A DNA stretch of 49,475 bases from an uncultured Flavobacteriales bacterium (GCA_964512145.1 CAZEIM010000005.1:27942-77416), one strand, 5' to 3'. Shown: positions 1 to 49,475, counted from the stretch's first letter. The notes: generated by a model not told the origin, from the letters alone. A program made the numbers and translations.

Positions 1-26
1 ATAATTCTTTTTCATAAATTTAAATA

Positions 27-914
27 TTAAGCAACTATATCATTTCTAATAGAGGTGATTTTTAATGTAATCTCGTCTATTAATTCTTTAGTTATTTTTA
101 CCTCAGTTTTATTATTTAATATTGTTAGTTTTTTATCTTTTTGAGTCTCAGGTTTAGCGTAAATATATTCAATCTCAACTTTATCAAAAGAATCGTTTAA
201 ATCTCTTAACTTACCTAATAAATCCTCAAAATCTTCACCATTTGCATACATTTCTAATAATTTAATCAAATTAATTAAAGAGTATTTTTGCTCACCAATT
301 CTATTTTTTAATTCTTCATTTGAATTTGTTTTATATGCAGTAGTAGCAAAATACAATGACTCTATCCATCCACCCGCTAAAATTAATGAACCTAAATCAT
401 TATTTTGGTTGTTTTGTAAATAAACATCAATTAATTTGTAGGCATCGGATACAATAGACAACAGTGAATCTTTATTTCCTAAGTTTTTTTCAAACTTTTT
501 TTGAAATTCAGGCGTAAATGCTGTAGTAATTCCTAAATCATCTGAAATTTTTTTACATGCATTTAAATACGTAATAGCATCCTGTGTTTGCTCATACAGA
601 TTAACGTACCCTAAATCCGCTCCATAAATACCTAAATTTAAGCTTTTAGAAACTTTTGTAGAATATTTTGAAGAAAAAGAAGGATTATTTAAAATATTTT
701 TATTGTAAGATACTCCAGAGCTCTGAATTAGATAAGCAGTTTGAATGGGGGAAGGAATACTAAAAAGTCTGTTGCCCAAACTAACTATTCTAGAATCGGT
801 TGTATCTACGTTTTCTATATTATCTGTTACTTCAATATCTTTAGGCTGTTTATTTTCACAAGAAACAACAAAAAAAGATAAAACTGCGAATAAAAATAAT
901 CTAGTATAATTCAT
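27..914 (-). CDS. Hypothetical lipoprotein, Bacteroidota-type
   Basis: 295-aa ORF; hydrophobic N-terminus with lipobox VVSC; no catalytic motif recognised. Confidence 0.75.
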   Translation of the reverse strand: MNYTRLFLFAVLSFFVVSCENKQPKDIEVTDNIENVDTTDSRIVSLGNRLFSIPSPIQTAYLIQSSGVSYNKNILNNPSFSSKYSTKVSKSLNLGIYGADLGYVNLYEQTQDAITYLNACKKISDDLGITTAFTPEFQKKFEKNLGNKDSLLSIVSDAYKLIDVYLQNNQNNDLGSLILAGGWIESLYFATTAYKTNSNEELKNRIGEQKYSLINLIKLLEMYANGEDFEDLLGKLRDLNDSFDKVEIEYIYAKPETQKDKKLTILNNKTEVKITKELIDEITLKITSIRNDIVA

Positions 915-932
915 CTTATATATTTTACTTTA

Positions 933-940
933 CAAATATA
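933..940 (-). promoter_or_regulatory. Bacteroidota -7 promoter element (TAnnTTTG)
   Basis: TATATTTG on the minus strand 18 bp upstream of the lipoprotein ATG. Confidence 0.5.
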
Positions 941-1077
941 TAACTTAGTTGTAATAATCAAATATTTTTATAAAATAGTATCCCTAAACATATTTTTAGG
1001 AGAATATATTATTAAGGTATTGTTTTAATTATAAACATATTAGATGTCAGTACAATAAAACAACATACTATCAAAAA

Positions 1078-2328
1078 TTACTTTTTCCATTGGTTTATTG
1101 TATTTCCTTTTAAACCGTAAAATAAAATGAATAGGTAACAAAAAAGGGGAATAATTAGCGAAAATTCAGATGAAATTTGCTGGGTTAAATAAGCAAAAAA
1201 AGGAGGTATAACAGCACCTCCAACAATGGCCATAATTAAAATAGCTGAGGCTGTTTTAGTATGTTTACCTAAATCTCTGATAGATAATGGCCAGATTGCG
1301 GGCCACATTAAGGCATTTCCAAAACCTAATGATAAAAAAAACACTAATGAATAATACCCATTAGTGAACATGGCAAAAAACACACAAATTATATTAAAAA
1401 TACTAGATATTATTAATGCCCTTTGTTGGGTAATGAATTTAGGTATAACTATTGCACCTATAACATATGCAATTACCATAGCCATCAATGAATAAGAAGG
1501 AAAATATTGTGCTTGTAATAACGTATAACCTTGTAATTGACCATACGTTACTGCCATATCAATACTAATTACCTCTGCTCCAACGTACAAAAAAATACTT
1601 ATTACACCTAATACTAAATAAGGATAATGCCAAATTTTTTTTTGGGTACCATCTACGTTATAACTTTGCTCTTTATCCTCTACATTTGGTAAAGGAGAAA
1701 ATTGGATCATTAATCCTAATAAAAAAAGTGTTATACCAATAATTATGTAGGGTAAAACTACTCTATTTGAAAGTTCATTTAAAATAAATTCTTTTTCTTG
1801 TAATGAACTAGAATTCAGTGAATCTTGAATTGAATCAATGTTTAACAAAAAAAAGCTTCCTAATAAAATAGGCGCTGACATGCCTGCTATTTTATTAAAT
1901 ATACCCATAATACTTATTCTTTTAGCAGCACTATCAATTGACCCTGCTAGTGTAACGTATGGATTAGATGCAGTCTGCAGTAAAGATAACCCAACACCAA
2001 TAGTAAATAATGCGATTAAAAAAAGAATATATTCACGGGAAATTGCTGCTGGAATAAATAAAAAAGCCCCTAAAGACATAATCCACAAGCCAAACATCAT
2101 GCCTTTTTTTAGTCCAGTCTTTTTTAAAACCCACGAAGAAGGAAGGGCTGTAACAAAGTATGAAATATAAAAAGCAAAAGTGACCAACGAAGATTGAAAA
2201 TCATTTAATTGACAAGAAATTTTAAGATAAGGTATTAATGAACTATTTAACCAGGTAATAAATCCGAAAATAAAGAAAAGGGAAGATAATATCACAATGG
2301 TTAAAAGGTTTTTAGATGCTTTCTTCAT
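1078..2328 (-). CDS. Glucose/galactose (FucP/GluP-family) MFS sugar transporter
   Basis: About 12 hydrophobic segments; FFIFGFITWLN, LQTASNPYV, FLYVGAEV and MAIVGGA motifs; divergent from pfkA. Confidence 0.9.
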   Translation of the reverse strand: MKKASKNLLTIVILSSLFFIFGFITWLNSSLIPYLKISCQLNDFQSSLVTFAFYISYFVTALPSSWVLKKTGLKKGMMFGLWIMSLGAFLFIPAAISREYILFLIALFTIGVGLSLLQTASNPYVTLAGSIDSAAKRISIMGIFNKIAGMSAPILLGSFFLLNIDSIQDSLNSSSLQEKEFILNELSNRVVLPYIIIGITLFLLGLMIQFSPLPNVEDKEQSYNVDGTQKKIWHYPYLVLGVISIFLYVGAEVISIDMAVTYGQLQGYTLLQAQYFPSYSLMAMVIAYVIGAIVIPKFITQQRALIISSIFNIICVFFAMFTNGYYSLVFFLSLGFGNALMWPAIWPLSIRDLGKHTKTASAILIMAIVGGAVIPPFFAYLTQQISSEFSLIIPLFCYLFILFYGLKGNTINQWKK

Positions 2329-2343
2329 AATTTATTAAAAAAA

Positions 2344-2380
2344 CAAAAGTATTTCATTCCAAGAAAGTTTGATACATTTG
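2344..2380. promoter_or_regulatory. Divergent Bacteroidota promoters (TAnnTTTG on both strands)
   Basis: TACTTTTG on the minus strand at 2344-2351 (transporter) and TACATTTG on the plus strand at 2373-2380 (pfkA). Confidence 0.55.
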
Positions 2381-2396
2381 AGTATAAATTTATAGT

Positions 2397-3371
2397 ATGA
2401 TTAAAAACATAGGTATTTTTACTTCTGGGGGTGATTCTCCTGGAATGAATGCTTGTATTCGAGCTATTGTAAGAACCTGTATTTACCACAATCTTATGCC
2501 ATTTGGCATTTTTAGAGGATATGAAGGTATGATTGATGGAGAAATAGAAGAAATGAACTCAAAATCGGTAGCTCAAATTATACAAAAAGGAGGTACAATT
2601 TTAAAATCATCTAGAAGTGAACGTTTTATGCATTATGAAGGAAGAAAAAAGGCCTATGAAAATTTAAAAAAGCATAATATTGATGCGCTAATTGCTATAG
2701 GAGGGGATGGGACATTTAAAGGCGCTGAAATATTTTCAAATGAATTTAATATACCCATTATTGGATTGCCAGGAACCATTGATAATGATTTAGTTGGAAC
2801 TGATTATACCATTGGCTATGATACAGCACTAAACACAGTAATTGAAGCTGTAGATAAATTAAGAGATACGGCCGACTCTCATAACAGATTATTCATTGTA
2901 GAAGTAATGGGTAAAGATGCTGGATTCATAGCACTAAGAAGTGGTATAGCCAGTGGAGCTGAAGCAGCACTTATTCCTGAGACTAAAACATATATCCCTA
3001 AAATAATAGATAAGTTAGAACATGGCAGAAGAAGTAATAAAACCAGTGGGATAATTATTGTTGCAGAGGGAGATGATAGTGGCGGTGCTATGGAGGTAGC
3101 CAAAAAAATAAAAGAAAAATTTTCGTATTATGATATTCGGGTTTCCATTTTAGGTCATATACAAAGAGGTGGTAATCCAAGTGCTTATGACAGAATTTTA
3201 TCCAGCAGATTGGGGTTTGGAGCCGTAAAAGGAATTTTAGAGGGACATAAAAGCGAAATGTTAGGCATTGTGAATGGTCAATATCATTACACGCCATTTT
3301 CTAAAGCCGTAAAACATCATAATAAAGTGAATCAACACTTACTAGATTTAATAGAGGTATTATCTATTTAA
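2397..3371 (+). CDS. pfkA: ATP-dependent 6-phosphofructokinase
   Basis: TSGGDSPGMNA, GGDGT, PGTIDND, VEVMG and LGHIQRGG motifs. Confidence 0.97.
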   Translation: MIKNIGIFTSGGDSPGMNACIRAIVRTCIYHNLMPFGIFRGYEGMIDGEIEEMNSKSVAQIIQKGGTILKSSRSERFMHYEGRKKAYENLKKHNIDALIAIGGDGTFKGAEIFSNEFNIPIIGLPGTIDNDLVGTDYTIGYDTALNTVIEAVDKLRDTADSHNRLFIVEVMGKDAGFIALRSGIASGAEAALIPETKTYIPKIIDKLEHGRRSNKTSGIIIVAEGDDSGGAMEVAKKIKEKFSYYDIRVSILGHIQRGGNPSAYDRILSSRLGFGAVKGILEGHKSEMLGIVNGQYHYTPFSKAVKHHNKVNQHLLDLIEVLSI

Positions 3372-3373
3372 AT

Positions 3374-5113
3374 TTATTTTTCAACCGTAACCTGACCCGA
3401 TTTTTGCTCTATTTTAGAGCCACAAATTGTTGTATATTGTAAGTCCCAATTATAAACTCCTGGTTTTACTTGTTTGCCATTTAAATCAGTCCCTTTCCAT
3501 TGTACTTTAGGATCTTTAGTCTCAAAAACCAATTTCCCAGAATTTGTTGATACTTTTAAGTAAAAATCCTTTACATCGTTAATGGTATAAGCAAAATAAT
3601 TATTATACGAAGCACTTAATGAAAATTTATTAAGGGTGCTAAAAAATGTAGGTCTTGCATTAAATTTAACATATATTTTTTTCGTTTCTTTGCACCCATC
3701 ACCAGTTAGCGTAACAGAGTAATAATTTGACTCCTTTACTACAATTGTGTTCGTTTTTTCTTTGGTTGACCATTCATACGTTACATTTACACCACCTGGT
3801 TTTAAGACTAAACTACCAACACAATTTAACGTAGTATCTTTTAATAAAACAGAACAATCCGATTTTTTAGAAACATCTATGCTTGCTGGCTTATGATTTT
3901 GTGTTTCTGCATTATTTTGTGTTTGACTAGAAATATTTGAGTCAAATTTTCCAATACTAGGCTTAGACGGCAATCCATAAACACTATATGTATTTCCTAA
4001 ACTTAAAGCAGATTCTTTGTATAAACAAGAGGCTCCGCTTAAATTGGGCTTTTCTATTATATCTAAAAAATTGTATGTTTTAGCAATATAAATTTTATTA
4101 TCGGGCCCTAATTGAATAGCACCATAAAAAATACTTTGGTCTGTTTTTTTAAAAATTTGTATAGGTTTATCTGAACCAGATGATAAGTCAATTTGAGCAA
4201 CAGACATGGGGCCTTCTAAATAGGAAACGTATAATTTTGAGTTGTCGGGAGAAAACTCAATACCATATGCTTTTCCAACTGAAGTATAATTTTTTAACCA
4301 TGTAATTTTTCCTGTTTCAGAATCGAAGTTAAATAGTTCAATCGGTGAATTTTCTCTATAACAAGTTGTTACGGCTAGTTTAGTTCCATCGTGCGATGGT
4401 TTTAAATAACCAATGGCCTCACTCCCATCATTTCTGCTTTCATTTTTATAATAAATTCCAGCGTTCGATTCAACTTTATTTGTAATTCCATTTTCAGTGA
4501 GTAGGTAAGCAATAAAAGTATTTGAGTTCCAAGTATGACCAATAATCCAAATATCTTTACCATTTTTATGAAAAACACTCGTGATTTTTTCACTTACCGG
4601 ACCCGTTAATTTAGAGTTTAATATCGATAACTCGTATTGTATATTTTTTGTCAACAAATCAGGCGTGTAATAGGCATCATTCTTCATTTTTTGAACATTA
4701 TTTGAAGTTTCATTTCCTATTTTTAGCACACTGTAGTTTAAGCCTTTTAAACCAGCTTTTTCATCCACTGTAAAAATATAGTATTCATTTAGAGTGTTTG
4801 GTTTTAAACAAACAACAATTTGCGCAGATGATTTATTGCCATGTAACTCTTTTTCTTCATTTATTACTTCGTGTTTATTGTTCCAAATTTTAACCCCATT
4901 GGTATAAAATAAAATCTGACCAGTTTTATCAGAAACTGAAACACAAGACTCGTCAGTAAACATTTGATTATCAGATAATCTAGTAGTTTTTTGTGAACCA
5001 AATTTTATTCCAGCACCATTACCAAAATACCATGTGTTGAAGTAATTTTGAGTATGACTATCGTTAATGAATACTAAATAAAATATAAAGGCTAATAATA
5101 ATCTAAAAAACAT
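3374..5113 (-). CDS. Secreted beta-propeller protein with a degenerate T9SS type B-like C-terminal domain
   Basis: Signal peptide; WYFG.AG, LFYTNG, YGIEFSPD and QLGPDNKIY propeller motifs; C-terminal GKLVFET...WKG...PGVY. Confidence 0.7.
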   Translation of the reverse strand: MFFRLLLAFIFYLVFINDSHTQNYFNTWYFGNGAGIKFGSQKTTRLSDNQMFTDESCVSVSDKTGQILFYTNGVKIWNNKHEVINEEKELHGNKSSAQIVVCLKPNTLNEYYIFTVDEKAGLKGLNYSVLKIGNETSNNVQKMKNDAYYTPDLLTKNIQYELSILNSKLTGPVSEKITSVFHKNGKDIWIIGHTWNSNTFIAYLLTENGITNKVESNAGIYYKNESRNDGSEAIGYLKPSHDGTKLAVTTCYRENSPIELFNFDSETGKITWLKNYTSVGKAYGIEFSPDNSKLYVSYLEGPMSVAQIDLSSGSDKPIQIFKKTDQSIFYGAIQLGPDNKIYIAKTYNFLDIIEKPNLSGASCLYKESALSLGNTYSVYGLPSKPSIGKFDSNISSQTQNNAETQNHKPASIDVSKKSDCSVLLKDTTLNCVGSLVLKPGGVNVTYEWSTKEKTNTIVVKESNYYSVTLTGDGCKETKKIYVKFNARPTFFSTLNKFSLSASYNNYFAYTINDVKDFYLKVSTNSGKLVFETKDPKVQWKGTDLNGKQVKPGVYNWDLQYTTICGSKIEQKSGQVTVEK

Positions 5114-5114
5114 A

Positions 5115-7694
5115 TTATTTCAATACCGCTTTTACAACAGCTCTTCTGTTTTTAGATCTTCCTTCTGGATTATCAGATCCATCAGGCTTAGTATTAGGTT
5201 GTGCAGGTCTATCTTCACCATAAAACTCTAATTTAACACTATTTTTAGCTATCTTTTGACTTGTCAAATAAGCTAAAACCGAATTAGCTCTTCGCTTAGA
5301 AAGATTTAAGTTATATTCAGATTTACCCAAAGCATCGGTATGACCTTCAATCACTAAATTGACTTTGTCTTTATTTTTTATGTAAAAATCGGTCAACACA
5401 TTAAGATTTTTATGATATTCAGGATTAACGGCAATACTATTAAAATCAAACAAAACAGTTACTACATCCGGTAATATTAAAGCATTCTTGTCTTTTAAAG
5501 AAGTTATTGACTCAGAACTATTATCTAATTTTTCATCCGTTTTTAATGGTTGATCAGAATCCTTTTTTACATCGGATGAAGCAAGAGTTTGTTCATCTTC
5601 TTTAGGTTTTTCTTTAAAATCTGTATTTTTAAATTTATCATAAGAAACCACTAATAAGGTATCATTGTCAATAATTAAAGGCTGTTTATTAATAGAATCG
5701 GAAGGTGAACCTGAATATGTTACTGCCTCAGTATAGGCTTCATTAGTAACTACTCTTTGGTACTGATCCGTAACTTCATCGGTGATATCCTTAACGGTAT
5801 TAATTTTTTGTTCTAATGCTAAACGAGCATTTTCATCATTTTGAGAAGAATCCGTCAATTCAACAATATCTTTAACTAAATCTTTTAAATAATCCGGATT
5901 AGCTTGTTTTAATTTAGGATCTAATTTTTCAGTTACTCGTAAATCTTCAAATGAATTAACTACTGTAATATTTTCAGAAACTAAATCTCCCGAACCTGTT
6001 TTCTTTAATAAAATTTCTTGATAAAACTCATGAAAATGTTCTTGATCCGGAATGTTTAATTCAATTTGATAATTATCGTAACCTTCAGCTGAAATAATCA
6101 TATTATAGCTTTTACCTGGGGGTAAAATCATTAAATATTTTCCGGTTTTAATATTTGGATTATACACATATTTTTGTTTTTCATTATCTTCTTTTCCAAA
6201 TACATCTATAGAAGCTAAAATTTCTTGATTGTTTTCTGTTCTAACAACTCCTTTTATTAAAACCAAAGGACGAACGTCTTCATCTAATGTAACTCTATAT
6301 ATATCATCCATTCCATCTACATTATTTCTGGATGATGTAAAAAAGCCTTTTTTACCATCGGCAGTTAATACAAAATGTAAATCATCAAAAACGGTATTAA
6401 TTGGATATCCCATGTTAACAGGTGCACTCCATTTTCCATCTTCATATACTGACTTAAAAATATCAAAACCTCCAATTGAATTACCTGAGTTTGAAGCAAA
6501 ATAAAGAGTTTTACCATCAGGATGAATAAAAGGAGACTCCTCATCATAAGGGGAGTTTATTTCGGAAATATTTTGAGGCGTTCCCCACTCTCCATTTTCT
6601 AATTTTTCACATTTATATATATCTAATCCGCCTTTTCCTTCTTTGCGATCACTGGTAAAATATACCACTTTTTCATCCAAAGAAACACTAGCACTGGTTT
6701 CCCAGTACTTTTTTGAGTTAATTGTAGCCCCATTATCAATTAACATAGGGGTTCCCCACACATCCGCTTCTAAAAAGGAGTAAAATAAACTCCCTGAATT
6801 TTTTCCTCCTTTATAAAAAATCAATTTTCTACCATCGGCAGATAAGCTAACACTTGCCTCATGATTGGAAGTATTAACGTTTGTTCCAATATTTTTAGGA
6901 TTTTCCCAATACCCATATTTATCTCGTGATGAAATGTAAATATCTTCAAAATATTTACCGTCAATATCTTTTAATCCACCTGTGTTTTCAGGTCTTCTGG
7001 ATGTAAATATTAACACAGATTCATCAGCAGATATCACCGGTTTATATTCAGGATATGAGGTATTAATAGGATTTTGAATATTTAAAATCTCATAATTTTG
7101 TTTTGCTTCGTAGGCTTTTTTGGCATTGGAAGACATTTCAATTTCTCGGTTGATTAAGTTCTTTAAAAAATCATCCTCTAAACTAAGAGACTCTAAACTT
7201 GTTGTAAAAGACTGAATAGCCTCATCAAACCTTTCATTTAAATGCAATGCTCTAGCTAAATAAAAATAATACTCATCCCGAACATCAGAAGTTGATAATA
7301 ATTCTTCATTCGACTTAATAAGTGTTAAAGCTAAAGGAGCATTTTTTCGCAACTCTATTAAACAACTTCCCTTTTTAAAATCATAATAGGCTTTCCCTTC
7401 AGGCATTAATTCGGCCAACTTATCATAGCACTCATATGCTAATTCAAAATTTTGTTCATAAAATGCTTTTTCAGCTTTTTCGATAAGCTTCTTTGTTTCA
7501 CCTGCAAAAGTTACATTGTTTAAAGAAAACAAAGCTATATGGAGCCAAAAAAACAGGATAATATTTTTTACCATCGTAATTATAAATCTTTTGCCAAAAA
7601 TATATTTTTTGTTCATAAAAAAATACATTTTGGATAAATTGTTTAAAAAACATTCACTCTTATTTATTTTCTGAAACATATTTTTATTTAACAT
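5115..7694 (-). CDS. TPR + PD40 + OmpA-family protein (PorE-like); true start probably near 7574 (MVKNII)
   Basis: TPR-like N-terminus; PD40 repeats (PVISADE, SLSADG, SPFIHPDG); OmpA domain IEGHTD...YNLNLS.RRA...NRR. Confidence 0.88.
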   Translation of the reverse strand: MLNKNMFQKINKSECFLNNLSKMYFFMNKKYIFGKRFIITMVKNIILFFWLHIALFSLNNVTFAGETKKLIEKAEKAFYEQNFELAYECYDKLAELMPEGKAYYDFKKGSCLIELRKNAPLALTLIKSNEELLSTSDVRDEYYFYLARALHLNERFDEAIQSFTTSLESLSLEDDFLKNLINREIEMSSNAKKAYEAKQNYEILNIQNPINTSYPEYKPVISADESVLIFTSRRPENTGGLKDIDGKYFEDIYISSRDKYGYWENPKNIGTNVNTSNHEASVSLSADGRKLIFYKGGKNSGSLFYSFLEADVWGTPMLIDNGATINSKKYWETSASVSLDEKVVYFTSDRKEGKGGLDIYKCEKLENGEWGTPQNISEINSPYDEESPFIHPDGKTLYFASNSGNSIGGFDIFKSVYEDGKWSAPVNMGYPINTVFDDLHFVLTADGKKGFFTSSRNNVDGMDDIYRVTLDEDVRPLVLIKGVVRTENNQEILASIDVFGKEDNEKQKYVYNPNIKTGKYLMILPPGKSYNMIISAEGYDNYQIELNIPDQEHFHEFYQEILLKKTGSGDLVSENITVVNSFEDLRVTEKLDPKLKQANPDYLKDLVKDIVELTDSSQNDENARLALEQKINTVKDITDEVTDQYQRVVTNEAYTEAVTYSGSPSDSINKQPLIIDNDTLLVVSYDKFKNTDFKEKPKEDEQTLASSDVKKDSDQPLKTDEKLDNSSESITSLKDKNALILPDVVTVLFDFNSIAVNPEYHKNLNVLTDFYIKNKDKVNLVIEGHTDALGKSEYNLNLSKRRANSVLAYLTSQKIAKNSVKLEFYGEDRPAQPNTKPDGSDNPEGRSKNRRAVVKAVLK

Positions 7695-7719
7695 TGAAAA
7701 AAATTATCAACCCATACGC

Positions 7720-10700
7720 ATGATAAAAAAAGTATTAGTAGCCAACAGAGGGGAAATTGCCATTCGGATATTTAGAGCTTGTGTAGAATTAGGTATAAAG
7801 ACAGTTGCTGTTTATACTTTTGAAGACCGATATTCACAGCACAGATATAAAGCAGACGAAGCCTATCAGTTAGGTAATGAAAACGACCCTTTAAAACCAT
7901 ATTTGAATATTGATGAAATTATTAATGTTGCTTTAGAGAACAATGTAGATGCTATTCATCCAGGCTATGGATTTTTATCTGAAAATGCTCTGTTTGCAAA
8001 AAAATGTGCAGAAAAAGGCATTACTTTCATTGGACCTAAACCAGAGGTAATGGAAGCTTTAGGTGATAAAATTAAAGCAAAAAAAGTTGCCATATCACAA
8101 AACATACCTATTATTCAAAGCAACCAACAAAATTTAACGGATATTTCCACTGCCATTAAAGAAGCTGAAAACATTGGCTATCCGGTTATTATTAAGGCTT
8201 CTGCCGGTGGAGGTGGTAGAGGTATGCGTATAATCCGAAACCAAACTGAATTAGAAATTGCTTTCCCTGAAGCTAAAAGAGAAGCCAAAAATGCTTTTGG
8301 AGACGATACTCTTTTTATAGAAAAATTTGTTGAAAATCCTAGGCACATCGAAGTTCAAATTGTTGCCGACAATTATGGAAATGTAGTTCATTTATTTGAA
8401 AGAGATTGTTCGGTTCAAAGGAGATTTCAAAAAGTAGTAGAAATTGCTCCCGCATTTAATCTAAAACAAGAAACTAAAAACAAATTATACGAGTACGCCA
8501 TAAAAATTGCACAAGCGGTTCGATATAATAATGTTGGTACGGTAGAGTTTTTGGTAGATCAGCATGAAAATATTTACTTTATTGAGGTTAACCCTCGTAT
8601 TCAGGTTGAACATACCGTAACAGAAATGGTAACAGGCATTGATTTAATTAAATCTCAAATTTTTATTGCTTCTGGGCAAAAATTATCCGACCACGTAAGT
8701 ATTGCCAATCAAGAATCGGTTAAAACCTATGGTTACGCCATACAGTGCCGAATAACAACAGAAGATCCGGAGCAGGATTTTAAGCCTGACTTTGGCGTGA
8801 TAACCACTTATAGAAGTGCCTCAGGATTTGGTATAAGGTTAGATGAAGGAAGTTTGTATCAAGGCGTTAAAATTAGTCCGTTTTTTGACTCATTATTAGT
8901 TAAAATATCTGCTCATTCTAGGTCTTTTGATGGAGCTATTAGAAGAATGACACGTGCACTTAGAGAAACCAGAATAAGGGGTGTAAAAACCAACATATCC
9001 TTTTTAGATAATGTAATCAACCACCCTCAATTTAAAGAAGGAAAAGTAACCGTAAACTTCATTCAAAATACACCGGAACTTTTTAAAATTGATCAGCGAT
9101 TAGACCGTGCAACTAAAATTGTACAGTATTTAGGAAATGTTGTAGTAAATGGAAATCCGGATGTAAAAACGCTAGAAAAAAGAATCTCCTTTCCTAAACC
9201 AGTTGTGCCTAAATTTAATCATTATGAAAATTATCCTAAAGGGACAAAAGACTTACTGAATGAATTGGGACCTGAAAAGTTTTGCCAATGGCTGAAAGCT
9301 GAACAAAAAATTCATTTCACGGATACAACTTTTAGAGACGCGCATCAATCTTTACTGGCAACTAGAATGCGTACCTACGATATGTTGAAAGTAGCTGAAA
9401 GTTTTGCTAAAAATCACCCAAACGTATTTAGCATGGAAGTATGGGGAGGTGCTACTTTTGATGTTTGTTTGCGTTTTTTATATGAAAATCCATGGAACAG
9501 ATTAATTGAATTAAGAAAAGCAATCCCAAATATATTGTTGCAAATGCTTATTCGAGGATCAAATGCTGTGGGATATACCTCCTATCCAGATAATGTGGTA
9601 GATGCATTTATTCAAAAATCTTGGGAAAATGGAGTGGATGTTTTTAGAATATTTGACTCATTAAATTGGTTAAAAGCCATGGAACAAAGTATTTTATCGG
9701 TGCGAAATAAAACAGGGGGTATTGCAGAAGTGGCTATGTGCTACACCGGAGATATCCTAAACCCCAAGCGTACTAAATATACATTAAAATATTACTTGCA
9801 ATTAGCCAAAGATATTGAAAATGCTGGAGCTCATATGTTGGCCATAAAAGATATGTCGGGCTTATTGAAACCTATTGCGGCAAAAGAGCTAATTACTGCT
9901 TTAAAACAAACTATTTCTATTCCTATACATTTACATACACACGACACGTCTTCTTTGCAATCGGCCACCTATTTAATGGCTATTGAATCGGGTGTTGATG
10001 TATTAGATGTTGCCCTTGGTGGATTATCGGGCTTAACATCTCAACCAAACTTTAATGCCATGGTTGAAATGTTAAGGTTTCATCCAAGAGAAAACGAAAC
10101 CAACATAGAAACATTAAATCAATTTTCAAACTATTGGGAAGATGTAAGAGAGTATTATTATCCTTTTGAATCTGGAATGAAAGCAAGTTCTGCAGAGGTG
10201 TTCCAGCATGAAATACCGGGTGGACAATATTCTAATTTAAAACCACAAGCCATCGCTTTAGGATTAGGAGATAAATTTGAAGAGATTAAAACCATGTACG
10301 CTCAAGTAAACGAACTTTTTGGTGATATCATTAAGGTTACCCCTAGCTCAAAAGTAGTTGGAGATATGGCTCAATTTATGGTTAGTAATAACTTAACCGT
10401 TGAGGATATTTTTACCAAAGGCGAAACTATTTCTTTTCCCGAATCGGTTCAATCCTTTTTTAGAGGTGAATTAGGCCAACCTCCGGGAGGTTTTCCGGAA
10501 AACCTTCAAAAAATTATTTTAAAAGATAAAACTCCCATTAGTGGTCGACCTAACGATTCTTTAAAACCCATTGATTTAGAAAATGAATTTAATGTATTTG
10601 TAAAAAACTTTCAAAAAGGCTTTGACCGAAAATTAGTATTCACCGATTTTTTATCTTACTTAATGTACCCTAAAGTTTGGAAGGAGTCTTACGAAAAACA

Positions 10701-11166
10701 CAAAGAATATGGTGATATATCTAAAATTCCTACTAAAAACTTTTTTTACGGTATGGAGCTTATGGAAGAAACCATCATTGAAATTGCTCATGGAAAATCT
10801 ATTATAGTAAAACTTTTGTCAATAGGCCCTGCAGACAAAGAAGGAAAAAGAACCGTGTTTTTTAAAGTAAACGGGCAAACTCGAAATGTGGAAATTTTAG
10901 ATCATTCATTACATGTAGAGAAAAAAGAAAACAAAAAAGCAGATACCGCAAATACAAATCATTTAGCAGCCCCTCTACAAGGGAAATTATCTAAAATTTT
11001 TATTCAAAAAGGTCAAAAAGTTCAAAAAAATGAACCTTTATTTGTTATAGAAGCCATGAAAATGGAAACCACTATAACGGCCTCCAAAGAAAGTAAAATA
11101 TTGGATATAGTTTTACAAGAAGGCTCCATGGTTAACTCAGAAGATTTGGTGTTGGTGTTAGAGTAA
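7720..11166 (+). CDS. pyc: Pyruvate carboxylase
   Basis: VANRGEIA, HPGYGFLSEN, RDAHQSLLATR, HEIPGGQYSNL and biotin-attachment EAMKM motifs; 1148 aa. Confidence 0.98.
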   Translation: MIKKVLVANRGEIAIRIFRACVELGIKTVAVYTFEDRYSQHRYKADEAYQLGNENDPLKPYLNIDEIINVALENNVDAIHPGYGFLSENALFAKKCAEKGITFIGPKPEVMEALGDKIKAKKVAISQNIPIIQSNQQNLTDISTAIKEAENIGYPVIIKASAGGGGRGMRIIRNQTELEIAFPEAKREAKNAFGDDTLFIEKFVENPRHIEVQIVADNYGNVVHLFERDCSVQRRFQKVVEIAPAFNLKQETKNKLYEYAIKIAQAVRYNNVGTVEFLVDQHENIYFIEVNPRIQVEHTVTEMVTGIDLIKSQIFIASGQKLSDHVSIANQESVKTYGYAIQCRITTEDPEQDFKPDFGVITTYRSASGFGIRLDEGSLYQGVKISPFFDSLLVKISAHSRSFDGAIRRMTRALRETRIRGVKTNISFLDNVINHPQFKEGKVTVNFIQNTPELFKIDQRLDRATKIVQYLGNVVVNGNPDVKTLEKRISFPKPVVPKFNHYENYPKGTKDLLNELGPEKFCQWLKAEQKIHFTDTTFRDAHQSLLATRMRTYDMLKVAESFAKNHPNVFSMEVWGGATFDVCLRFLYENPWNRLIELRKAIPNILLQMLIRGSNAVGYTSYPDNVVDAFIQKSWENGVDVFRIFDSLNWLKAMEQSILSVRNKTGGIAEVAMCYTGDILNPKRTKYTLKYYLQLAKDIENAGAHMLAIKDMSGLLKPIAAKELITALKQTISIPIHLHTHDTSSLQSATYLMAIESGVDVLDVALGGLSGLTSQPNFNAMVEMLRFHPRENETNIETLNQFSNYWEDVREYYYPFESGMKASSAEVFQHEIPGGQYSNLKPQAIALGLGDKFEEIKTMYAQVNELFGDIIKVTPSSKVVGDMAQFMVSNNLTVEDIFTKGETISFPESVQSFFRGELGQPPGGFPENLQKIILKDKTPISGRPNDSLKPIDLENEFNVFVKNFQKGFDRKLVFTDFLSYLMYPKVWKESYEKHKEYGDISKIPTKNFFYGMELMEETIIEIAHGKSIIVKLLSIGPADKEGKRTVFFKVNGQTRNVEILDHSLHVEKKENKKADTANTNHLAAPLQGKLSKIFIQKGQKVQKNEPLFVIEAMKMETTITASKESKILDIVLQEGSMVNSEDLVLVLE

Positions 11167-11173
11167 AATGAGC

Positions 11174-12205
11174 TTATGGTATCTCTTTAAATTCATACGT
11201 CCACTTTTGATCTAAAAATACCTGTATTTTTAGATACCCTAAAGTAGTATCGTTTTGATAAATCGCTTTAAAGTGATGTTTACCAAAAGCACTTTTTTTA
11301 CTGCCATTCCCGGAAACAAAATAATGATTATTTTGAATAGTAAAATACTGAGCATTATGATCGTGCCCAGATATATAGATTAAGTTTTCATATTTTGAAA
11401 AAATACTTAATAATTCACTTTTTACTTTTTTATATCTTGGAAAATAAAGGTCCTGACTAAAATATCGGTGCCCTCCCAAAAAATAAAGTGGAGTGTAAGT
11501 GCCCAATAAACGAACAACGGTTTTCTTTTGACCATGTTTTCCATTCGAAAACAAAGGATGGTGCGCGCAAATAAATACCAGTTCATTATTTTGTTTAGAA
11601 TGAATTAAAATAGAGTCTATTTTTCTATAAAAGTTTCGAATCATGTTCTTTTTAGTCAACCCATCCTCCTTTCCTACTGAATGAAAAATACTTTGTTGAA
11701 GAAACCACTGCAAATCCAAAAAAATTAAGCGAACATTTGAATCTATTAAAACGCTTTCAGGCCCAGGACATGCATTCGTTGGTAAAAAATTCACCTGATT
11801 TTTGTTTCGAACATTCGTAGAGTTTAAATAATTTTCCACATACCTGGATTGCTTTAAAACAGCTTGTTTTCCTCTTATTTTCCCTGCCCTCCAATCATGA
11901 TTTCCGGGAATAAAAAAAGCATTTCCTTTAAAACCATCCAAACATTGTAATTGAGAATGAATTTTTTTTTCGGATACCCTAAATTTTTTAGACTTCTCAT
12001 TCAGTTCCAGTCCTTGGTAGTAAATATTGTCGCCCAAAAATATAATACTGGATAAACTATCCAACATTAATTCTTTATTCAATGTTTTTAATGCATTATT
12101 TTGAATCGTATCTTTTCCGGCATCACCTATAAAATAGAAGGTGTGTTGAGCATAAAAATGAATTGGAAAAATCCACGTTATAAAAAGCAACCTTTTGTTA
12201 ATCAT
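11174..12205 (-). CDS. Secreted calcineurin-like metallophosphoesterase
   Basis: GDAG, GDNIY, GNHDW, HHP and SGHDH motifs; signal-like N-terminus. Confidence 0.88.
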   Translation of the reverse strand: MINKRLLFITWIFPIHFYAQHTFYFIGDAGKDTIQNNALKTLNKELMLDSLSSIIFLGDNIYYQGLELNEKSKKFRVSEKKIHSQLQCLDGFKGNAFFIPGNHDWRAGKIRGKQAVLKQSRYVENYLNSTNVRNKNQVNFLPTNACPGPESVLIDSNVRLIFLDLQWFLQQSIFHSVGKEDGLTKKNMIRNFYRKIDSILIHSKQNNELVFICAHHPLFSNGKHGQKKTVVRLLGTYTPLYFLGGHRYFSQDLYFPRYKKVKSELLSIFSKYENLIYISGHDHNAQYFTIQNNHYFVSGNGSKKSAFGKHHFKAIYQNDTTLGYLKIQVFLDQKWTYEFKEIP

Positions 12206-12225
12206 TACGACTACTTATTGTAAAT

Positions 12226-15200
12226 TTGTATCAAAAGTATTTTAAATTGCTTAAGAAACTCATTTTTTTATTTCAATTCATTTTACTAAATCTTTCGGGT
12301 ATATTTACTCAATGCGAGTTAATACAAAACGGAAATTTTGAGGCAAGTAACACCCTTCCTGCGCCTGGTTTTAGTACTCCAAATCACACCCAATTTCAAT
12401 ACTGGCCAAATGCTTGTGTTTATATAGGAGAAGTAAGTTTAGGAAGTTCTGCGAATTGTTACTCGGGTAGTTGGTCATTAACCGGAGATCATACCACTGG
12501 AAACGGAAACTTTTTAATGGTAGATATAGCTCCAAATACGACCGATATTGATTTTTATGAAACCAATTTCACTAGTCATCCTGGGGCTCAATATCGATTA
12601 AATGTTTGGGCATATAATCCTAATATTACCAATAATTATTTTACTCGATTAGATTTAAAAGTAAATGGGACAAAACAAAACAATGTTTTAACTGTAAATA
12701 ATACACCGGGCTGGAAATACAAAGACTTTATATTCACGGCCGCCTCGGCAAGTACAAATATTAAATTATACAACAATGGAAATCATAATGGTTCTTCCGG
12801 GAAAGATATTGCCATAGACGATGTTTGTGTAGAACCTATCTTCGACTCCATTCGAGTGGTTTTATTAAATCCAAGTACTGGAATTTGCACTGGAGATACC
12901 GCCTTTTTTAGATTTGAATATTTTGGTTTTAATGGTGGCATTTGTTTTCAGATTAACGATGGCGGAGCCCTATCTAACAATACATTTAGCAAAGATGCTA
13001 TTTTTTACTCCATTGTAAACGCAAACAAAAGCATACAATTTACAGCAAACTTTTGTGAGGGGAGAAATTACCAGAAGGTTTTTAATCTTACGGCAGAAAC
13101 TCAAATCCCGGTTCAAATTTCATCCAGTGATATATGCGATGGGGGTATAAACGTTGTTTCCATTAATGGCCCAAACAATGGTAGCTTTTCTTTAATTCCT
13201 CCACTAACCGATGCTGCCATCATTGATCCTGTAAGCGGAGAAATATCAAACTATACCGTTGGAAACTCCTATATTATAGAATATGAAGTAAATAATAACG
13301 GATGTATTGGAATTGGAACGGATACCGTTCAAGTATATTCCCCTGAAAATGCTTCTTTTACTATGCCAAACTTTTGTGAAGGTTCTGCGCAAACCATCCA
13401 AATAAATGGAACTCCCAACGGAATATTTTCATTTTTCACTCATCCAATGGATGGATCTACGATTAATCCCAACAGCGGAATCATCAGTAACTATGTTGCA
13501 GGAACCACGTATTCCGTTCAATATAAAACTACCGGTTTTTGTCCCGATAGTGCTGTTCAACAAGTACAAGTTATTACTAAAGATGTGGCCGATGTTACAG
13601 CTTCCGACTTTTGTTTTGGCACCTCAAATACTATACAAATAAATGGAACTACGGGTGGAGTATTTTCATTCTCCCCTACCCCTTCAGATGGTGCCATAAT
13701 AAATGCTTCTTCGGGAGTTATCTCAAATTATACATCCGGAAGTACATATTCCATACAATATACTACACTGGGTGTATGTCCAGATTCTCAAACATTTAGT
13801 ATATCCGTATTAGATAAAGACATTGCGCTTTTTTCTTCTGCCAACTTTTGTGAAGGAACGCAAAACAACATTCAACTTTTAGGAACAAGTGGAGGTGTAT
13901 TTTCTTTTGTTAATACCCCCTTAGATGGAGCAACCATGAATTCTAATACAGGTATCATATCGAACGGTACAGCTGGAAGTACTTATTCTATTAAATATGT
14001 AACTCCAGGTGTTTGTAAAGACAGTTCTACTCAAAGTGTTATGGTTATTCCTACACAAAACGCAAGTTTTGTGTATAACGACTTTTGTCCCGGAAGCATT
14101 ATTACACCTATTATTACCGGAAATTCAGGTGGAACGTTTTCATTTAACCCAAACCCAAATGACGGAAGTACCATAAATCCAAATAATGGACAAATTTCAA
14201 ATCCAATTGACGGCACATTGTATTTTGTACAATATGCTACCTCAGGACAATGTCCTGATTCTTCTGTAGTTCCGGTTCAGGTTTATAACAGGCCTCAAGC
14301 TCTAATCTACGGAAGCGGTGATTTATGTGATCAACAAAAAGACTCCTTTTATATACAATTAAATGGAATTGCGCCTTTCAATTTTTCATTTACAGATGGA
14401 ACTCTTATTTACACCTATGTAAATTATAATTCGAATCTATTTTCATTTGAAGTGACTCATACAAACCCATTTACAATGATTGATGTTTCGGATAATCAAT
14501 GCTCGGGAATAGTAACCGGAAATACTAGTTTTACCAGTAGTGATTTACAAGTTACATTAGACACAAACGTTGGATGTCCGGGTTTTGAAACTTCTTTTAC
14601 TATTTCATCTGTATTAGGAAATAACCCAACCTGTATTTGGAAATTTAAAGACGGAACACAAATAAATGAATGTAATACCTTTTCTAAAACCTTTTATGAA
14701 GAAGGATGTGAAGATGTGGAAATTATAGTTACAGCAGATTATGGATGTAAAGGCAGTTTCATAAAAAATAATTTGATTTGTGTATTAGAAGCCCCTAAAA
14801 GCTCATTTACCATGTACCCTGAAATTCCTACGTATTTTAATTCTGACATTGAATTGTACAACACTTCGATAAATGCAGAACAAATACAGTGGAACATGGA
14901 TGGAATTGTTCTAAGTACAGGAAACCAAGTATCGTTTGAATTGCCCCAGGATTCTAGCAAATCGTTTCAAATATGTTTACTTTCTGTGTCTAAAGAACAG
15001 TGTAAAGACACTCACTGTATTGATGTAAAAATACAGGATGATTATGTGTTATATGTGCCCAATACATTTACACCGGATGAAAACAACCTAAACGAAGTAT
15101 TTTTACCGGTGGTAACGCAAGCTCCTGAATATTCTTTTACTATATACAACAGATGGGGGACCATTGTTTTTAATACACCAAACACCAAAGAAGGTTGGGA

Positions 15201-15315
15201 TGGCATAGAAAATGGGAAAAAAGTTGAACAAGGCGTGTACACATGGCTCATTGAATTAGTAAACTACAAAGGCATAGCGGTTCGTAAAACCGGAAAAGTA
15301 TTGGTGTTGTATTGA
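12226..15315 (+). CDS. T9SS type B sorting domain (gliding motility-associated C-terminal domain) surface protein with internal repeats; start may be the TTG at 12247
   Basis: Signal peptide; GNFE..DHTTGNG..DIAIDD N-terminal domain; five ~79-aa repeats; PKD-like domains; YVPNTFTP...IYNRWG...GWDG C-terminus. Confidence 0.88.
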   Translation: MYQKYFKLLKKLIFLFQFILLNLSGIFTQCELIQNGNFEASNTLPAPGFSTPNHTQFQYWPNACVYIGEVSLGSSANCYSGSWSLTGDHTTGNGNFLMVDIAPNTTDIDFYETNFTSHPGAQYRLNVWAYNPNITNNYFTRLDLKVNGTKQNNVLTVNNTPGWKYKDFIFTAASASTNIKLYNNGNHNGSSGKDIAIDDVCVEPIFDSIRVVLLNPSTGICTGDTAFFRFEYFGFNGGICFQINDGGALSNNTFSKDAIFYSIVNANKSIQFTANFCEGRNYQKVFNLTAETQIPVQISSSDICDGGINVVSINGPNNGSFSLIPPLTDAAIIDPVSGEISNYTVGNSYIIEYEVNNNGCIGIGTDTVQVYSPENASFTMPNFCEGSAQTIQINGTPNGIFSFFTHPMDGSTINPNSGIISNYVAGTTYSVQYKTTGFCPDSAVQQVQVITKDVADVTASDFCFGTSNTIQINGTTGGVFSFSPTPSDGAIINASSGVISNYTSGSTYSIQYTTLGVCPDSQTFSISVLDKDIALFSSANFCEGTQNNIQLLGTSGGVFSFVNTPLDGATMNSNTGIISNGTAGSTYSIKYVTPGVCKDSSTQSVMVIPTQNASFVYNDFCPGSIITPIITGNSGGTFSFNPNPNDGSTINPNNGQISNPIDGTLYFVQYATSGQCPDSSVVPVQVYNRPQALIYGSGDLCDQQKDSFYIQLNGIAPFNFSFTDGTLIYTYVNYNSNLFSFEVTHTNPFTMIDVSDNQCSGIVTGNTSFTSSDLQVTLDTNVGCPGFETSFTISSVLGNNPTCIWKFKDGTQINECNTFSKTFYEEGCEDVEIIVTADYGCKGSFIKNNLICVLEAPKSSFTMYPEIPTYFNSDIELYNTSINAEQIQWNMDGIVLSTGNQVSFELPQDSSKSFQICLLSVSKEQCKDTHCIDVKIQDDYVLYVPNTFTPDENNLNEVFLPVVTQAPEYSFTIYNRWGTIVFNTPNTKEGWDGIENGKKVEQGVYTWLIELVNYKGIAVRKTGKVLVLY
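13115..14290 (+). repeat. Five tandem ~79-aa Ig-like coding repeats (approximate bounds)
   Basis: Recurring (F/I)C.G....I.G...G.FS..P.DG..IN..SG.ISN...G..Y...Y...G.C.DS pattern in the translation. Confidence 0.8.
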
Positions 15316-15636
15316 AACCACAATCACTGTACAAATTCAAAAAATGGGGAATTTTAAATCAATTTAGAGGTAAAACATAAATTTTACTCTTGTTACAAAT
15401 ACTGTCCTATGAGCTATGTTTGTGAAGATGATGCATAGATTTTTATTTTTAAAAACTTTGCATTAATTTTATTAATTAAAAAAAGAGTCAGGTTGAAAAT
15501 AATGAAAAAAATAAGGCGTAGTAAAGACTATATAAATCTATCAAAATATAGTTGGCTTTATTTGGTTTACTAAGTATATAAGTAAGTTATGGGCAATGCT
15601 AAAATACAGACAGACCAAACATAAAACGACAGACGA

Positions 15637-15727
15637 AATGCCAACCGCACATTCAGGCACATTTGCTTGCCCCAACACACGGACGACCGCTTCGCAAGCA
15701 AAAGAGCCTGAATTTTGCCTACGCCCA
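15637..15727 (+). repeat. GC-rich hairpin element, copy 1
   Basis: AATGCCAACC leader; ATTCAGGC/GCCTGAAT and TTTGCTTGC/GCAAGCAAA complementary arms (15651-15713); CCTACGCCCA tail. Confidence 0.7.
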
Positions 15728-15759
15728 AATACTGCCGAATTTAAACTGATTTAGGATTA

Positions 15760-18207
15760 ATGACAATAGAGGAAATATATTATTCTGAAGAAATAAGTGT
15801 TCGTTCTTTCAACGTCTGTAATGACAATGACTTAAAAGACCTGTCCGCAATTTTAAAACACTATCGTGAAAATAGAACTTTCGAAAATCTTAAAAATTGT
15901 GGAAGAAAATCTAATGAAGAATTGACAGCTTTATGTTTGAAATATACAGATTATGACAATAATCATTTATCTGAACCTTTAGAGCCAGAAAAACAACTAA
16001 TTACGACAATAACTAATTTCACAAGAACCCAAAGAGAAGTAGTAAATAGTTTTATCGAAATAAATTCAAATAACCTTTCAAATAGAAGCAAAAACGCCAT
16101 AACCACGTTCCTAAATGGAAATTTGAAAATTCGAAACATAAGCGAGAAAATTTTAACGAATGATAGATTCAATTTCCAAGACATTAAAAATGTCGGAAAA
16201 AAGACGGTAACGGAGTTAAAAAGTTTTATTGATTCAATAATTGAATTTATTACAAAAGTTGCGGAAGTTGGCAATGAAAATGATTTAGTTGCTCTGCGAA
16301 ACAGATTTTTCATCGAAAAAACATTTTCAATTTCTTCAATCCCTAATGAAATTCTAGAATCACAATCAATTTTTAGCCTAGTTGATTTTCTAATAAGTAA
16401 AGATGCAATCTTTGAAAAAAACGAAAACCTCATTTTCAAAAAAGGCATTAAAATTTATAATGATCAACCAGAACTTACACTAGATGACATAGCAGATGAA
16501 ATAAAAATTTCAAGAGAGAGAGTTAGACAAATACGGAAAGGTATTTTGGAAAATTTATTCAATAACCTGCAATTTGTAAGGAATATTGAAGACGATTTGT
16601 ATCAGAAATACGATATTGACCAAAATCATCACTTTATCAACATTGATGACGATTTAAATAATTTGATAAATACAGTCAATAACACTAATTTTTCTGTTGA
16701 ATTTAACACAATCATAATCTACTCTTACATTTCAGATAAATTTGATCTTATTGGAGAGATTGAAGATGTCTTACAACCCAAAACATTTAATTCTAGAGGT
16801 CGTCATAATTGGGATAATTTTTACTTAGTAAGCAAAGGCCTAACCAATCTTTTTGACTTCAATAATCTCGTTGATGACATAGATAAAAGACTGAATGACA
16901 GAATTGAAGAAACGTATTGGTTCCACTTCAAAAGCTACTTAACCAGTTTTATGAAGGTAGATGATAACTCTTTAATAACATTAATTTTACCTGTTGCTGA
17001 GAAAATTCTTAATAAAGAATTCGATCTCATAATTGACCTTAACGATAATATTATTTTTAAAAGAAATACAGTCAAACAAGTTCCTGAATTTGCAATAGAA
17101 GCATTAGAGAAACTTGGTGTACCTTCAAACATTGAGGCCATCTACAAATTAATTGAAAAAGAATTTCCTGAAATAACTAAAAGCAAAGAAGCATTGAGAG
17201 GGAGTTTACAACGAACACCTGAAATAATATACTTTGGTAGAAGTAGTACATATGGCTTAAAAAAATGGGAAACAGAAAAGGATGGAATCAAAGGTGGAAC
17301 TATTAGAAGCATTGTAATTAAATTCCTAGAGTTAGAATCCGAACCTATTCATATTTCAAAAATATCAAAACACGTATTACAATATCGTCCTGATTCAAAT
17401 GAAAAAAGTATCTACTATAATTTGAAAATGGATGAGTCAAACTCTTTTATTTTCTATAAAGATTCGCACGTTGGATTGATTCAAAAGAATTATGACAAAG
17501 CTTTTGAAAAAATATCTAATGATAAGAGAATTGAAAAAAAATCTTGGGAAGAAAGATATACTGAACTCTCAGGATTTATAGCTGTAAACAATAGATTACC
17601 CTTTTCAAGTGGTTGTCCTGAAAACGAAATCAAACTTTACAGATGGTATAAAATCCAGGTTGGAAAAACAAAAAATGGGAGGATCGAAGAAGAAAAAGGC
17701 AATTTAATAAACGAGATAATTAAAAATTTTGAAAAAGGTGAATCTACTCAAAGGACAAGCACAAATAATATAGGAAGAATAAAAAAGGTAAGTAGTAATT
17801 CTAAATATACATATGAATACCTGACTGAATTTATAAGTATTAATAAGCGGATGCCCGACTCCAGAGATCCAAATGAAAGTCGCCTTTATCAATATTATTA
17901 CAGAAACAAAAAAAATCTCGAAAATATTGATGAATTATCAGTACAAGAAGCGAAGTTATTGGAATTAATAGAGAAATTTGGATCTTCTAAACATCCTAAA
18001 CATACAATTGATGAATTGATGGAATTTATTAAAAGCAATAAGAGAATGCCCGATTCCAGAAAAAATAATGAAAGGGGGCTATATCAGTTTGCTTATAAAC
18101 AAAGAAAGTTGTTCGAAGAAGGAGATCTAGACAAAGTCGAAGTAAACAAATTTGTTGAAATAGCTAAAATAATTCAAAATCACAAGTATGAAAATAAAAG
18201 AAACTAA
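15760..18207 (+). CDS. Multidomain nucleic-acid-binding protein: 2x RNAP alpha-CTD-like, sigma70 region 4, 2x winged-HTH-like, 3x helicase-associated (HA)-like repeats
   Basis: ISVRSFN..LKNCGRKSNEEL and LSNRSKN..IKNVGKKTVTEL; TLDDIADEIKISRERVRQI; ALEKLGVP..TYGLKKWE; SWEERYTEL..F...NNRLP..E.KLYRW and two NKRMPDSR repeats. Confidence 0.75.
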   Translation: MTIEEIYYSEEISVRSFNVCNDNDLKDLSAILKHYRENRTFENLKNCGRKSNEELTALCLKYTDYDNNHLSEPLEPEKQLITTITNFTRTQREVVNSFIEINSNNLSNRSKNAITTFLNGNLKIRNISEKILTNDRFNFQDIKNVGKKTVTELKSFIDSIIEFITKVAEVGNENDLVALRNRFFIEKTFSISSIPNEILESQSIFSLVDFLISKDAIFEKNENLIFKKGIKIYNDQPELTLDDIADEIKISRERVRQIRKGILENLFNNLQFVRNIEDDLYQKYDIDQNHHFINIDDDLNNLINTVNNTNFSVEFNTIIIYSYISDKFDLIGEIEDVLQPKTFNSRGRHNWDNFYLVSKGLTNLFDFNNLVDDIDKRLNDRIEETYWFHFKSYLTSFMKVDDNSLITLILPVAEKILNKEFDLIIDLNDNIIFKRNTVKQVPEFAIEALEKLGVPSNIEAIYKLIEKEFPEITKSKEALRGSLQRTPEIIYFGRSSTYGLKKWETEKDGIKGGTIRSIVIKFLELESEPIHISKISKHVLQYRPDSNEKSIYYNLKMDESNSFIFYKDSHVGLIQKNYDKAFEKISNDKRIEKKSWEERYTELSGFIAVNNRLPFSSGCPENEIKLYRWYKIQVGKTKNGRIEEEKGNLINEIIKNFEKGESTQRTSTNNIGRIKKVSSNSKYTYEYLTEFISINKRMPDSRDPNESRLYQYYYRNKKNLENIDELSVQEAKLLELIEKFGSSKHPKHTIDELMEFIKSNKRMPDSRKNNERGLYQFAYKQRKLFEEGDLDKVEVNKFVEIAKIIQNHKYENKRN

Positions 18208-18370
18208 ATTATTGCAAGAGCAAAGACTAAAAGAAATATCAACGGATAAGGGTGTTGATTATGATTCTTTAAATTCCCTCCTTGAATCTGTTAGAACAAA
18301 AAAGTTGCTGAAAAGAAATAATTATCATCAGCAAAAAATTAATGACGTAATTGAAAAAGCAACAAAATGA
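18188..18370 (+). CDS. Small Dnd-associated protein resembling the DndC C-terminal helical segment
   Basis: 60 aa; overlaps the upstream gene by 20 bp and dndD via ATGA; LKEIS..KGVDYDSL.SLLE..R pattern recalls DndC tails (from memory). Confidence 0.6.
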   Translation: MKIKETKLLQEQRLKEISTDKGVDYDSLNSLLESVRTKKLLKRNNYHQQKINDVIEKATK

Positions 18371-20472
18371 AATTTTCAAACATTGAAATAAATAATTTCA
18401 GGCAATATTACAACTCTGTATATGTTGACCTTGAGACAAATGATGAAAGAAATATCGTCATAATTGGTGGTCGCAATGGTTATGGCAAAACAAATTTTTT
18501 GCTTTCAATCGTTTGGTGTTTATTTGGCGATAAGATTTCACAGATAGATGAGAATTTCAAAAAAGAGATTCAAAAGGAAAAAAACTATTCTTCCTTTATG
18601 CAACAATCTATCAATTGGACAGCAAAAAAAGAAAACAAAACTAAGTTTTTCGTAAGTATTACAATTTCAGATATTGAATTACCAGAATTAAGAGTACTTA
18701 ATTCAAATACAAATTCCATAGTTATAAAAAGAACTTTTGATGTGGCATCAATGAATGAAACACTTTCAATCACTGACGTGACCTCAAACCTTGAAATATT
18801 TGATGATGAAAGTGACAAAGTAAATTTTATTAATGATTATATCATTCCAATTGACGCAGCAAAATTTGTGTTTTTTGATGCCGAAAAGATTGCAGAAATA
18901 GCAAATTTGTCAATTAAAGATGAAGGCAGTTTTATTAATGATGCTCTTGGAAAAATTCTTGGTTTGGATACATATGAAACTTTAATTGAGGACATTGAAT
19001 TTTACATCAATAGTTTGAAAAAAGAAGGAGCATCAAAAAACCTTCAAGAACAAATAATTAATAATGAAAAAGCTATCGAAATATCAGAGGATCAAATAAA
19101 TAAACTTGAAGAAGAAAATGCTGAAAGTCTAAAGAAAATTGATGACTTAAAGAAAGATATTAGAGAATACGATGATGTGATTTTAAAACATAGTAAAAAA
19201 GGCAACTCAACTTTTGATAGAAACGCTATTATAATTGAAATCGACAAGTTAAAGGCTAAAGAGGTTGAGCTTAATGAACGATTTAACGAATTGAGTGAAA
19301 TTATACCGCTTGCTATTCTCACAGGAAAACTAGAAGAAGTAAAAGAACATTTGGAAATTCAAGAAAAAAATGAACTTTCACAAAACTCATCCAAGGAGAA
19401 CTCGGATAAAATTGAAAACTTTATTGAACTTCTTTTCAATAAACCTCCTGAACCAGAGAATTCAACAATGTCTTTAAAGGATAAAATGTTTTACTATGAA
19501 AAGGCACAAACATTAGGATCACAATTATTTAAAGAGAATGGCGAATACACAGAACTTGAATTTGAACACGATCTTAATAATTCTGAAAAGAAGCTAATAG
19601 CAGATGCAATCAACTTGGTTAATACACAATCCAAAGATTTATTTAAAACTACAATTGAAGAATTTAACGAGATAAAAGTAAAACTATCAGATTTAAATAA
19701 AACTCTAAGTAAAGTTGATGCAGATCTTGAAGACGAATTAATTCTTGAGTATTCGTCAAAAAAAGAAACAGCAGATTATAATATTACAGAAAAAAACAGG
19801 CAAATTGGCGAGAATAATCAACAAATCACAAAGCTGAGAAGTGATATAGTAAGACTCAATCAACAATTAGTTACTTTAGTAAAGAAAGTTGATATTAACG
19901 AGCAAAACAAGTTAAAGATTCAAAAGAGTAATCAATATATTGATGTTTTACATCAGTTCCTAGATGAACAAAAGAATAAGCATAAAGATAGCTTAGAAGA
20001 AACAATTCTTTCTGAACTCAAAATCCTTATGCACAAACTGAATAGCGAACCTAATCAAACTAAATTTATTGAAGATGTAAAGGTTACTATACTTGCCTCT
20101 GGACAAGGAATGAAAATCACACTTTTTGACCAAGATGACATTGAGATTAGAAAAGAAAGCCTTTCATCTGGTGAGAAGCAAATTTATATCTCTTGTTTGA
20201 TAAAAGCTATTTTAAAGGAATCAATTAAAAGTCTTCCAATTTTTATTGACACACCTTTAGGAAGACTTGACGAGGAACACAGAGATAGTATTACTAAAAA
20301 ATATTATCCAGCACTTTCTGAACAGGTTGTTTTATTCTCTACAAATAGTGAGATAACACCAAAAAGATTCAAAGAGATTTCAGGAAACATTTCAAAATCG
20401 TATTTATTATTCAATGACGGAGTAAATACAAATTTAAAAAGTGGATATTTTAATACAATAAGCAATGATTAG
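18367..20472 (+). CDS. dndD: DNA sulfur modification protein DndD (SMC/Rad50-like ATPase)
   Basis: Walker A GGRNGYGKT; FFDAEKI; long coiled coil; signature LSSGEKQ; IDTPLGRLD..HR; YYP..S.QVVLFSTNSEI. Confidence 0.88.
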   Translation: MKFSNIEINNFRQYYNSVYVDLETNDERNIVIIGGRNGYGKTNFLLSIVWCLFGDKISQIDENFKKEIQKEKNYSSFMQQSINWTAKKENKTKFFVSITISDIELPELRVLNSNTNSIVIKRTFDVASMNETLSITDVTSNLEIFDDESDKVNFINDYIIPIDAAKFVFFDAEKIAEIANLSIKDEGSFINDALGKILGLDTYETLIEDIEFYINSLKKEGASKNLQEQIINNEKAIEISEDQINKLEEENAESLKKIDDLKKDIREYDDVILKHSKKGNSTFDRNAIIIEIDKLKAKEVELNERFNELSEIIPLAILTGKLEEVKEHLEIQEKNELSQNSSKENSDKIENFIELLFNKPPEPENSTMSLKDKMFYYEKAQTLGSQLFKENGEYTELEFEHDLNNSEKKLIADAINLVNTQSKDLFKTTIEEFNEIKVKLSDLNKTLSKVDADLEDELILEYSSKKETADYNITEKNRQIGENNQQITKLRSDIVRLNQQLVTLVKKVDINEQNKLKIQKSNQYIDVLHQFLDEQKNKHKDSLEETILSELKILMHKLNSEPNQTKFIEDVKVTILASGQGMKITLFDQDDIEIRKESLSSGEKQIYISCLIKAILKESIKSLPIFIDTPLGRLDEEHRDSITKKYYPALSEQVVLFSTNSEITPKRFKEISGNISKSYLLFNDGVNTNLKSGYFNTISND

Positions 20473-22036
20473 ATTCAAAATAGACAACGAAAGCACTGAA
20501 CTTTTAGATAGAATTACAAATATCTATAATTTCAAAAGAGATACTATTACAGGTAGAATTGCACTTGCCTTAAGTATTAACAAAGGTAAATTCTTTCACA
20601 ACAACGAAAATGGGTTACCTCAAAATGGTCGTGAATACACCCCAACAAGTAACATTTTTGGTCGTTTAGTGAATGATACTGATAACTATGTTTTGTATAA
20701 AACAATATTCGATCAACATTATAAAAAAGAACTTTCTGAAAATGATTTTATAAAACTGTACAAATTGCATTTAAGAGATGGTTTAGATCTATGGATTAAT
20801 GAATTGGAAAAAGGGGATATCACTAAAGGCGATCATATTTCATTTTTAATTGAACCCGTTAAGCGAGGTCTAGCGAAAAGAAGTACGAATGTTGTTTTAG
20901 GCAACAATCAAGTTAGAAATAATCAAAATGAAATTTCAATGAGTGGTTCTTCAAAACCAATTGAATTAAATTTTGGATTAGATTTAAATGGTGAAAGAAT
21001 TCTAGTAAAAATTAACGATGAGAGAGAATACACAAGTCGACACTTTGCTATTGCAGGAACTACTGGATCAGGTAAAACCCAATTCGTTTTTGATATTCTA
21101 AATCAAATTTCAAAACAAACTGATTATGAGTTAAAGTTTACCTTTTTTGATTTTAAAGGTACTGACACTAAAGAAAAACTTAATGACTTTTTAAATTCTA
21201 CTAATGCTGAATTTATAAAAGTTAATCACAACGAAGGTTTTCCTTTTAGTCCTTTAAAGAACTATGATTTGAGTAATCAAAACTATATTGAGTCATTTGC
21301 AAGTGACCTTAGGACATTTTTTAAAGATATTAGACAGGTACAATCTGCAAGCTTAGTAAGGCAAATTATTGATTACTACTTTGATAACAAAAAATCTCCA
21401 ACATTGATTGAGTTAATGGAAAGTTTGTTAGAAAATAATAAAGGAAAATTCGATACGACCACTAGTGTTATTCAGCAATTGATTAATTCTGGCATCTATG
21501 ACGAAAGTAAGACATATTCAATATTTGATCAAAGTTCATACATATCTATGCCATCGGAAGTAACAAAGGAAATCAAACAATTTGTAACTTTCAATTTACT
21601 TAAATTTATGTATGATAAAATTAAAAGATCAGGAGATACAGTTGTAAATGATAATATAAAAGAGTTGAAACACATAATTATTATTGATGAAGCTCAAAAT
21701 TTTCTGCAACATAAAAATGCCCGACCTGTAATCGAAGATATGTTAAGAGAATTAAGGTCAATGGGGATAATTATAATTTTAATTGCTCAAGAAACTCAAG
21801 ATTTCATTTACAGTGATTTTGATTTAACTTCTCAAATCAAGTTTCCTATTTGTTGTGATGTTAGAGATAAATCTCTCAAGAGAATAGTTCCATTTATTGG
21901 AAGTGTTAACAGCGAATTGAAATTAAAAAATCAACTTGATAAACTAGAGTCGGGAAAAGCAATAATTAATATCGGAGAACCTAAAATTATCGAGCTAAGA
22001 CAATGGTGGAAAACCAAAAAAGAAGAAAATATATAA
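20465..22036 (+). CDS. dndE: DndE domain fused to a HerA/VirB4-like P-loop ATPase (DndEi-like)
   Basis: N-terminal RIALALS...GREY....IFG...KLHLRDGL (DndE-like); Walker A IAGTTGSGKT; FDFKG; Walker B IIIIDEAQ; RELRSMG; overlaps dndD by 8 bp. Confidence 0.75.
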   Translation: MIRFKIDNESTELLDRITNIYNFKRDTITGRIALALSINKGKFFHNNENGLPQNGREYTPTSNIFGRLVNDTDNYVLYKTIFDQHYKKELSENDFIKLYKLHLRDGLDLWINELEKGDITKGDHISFLIEPVKRGLAKRSTNVVLGNNQVRNNQNEISMSGSSKPIELNFGLDLNGERILVKINDEREYTSRHFAIAGTTGSGKTQFVFDILNQISKQTDYELKFTFFDFKGTDTKEKLNDFLNSTNAEFIKVNHNEGFPFSPLKNYDLSNQNYIESFASDLRTFFKDIRQVQSASLVRQIIDYYFDNKKSPTLIELMESLLENNKGKFDTTTSVIQQLINSGIYDESKTYSIFDQSSYISMPSEVTKEIKQFVTFNLLKFMYDKIKRSGDTVVNDNIKELKHIIIIDEAQNFLQHKNARPVIEDMLRELRSMGIIIILIAQETQDFIYSDFDLTSQIKFPICCDVRDKSLKRIVPFIGSVNSELKLKNQLDKLESGKAIINIGEPKIIELRQWWKTKKEENI

Positions 22037-22130
22037 TGCCAACCCTTAACAGCCAAACACATTGCCAAGCTGCACAAGCCCATGCTCAAAACCCAAGCTT
22101 GGCAGTAGCGTGTGTCTGTCCCAACGCACA
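22035..22130 (+). repeat. GC-rich hairpin element, copy 2
   Basis: AATGCCAACC leader overlapping the stop codon; TGCCAAGCT (22063-22071)/AGCTTGGCA (22096-22104) stem plus ACAC/GTGT; CCAACGCACA tail. Confidence 0.7.
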
Positions 22131-22270
22131 ACCAAAACGACCGACAATAAAAAGTAAATTTGACATTTGAATAAATTTAAAATCGATAAATGAAATTATA
22201 CACGATGTAAGATCCCCCAACATTAGGATCTTTTGTGGGTAGATAAAAAAACGAATAACGTAACCTAAAA

Positions 22271-22304
22271 AATGAAACCGTTACAAATTGTAACAGTTTG
22301 AAAA
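22271..22304 (+). promoter_or_regulatory. Palindromic putative operator upstream of the BRO-N gene
   Basis: GTTACAA-A-TTGTAAC at 22280-22294; 28/34 identical to 22492-22525 inside the gene. Confidence 0.6.
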
Positions 22305-22317
22305 CAAAAAGGAAATC

Positions 22318-23184
22318 ATGGATAGAAAGAATGAAATTAAAGTATTTGAGGATAAGCAGGTAAGGTCTATTTGGGATGAAAAGAAGGAAAAATGGTATAT
22401 CTCAATAGTGGATGTGATTGCCGTTTTAACCGAAAGTGTTGACCCCACAGTTTATTGGAGAAAACTTAAACAAAGATTAAAAGCAGAGGGAAACGAAACC
22501 GTGACGAATTGTCACGGGTTGAAAATGCAGGCTATGGATGGTAAAATGCGGATGACGGATGTAGCTGATACCGAACAACTATTCCGCCTGATACAATCCA
22601 TTCCATCTCCCAAAGCCGAGCCTTTTAAACAATGGCTGGCGCAGGTAGCCGCAGAACGTTTGGATGAAATGCAAGACCCGGAATTGAGCATTGACAGGGC
22701 ATTGGAACAATACATGAAACTTGGTTATTCAGAAAACTGGATTAACCAAAGACTAAAAAGTATTGAGATACGAAAAGAATTAACAGACGAATGGAAAAAA
22801 CGGGGATTGAAACAAGGGGTTCAGTTTGCAACGCTTACCGATATTATTACCAAATCTTGGAGCGATAAAACCACCAAAGAATACAAAATCCTGAAAGGTT
22901 TGAAAAAGGAAAACCTGCGGGATAACATGACCAATACAGAACTCATTTTAAATATGCTTGCCGAGGCATCCACAAAAGACATATCAGCGGCAACCAATCC
23001 GAAAAATTTTGAAGAAAGCAAGAAAGTAGCCAAACAGGGAGGTAATGTAGCAAGGGTGGCACGAAAAGAATTGGAAGCTAAAACAGGTAAAAATGTAGTT
23101 ACTTCTCTAAATGCCAAAAAATTGTCTGAATCAGAATTGAAAAAATTAGAGGATGAACAGGATAAAAAGAAAAAAAGAAAATGA
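22318..23184 (+). CDS. BRO-N domain protein (phage antirepressor-like DNA-binding protein)
   Basis: VRSIWD...WY.S.VDVI.VLT, YWRKLKQRL, ETVTNCHGLK, RLIQSIPSPKAEPFK.WLA and NLRDNMT motifs. Confidence 0.85.
   Translation: MDRKNEIKVFEDKQVRSIWDEKKEKWYISIVDVIAVLTESVDPTVYWRKLKQRLKAEGNETVTNCHGLKMQAMDGKMRMTDVADTEQLFRLIQSIPSPKAEPFKQWLAQVAAERLDEMQDPELSIDRALEQYMKLGYSENWINQRLKSIEIRKELTDEWKKRGLKQGVQFATLTDIITKSWSDKTTKEYKILKGLKKENLRDNMTNTELILNMLAEASTKDISAATNPKNFEESKKVAKQGGNVARVARKELEAKTGKNVVTSLNAKKLSESELKKLEDEQDKKKKRK
23122..23163 (+). repeat. Left arm of 42-bp imperfect inverted repeat flanking GxxExxY
   Basis: Reverse complement matches 23563-23604 at 31/42 positions without gaps. Confidence 0.75.
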
Positions 23185-23588
23185 AGGAAGAAAAGATAAC
23201 ATACAAAAAATTGGTTGTTCTATGAAGACGCATAACACACTTGGCAATGGTTTTCAAGAAGTAATATATCAACGCTGTCTTGCTATAGAATTAAAAAAGG
23301 CCAACTTAGGTTTGGGAAGAGAAATTGAACAACCTTATTTATTACGAAGGCAATGAGATAGGAACACGAAGGGAAGACTTTATAGTTGAAAATAAGATAG
23401 TTGTTGAGTTGAAGGCTTTAGTAAATTTGGAAGAAGTTTATCTAGTAAAAGCCAAAAATTATGTGGTTGCCAATGATTTTCTCACAGGTCTGTTAATCAA
23501 TTTCGGCTCTACAAGTTTGCAATACCAAAAGGTTTTTAACCCAAAATACAGCATTGTTAAACATCCTGCTAATCCAAAAATCAATTAA
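23181..23588 (+). pseudogene. GxxExxY protein (PD-(D/E)xK-like), two frameshifts
   Basis: MKEEKITYK in frame 1; IGCSMKTHNTLGNGFQEVIYQRCL in frame 2; IYYEG..DFIVENKIVVELKA..GLLINFG back in frame 1; indels near 23205 and 23336. Confidence 0.85.
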
Positions 23589-23604
23589 ATCCTGATTCAA
23601 ACAA
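23563..23604 (-). repeat. Right arm of 42-bp imperfect inverted repeat flanking GxxExxY
   Basis: ATCCTGCTAATCC...CCTGATTCAAACAA is complementary to 23122-23163. Confidence 0.75.
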
Positions 23605-23710
23605 TATGCTCCATAACAACACATCATTAAAATCGCTTATAGACAAGCTCTGGCAATTTTTTTTCCAAGATATACTAAGTATGCGTATATTTACACCCTT
23701 ATAATTTTAT

Positions 23711-24178
23711 ATGAAAAAAGCCGTATTTCCGGGTTCATTCGACCCCTTTACAAAGGGACACGAGGCTATTGTTTACCGAGCCTTACCATTATTTGATGAA
23801 ATAATTATTGCCGTTGGAAACAATTCGGCCAAAAATTCTTCGTTTACATTAGAAAATCGAATGAAAATGATTCAAGAAATATTTTCGCATGAAAATAAAG
23901 TTAAGATTGATTCTTTTTCCGGTTTAACCATCAACTACTGTAAACAAAACAATATTCATTTTATTATTCGTGGACTTAGAACATCTTCCGATTTTAACTA
24001 TGAACGATCCATCGCACAAATGAACCGAGCATTAAACCCTGAAGTTGATACAGTACTTATTATTTGCGAACCGGAACATTCGGCCATTAGCTCAACCATT
24101 ATTCGGGATATTATTAAACATGGCGGAGACCCAACTCCCTTTTTACCGGAAAAATTAAATTATGCTAAGTATATTTAA
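23711..24178 (+). CDS. coaD: Pantetheine-phosphate adenylyltransferase
   Basis: FPGSFDPFTKGH, IRGLR, DFNYE and ISSTIIR motifs. Confidence 0.97.
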   Translation: MKKAVFPGSFDPFTKGHEAIVYRALPLFDEIIIAVGNNSAKNSSFTLENRMKMIQEIFSHENKVKIDSFSGLTINYCKQNNIHFIIRGLRTSSDFNYERSIAQMNRALNPEVDTVLIICEPEHSAISSTIIRDIIKHGGDPTPFLPEKLNYAKYI

Positions 24179-25592
24179 ACACCTTATTGCATTATTTTTT
24201 CTAACCCAAACAATGTTTGGGTCAACCATAACTGGTTCCTCGCCTTTTATTCAAAATACATACATATATGTATTACAACCCTCCAGCAGAATATTAAACA
24301 CCTATATTCCCATCGACTCAACCTTAGTGGATGAAAAAGGAGTTTTTTCTTTTAATAACCTGCCCATTACCGAAACCGATTTATATCAAATACAGGTAAA
24401 AAACTACGTTGGTTTTATTTATCTAGCTCCTCATAATGAGTATACTATTCAATTAGAAGAATATCCCGAAGAGAACCAGCCTATTTACCGAAAAAAAAAT
24501 ATGCGTATTGTTGTATTACATGAAAAAAAAGATTCTCTCAATACTACCATAGATGAAATATCTTTTTATATAGATTCTTTATTATATAAAAGTATTATGA
24601 GTTCAACATTAAATATTCCATGGGATAGCGTTTACGATGTTTTAACCTTAAAATACAATCCTAAAAAGAATGATTTTCTTCAAGACTATATCCATTTTTC
24701 TATAGCCCATGCAAACTATCAAACGCATCCTCTGCAAAGAAGAAAAATAATACACCAATACTTTCATTCGAAGGCGAAAATTCATTCTACAGCTTCGTTT
24801 ATTTTTTTTAAATCACTCTATTCTGAATATTTTCAGCAATTAACTAAAAACAGCAGAGACACGTTTCAATATGCGATTAATAATTTTAATGAATCAACAG
24901 ACACTCTTATCTTGCAAAAATTATATTCATCGCTATCGTATCCTAAAGAAAAAAATTATGCCCTGTGGATTTTCACCTACACGCTTACAATGGGTAAAGA
25001 AACCAAGATATTTAAAACCGAAAAGGTGCTTGAAGTTCTAAAATATTTTAAAAAAAATTCTACAGATTCTTTATTGCAAAAAGAACTATCAGAGATTATC
25101 AATTATTTAACTCGAAATAGCACCGGATCTAAATTTCCAAATTTTTCGATGATCGAAACGCATAAAAATTTCAACCAAAAAATACCGGGAAACCATAAAA
25201 AAAATCTTGTACTTTTCTTTTTCACGTCATGGTCTGAAAGCTGTCAAAAAGAGCTCATGATCTTAGAAGATTTATGCGAAAAATACGAAGATGTTATTAA
25301 TTGTATATGCATATCCTTAGACGAAAATGAAGAAACTTTTGAAAAATATGTTTTAAACAAAAAGCTAGTCCATAAAAATATGCAATGGATGTACTTTAAT
25401 CATGATTTTTCTTGGCTAAATAAAACAAACATTCTTTCAGTTCCAACGGTTCACCTCTTAGATCATAATTTATGCTATCGAGAAGCGTACACACCTAATC
25501 CTTCTGAAGGACTTGAAAAAACTCTATATTCCATTAAAAAAGAAATGGAAGAAAATAAAAAAATAAAAAACAAACCCGGAAGTAATAAATAA
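24162..25592 (+). CDS. Exported protein with C-terminal TlpA/redoxin-like domain
   Basis: Signal peptide; GSKFPNFS..FFTSWSESC..ISLD..VP thioredoxin-fold motifs. Confidence 0.7.
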   Translation: MLSIFKHLIALFFLTQTMFGSTITGSSPFIQNTYIYVLQPSSRILNTYIPIDSTLVDEKGVFSFNNLPITETDLYQIQVKNYVGFIYLAPHNEYTIQLEEYPEENQPIYRKKNMRIVVLHEKKDSLNTTIDEISFYIDSLLYKSIMSSTLNIPWDSVYDVLTLKYNPKKNDFLQDYIHFSIAHANYQTHPLQRRKIIHQYFHSKAKIHSTASFIFFKSLYSEYFQQLTKNSRDTFQYAINNFNESTDTLILQKLYSSLSYPKEKNYALWIFTYTLTMGKETKIFKTEKVLEVLKYFKKNSTDSLLQKELSEIINYLTRNSTGSKFPNFSMIETHKNFNQKIPGNHKKNLVLFFFTSWSESCQKELMILEDLCEKYEDVINCICISLDENEETFEKYVLNKKLVHKNMQWMYFNHDFSWLNKTNILSVPTVHLLDHNLCYREAYTPNPSEGLEKTLYSIKKEMEENKKIKNKPGSNK

Positions 25593-26378
25593 ATGGGATA
25601 TATATTTAAAATATACCATTCCGTTAACAAGCAAGTTCGTTTTTTAGTAAAACACAAAATATTTATGGCTTGTTTGCTTATTTATCCATTGCATAATAAC
25701 GCTCAAGAAAAAAACACAACCATTGGCTTGGTCCTAAAAAATACTATACCCAATACTATTTTTAGAACTAAAACCCCGATACAAATAACACAAAATAATT
25801 TAAACGTGGATGTAGAGGGTAAACATTCAATATCATTTGGCATGGTTTTACGTAAATCCCTAACCAATGTATGGAGTATTGAATCGGGCTTATACTCTAT
25901 TAAACGAAATCAAATACTTAATTTTAGCGACAAGTCAAATAATTTAACCGAGAACTTATCATTCGCTATTTCTTCGTATGAAATTCCAATTCAAGCCTTA
26001 ATATATGTTAAAATTAATCCCTCATTATATGTTGATGCATCTAGTGGTGTTAGCATTAATTTTTTTCCATCACATGTAGGAAACTCATCAGAGAAAATCA
26101 CCCACTTAGCCGTTAAAAATCAATGGATTACTCCTTCTGCTATTGTGAGTACAGGCATGGAGTACAGAACAAAAAAATCCGGGTATATATACTTTGGAGG
26201 ATCATATCATGTGTATTTTTTTCCAAGCTATGAATCTCAAGTAGTTTATGAAAACAATGGAGTAAAACAAACCATCCCATATCTTTTATCCGGCAATTAC
26301 TTTTCACTGGATATAAAATATTTTTTTTACGAGGATAAAAAGAAAGAAACTCCAAAATTATACGATCACGAATTGTGA
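25593..26378 (+). CDS. Hypothetical outer-membrane beta-barrel-like protein (start uncertain)
   Basis: WSIESGL, YEIP and alternating beta-strand pattern ending DIKYFF. Confidence 0.55.
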   Translation: MGYIFKIYHSVNKQVRFLVKHKIFMACLLIYPLHNNAQEKNTTIGLVLKNTIPNTIFRTKTPIQITQNNLNVDVEGKHSISFGMVLRKSLTNVWSIESGLYSIKRNQILNFSDKSNNLTENLSFAISSYEIPIQALIYVKINPSLYVDASSGVSINFFPSHVGNSSEKITHLAVKNQWITPSAIVSTGMEYRTKKSGYIYFGGSYHVYFFPSYESQVVYENNGVKQTIPYLLSGNYFSLDIKYFFYEDKKKETPKLYDHEL

Positions 26379-26379
26379 T

Positions 26380-28413
26380 TTATAATTTCTCAAGCGATTT
26401 TTTTAAGGCAAACAATTCATCCCTAAGCCGAGCAGCTTCCATAAAATCCATTTCTCTAGCCGCTTTATGCATGTCTTTTTCAGTTTTTTGAATCAATTTT
26501 TCCATATCCTTTTTACTCATGTATTGTACAATAGGATCCGCTGCAATATTTAGTTCTTCTTTTTCTACATAGTAGGATACTTTACCTCCTTCTTTTTCTT
26601 TATTTGCTTCAATTACCGAGGTTTGTTTAAAAATATCTTCTGTTTTCTTTTGTAAAGGCTGGGGAGTTATGTTATGCAACAAATTATAATTCATTTGCTT
26701 AATTCTTCTTCTTTCGGTCTCTTCAATAGTTCTTCTCATCGATTCTGTGACCTTATCGGCATACATGATAACTTTACCATTCACGTTTCTGGCTGCTCTT
26801 CCGGCTGTTTGAGTAAGTGAGCGATCAGAACGCAAGAACCCTTCTTTATCAGCATCTAATATAGCTACCAATGAAACCTCAGGTAAGTCAAGTCCTTCCC
26901 TCAACAAATTTATCCCCACCAAAACATCAAATTTACCTAATCGTAAATCACGCAAAATTTCAACTCTGTCCAAAGTATCCACTTCAGAATGAATATAGCG
27001 ACACTTAATACCAAGTTTTACCATGTATTTGGTTAATTCTTCTGCCATGCGTTTCGTTAATGTGGTTACCAATACCCGCTCGTTTTTTTCACTGCGTAAA
27101 GCAATTTCTTCCATTAAATCATCCACCTGGTTCGATACAGGACGAATTTCAATTTGAGGATCCAACAATCCTGTAGGTCTAATTAATTGTTCTGCCACAA
27201 CCCCTTCAGACTTTTCTAATTCATATTCGGCAGGAGTAGCACTAACATATATTATTTGATTAACTAAGCCTTCAAATTCTTCAAATTGTAAAGGGCGGTT
27301 ATCTAAAGCTGCTGGCAAACGAAACCCATACTCTACCAAATTTTGCTTTCTAGATCTGTCGCCACCATACATGGCTTTAATTTGAGGAATAGTGACATGA
27401 CTTTCGTCTATTACTATTAAGTAATCGTCCGGAAAATAATCCAGCAAACAAAACGGTCTTTGCCCTGGCATCCTGCCATCAAAGTATCTAGAGTAATTTT
27501 CAATTCCGGAGCAATATCCCAACTCACGCATCATTTCCAAATCGTAATTCACCCTTTCTTCTAAACGTTTTGCTTCTAAAAATCGGGAAGTCTCTTTAAA
27601 GTAATCTACTTGCTTTTGCATATCCTCCCCTATTTGATATAGTGCCTTATGCAGTGTTTCTTTAGTGGTAACAAAAATATTGGCAGGATAAATTTTGATC
27701 GTTTCAAAAGCATTTAATTTCTTTCCATGTATAGGATCAATAGAATATATCTCTTCCACCTCTTCATCCCAAAATACTATTCTTATGGCATAATCAGCAT
27801 ATGCTAAAAATATATCTACATTTTCTCCAACCACTCTAAAAGTACCTCTTTTAAAATCTTTAGTTGTCCTGGAGTATAATGCCTCTACCAGTCTTAATAA
27901 AAAAGCATTTCTACTTACCCTTTCTCCTTTATGTAACTGAACAATATTGTGTTCAAAATCATCCGGATTACCCATACCATAAATGCAAGAAACAGATGAA
28001 ACTACAATAACATCCCTTCTTCCAGATAATAAAGTAGATGTAGTACTCAATCTTAATTTTTCAATTTCCTCGTTAATGGATAAATCTTTTTCAATATACA
28101 CTCCGGATGTAGGAATATATGCTTCGGGCTGATAATAATCGTAATACGACACAAAATACTCCACCGCATTTTGTGGAAAAAACTGCTTAAACTCTCCATA
28201 TAGTTGAGCCGCTAAGGTTTTATTATGGCTCAATACAAGTGTTGGTTTATTAACTTGTTGAATAACATTAGCAATGGAGAACGTCTTACCGGATCCCGTT
28301 ACCCCAAGTAAGGTTTGATGTTGAATGTTTTTTTGAATACCTTCTACTAATTGAGCGATAGCCTCTGGTTGGTCGCCAGTAGGATGGTATTCAGAAGTGA
28401 TTTTAAATTGCAA
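26380..28413 (-). CDS. uvrB: Excinuclease ABC subunit B
   Basis: PTGDQPEAI, GVTGSGKT, YYDYYQPEAY, DESH and QTAGRAAR motifs; C-terminal UVR domain; TTG start. Confidence 0.98.
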   Translation of the reverse strand: MQFKITSEYHPTGDQPEAIAQLVEGIQKNIQHQTLLGVTGSGKTFSIANVIQQVNKPTLVLSHNKTLAAQLYGEFKQFFPQNAVEYFVSYYDYYQPEAYIPTSGVYIEKDLSINEEIEKLRLSTTSTLLSGRRDVIVVSSVSCIYGMGNPDDFEHNIVQLHKGERVSRNAFLLRLVEALYSRTTKDFKRGTFRVVGENVDIFLAYADYAIRIVFWDEEVEEIYSIDPIHGKKLNAFETIKIYPANIFVTTKETLHKALYQIGEDMQKQVDYFKETSRFLEAKRLEERVNYDLEMMRELGYCSGIENYSRYFDGRMPGQRPFCLLDYFPDDYLIVIDESHVTIPQIKAMYGGDRSRKQNLVEYGFRLPAALDNRPLQFEEFEGLVNQIIYVSATPAEYELEKSEGVVAEQLIRPTGLLDPQIEIRPVSNQVDDLMEEIALRSEKNERVLVTTLTKRMAEELTKYMVKLGIKCRYIHSEVDTLDRVEILRDLRLGKFDVLVGINLLREGLDLPEVSLVAILDADKEGFLRSDRSLTQTAGRAARNVNGKVIMYADKVTESMRRTIEETERRRIKQMNYNLLHNITPQPLQKKTEDIFKQTSVIEANKEKEGGKVSYYVEKEELNIAADPIVQYMSKKDMEKLIQKTEKDMHKAAREMDFMEAARLRDELFALKKSLEKL

Positions 28414-28498
28414 TAGATTATTTTATGACAAAAATACAGAATATTTAGAATGAATTATACGTACAACTTTATGTTTATTTTTTTCGTATATTTACTTT

Positions 28499-28900
28499 AT
28501 GTTTAAGGTTTTTGTCATAGTTTTTTCTTTTTTATATATAAGTATCAGTTCAGGGGTATTTTTAAAAGCGCACTATTGCTCTGATCGATTTATTGAATTT
28601 AAAAGCTTCACAGACAATTCAAGCTGTTGTGGTGTTGAAAAAAAATCAAACAGTTATACCTCCGGCTGTTGCGATGATAAAATCATTGCGCTTTTTGTGT
28701 CTGAAGATCATATTCCAAGTTCAAATTCTTTCCTTCAACCTTTCATTATTATTTGGGTGAATTGCATTTCAAATTCTTTCCCAAGGCATCTCAAAATCTC
28801 ACCTTGTATCCTCCGGATATCTCTTTGGAAACATTCCCTATTCCTAAATATATTGCTTTTCAAGCTCTCAAGTTACTCGAACATCTTATTTAAAAATTAA
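28499..28900 (+). CDS. HYC_CC_PP family protein, possibly frameshifted near the C-terminus
   Basis: HYC, SCCG and GCCD motifs; the PP motif occurs only in the -1 frame (28810-28815). Confidence 0.7.
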   Translation: MFKVFVIVFSFLYISISSGVFLKAHYCSDRFIEFKSFTDNSSCCGVEKKSNSYTSGCCDDKIIALFVSEDHIPSSNSFLQPFIIIWVNCISNSFPRHLKISPCILRISLWKHSLFLNILLFKLSSYSNILFKN

Positions 28901-28993
28901 TTTCTTAAATCTTTATTTGATTTAATTGATTTATCTGTTTTCTATACCATTATAAAATAATAATTTTTTTAAAAAACTTTAATACTCAATCCT

Positions 28994-29326
28994 ATGAAAA
29001 AAATATTTTTTTTATGCCTTCTATTTTATACAGGCATATATTGTTCGTTTTCTCAAGCTAATACAGAAACTGTTTCATTTAAAGTGGAAGGAAACTGTGA
29101 AATGTGTAAAAATAGAATTGAAAATGCTATTTTACCATTAAAAGGGGTTATAAGTGCCGATTGGAATGTTGAAACTAAACTCTTAAAACTCACCTATAAA
29201 CCTCAAAAAATAGCCCTCAAAGATATACACCAAATTATTGCTGAAGTAGGGCATAGTACCGACTCCTTAGAAGCTAGTCCTGAAGCATATGAAAAACTTC
29301 ATCACTGTTGTAAATACAAAGAATAA
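28994..29326 (+). CDS. Exported heavy-metal-associated (HMA) domain protein
   Basis: Signal peptide; FKVEGNCEMCK; C-terminal YEKLHHCCKY. Confidence 0.88.
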   Translation: MKKIFFLCLLFYTGIYCSFSQANTETVSFKVEGNCEMCKNRIENAILPLKGVISADWNVETKLLKLTYKPQKIALKDIHQIIAEVGHSTDSLEASPEAYEKLHHCCKYKE

Positions 29327-29329
29327 ATT

Positions 29330-31570
29330 ATGAAAAGAGCATGTATTTCAGCGTTGATATTTATAATATCATCCCATAACATTTTTGGGCAAAAAATACA
29401 AGGAATGGTGTATGAAAAAAACTCAGCAGGAGACTCCATTCCATTATTTTCCTGCAATGTATATTGGAAAAATACCACCTTAGGAACTACCACGGCAAAA
29501 GACGGAACATTTATGATTAATTATCCTTCCAATGAATCTGTTTTGTACTTCCGATTTATTGGATATGAAATGGATAGCATAGTTATTCCTGTCCCAAAAG
29601 ATACTTTCGTGTTCATGCTACTCGTTCCGGAAAAAGAACTAAATACGGTAGTGGTAACCGCCATAAAAGAAAGCTCCATGTATTTAAAAAATCAAACCGC
29701 ACAAACATTGCATATTACCGAAAAAGAATTAAAAAAAGCAGCTTGTTGCAATTTATCAGAAAGTTTCGAAACTACGGCATCTGTTGATGTTAGTTTTACC
29801 GATGCTATGTTAGGATACAGGCAAATACAAATGTTGGGTTTAGAAGGAAAGTATTTAACCATTACAAAACATTGTATGCCATTTGTTCGCGGAATTTCCA
29901 CACAATATGGATTAAGTTTAATGCCCGGACCCTGGGTTGAAAGTATTCAACTTTCTAAAGGATTGGGTTCAGTAACGAATGGATTTGAAAGTATGACCGG
30001 GCAAATTAATGTTGAATTAAAAAATCCCGAAACAGACGTTAAACATCATTTAAACGGGTACATTAATCAAAACGGCAGAATGGAATATAATAGTTTTCAT
30101 AAAATTCCGATATCCAAAAATTTAAACTCTTCCCTGTTAGTTCATACCGGTGGGAGGCCTTGGGATCAAGATATGAATAAAGACGGTTTTAAAGATTCAC
30201 CGATTGGATATCAATACCACGTATTAAACTCATGGTTGTATGAATCTGAAAATGGATTTATATTTAAAGGTAATATTCGGTATGCCGAAGACATTAAAAC
30301 CGGAGGAAACATAGGCTTTGATAGAGGAATAAATAATGTAAATTATGGAGTTGGAATAGATATTAACCAATTTGAAGTAGATTTTAAAAGTGGATATGTT
30401 TTTCAAAACAGTCCATCCAAAAGTATTGGAATACAATTTTCTCAATCTTTTTCTCAGCATGAATCATTTTTTGGAAATACAATATACCAAGCAAAGCAAA
30501 CTGGACGATATGCTAATTTACTTTTTAAGGATATTATCAAAAACACCGATCATCAATATACAATGGGTGTTAGCGTATTGTCCGACTCATACCATGAACT
30601 TGTATCTTTAACAAATTTTCAAAGAGATGAACATGTTCCGGGCTTATTCTTAGAGTACACATGGACTATAAAAGAAAACTCGCAAATTATTGCTGGACAA
30701 AGAATAGACTATAACTCTTTGTTTGGATGGTTTTATACACCTAGGTTGCATGTAAAACATAGTTTAAATAATTTTTGGGATATACGAATTTCTGCTGGAA
30801 GAGGACAAAGAACGGCAAATATCTTTGCCGAAAATTATTCCAACCTGATATCATCAAGACAGTGGAGTATACTATCTCAAAGTACAACAGCTGCATATGG
30901 ATTTACCCCAGAAATCAGTTGGAATATTGGAGGAAGTATACATTACACGAAGAAAATAAACAAACACGAAATACAATGGATAAGCGATATATATTATACC
31001 CATTTCACCAATATGATTGTTAAAGACATTGATTTTTCGGCCACTCAATTGTTATGGTATGCGACAAAAGGTTCAAATGCATTAAGTATATCCTCTGAAA
31101 TAATCGCCAATATAAATCCTAGCTTAGAATGTAAAATGGCTTATAGATACTATCAAACAAATATTTCCTATTTAAAAGGAAATGATCAACTTCCGTTAAT
31201 TTCAAGAGATAAATTATTTTTAAACATAGCATGGGCTAGTAAGCAATCAATCAAAAAAATATACTGGAAATATGATGCAACCATTAGTTATAACAGTCCA
31301 AAAAGAATGCCCGAAACAAACTCCAGCCCGGCAGAATTTATCTTACCGGAGTTTTCTCCTCAAGTTACCATGCTAAATGCTCAAGTTAGCTTAGTTAAAA
31401 ACGAAAAATGGGAATATTATATTGGTTTAGAAAATATATTAAATATTACTCAGCAACAACTTATCATCAATCCTACTAATCCTTGGAATGAATATTTTGA
31501 TGCAAGTATTGTTTGGGGACCAATTTTTGGAAGAATGATATATGCAGGATTTAGGATAGATATAAGATGA
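29330..31570 (+). CDS. TonB-dependent receptor, metal-cluster associated
   Basis: CarboxypepD_reg-like N-domain; plug KAACCNLSESFET and IQLSKG.GSV.NG.ES..GQIN; C-terminal GP..GR..YAGFR. Confidence 0.9.
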   Translation: MKRACISALIFIISSHNIFGQKIQGMVYEKNSAGDSIPLFSCNVYWKNTTLGTTTAKDGTFMINYPSNESVLYFRFIGYEMDSIVIPVPKDTFVFMLLVPEKELNTVVVTAIKESSMYLKNQTAQTLHITEKELKKAACCNLSESFETTASVDVSFTDAMLGYRQIQMLGLEGKYLTITKHCMPFVRGISTQYGLSLMPGPWVESIQLSKGLGSVTNGFESMTGQINVELKNPETDVKHHLNGYINQNGRMEYNSFHKIPISKNLNSSLLVHTGGRPWDQDMNKDGFKDSPIGYQYHVLNSWLYESENGFIFKGNIRYAEDIKTGGNIGFDRGINNVNYGVGIDINQFEVDFKSGYVFQNSPSKSIGIQFSQSFSQHESFFGNTIYQAKQTGRYANLLFKDIIKNTDHQYTMGVSVLSDSYHELVSLTNFQRDEHVPGLFLEYTWTIKENSQIIAGQRIDYNSLFGWFYTPRLHVKHSLNNFWDIRISAGRGQRTANIFAENYSNLISSRQWSILSQSTTAAYGFTPEISWNIGGSIHYTKKINKHEIQWISDIYYTHFTNMIVKDIDFSATQLLWYATKGSNALSISSEIIANINPSLECKMAYRYYQTNISYLKGNDQLPLISRDKLFLNIAWASKQSIKKIYWKYDATISYNSPKRMPETNSSPAEFILPEFSPQVTMLNAQVSLVKNEKWEYYIGLENILNITQQQLIINPTNPWNEYFDASIVWGPIFGRMIYAGFRIDIR

Positions 31571-31603
31571 TATTAGTCGTATTACCTTACCAAAAACTTA
31601 TTA

Positions 31604-31611
31604 TATATTTG
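31604..31611 (+). promoter_or_regulatory. Bacteroidota -7 promoter element
   Basis: TATATTTG 16 bp upstream of the cytidylyltransferase start. Confidence 0.5.
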
Positions 31612-31627
31612 AAGTAATATAATTAAA

Positions 31628-32395
31628 TTGAGTCATAACGAAGTATTTATTATAATTCAGGCACGAATAGGATCTACCAGATTGCCTAGTAAAATGGTTT
31701 TACCTTTTTTCAACAACCTTTCAATTTTAGAAATAATCATTAAAAAAATTAAAACCATTCAACATAAAAACATTCATATTGTATTAGCTACTTCTAATCA
31801 GCCTGAAAATAACGTATTAATACATTTAGCTGTAAAAGAAGATATCCTATACTTTTCAGGTGATGAACAGAATGTTTTAAAAAGATATATAGATTGCGCT
31901 AATCATTTTAATGCTGAAAAAATTATTAGAATTTGTGCCGACAACCCATTTCTGGATTTAGAGTTACTAAAAAATATTATACAAGAGCAAAACAATAGCA
32001 CTTACGATTATATTGCGTATAAAGTAAATGATACCCCATCCATTAAAACACATTACGGGTTTTTCTCTGAGTTTGTACATTTAGAAGCATTAAAAAAAGC
32101 ATATGCCAACACTACAGAAAAAATTTATTTAGAACACGTAACCAATTATATTTATTCTTTTGAAGATAATTTCTCCATCCATTGGCTAGATGCACCAAAA
32201 GAAATTTCTAATGCTCACAACATCCGATTAACAGTAGATGATTTGCAAGATTTTGAGCTTTGTAAAAAATTATATCAAGAACTCTACGAAAAATATAATA
32301 TTAACTTTGGATATAAAGAAGTATTAACCCATTTACTTCAGAATAAGCAATATATGAGTGTAATGGAGCAAAATATTTTAAAATATGAAAAATAA
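31628..32395 (+). CDS. SpsF-like cytidylyltransferase
   Basis: IIQARIGSTRLPSK, G.E.NVL.R, IRICADNPF, EHVT and RLTVD motifs. Confidence 0.88.
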   Translation: MSHNEVFIIIQARIGSTRLPSKMVLPFFNNLSILEIIIKKIKTIQHKNIHIVLATSNQPENNVLIHLAVKEDILYFSGDEQNVLKRYIDCANHFNAEKIIRICADNPFLDLELLKNIIQEQNNSTYDYIAYKVNDTPSIKTHYGFFSEFVHLEALKKAYANTTEKIYLEHVTNYIYSFEDNFSIHWLDAPKEISNAHNIRLTVDDLQDFELCKKLYQELYEKYNINFGYKEVLTHLLQNKQYMSVMEQNILKYEK

Positions 32396-33430
32396 ATCAG
32401 TCTACATTATTGGTGAAATAGGCCAAAACCACAATGGTTCTGTTGATATAGCAAAATTAATGATAGAATTATCCTCAAAACCAATAAAAGAAGATTTATT
32501 CGGATTACCATTAAAGCCCATAAATGCTATTAAACTTACAAAAAGAGACTTAAAAGAAGAATTATCTTCCTCACAAATGTCAAAACCCTACGATTCTCCG
32601 CACTCATTTGGAAAAACATATGGCGAACATCGGGAGTTTTTAGAATTATCGGATGAAGAGCATTTTGAATGCTACAAACATGCTAAAGCATATGGTTTTG
32701 ATTTTGTTGAAACACTATGCGCTACCGGATGCTTAAGTATGTTAAAACTATTTACGCCCGACAAGCTAAAGGTTGCCAGTAGAGATTTAACAAATCATCC
32801 ATTGTTATCTGCATTAGCAGAAACAAAAATTCCTATCATTCTTTCAACGGGAATGGCAGGTAAAAAGGAATTAGATGAAGCCCTGCAAATTATTATGAAC
32901 TATCATGATAATATTTCAATTTTACACTGTGTTTCAGAATACCCCACTCAACCTCAACATGTTAATTTAAATACTATACCATATCTCATTAAAAATTACC
33001 CAAATTTCACCATTGGTTACTCAGATCATACTATAGGCATATCTGTGCCGGTAGCAGCTGTTGCTATGGGAGCAGCTATTATTGAAAAACATATCACCAT
33101 TGACCGAAGAATGAAAGGAACAGATCAGGCAGGATCATTAGGTCCTGATGGATTAAACCGAATGGTTAGAGATATTCGATTACTCGAAATGTCTTTCGGA
33201 AAAGAAGATATTTTTATAGATCCTTCAGTAAATTCAGCAAAAAGTAAGCTAGAAAGATCCATTGCTAGTAATAGAGCGATTAAAGAAGGCGAAATTATTT
33301 CAGAATCAGACATACACTTACTTTCACCGGGCGATGGATTTAAATGGTCTGAAATAAGTCAAGTCATTGGTAAAAAAGCAAAAAACAACATTCCGGCAAA
33401 TGAAATTATTTACTCAAATATGATTGAAAA

Positions 33431-33434
<4 letters not shown>
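32385..33434 (+). CDS. NeuB-family nonulosonate synthase (KDN-9-phosphate synthase-like) with SAF domain
   Basis: EIGQNHNGS, KVAS.D, ILSTGM, LHCVSEYP, GYSDH and IEKHIT motifs; resembles Bacteroides KDN-9-P synthase as recalled. Confidence 0.9.
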
Positions 33435-34691
<1,257 letters not shown>

Positions 34692-34746
34692 GCTATCTAT
34701 TCATAATGTATTAATTTTTACCATCTTTGTACAAAATTTAGTTTAC

Positions 34747-35730
34747 ATGTTAACTTTTACTAAACAACAAATTCTAGATATTTATAACAAACCATTACTA
34801 GATTTGATATACGAAGCGGCTACAGTGCACCGCAAAAATTTTAATCCAAACGAAATACAAGTTAGCTCTTTGTTATCGATAAAAACAGGCGGTTGTCCGG
34901 AGGATTGTGGCTATTGTCCACAAGCAGCAAGATATCAAACACACGTAAAAGCACATAAAATGTTAGATGTAGCAGAAGTTGTAAACGCTGCTAAGAATGC
35001 CAAAGAAAATGGGAGCTCTAGAATGTGTTTGGGGGCAGCTTGGAGAGAAGTTCGTGACAACAGAGATTTTGACAAAGTGCTTGAAATGGTTAAAGAAATA
35101 AATGCACTGGATATGGAAGTATGTTGTACCTTAGGTATGCTAACAGAAGAACAGGCTAAAAAACTAGAAGAAGCGGGTTTATATGCCTACAATCACAATT
35201 TAGATACATCAGAAGAATATTATGGAGATATTATTTCTACTAGAACGTATGACGATCGATTAAACACGATAAAAAATGTTCGAAAAACAAATATAACCGT
35301 GTGCTCAGGAGGTATAATAGGCATGGGAGAATCGGTAGAAGATCGAATAAATATGTTGTATACTTTAGCAAACATGAACCCTCAACCGGAATCGGTTCCC
35401 ATTAACACATTAGTAGCTGTAGAAGGCACTCCACTTGAACAACAACAAGAAACACCCACTTGGGATTTATTAAGAATGATTGCTACTACACGAATTGTAA
35501 TGCCCAAATCTTATGTTCGTTTGTCGGCTGGTAGAAAAGGAAGAGTGATGGAAGCGCAGGCACTTTGTTTTTTAGCTGGAGCAAATTCTATTTTTGCAGG
35601 AGATACATTGCTAACAACACCAAATCCTGAATTTAATGAAGATAAAGCATTATTTTCAATACTAGGCTTAACACCTAAAGAAAGTACTCATAGTAAAAAA
35701 GAGATAAAACAAGAAAAAACGTTGGTTTAA
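34747..35730 (+). CDS. bioB: Biotin synthase
   Basis: [15 protein letters not shown] radical-SAM motif; [21 protein letters not shown] and RLSAGR. Confidence 0.97.
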
Positions 35731-35739
35731 GAGAGTTTT

Positions 35740-36690
35740 TTAGCTCATTAAACCCCTTCCTGTTTTTTTAATTAAACCTTTTTTATTCAGGTAATCTACC
35801 ACTTTATCTAAAATTCCATTAACAAAAACATGGCTTTTATCCGTACTATAATCTTTTGCTAAATCAATATATTCATTTAAAGTTACCTTAACCGGCACAC
35901 TATTCATATGCAATAATTCAGTAATTCCTAATATAAGTATAATTCTATCTAAAAAAGCAATTCTTTCATAATCCCAATTCTCCGCTTTTTCTTTAATAAT
36001 TTTCTCATACTCAGCCATATTTTGGACTGCTTTTCGTATCAAGTCTTTTAAAAACTCTCTGTCATCTTCATCTTTATACATTTGACTAAAAACAATTTCC
36101 GATTCTGGTGTATTCGGATTAATTCTTTCTAATACTTGAAAGAGTTTACTTTGAGCAAACAATAAATCATCGTACCAAAAAATATTTTTTTCCTCAAGCC
36201 AATGATTTAATAGTTCCGAATCTACTATAATTTGAGTAAAAATATTAACAACAAGGTTTTTATCATCTACATATGAGTTTTTAGGAGCACTCATATATTC
36301 CTTGTAAAAATCACTCTCCAATAAAATTTTGAAAAGTTTTTTAATCATTTCAACATCATCTCCTATCCATTGTATTTTTTTAGTCTGCAATAAAGATTGT
36401 AACAATTTATTAGATTCTAGTTGACATAAAACCTTATTTTCAACAAATCGTAAATTTGGATTTAAATCCTCCTGAGTAGGGAGCCTTTTTTGTTTATTTT
36501 TCTCAATTTGTAATCGAGCTTGATGTAAAATTTCAATAGGTACAGAAATTAAATATAAATATAAATCCAATATTTTTTCAATATTTCGATATACCTCTTG
36601 TTCTGCCTTGGGCAGGTTTTTATCATCCGATTGTAAATAAATATATAGAGCTTGTAAAGCTTTTAATCGAAGATGTCTTCTATTGAGCAT
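35740..36690 (-). CDS. nusB: Transcription antitermination factor NusB (long Bacteroidota form)
   Basis: Starts MLNRRHLRLK; C-terminal NWD.ERIA..D, VPVKVTLNEYI.LAK.YS and FVNGILD; TACATTTG promoter at 36709-36716 supports the 36690 start. Confidence 0.93.
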   Translation of the reverse strand: MLNRRHLRLKALQALYIYLQSDDKNLPKAEQEVYRNIEKILDLYLYLISVPIEILHQARLQIEKNKQKRLPTQEDLNPNLRFVENKVLCQLESNKLLQSLLQTKKIQWIGDDVEMIKKLFKILLESDFYKEYMSAPKNSYVDDKNLVVNIFTQIIVDSELLNHWLEEKNIFWYDDLLFAQSKLFQVLERINPNTPESEIVFSQMYKDEDDREFLKDLIRKAVQNMAEYEKIIKEKAENWDYERIAFLDRIILILGITELLHMNSVPVKVTLNEYIDLAKDYSTDKSHVFVNGILDKVVDYLNKKGLIKKTGRGLMS

Positions 36691-36813
36691 GTAAAAAAAC
36701 GTAAAAGACAAATGTATAGGATTCAATTATTGAATGCAAGAAAATAACTTGAAACAAACAATATTTTATAAGTTCTAGTATATAAAGGTGCAGAAAAAAT
36801 TATCACATTTCTA

Positions 36814-36821
36814 TATATTTG
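36814..36821 (+). promoter_or_regulatory. Bacteroidota -7 promoter element
   Basis: TATATTTG upstream of the TlpA-DUF6029-Omp28 operon. Confidence 0.45.
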
Positions 36822-36860
36822 TATGTTTGGAATGAACTTTGTAATAAAATATTCTAAAAT

Positions 36861-37364
36861 ATGTTTCGATTAATCATAAAAAAAATAACTATTCTCTTTT
36901 GTGTAAATTTTATTTTTTCGATTTCTTTTTCACAATCGATTCCTCAAGTTGATATAAAAAAACTTTCTGGTGAAAACTTTAACACAAAAGATTTATACAA
37001 CGATGGAAAACCTATGATAATTAGCTTTTGGGCTACTTGGTGTGCACCCTGTAAAAAAGAATTAAATGCCATAGCAGAGGTATATGAAGATTGGCAGGCT
37101 GAAACAGGAGTAAAACTTATTGCTATTTCCATTGATGATTCAAGAAACACTCAAAAGGTTGCTCCGTACGTTAATACTCAAGAATGGGAGTATGAAGTAT
37201 ATTTAGATCCAAATGGTGATTTTAAACGCGCCTTAAATGTAAATACCGTGCCTCATACATTTTTAATAGATGGTTCGGGTTCAATTGTTTGGCAACATAA
37301 TTCTTATGCACCCGGTAACGAAGATGAATTATTTATCAAAATCAAGGAAATTGCAAATCCATAA
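36861..37364 (+). CDS. TlpA-family thiol-disulfide oxidoreductase
   Basis: Signal peptide; SFWATWCAPCKKEL; cis-Pro motif VPHTF. Confidence 0.92.
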   Translation: MFRLIIKKITILFCVNFIFSISFSQSIPQVDIKKLSGENFNTKDLYNDGKPMIISFWATWCAPCKKELNAIAEVYEDWQAETGVKLIAISIDDSRNTQKVAPYVNTQEWEYEVYLDPNGDFKRALNVNTVPHTFLIDGSGSIVWQHNSYAPGNEDELFIKIKEIANP

Positions 37365-38997
37365 AGTTTCTATTTATATTATTGTAACTTATTTTGCTAT
37401 TAAAGCGAATGCTCTGTTTAGTCAATCCGTATTAAATAAAGGAGAGATTCACGGAAACTTTCAAATAGATGCTCAATTTTACAATGAAGACACATTAATT
37501 AATGCAGCAGTTTCTCCAGAAAGACTTTCTAACAATGCCTTTGCTAATTTAATTTATACCAATGGTGATTTTATGGCCGGATTACGATTTGAAAGCTACT
37601 TAAACACCTTGCAAGGTTTTTCTCCACAATACAATGGAACAGGTATTCCATATCGTTTCGCTACGTTTAAAAAAGATATGTTTAAAATAACTGCCGGAAG
37701 TTTTTACGAACAATTTGGAAGTGGAGTGTTATTAAGAAGCTACGAAGAAAGGGGGCTTGGGTATGATAATGCCTTTGATGGTGTGCAAGTAATAGTAAAT
37801 CCTATAAAAGGTTTAATACTAAAAAGTTTAGTAGGAAAACAAAGAAAGTATTTTACAAAAGGGGAAGGAATTGTTAGGGGAATTGATGGGGAATGGTTTT
37901 TAAACGAAACCTTCGACTCTCTTTCCGGTAAAATTAATATTTCATTGGGCGGAAGTTTTGTAAGTAAATATCAAGCAGATGAAAATTCTCAATTTAATTT
38001 ACCTGAAAATGTTGCGGCATTAAGCGGAAGAATCTCTATTTTTAATAACAAATTTAGAGTATTCGGAGAATATGCCTATAAAATAAACGACCCATCAACC
38101 AATAACGGTTATATTTATAAACCAGGAGAAGCACTAGTGGTTCAAATGTCTTATTTTACCAAAGGATTTGGTTTTTCAGCTGATTTTAAACGAATCGATA
38201 ATATGAGTTTTCGATCAGAAAGAGATGCTATATTAAGTGATGTATTAATAAATTATATACCTGCATTTAACAGACAACATACGTATAATTTATTAGCAAC
38301 ACTTTATCCATACGCTGTTCAACTAAACGGTGAAATAGGCGGGCAAACTGAACTATCCTATAATTTTCCGAAAGGAAGTTCATTAGGAGGTAAATACGGT
38401 ACCAAAATACTTTTAAACTATTCGTTTGCATACAATTTAGACACTACATTGCTTAATGATTTAGAAAGCACTAGATATGGTTATAAAGCATCATTTTTTT
38501 CATTCGGAGAACAGTATTTTTCCGATATGAATGTAGAAATTCAAAAAAAGTGGAGTAAAAAAATCAGAACACTCTTCACCTATGCCAATTTAACGTATAA
38601 TAAAGATGTTATAGAAGGAAAAATTAATTACGGCTTAATTCACTCTAATGTTGGTGTAATAGACTTTTCTTATAAAATAAATTCAAAACACAACATCAGA
38701 AGTGAAGTTCAAGGATTATTTACCAAACAAGATCAAGGCAACTGGGGTACTGTTTTGGTAGAGTATACTTTTGCTCCTCACTGGTTTTTTGCTGTAATGG
38801 ATCAATATAATTATGGAAATAAAGATGAAAGCCTTCGATTACATTACTTCATAACCTCTTGTGGTTACATGAAAGATACTCAGAGAATTTCTTTAACCTA
38901 TGGAAGGCAACGAGCGGGAATTTTTTGCGTTGGAGGAGTATGCCGAAATGTACCCGCTTCCAATGGATTAACATTAACGATTACCAGCACATTTTAA
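37324..38997 (+). CDS. DUF6029 family outer-membrane protein (start uncertain; ORF open from 37270)
   Basis: FYEQFGSG..LR..E.R.LG.DN; C-terminal RQRAGIFCVGGVCR.VP; TlpA/Omp28 neighbourhood. Confidence 0.75.
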   Translation: MNYLSKSRKLQIHKVSIYIIVTYFAIKANALFSQSVLNKGEIHGNFQIDAQFYNEDTLINAAVSPERLSNNAFANLIYTNGDFMAGLRFESYLNTLQGFSPQYNGTGIPYRFATFKKDMFKITAGSFYEQFGSGVLLRSYEERGLGYDNAFDGVQVIVNPIKGLILKSLVGKQRKYFTKGEGIVRGIDGEWFLNETFDSLSGKINISLGGSFVSKYQADENSQFNLPENVAALSGRISIFNNKFRVFGEYAYKINDPSTNNGYIYKPGEALVVQMSYFTKGFGFSADFKRIDNMSFRSERDAILSDVLINYIPAFNRQHTYNLLATLYPYAVQLNGEIGGQTELSYNFPKGSSLGGKYGTKILLNYSFAYNLDTTLLNDLESTRYGYKASFFSFGEQYFSDMNVEIQKKWSKKIRTLFTYANLTYNKDVIEGKINYGLIHSNVGVIDFSYKINSKHNIRSEVQGLFTKQDQGNWGTVLVEYTFAPHWFFAVMDQYNYGNKDESLRLHYFITSCGYMKDTQRISLTYGRQRAGIFCVGGVCRNVPASNGLTLTITSTF

Positions 38998-39002
38998 TTA
39001 AT

Positions 39003-39854
39003 ATGAAGTATATTTTAATGATTATTTCAATGTATTTTACTTTACAATCATGCGATAAAATACAACAACCCATAGAAAAAAAAGACCTTATAGAGGTGCC
39101 TGATAGTATTTTGTATGATACAGTATTTTCAGAAAAATCAAATTCTAAAAAAATTATGTTGTTAGAAGAATTTACTGGTTTTAAATGTCCTAATTGCCCT
39201 GATGGAACAAAAAAACTAAATCAATTATTAAACACATATAGTGACCAGTTAATTGCGGTTTCTATTCATGCGGGGATTTTTGCAGTACCTACATCCAATA
39301 GCGCAGACAATTCATTTACAAATGATTATAGAACAAATGACGGAGAAACTTATATGGAAACATTTTTAGTGGAAGGATTTCCATCGGGTATGGTAAACCG
39401 AATGTTTTCTGGAAATAAGTTTGTAGTAGGAAAAGATGAATGGGAAACCCGAATAAACGTTTTAAAAGATGAAACACCAAAATATTCAGTGCAATTTTTA
39501 AACTTATACAACGATTCTTTGAATATTTTAAAAACTGAAATCACATTAAATAAACTAACCTCTTTAACAGAACCGGTTAAGGTATCAGCATTCATTATTG
39601 AAAATAAAATCATAGACTGGCAAATTGACAATGCCAACATATTAAGTGATTACGAGCATAACTATGTATTAAGAAGAACACTAAACGGAACATGGGGAGA
39701 TGATGTTATTTGGAATGATAATACCTTTATGGTATCATATCAAATAAATCCAGAAACTACTTGGAATTTACAAAATACTCAAGTCGTTGTATTTGTATAC
39801 AATTCCGATACAAAAGAAATTTATCAAAGCAACATAGCTCGTATTACTTCATGA
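39003..39854 (+). CDS. Omp28-related outer-membrane lipoprotein
   Basis: Lipobox LQSC after ATG at 39003; LEEFTGFKCPNCP, IH, FPSG.VNR and YEHNYVLR motifs. Confidence 0.88.
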   Translation: MKYILMIISMYFTLQSCDKIQQPIEKKDLIEVPDSILYDTVFSEKSNSKKIMLLEEFTGFKCPNCPDGTKKLNQLLNTYSDQLIAVSIHAGIFAVPTSNSADNSFTNDYRTNDGETYMETFLVEGFPSGMVNRMFSGNKFVVGKDEWETRINVLKDETPKYSVQFLNLYNDSLNILKTEITLNKLTSLTEPVKVSAFIIENKIIDWQIDNANILSDYEHNYVLRRTLNGTWGDDVIWNDNTFMVSYQINPETTWNLQNTQVVVFVYNSDTKEIYQSNIARITS

Positions 39855-40444
39855 GTTATAACATAATTAGATTCATTTTAATATGTACAGTATGTATATA
39901 CTCAACATTTGCTTTTTCACAAGAAGATTTTTATATAAAATTGGCAAATTCGGCAGAAGGGTTAACTCATCAACATGTACAGTATGACGGTTCCTATTAT
40001 ACCATTTCTTATCCAAACGGAGATGTTCCTTCAAATAAAGGAGTTTGTACAGATGTAGTTATAAGAGCGTACCGAAAAATGGACATCGATTTACAAAAAG
40101 AAGTACATGAAGATATGAAAGCCAATTTTCAAGTATATCCTAAACATTGGGGATTAAAAACTACCGACAAAAATATTGACCACCGTAGAGTTCCTAACTT
40201 AATGACTTTTTTTAAAAGAAAAGGGGTTGTAAAGTCCATTACTCAAAACCCTAAAGATTATGCTCCCGGAGACATTGTATGTTGGGATTTAGGTAGAGGA
40301 ATTACACACATTGGAATTGTTGTAAATAAAAAATCAACCGATCAAAATAGATATTTAATAGCACATAATATTGGAGCGGGTCAAGTAATAGAAGATTGCT
40401 TATTTTCTTACACAATTATTGGACATTATCAATTTAAAAAATAA
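39851..40444 (+). CDS. DUF1287 (YijF-like) protein
   Basis: YD.SY..I.YPNGDVP..GVCTDVVIRAYR, D.NIDHRRVPNL and HIGIV...HNIG motifs; ATGA-coupled start at 39851. Confidence 0.9.
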   Translation: MSYNIIRFILICTVCIYSTFAFSQEDFYIKLANSAEGLTHQHVQYDGSYYTISYPNGDVPSNKGVCTDVVIRAYRKMDIDLQKEVHEDMKANFQVYPKHWGLKTTDKNIDHRRVPNLMTFFKRKGVVKSITQNPKDYAPGDIVCWDLGRGITHIGIVVNKKSTDQNRYLIAHNIGAGQVIEDCLFSYTIIGHYQFKK

Positions 40445-40448
40445 CTTC

Positions 40449-40796
40449 ATGAAAACTCTAATTTTTCAATTGTTTGTAATCGTTTGTTTTATATTTTCTT
40501 CATTTAAAACATATTCACAAAAAATATACTCTGTAAAATACGAAAGTCAAGCCGATATAAAGGTATTTGTTGTGGACTATGAAAGCCAGGCAGATTTATT
40601 GGTATATAAAGTAAAATATGAAAGTCAAGCGGGTAAAAATAATGGAAAGTGGTTCTTTACCGAATATGAAAGTCAAGCCGATAAAAAGATATACTTTGTA
40701 AAATACGAAAGTCAAGCTGAATTAAAGATATATTTTGTAAAGTACGAAAGCCAAGCGGGTTGGAAAAATGAATCGAAACAACATTTGATGTATTAA
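40449..40796 (+). CDS. Small secreted repeat protein (DUF6150-like), six YESQA repeats
   Basis: Signal peptide followed by six ~13-aa KIYFVKYESQAD-type repeats. Confidence 0.75.
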   Translation: MKTLIFQLFVIVCFIFSSFKTYSQKIYSVKYESQADIKVFVVDYESQADLLVYKVKYESQAGKNNGKWFFTEYESQADKKIYFVKYESQAELKIYFVKYESQAGWKNESKQHLMY

Positions 40797-40802
40797 AACT
40801 CA

Positions 40803-41798
40803 TCAAATACTTGAAGCAATTTTTTTAACAACACTTGGTCCTTCATAAATTAAACCAGTATATAGCTGAACCAAATCAGCACCAGCATCTAATTTTTCCT
40901 TGGCATCGGCCACAGAAAATATACCTCCTACACCAATTATAACATATTCTTTCGGTAATAATTTTCTTAAAAAACGAATAATATGAGTGCTTTTATTTTG
41001 CAAGGGTTTACCGCTTAAACCTCCTAAACCAATTTTTTGAAGTAACTTATTATCAGTAACAAGTCCTGTTCTATCAATCGTTGTATTTGTAGCAATTACT
41101 CCGGAAATTTTAGTTTGTTTAATTACCTCAACAATATCTTTTAATTCTTGCTCGTTTAAATCGGGGGCTATTTTTAATAAAATAGGTTTAGATTGTTTTT
41201 TTTGTAATTCTTGTTCTTGTAAACTACTTAATATATGTATTAATGAAGATTTTTCTTGTAAAGCTCTAAGACCTGGTGTGTTTGGAGAGCTAACATTTAC
41301 CACAAAATAATCTACATAAGGAAATAATTTATTAAAGCAAATACAATAATCATTAACTGCTAATTCATTGGGAGTAATTTTATTTTTTCCAATATTGCCT
41401 CCAACAATAATGTGTTTTGGCCTATTTTTTAGCCTCTCAACAATTTTATCTACGCCATCATTATTAAACCCCATGCGGTTAATAATAGCAAGGTCTAAGG
41501 GTAACCTAAACAATCGTGGCAATTCATTACCGGCTTGAGGCAATGGAGTGACCGTACCTATTTCAATAAATCCAAAACCTAATTTTGGCAACCAGTGCAA
41601 CATAGTTGCATTTTTATCAAATCCAGCTGCTAAGCCTACTTTATTAGGAAAAAATAAATTCATATGTTTTTGCGGATTATTCGTTTTTTTTGGGAATGGC
41701 ACAAAAACATACACCAAGCGAGCAACTGAAGCAGTTAAATAATGAGCTGTTTCAGGAGAAAAAAGAAATAAAAAAAAACAAAAAAATTGATATATCAT
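40803..41798 (-). CDS. pyrD: Quinone-dependent dihydroorotate dehydrogenase
   Basis: GLAAGFDK, NRMGFNN, NVSSPNTPGLR, KIAPD, TNTT and GGLSG motifs. Confidence 0.96.
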   Translation of the reverse strand: MIYQFFCFFLFLFSPETAHYLTASVARLVYVFVPFPKKTNNPQKHMNLFFPNKVGLAAGFDKNATMLHWLPKLGFGFIEIGTVTPLPQAGNELPRLFRLPLDLAIINRMGFNNDGVDKIVERLKNRPKHIIVGGNIGKNKITPNELAVNDYCICFNKLFPYVDYFVVNVSSPNTPGLRALQEKSSLIHILSSLQEQELQKKQSKPILLKIAPDLNEQELKDIVEVIKQTKISGVIATNTTIDRTGLVTDNKLLQKIGLGGLSGKPLQNKSTHIIRFLRKLLPKEYVIIGVGGIFSVADAKEKLDAGADLVQLYTGLIYEGPSVVKKIASSI

Positions 41799-41848
41799 AA
41801 TAACAGAAATAAAAATAATGTTAATTTTGAAATTCTTAAAAAAATACC

Positions 41849-43927
41849 ATGAAAAAAATAAATTTATATATTCTAATTACTTTATCAATATACAGCAATA
41901 TTAATGCTCAACAAAATATTCAAAAAGAATCAAAACAACAAGCGGCATTTACTAGAAGCATTTTAACTGAAACAATAGCAGTAGCTGACCAAACGGATGT
42001 ACCATCTACATTAACCGTAATTTGGAATGAAGATTTTGGTGGAGGATTACCATCCGATTGGATAAACTCGGGTACTCCGTCAACTGCATTATGGGAATAC
42101 AGAGGCCCATCCACATCGCCCAATGATACTGTTGGAGGGCAAGGAGGTTGCTCAGATGGAACTCCCATTGAGTCTGCAACAAGATCGAACGGATTTATGA
42201 TTTTTGACTCAAACTTTTTAGATGCCGGATTTAGTAGTTGTGGTACTGGCAATGGAACCGGAACTGCAGCAGCACCTCATACCGGAGTTTTAGAAAGTCC
42301 TATTATAGATTTAAGCTCAACTGTAGGTAAAGGATTAATTTTGTCTTTTCACAGCTTTATGCGAAACTTCCAAGCAAGTGAATATGTTTATATAAGTAAC
42401 GATAGTGGCTTAACATGGACACAAATATGGGCTGATGAAGTTTTTCCAAATGAAGAAAATGACCCGGCTAATAAAGAATTTATAAATATTACACCATGGG
42501 CATCGGGACAGGCAAACGTTAAATTGCGTTTTGTATTTGAAGGCGAGTATTATCAATGGATGATTGATGATATTTCAATTTCAGAAGGCTTACATAATGA
42601 CATGCTCATATCAAAAACATTTATCGATGGGTATGATCTTGTAAAAAGAGAGTACTATTCACGAATTCCCATTGACTTAATTAATTCAGATACATTAACC
42701 CTTACCTCTATTAACTACAATTATGGAAAAAACGATCAACCCAATGTGAAAACTGTATTTGAGGTAAAAAGAGGAGCAACATTTTGCTTTTCTGACACAG
42801 TAACTAATCCATTAGTTGCAAGTGCTGATAGAGATACTGTTTTTTCTGCTGACTTTATGAACACCTGTGATAAAGGAAACCTAGTATTTACCTATAAGGT
42901 ATTATCAGATTCTACTGATAATAATAATGTTAACAACACCATAAACAGAAATATAATCATAACTGACTCTACATTGGCAAGAGATAATCAAACTATACAG
43001 TGGGTGTATACATATAGTACTGATAGAGCTATTGGTATGTATTTTAATATTGAACAAGACATGGTATTGTCTTCCTTCTCCGCTTCTTTGTATAATCCAA
43101 CCGGAAGCGATGCAATTGGCTCATTATTGAATTTTTCATTTTATAGATTTGAAGATGATGGATCATTGACTTTGGTAACTCAAAATGATTTTTATGAAGT
43201 AAAATCGACTGATGTCGTTTCTTCAGCTACATTAAAAACTTTTAGAGTACCCCCTGTAGCTTTAACAAAGGGAGACTATATGGCTGCAATTGAGGTAGTT
43301 TTTGGTTCTTTATATATTCTAACCGAAGCAACATTTGCGCCAAGCGGATATGTACTTAATACAACAAACTTTTACGATCAAACACTTTGGAGAACTGCCA
43401 GTCACCATATTCCACTTATTAGATTAAATTTTAATGCATGTGCCATTTTTAATGTTTTATTTTCGAAAAGTAATCCAAATGGAGGAGATAATGGAACGAT
43501 AACGGCAAACCCCTCTGGAGGAAAAGAACCTTATAGTTATCAATGGGCAACAGGTGATACCACAAAATCCATTAATGGATTATCTAAAGGAGTATATTAT
43601 GTTACAGTAACCGATGCCAATGGATGTAGTAAAACAGACAGTGTAACGTTAGTTGCTGTTGGAATTAACGAAAAATATAATAATTCGAATATACTAGTGT
43701 ACCCTAATCCTTCTGACGAAGTAATTCATATTTCTTCATTAAATACGTTAGATATTATTGAAAAAGTATCTATAATAAATATTGTTGGGCAAGAAGTATT
43801 TACCAATACATTCCGAGAAAATCTTGTGCAAATAAAAAGTTCACAACTGGTAAATGGTATATACAGTATTAAAGTGTATACAGCTGATGGTGGTGTTTCA
43901 ACAAAACAAATAGTAATTAAACACTAA
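41849..43927 (+). CDS. T9SS type A sorting domain protein with MAM/adhesin-like domain and SprB repeat
   Basis: Signal peptide; EDFGGGLP.DW..SPIIDLS..W.IDDI; GGKEPYSYQW..GL..G.Y.VTVTDANGC; VYPNP...GIY..K.....K.IVI; TAATTTTG at 41822-41829. Confidence 0.87.
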   Translation: MKKINLYILITLSIYSNINAQQNIQKESKQQAAFTRSILTETIAVADQTDVPSTLTVIWNEDFGGGLPSDWINSGTPSTALWEYRGPSTSPNDTVGGQGGCSDGTPIESATRSNGFMIFDSNFLDAGFSSCGTGNGTGTAAAPHTGVLESPIIDLSSTVGKGLILSFHSFMRNFQASEYVYISNDSGLTWTQIWADEVFPNEENDPANKEFINITPWASGQANVKLRFVFEGEYYQWMIDDISISEGLHNDMLISKTFIDGYDLVKREYYSRIPIDLINSDTLTLTSINYNYGKNDQPNVKTVFEVKRGATFCFSDTVTNPLVASADRDTVFSADFMNTCDKGNLVFTYKVLSDSTDNNNVNNTINRNIIITDSTLARDNQTIQWVYTYSTDRAIGMYFNIEQDMVLSSFSASLYNPTGSDAIGSLLNFSFYRFEDDGSLTLVTQNDFYEVKSTDVVSSATLKTFRVPPVALTKGDYMAAIEVVFGSLYILTEATFAPSGYVLNTTNFYDQTLWRTASHHIPLIRLNFNACAIFNVLFSKSNPNGGDNGTITANPSGGKEPYSYQWATGDTTKSINGLSKGVYYVTVTDANGCSKTDSVTLVAVGINEKYNNSNILVYPNPSDEVIHISSLNTLDIIEKVSIINIVGQEVFTNTFRENLVQIKSSQLVNGIYSIKVYTADGGVSTKQIVIKH

Positions 43928-44029
43928 TCAATTATAGATATTACTATAAAAAACACACAATTCAAAAGATAAGATTTTAATGTAGTAAATGATTTATTCA
44001 AAAGTTAATGTTGAATTAACAATATATCA

Positions 44030-47000
44030 TTAAATACCATCAACCTCAACTTGTGTGCTATGATGTATTTTTATAAGTATATCTAACGCATTTTGAATGG
44101 TTGCTACATTAGAAATTGTTAAATATAATTTATCAGCTTTTTGTTTTAGTTGCATGTTACGCTGAAGTTGGATATATTTTAATACTTCCTGAAAAACTGG
44201 GGATTTGTAATAGTAGGCATTAGGATTAGAAATAAAATATGCTACTAAATTCTTATTTTTTAAAGTAATTCGTTCAAAACCACTCTTTTTAGCATACCAT
44301 TGTAAACGAACTCCATCCAATAAATTATTTACTTGTTTTGGTAGCGCGCCAAAACGATCGACTAGTCGATTAGAATATTTCTCTAAATCATCTTCATTAT
44401 GAATATCTGATAATTCTTTATAAAGCATTAATCGTTCTGTCACATTATTAATATAATAATCTGGAAATAAAAGTTCTAAATCGGTATCTAATTGACATTC
44501 ATCCACAAAATCTGTCTTTTTTTCCAACTCTTCTTTAAACACTTCTTTAAACTCATCTTCTTTCAATTCTTGTATGGCTTCATGTAATATTTTTTGATAC
44601 GTTTCATATCCCATTTCAGAAATAAAACCAGATTGATCAGCTCCCAATAAATCTCCGGCTCCACGTATATCTAAATCCCTCATAGATATTTGAAATCCGC
44701 TTCCCAAATCGGTAAACTGCTCGATCACTTTTAGTCGTTTTCTGGAATCAGAAGAAATTACTGAAAGAGGGGGCGTTATTAAATAACAGTAAGCCTTTTT
44801 ATTGGATCTCCCCACCCTACCCCTCATTTGATGTAAATCACTTAATCCAAACATATGTGCATCATGAATAATCATAGTATTTGCATTGGGAACATCTAAT
44901 CCTGATTCAACAATAGTGGTAGATATTAATACGTCATAAACTCCATCCATAAATTTTAAAATAATATCTTCCAAATCTTCAGGGTTCATTTGCCCATGAC
45001 CAACAGCAATACTTACTTCGGGACATAATCTTTTTATTAACTGAGCAATATCTTGCAAACTACTTACTCTGTTATGAATAAAAAACACTTGTCCAGACCG
45101 AGATACCTCATGATATATAGCTTTTTGTATTACTTCTTCATTAAATGTATGCAATTCAGTTTGTACAGGCTGACGATTTGGAGGTGGAGTACTAATTACC
45201 GATAAATCTCTGGCACTCATTAATGAAAATTGTAATGTCCTGGGGATAGGTGTAGCTGTTAATGTTAAAGTATCCACATTGGTTTTTATAGTTTTTAACT
45301 TATCCTTTACCCCTACTCCAAATTTATGCTCCTCATCTATAATTAACAACCCTAAATCCTTAAATACAACATCTTTACTAACTAAGCGATGGGTACCAAT
45401 AATAATGTCAATTTTTCCCTCCTTTAATTTATCTAGTGTTTCTTTTTGCTGCTTTACCGATTTAAATCGATTAAGATAATCTACAGTACATGGAAAATCT
45501 TCTAATCTTTTGCTAAACGTTTTATAATGCTGTAAAGTTAATATGGTAGTTGGTGCCAAAACAACTACTTGTTTTCCATCTAAAACTGCCTTAAAAGCGG
45601 CACGAATAGCTACTTCCGTTTTGCCAAAACCAACATCCCCACACACCAACCTATCCATTGGATAAGGTTTTTCCATATCTAGTTTTATGTCTTGGATAGC
45701 TTTTATTTGATCTGGAGTGTCTTCGTAAATAAATGATGATTCTAACTCTGTTTGAAGGTAATTATCCGGTGAAAAAGCAAAACCTTTTACCGTTTTTCGT
45801 TGCGCATATAACTTAATTAAATCAAATGCTACTTGTTTTAATTTCTTTTTTGTGTTTTGCTTTAAACTTTGCCAAGCTTTTGATCCTAACTTATCTAATG
45901 AAGGAGCTTTGCCTTCTTTTCCGGTGTATTTAGCAATTTTATGTAACGAATGTATATTTACGTACAATAAATCATTTTCTTTATATATAATTCGTATTGC
46001 CTCTTGAGTATTTCCGTGAATATTAATTTTTTCAAGTCCATCGTAAACCCCTACCCCATGCTGAATATGGGTAACATAATCCCCTTTTTGTAAATTGATT
46101 AAATCTTTTAAAGAAACTACTTGTTGAGCTTTTTGGTATCCTTCCTTAAGAGTGTACCTATGGTATCTTTCAAAAATTTGATGATCGGTGTAGCATACTA
46201 ATTTAGTATTATGATCTATATACCCTTCGTGCAAAGAGATATTCATGGATGAAAAAAACACTTCTTTTCCAATATTTTCAAATATGGAATATAATCTTTC
46301 AATTTGCTTGGCATTGGAAGAAAACAAAATATTCTTGTAGCCCTTTTTAGTATTTTCATTGAAGTTTTCCATCAACTGATCAAACTTCTTTTTAAATAAA
46401 GGTTGTGGCGTTTGATTAAAAACAAATTGTTCTCGATTAGGAAATAAAGAGGTATTAGAGCTTTCTAAAACATTAAATGAAAAACAAGTGCGTAAAATTT
46501 CATCCGGTGATTGATAATAATTTTCAACATTTACTTTAGAAGTAATAGAGGCGCTGTTTTTAATAGTATATTCTTTCTGAATAATATCATACATAAAGTA
46601 TGAGTCCTTTATATATAAAATACTTTGCGAAGGAATAAACTCAAAAAAAGAACATCTAGATTTTGTCCATTCGCTATGATTAATATCTGGAATTAAAACT
46701 ACCTTCGCTAACTTTTTTACCGAGAGTTGGGTAGAAGTATTAAAGCTTCTAATAGACTCAACCATATCTCCAAAAAATTCAATTCTATATGGGTTTTCAT
46801 CAGCATAAGAAAATACATCTACAATTCCCCCTCTAACAGAGAATTGTCCTGGTTGATAGACAAAATCAACATGTTCAAAACCTAATTCCACTAAAAATTC
46901 AGAGATAAAATCAATCGAATAGTCTTTTTGAATTAATATTTCTAAAGTATTTTGTTGTAAATTTTGTTGTGTAATAACTTTTTCAAAAATAGCTTCAGGA

Positions 47001-47371
47001 TAAGTAACAACAATACATGGAGTGTTTCGAGTATTGATAGCATTTAAAGTTTCGGAACGAGTTAAGTCGTTTGCATGATCTTTTTCATCTGTTAGCCAAG
47101 AATATTTATTAGATGCAGGATAATATAGTATCGATTGCTCTCCTAAAATATTTACTAAATCAGTATAAAAATATGCCGCTTCTTCTGAATCGTTCAAAAT
47201 ACAAACAAAGGTGGTTTGTATTTCTTTAAACAAATTAACAAGTGTTACAGAAAGTCCTGATCCAACTAAGTTTTTAAAATGAATTTTTACATCCTTGTGT
47301 TGATTTAATAATTCAATACAACGATTACTTTGATCAGAAACAGAAAGATTCAAAAACTCCTGAACATTCAT
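44030..47371 (-). CDS. mfd: Transcription-repair coupling factor
   Basis: FSVRGGIVD, HGVG, ETPDQ, GDVGFGKTE, DEEH, TATPIPR, QMRGRVGR and RDLDIRGAG motifs. Confidence 0.98.
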   Translation of the reverse strand: MNVQEFLNLSVSDQSNRCIELLNQHKDVKIHFKNLVGSGLSVTLVNLFKEIQTTFVCILNDSEEAAYFYTDLVNILGEQSILYYPASNKYSWLTDEKDHANDLTRSETLNAINTRNTPCIVVTYPEAIFEKVITQQNLQQNTLEILIQKDYSIDFISEFLVELGFEHVDFVYQPGQFSVRGGIVDVFSYADENPYRIEFFGDMVESIRSFNTSTQLSVKKLAKVVLIPDINHSEWTKSRCSFFEFIPSQSILYIKDSYFMYDIIQKEYTIKNSASITSKVNVENYYQSPDEILRTCFSFNVLESSNTSLFPNREQFVFNQTPQPLFKKKFDQLMENFNENTKKGYKNILFSSNAKQIERLYSIFENIGKEVFFSSMNISLHEGYIDHNTKLVCYTDHQIFERYHRYTLKEGYQKAQQVVSLKDLINLQKGDYVTHIQHGVGVYDGLEKINIHGNTQEAIRIIYKENDLLYVNIHSLHKIAKYTGKEGKAPSLDKLGSKAWQSLKQNTKKKLKQVAFDLIKLYAQRKTVKGFAFSPDNYLQTELESSFIYEDTPDQIKAIQDIKLDMEKPYPMDRLVCGDVGFGKTEVAIRAAFKAVLDGKQVVVLAPTTILTLQHYKTFSKRLEDFPCTVDYLNRFKSVKQQKETLDKLKEGKIDIIIGTHRLVSKDVVFKDLGLLIIDEEHKFGVGVKDKLKTIKTNVDTLTLTATPIPRTLQFSLMSARDLSVISTPPPNRQPVQTELHTFNEEVIQKAIYHEVSRSGQVFFIHNRVSSLQDIAQLIKRLCPEVSIAVGHGQMNPEDLEDIILKFMDGVYDVLISTTIVESGLDVPNANTMIIHDAHMFGLSDLHQMRGRVGRSNKKAYCYLITPPLSVISSDSRKRLKVIEQFTDLGSGFQISMRDLDIRGAGDLLGADQSGFISEMGYETYQKILHEAIQELKEDEFKEVFKEELEKKTDFVDECQLDTDLELLFPDYYINNVTERLMLYKELSDIHNEDDLEKYSNRLVDRFGALPKQVNNLLDGVRLQWYAKKSGFERITLKNKNLVAYFISNPNAYYYKSPVFQEVLKYIQLQRNMQLKQKADKLYLTISNVATIQNALDILIKIHHSTQVEVDGI

Positions 47372-48081
47372 TATCCCTCAAATGAAATAGATATAATAAA
47401 CATACGAGGCTTTAATATTTCGATGGGATTTGAATAACGCGAATTATCTTGAATAAAAACATTATTTAATCCTACGTTATATTTAAACTCTAAACTAAAT
47501 TTATAAAATTCCATAAAAAAATCCATGCCTGTTCCTACAGTATATCCATAGTTATTTCTTTTTGTTTTTATAACAATTTCATCTCCACTGTTTTGTTTAT
47601 TATCTGTTTTTTCTTGGTTTGCCAAATCTAAATTAAAATGTCCTCCAGCAAGCATATATGCAGCAAAATTGTTTACCCTAGCCGATCTAAATTTAAGTAG
47701 TAAAGGAAATTCAATGTACGTAGCTTCAACTTGTTTAGATGTAAAAGAAGGTTGTCCACTTGATTCAAGAATACGATATTGTATCATTCTGGAGGTTAAA
47801 CTTAAACCGGGATTAAATCTAAGTCCACAATACTTTAAAAAATGTAATTCAGAAACCATATTAATATTAAACCCAGGTTGGCGTATTACTTCAATACCTA
47901 AAATATTTTTTTCAATACGGTTATTATGGCGTATAAAATAATCTCCTTGGTTTAAACCCAAACTAAAACCAAAGTGAATTTTTCTTCGATCAAAATTTTC
48001 TAAATTTTTAACCAAATCCCTTTGAGTAAAACCAGAGTGTAAAAAAATAAAACAAAATATTATTCCAAAAAAATTTTTCAT
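47371..48081 (-). CDS. porT: T9SS/gliding motility outer-membrane protein PorT/SprT
   Basis: N.ENFD...IHFGF.LG.N, LRFNPG, EFPLL.KF.S.R.NN and G.G.DF...F.K...E.K motifs; adjacent to ubiE. Confidence 0.8.
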   Translation of the reverse strand: MKNFFGIIFCFIFLHSGFTQRDLVKNLENFDRRKIHFGFSLGLNQGDYFIRHNNRIEKNILGIEVIRQPGFNINMVSELHFLKYCGLRFNPGLSLTSRMIQYRILESSGQPSFTSKQVEATYIEFPLLLKFRSARVNNFAAYMLAGGHFNLDLANQEKTDNKQNSGDEIVIKTKRNNYGYTVGTGMDFFMEFYKFSLEFKYNVGLNNVFIQDNSRYSNPIEILKPRMFIISISFEG

Positions 48082-48806
48082 TTTTTGTATCCTTTATATA
48101 GAGTAGCAATACCAAATGTTAAGGGTGTATATGTAACATGTTGAAAACCATTTTCAGATAAAATATCAGCAAATTTTTCTCCATAAGGAAAGTGCTGAAC
48201 AGACTCGAATAAATATTCGTAGGCTTTTGGATCTTTTGAAATAAGTTTACCAATAAAAGGCATCATATATTTTGAATAGGCTATATATATTGAACGAACA
48301 ATCATGGATTTTGGTATTGAAAACTCTAATACGTAAAAAACACCCCCGGGTTTTAAAACACGAAAAATTTCTTGAATACCTTTTTTTAAGTCCATAAAAT
48401 TTCGTACACCAAACGAAACGGTAACGGCATCAAAAACATGATCATTAAAAGAAAGATTTTCACTATCATCTACCTTTAAATGAATGATATGTTGAAGATT
48501 TTTTTTTGTTTTTTTTTCAACCCCTATTTCTATCATTTTTTCCGAAATATCAATTCCTGTTATCTTAACAGAATTTATTTTTGATAAGGTAATGGCTAAA
48601 TCACCAGTACCTGTTGCAATATCTAAAATAGTAGAAGGTTTATCTTTTTTTAATTCTTTTAAAACTCTGCTCCTCCAATAAACATCAACTCTTCCTGAAA
48701 GTATTCTGTTTAAAAAATCATAGTTTGAGGAGATATTATTAAACATAGTTCTAACCTCATCCTTCTTTGATTTTTCTGTATTATATGGCTTAATAATTGT
48801 TCCCAA
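48078..48806 (-). CDS. ubiE: Demethylmenaquinone methyltransferase UbiE/MenG
   Basis: MF..I...YD.LN, LDIATGTGD, FGVRNF, RVLKPGG..LEFS and AYEYL.ES motifs. Confidence 0.95.
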   Translation of the reverse strand: MGTIIKPYNTEKSKKDEVRTMFNNISSNYDFLNRILSGRVDVYWRSRVLKELKKDKPSTILDIATGTGDLAITLSKINSVKITGIDISEKMIEIGVEKKTKKNLQHIIHLKVDDSENLSFNDHVFDAVTVSFGVRNFMDLKKGIQEIFRVLKPGGVFYVLEFSIPKSMIVRSIYIAYSKYMMPFIGKLISKDPKAYEYLFESVQHFPYGEKFADILSENGFQHVTYTPLTFGIATLYKGYKK

Positions 48807-49475
48807 TGATTTTTAATTTTTTCATTTCTTCTATTAATTCATCTGTATTAATGGTATCTACACCTGGTTTTTCACAAACCAACCCTCCTGCCAAATTTCC
48901 AAGCCATGTAGCTTCTTCTAAACTTAAACCACTAACCATGCCTAATGTTGCAACTGAAATTACCGTATCGCCTGCTCCCGAAACATCCGATATAGATCTA
49001 TTAAATGCATCCAATAACCCATACTGTCGATTATTTTTATAAAATGCGCCTTTACTGGATAATGTTAACAAAATATTCTTAACATCCATTTTAACCATTA
49101 AATCACTGCAAATTTTATTTAAAAAATCCGTTCCAACTATAATAGTTTCTAAACCAAAACCTTCTTTTAATTCTTTTAAATTTGGCTTAAACATATCAAC
49201 ACCCTCATACGCAAAAAAGTTTTTCTTTTTAGGATCTACCGAAATAAATATATGACTATTTTTTGCTAAATCTAAAACATATTTTATAACAGTGGATGTT
49301 AAACAGCCCTTATTGTAATCTTCAAAAATTATTGCATCAGGTTTAATTTGATCTATAACGTCTTTAATTTTTAACAGGAGTATTTCAGAGGTTATTTGAC
49401 TAATTTCCGAAACATCTTCTTCATCAATTCTCAACATCTGTTGTACTCCAGATACTACCCGTGTTTTTACGGTCG
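48790..49475 (-). CDS. PfkB-family kinase (RfaE/HldE domain I, heptose-7-phosphate kinase-like), 5'-truncated by the window edge
   Basis: LRID.E, EDYNKG, VDPK, KPNLKE, DVSGAGDTV and N.AGG.VC...G motifs; frame runs off the window end. Confidence 0.88.
   Translation of the reverse strand, partial: TVKTRVVSGVQQMLRIDEEDVSEISQITSEILLLKIKDVIDQIKPDAIIFEDYNKGCLTSTVIKYVLDLAKNSHIFISVDPKKKNFFAYEGVDMFKPNLKELKEGFGLETIIVGTDFLNKICSDLMVKMDVKNILLTLSSKGAFYKNNRQYGLLDAFNRSISDVSGAGDTVISVATLGMVSGLSLEEATWLGNLAGGLVCEKPGVDTINTDELIEEMKKLKIIGNNY

Follow-up and report, generated by a model that had tools for sequence, protein, structure and literature searches.

The 815-aa multi-HTH protein encoded in a 49,475-nucleotide stretch of DNA from an uncultured Flavobacteriales bacterium (the window, meaning the whole of the stretch that was analysed) is best explained as the DNA-recognition subunit, for targeting or sensing, of a four-gene, phosphorothioation (PT)-independent derivative of the Dnd systems, a reading that we hold somewhat more probable than its opposite (approximately 0.55). 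Its probable task is to direct a motor complex that scans DNA, with no sulphur modification of that DNA involved, and the system that it forms with DndD probably serves defence. Dnd systems have been studied as machines for DNA sulphur modification, and their DndD/DndE core with a HerA/FtsK motor also occurs without the modification enzyme. In the version described here the enzyme body would have been swapped for a chain of DNA-binding modules, and its DndD-docking tail kept as a 60-aa protein.

The operon comprises four genes that overlap in the window and encode, in order, the multi-HTH protein, the small protein Sp-DndD, DndD and a DndE-HerA/FtsK fusion (Table 1). The reading frame of the multi-HTH gene, placed as in the earlier note, is open from its ATG, and the opposite strand contains stops throughout. 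The Sp-DndD gene shares 20 nt with the end of the multi-HTH gene and 4 nt with the start of dndD, and its product is conserved in six other loci with 18 invariant positions. PADLOC models for DndD (E 6.3e-88) and PbeC (E 4.4e-86) both matched the ATPase, and no PADLOC model matched the multi-HTH protein. Besides its DndE domain, the fusion protein matches DUF87/HerA, AAA_10 and FtsK_SpoIIIE as well as the C-terminal ATPase of DndH (E 9.5e-27), and its translation contains GSGKT and IIIIDEAQ. No nuclease or other recognisable effector was found in the four-gene operon. Rfam had no match in the whole window, a promoter scan performed at chance (38 against 38.5 expected), and so did a terminator scan (3 against 2.6 expected). 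A GC-richer stretch upstream of the multi-HTH gene is unique in the genome.

Table 1. Genes of the operon and modules of the multi-HTH protein, with positions counted from the first letter of the window.
Feature	Position	Strand	Details
Multi-HTH gene (P0001)	15760-18207	+	815 aa, ATG start, open frame; first gene of operon
Alpha-CTD-like repeat 1	15760-15945	+	residues 1-62; RNA_pol_A_CTD 20.3 bits, E 4.6e-4, below cut-off
Alpha-CTD-like repeat 2	16021-16254	+	residues 88-165; RNA_pol_A_CTD 16.6 bits, E 6.7e-3, below cut-off
Sigma-70 region 4 HTH	16402-16563	+	residues 215-268; PF04545 above cut-off
Middle domain, alpha/beta, winged-helix-like	16561-17094	+	residues 268-445; AF2 pLDDT 95.5, pTM 0.89
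Winged helix 3, HARE-HTH-like	17086-17274	+	residues ~443-505; AF2 model of 440-590
Winged helix 4	17287-17499	+	residues ~510-580; AF2 model of 440-590
HA repeat 1	17527-17724	+	residues 590-655; PF03457 best stretch 593-653
HA repeat 2	17821-18009	+	residues 688-750; aligned with repeats 1 and 3
HA repeat 3	18022-18204	+	residues 755-815; aligned with repeats 1 and 2
Sp-DndD small protein	18188-18370	+	60 aa; PF20306 36.6 bits at residues 10-59, cut-off 27.2
DndD-type ABC ATPase, coiled-coil insert	18367-20472	+	701 aa; TIGR03185 260.6 bits, cut-off 245.85
DndE fused to HerA/FtsK-type ATPase	20465-22036	+	523 aa; DndE = N-terminal residues 3-109, PF08870 28.7 bits, cut-off 25

The order multi-HTH, Sp-DndD, DndD, followed by DndE-HerA where the contig extends, was found at nine of the eleven informative loci (L001, L002, L004, L005, L013, L014, L046, L048 and L049). 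At the other two (L015, 31–33% identity, and L047, 69% identity) the multi-HTH gene adjoins neither Sp-DndD nor DndD, which indicates that the protein can exist alone. DndD is 74–95% identical in close loci; at L001 the identities are 95% for DndD, 92% for Sp-DndD, 73% for the multi-HTH protein and 53% for DndE-HerA. The multi-HTH family is large and uncharacterised, with 499 homologues at E<=1e-3 in clusters at 90% identity and, at the same E limit, 1450 representative clusters at 50% identity, 481 of these at E<=1e-30, and relatives carry the database name 'sigma factor-like helix-turn-helix DNA-binding protein'. It is sparsely distributed: in a sample of 400 other Bacteroidota genomes it was present in three, and a single-protein scan of metagenome contigs yielded four loci. 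This patchy occurrence, together with multi-HTH and DndE-HerA proteins that diverge fast beside a near-constant DndD, suggests from context that the system may act against invading DNA. Against such a role stand the missing PADLOC model and the result that no member was found on plasmids or phages by tblastn, nor on IMG/VR contigs.

An indication of what the multi-HTH protein does came from the gene that it appears to replace. We identified eight Bacteroidota loci encoding DndE-HerA fusions with 26–30% identity to the one in the window, and in all eight DndD is preceded by DndC (TIGR03183 428–477 bits, cut-off 290.4), with a multi-HTH family match in none of them. The multi-HTH gene holds the operon position that the sulfurtransferase DndC has in these related operons. 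DndC was not found in the genome of the bacterium itself (90% complete), nor in genomes G187 and G239 (both 100% complete), in a search that recovered the positive controls G243 and G151. In the bacterium's genome a single DndE was found, and no DGQHR/DndB. Judged as a Dnd modification system, the locus has DndD and DndE as neighbours and lacks DndC (TIGR03183); with no DndC body, no DndB/DGQHR and a DndE fused to HerA/FtsK, PT modification is not expected.

Profile comparisons indicate that one part of DndC has been retained. A profile of Sp-DndD searched against 990 ORFs returned DndC C-termini as its top three matches (E 1e-4 to 3.5e-3), and a profile built from eight DndC tails placed Sp ORFs at ranks 1 to 8 among 1041 ORFs (E 1.5e-5 to 0.028, next 1.7). 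The Sp-DndD ORF of the window ranked first of 236 ORFs with the DndC-tail profile (E 2.2e-4), and the Pfam Sp-DndD model matched the DndC C-terminus in G151 (E 5.5e-4). These profile matches identify Sp-DndD as a homologue of the DndC C-terminal tail. According to a study of the E. coli system, DndC residues 433–482 and the C-terminal helix bind the head and coiled-coil-1 of DndD, as determined by AlphaFold3 and pull-downs, with point mutants that break the binding (PMC12193691). Sp-DndD would thus be expected to engage the head and the coiled coil of DndD like the DndC tail in E. coli, a proposed function for the Pfam family as a whole, and the multi-HTH protein would stand in for the DndC catalytic body. 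The earlier note had recognised the Dnd context and overlooked both the absence of DndC and the survival of its docking tail as a separate small gene.

The N-terminal part of the multi-HTH protein resembles two components of RNA polymerase (RNAP). Domain statistics were drawn from two family sets, 37 members and 20 further long homologues (57 in total). The RNA_pol_A_CTD family (PF03118, Pfam gathering cut-off 23.8 bits) scored 17.8 bits on the whole protein and was the top Pfam family for each alpha-CTD-like fragment scanned singly. It was matched at E<=0.01 in 19 of the 37 members and at E<=1e-3 in 10 of the 20 further homologues, six of these ten above the cut-off, and the L005 homologue, which has three alpha-CTD-like repeats, exceeds the cut-off at the equivalent position. 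The family profile also matched RNAP alpha in the PDB (E 1.5e-3). Both SVRSFN/NCGRKS of repeat 1 and SNRSKN/NVGKKT of repeat 2 align with SVRALN/NFGKKS in the CTD of the bacterium's own RpoA, such that the helix-hairpin-helix DNA-contact motifs R..N and N.G.K[ST], the '265 determinant' of alpha-CTD, are kept in both repeats; R109 and G146 of repeat 2 are conserved in at least 90% of the 37 members. The two alpha-CTD motifs of the earlier note therefore stand by alignment and by above-threshold matches in homologues, although both repeats fall below the Pfam cut-off in this protein. The sigma-70 region 4 HTH was confirmed outright: PF04545 (Sigma70_r4, cut-off 24.1 bits) scored 26.8 bits at residues 237–266 and 30.2 bits for the fragment alone, it was matched in 26 of the 37 members, and the 37-member profile found region 4 of RpoS, RpoD and SigA in the PDB with a best E of 4.6e-5. 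Its recognition helix, SRERVRQI, matches TRERVRQI in one of the bacterium's own sigma factors. No Pfam match to Sigma70_r2 or Sigma70_r3 was found in the protein, and NCBIfam sigma models matched at region 4 only, with 15–21 bits against cut-offs of 43–530; lacking sigma regions 2 and 3, the protein is not a sigma factor.

The C-terminal half is dominated by winged helices and HA repeats. An AF2 model of residues 440–590 (pLDDT 95.0) contains two units of the form H-H-H-strand-strand, and the ten PDB representatives that it matched at Z>=8 are all winged helices; no Foldseek match in the PDB reached E<=1e-3. Winged helix 3 aligned best with 2od5 and 7viv (Z 9.3–9.4, 9.4 being the top score) and winged helix 4 (model residues 73–142) with winged helices of the PerR/Fur, MarR and Z-alpha types (Z 8.0–8.7); winged helices of the linker-histone, forkhead, Fur and Z-alpha kinds scored Z 7.7–9.4. 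The delta subunit of B. subtilis RNAP (2m4k) ranked 32nd against winged helix 3, with Z 7.9, rmsd 2.1 and 19% identity over 64 residues, and HARE-HTH (PF05066) went unmatched at E<=10 both in the whole protein and in fragments of it, as well as in the 37 members. A single one of the 20 further members, P0254, has a HARE-HTH match (26.9 bits, cut-off 25.9) at the equivalent position. The tandem winged helix proposed previously thus holds, and these scores are compatible with a likeness to delta as they are with other winged helices. HA (PF03457, cut-off 28.4 bits) scored 28.2 bits on the whole protein and 34.7 bits in two stretches on residues 591–815 alone; the three repeats align mutually with 11 invariant positions, in agreement with the three HA-like repeats of the earlier note, and HA was matched in 22 of the 37 members and, with the family profile, in PDB entry 2kta (E 3e-4). 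A Pfam 'Death' match in the L002 homologue (E 5.7e-9) was rejected as an artefact, since no single stretch passes and the match lies on HA repeats that are near-identical and in tandem.

Between sigma region 4 and winged helix 3 lies a domain, residues 268–445, that belongs to no Pfam family and has no Foldseek match in the PDB at E<=1e-3. As modelled, it is a family-specific, confident fold without a clear structural relative. In the ESM Atlas the best scores for these residues were 0.80–0.82, within the range of shuffled proteins, and the clusters with Sigma70_r4 and HARE-HTH among them are leads only. Many family members carry N-terminal extensions. No enzymatic Pfam domain was found in any of the 57 family members scanned (37 + 20), in agreement with the failure to recognise a catalytic motif on first reading; judged from profiles and models, the multi-HTH protein is composed only of modules of the nucleic-acid-binding type. 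Most of the domain calls of the earlier note were therefore sound, the domain at residues 268–445 and the 60-aa gene having been overlooked.

We propose that the multi-HTH protein would equip the scanning complex of DndD and DndE, and the HerA/FtsK translocase that goes with it, for multivalent DNA recognition in place of modification activity, the effectors being the ATP-driven HerA/FtsK and DndD parts themselves. The order alpha-CTD, alpha-CTD, sigma region 4 from N- to C-terminus would follow the layout of a promoter, in which the UP element lies upstream of the −35 element, and on this correspondence the protein may read A/T-rich, promoter-like DNA. The suggestion that it is a DNA reader which directs or regulates DndD and DndE fits the conserved, overlapping operon (9 of 11 loci), the DndC slot and the DNA-binding-only modules, and physical contact with DndD/DndE is putative. 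If the system serves defence, it would have an unusual sensor, built from RNAP promoter-recognition modules.

An unlikely alternative is that the multi-HTH protein regulates transcription, whether of its own operon or elsewhere, as a large sigma-like/HTH repressor or activator with a DndB-like role outside the complex. HTH-type modules without an enzyme domain, the sigma factor-like names of its relatives, the two solo loci and its place as first gene of the operon, common for an autoregulator, all suit such a role. It is harder to reconcile with an 815-aa chain that holds nine or ten DNA-binding modules, a number far above the norm for regulators, or with the missing sigma regions; moreover, the overlaps between the multi-HTH, Sp-DndD and dndD genes suggest coupled translation and fixed stoichiometry, and the slot is otherwise filled by DndC, which is part of a complex and the docking tail of which persists beside the multi-HTH gene.

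It is more doubtful still that the protein is an effigy of the promoter-recognition half of RNAP, with two alpha-CTDs and sigma region 4 arranged as on a promoter, acting as an immune sensor, whether bait or early-promoter reader, that licenses a DndD clamp and a HerA/FtsK pump. Were this true, it would serve as bait for phage ADP-ribosyltransferases and anti-sigma appropriators or as a finder of strong early promoters of the UP/−35 type, with the freed tail peptide of DndC as the point of attachment for clamp and pump; immunity guarding transcription take-over would then have arisen from a modification machine minus its modification enzyme.

Phage factors that target alpha-CTD and sigma region 4 include T4 Alt/ModA and AsiA, and a guard or decoy that mimics RNAP could display both as baits, their capture or modification by phage switching on the DndD and HerA/FtsK ATPases. 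This is improbable in our view. The protein does combine modules akin to parts of at least two and perhaps three RNAP subunits; its sigma region 4 recognition helix matches that of one of the bacterium's own sigma factors, the alpha-CTD arginine motif is kept, and fast divergence beside a constant DndD is often seen in sensors of phage proteins. However, the residues that are kept are those that contact DNA, as would be expected equally for plain DNA binding, and for the other six modules (winged helices and HA repeats) Bacteroidota RNAP is not known to have a counterpart. RNAP delta subunits are typical of Firmicutes, not Bacteroidota, which weakens the case for a delta decoy, and the variable number of alpha-CTD repeats together with the N-terminal extensions is easier to square with valency in DNA binding than with imitation of a surface that is fixed. 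A search of literature titles returned none relevant to an RNAP-decoy defence or to a PT-independent DndD/HerA system.

A kleisin/KITE-like bridge, in which the winged helices of residues 268–445 clamp the heads of a DndD dimer, as kleisin and KITE proteins do on SMC/MukB/JetC, and the other modules hold DNA, is scarcely likely: DndD does belong to the coiled-coil ABC ATPases of Rad50/SMC type, JetABC (8dk1_E) is the best VIA-align match of the domain (Z 6.2, rmsd 2.9, 70 residues, model residues 99–168) and the sole chain at Z>=5, and Nse1-Nse3 KITE proteins are among the weak Foldseek rows, but every Z is below 8, which according to the tool is common for unrelated folds, the kleisin rows (cohesin Scc1-C 4.5 and 3.9, MukF 4.4, condensin Brn1 4.3 and 3.6) are level with unrelated winged helices among other weak matches, and Sp-DndD as the DndC-tail homologue would already explain docking on the head. 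Complex prediction of DndD and Sp-DndD with residues 268–445 as the scored partner gave 0.00 twice, a result that was run without controls and is uninformative on binding.

With RNAP subunits, the multi-HTH protein has motifs and profile matches of alpha-CTD and sigma region 4 in common, and its fold match to delta is at Z 7.9, but its alpha-CTD and HARE-HTH scores are below the cut-offs, its modules are chained in one non-polymerase protein, and neither an alpha N-terminal domain nor sigma regions 2 and 3 are present. The core of DndD and DndE-HerA is already published, and the term 'Sp-DndD' was not found in the literature searched. Operons of the type DndC-DndD-DndE/HerA correspond to HerA/FtsK 'clade 3' of Rakesh, Aravind & Krishnan 2024 (PMC10853773). 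The Bacteroidota operons of this clade likewise have a DndD-type ABC ATPase followed by a DndE-HerA/FtsK fusion, and the tail of their DndC corresponds to Sp-DndD; in contrast, DndC is absent here, its place being taken by the multi-HTH protein and a free-standing tail peptide, and DndD is only 30–32% identical between the two kinds. With the canonical DndCDE complex of E. coli B7A (PMC12193691), the locus shares a DndD and a DndE domain above their cut-offs and a homologue of the DndC tail. It differs in that the PAPS-reductase/Fe-S body of DndC is missing, DndB/DGQHR was not found, and DndE is fused to HerA/FtsK.

A similar layout is that of PbeABCD, which has in common with the operon four genes encoding a large first protein, a small protein, a coiled-coil ABC ATPase and a DndE cognate, and the fit of PADLOC models for PbeC to the ATPase is almost as good as that of the DndD models. 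A CxC zinc hook in the ATPase and an HKD nuclease-SF2 helicase partner are features of PbeABCD/CxC-ABC-ATPase systems (PMC10853773). The ATPase in the window has no CxC, its cysteines occurring only in the contexts WCLFG and ISCLIK, the first protein has neither HKD nuclease nor SF2 helicase, and the small protein is Pfam Sp-DndD, apparently derived from the DndC tail. A third version was found on contig 19 of G275, where Sp-DndD, a DndD-like coiled-coil ABC ATPase gene and HerA/FtsK form the same core; its ATPase is distant (E 2.1e-13), and upstream lie an N6/N4 DNA methylase, an SF2 Res-like helicase and RhuM instead of the multi-HTH gene. The upstream module thus appears to be exchangeable, which gives a testable model in which DndC, a multi-HTH protein or a methylase/Res/RhuM set is swapped on a conserved ATPase core.

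The operon opens with a gene whose 815-aa frame, given in the earlier note, is open on the forward strand and closed on the opposite one, and its product, the multi-HTH protein, belongs to a large family. Among 90%-identity clusters, 499 proteins matched at E ≤ 1e-3 (7998 candidates scored), with source names including Saprospiraceae, Flavobacterium, Runella and other Bacteroidota; clusters at 50% identity gave 1450 at E ≤ 1e-3, 1070 at ≤ 1e-10 and 481 at ≤ 1e-30. Residues 1-580 form the conserved core of the family; members differ in how many N-terminal repeats they carry and in the C-terminal tail. No enzymatic domain was found by Pfam in 57 members (37 + 20), in agreement with the earlier note, which recognised no catalytic motif. 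An unsupported antisense ORF inside the gene is probably a by-product of A/T-rich sequence. The upstream intergenic region includes a stretch of seemingly higher G+C than the flanking sequence; it occurs nowhere else in the genome and matches no Rfam family.

Downstream lie genes for Sp-DndD, DndD and a DndE domain fused to a HerA/FtsK ATPase, in whose translation the motifs GSGKT and IIIIDEAQ are seen. The Sp-DndD ORF, which the earlier note did not mention, overlaps the multi-HTH gene by 20 nt and dndD by 4 nt and is kept in six other loci at identities down to 40%. Its overlap with the upstream gene differs by locus (about 1 to 20 nt), which fits translational coupling and not a frameshift fusion. 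Of twelve related loci retrieved, 11 were informative; L003, cut inside the gene, was dropped. The order multi-HTH, Sp-DndD, DndD and, where the contig extends, DndE-HerA was found in nine of the 11; the other two carry the multi-HTH gene without Sp-DndD/DndD partners (L015, 31-33% identity; L047, 69%).

Coordinates of features in the window and, where named, in other loci and genomes
Feature	Coordinates	Strand	Length	Remarks
Upstream intergenic region	15316-15759		444 nt	
G+C-richer stretch	about 15590-15740			
Multi-HTH gene	15760-18207	+	815 aa	
Antisense ORF	15963-16448	-	161 aa	
Sp-DndD gene	18188-18370	+	60 aa	between multi-HTH gene and dndD; PF20306 'Sp-DndD', 36.6 bits (cut-off 27.2)
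dndD	18367-20472		701 aa	TIGR03185, 260.6 bits (cut-off 245.85)
DndE-HerA/FtsK gene	20465-22036		523 aa	DndE domain, 28.7 bits (cut-off 25)
Bro-N domain gene	22318-23184	+		281 nt downstream of operon; G+C 0.37-0.38 vs 0.29
L047, cut ORF upstream of homologue	1-552	+		end motifs IIIQEPERELHP and ETHSP resemble C-terminal half of ABC-type ATPase
L047, multi-HTH homologue	1257-3221	+		without HA tail
L002 (Saprospiraceae), multi-HTH homologue	7998-11344	+	952 + 119 aa	frame split into two ORFs
L002, DndE-HerA gene	13652-14968 and 14905-15249			broken
L055 (genome G275, contig 19), third operon type	5105-14216	-		
Genome G179, contig 1, HerA-like match	881454-882539	-		27% identity, query residues 181-521

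Of a sample of 400 further Bacteroidota genomes, three gave a match to the multi-HTH protein (E ≤ 1e-10) and 11 a DndE-HerA relative (E ≤ 1e-8). Eight of these 11 carry full-length DndE-HerA fusions at 26-30% identity, and all eight loci have the order DndC (TIGR03183, 428-477 bits; cut-off 290.4), DndD, fusion; these DndC-type loci contain no match to the multi-HTH family at E ≤ 1e-2. The remaining three are G187 and G239, both with multi-HTH-type operons, and G179, whose partial match lies within a 1743-aa open frame that is possibly a DndH-type protein. DndC was not found in the source genome (90% complete) or in G187 and G239 (both 100% complete) by a search that was positive in the controls G243 and G151. 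The source genome has a single DndE, that of the operon, and no DGQHR/DndB was found in it. The multi-HTH protein sits in DndC's operon position.

A profile of seven Sp-DndD sequences, run unfiltered against every six-frame ORF (990) from the eight DndC-type loci, ranked DndC proteins first to third (E 1e-4, 1.4e-3 and 3.5e-3), aligned at their last ~70 residues, and three further DndCs lay within the top 15 at the same C-terminal place. In the reverse direction, a profile built from the C-terminal 80 residues of each of the eight DndCs, run against 1041 ORFs of multi-HTH-type loci, placed eight Sp-DndD ORFs at ranks 1-8 (E 1.5e-5 to 0.028; next 1.7) and a ninth, from L049, at rank 12 (E 3.5); the window's own ORF ranked first among 236 (E 2.2e-4; next 0.98). 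The Pfam Sp-DndD model also matches the C-terminus of DndC in G151 (E 5.5e-4, below cut-off). On this profile evidence, Sp-DndD and the C-terminal ~70 residues of DndC are homologous. As described in PMC12193691, E. coli B7A DndC binds DndD via residues 433-482 and the C-terminal helix (AlphaFold3 models and pull-downs), and DndE binds coiled-coil-2 of DndD. By analogy, Sp-DndD may be a freed docking element that links to DndD, with the multi-HTH protein standing in for DndC's catalytic body. The operon in G275 encodes an N6/N4 DNA methylase, an SF2 Res-like helicase, RhuM, Sp-DndD, a DndD-like ATPase and a 542-aa HerA/FtsK; with the methylase, helicase and RhuM upstream, what precedes Sp-DndD is an exchangeable module.

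We favour, with a probability of roughly 55%, a Dnd-derived system independent of phosphorothioation (PT) in which the multi-HTH protein supplies multivalent DNA recognition. This reading builds on five observations: what the protein is composed of, the operon, the position in DndC's place, the lack of a DndC and the homology of Sp-DndD to the DndC tail. Its weak points are a four-gene operon in which no effector nuclease was found, docking and DNA binding that are both predicted, and the two solo loci. That the multi-HTH protein is a plain regulator we consider unlikely.

The sigma-70 region 4 helix-turn-helix proposed in the earlier note scored 26.8 bits in the whole protein and 30.2 bits as a fragment (Pfam cut-off 24.1), and a profile of 37 diverse family members matched region 4 of RpoS, RpoD and SigA in the PDB from E 4.6e-5. 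Its recognition helix, SRERVRQI, corresponds to TRERVRQI of one sigma factor of the same genome. Because NCBIfam sigma models match the region-4 part alone, at scores far under their cut-offs, and neither Pfam nor NCBIfam finds region 2 or 3, the protein is not a sigma factor. The two proposed alpha-CTD-like repeats were upheld in part: RNA_pol_A_CTD is the top Pfam family for each scanned alone, but at 20.3 bits (E 4.6e-4) and 16.6 bits (E 6.7e-3), both below the 23.8-bit cut-off. Across the family, this model matched 19 of the 37 members at E ≤ 0.01 and, in a second set, ten of 20 longer members at E ≤ 1e-3 (six of the ten exceeding the cut-off); the 32%-identical L005 homologue has three such repeats and a score over the cut-off, and the family profile reached RNAP alpha in the PDB at E 1.5e-3. 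Aligned with the RpoA CTD of the same genome, both repeats retain the SVR..N and N.G.K(S/T) motifs, with which E. coli alpha contacts DNA (its '265 determinant'). Such RNA-polymerase-like parts could also belong to a decoy that mimics the enzyme, which we regard as improbable. Under the preferred reading, multivalent DNA recognition, the modules would bind DNA, and their order would suit a promoter-like reading (UP plus -35).

AlphaFold2 models of residues 440-590 and 268-445 were each built from 147-row alignments. The former (pLDDT 95.0) comprises two helix-helix-helix-strand-strand units; Foldseek gave no match at E ≤ 1e-3, its weaker rows being winged helices, and with VIA-align (48,161 representatives) all ten chains with Z of at least 8 were winged helices (e.g. 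2od5_A, 9.3; ASFV I73R, 9.0; histone H5, 8.2). In the same comparison, chain E of the S. aureus RNAP complex 8x6g, a subunit not named in the output, gave Z 7.6; in a second one, B. subtilis RNAP delta (2m4k) ranked 32nd (Z 7.9, rmsd 2.1, 64 residues, 19% identity; top row 9.4). HARE-HTH was undetected by Pfam in the multi-HTH protein and in the 37 members, and was found in just one of 20 further members (P0254, 874 aa; equivalent position, 26.9 bits, cut-off 25.9). Because all the chains with Z of at least 8 are winged helices and a single member carries HARE-HTH, the modelled winged helix is confirmed, whereas the delta-like identity in the earlier note is compatible but not established. The three proposed HA repeats hold up: the domain scored 28.2 bits in the whole protein (cut-off 28.4) and 34.7 bits, over two stretches, in residues 591-815, and the repeats align with 11 invariant positions. 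P0254 has three 'HNH_repeat' (homing-endonuclease-associated) units instead (E 6.2e-47), which makes the family's C-terminal tail a swappable repeat cassette. In the L002 homologue the HA tail has grown to many near-identical tandem repeats, of which a Pfam 'Death' match is an artefact; the broken frames of this locus could reflect assembly error or decay. Residues 268-445 (pLDDT 95.5) have neither a Pfam family nor, at E ≤ 1e-3, a Foldseek match, and we read them as a family-specific, winged-helix-like domain. The sole VIA-align chain with Z of at least 5, 8dk1_E of JetABC (Z 6.2, model residues 99-168), would suit a kleisin-like bridge, but Scc1, MukF and Brn1 score lower, interspersed with many other winged helices, and we treat the kleisin relation as a lead only and the bridge as improbable.

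Amino-acid identity (%) of operon proteins to those of the window
Locus	DndD	Sp-DndD	Multi-HTH	DndE-HerA
L001	95	92	73	53
L014	84	78	44	67
L005	45	40	32	36

By these identities the stable core consists of DndD and Sp-DndD; the multi-HTH protein and DndE-HerA vary, each independently of the other. In L001, L013, L014, L046 and L048, DndE-HerA is 50-67% identical beside a DndD at 82-95%, out of step with the multi-HTH protein, which points to recombination or to diversifying selection acting on the DndE-HerA gene; the variability of both proteins fits roles in specificity or as sensors, and a shuffling of modules. A defence role for the operon is suggested by patchy distribution, fast divergence and neighbours: in the window, the Bro-N gene (PADLOC candidate PDC-S13, full length, E 2.5e-138), and in L005 a relaxase and a HEPN gene. 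No relative of the Bro-N gene adjoins the other multi-HTH-type operons searched; at the DndC-type locus L036 a weak one occurs downstream.

Neither the Sp-DndD family nor a core of DndD plus DndE-HerA is new. The literature covered does not describe the multi-HTH architecture, the replacement of DndC by it or the origin of Sp-DndD from the DndC tail, and further Dnd-related literature may bear on these. In Rakesh et al. (2024, PMC10853773), DndE-HerA fusions beside a DndD-related ATPase are part of PT-modification systems and a 'DndDE dyad only' category is also listed; sections 16 and 22 of that article make no mention of a multi-HTH partner. In the DndC-type operons of Bacteroidota, DndC stands before DndD, whereas in the operon described here that place is taken by the multi-HTH protein and Sp-DndD.
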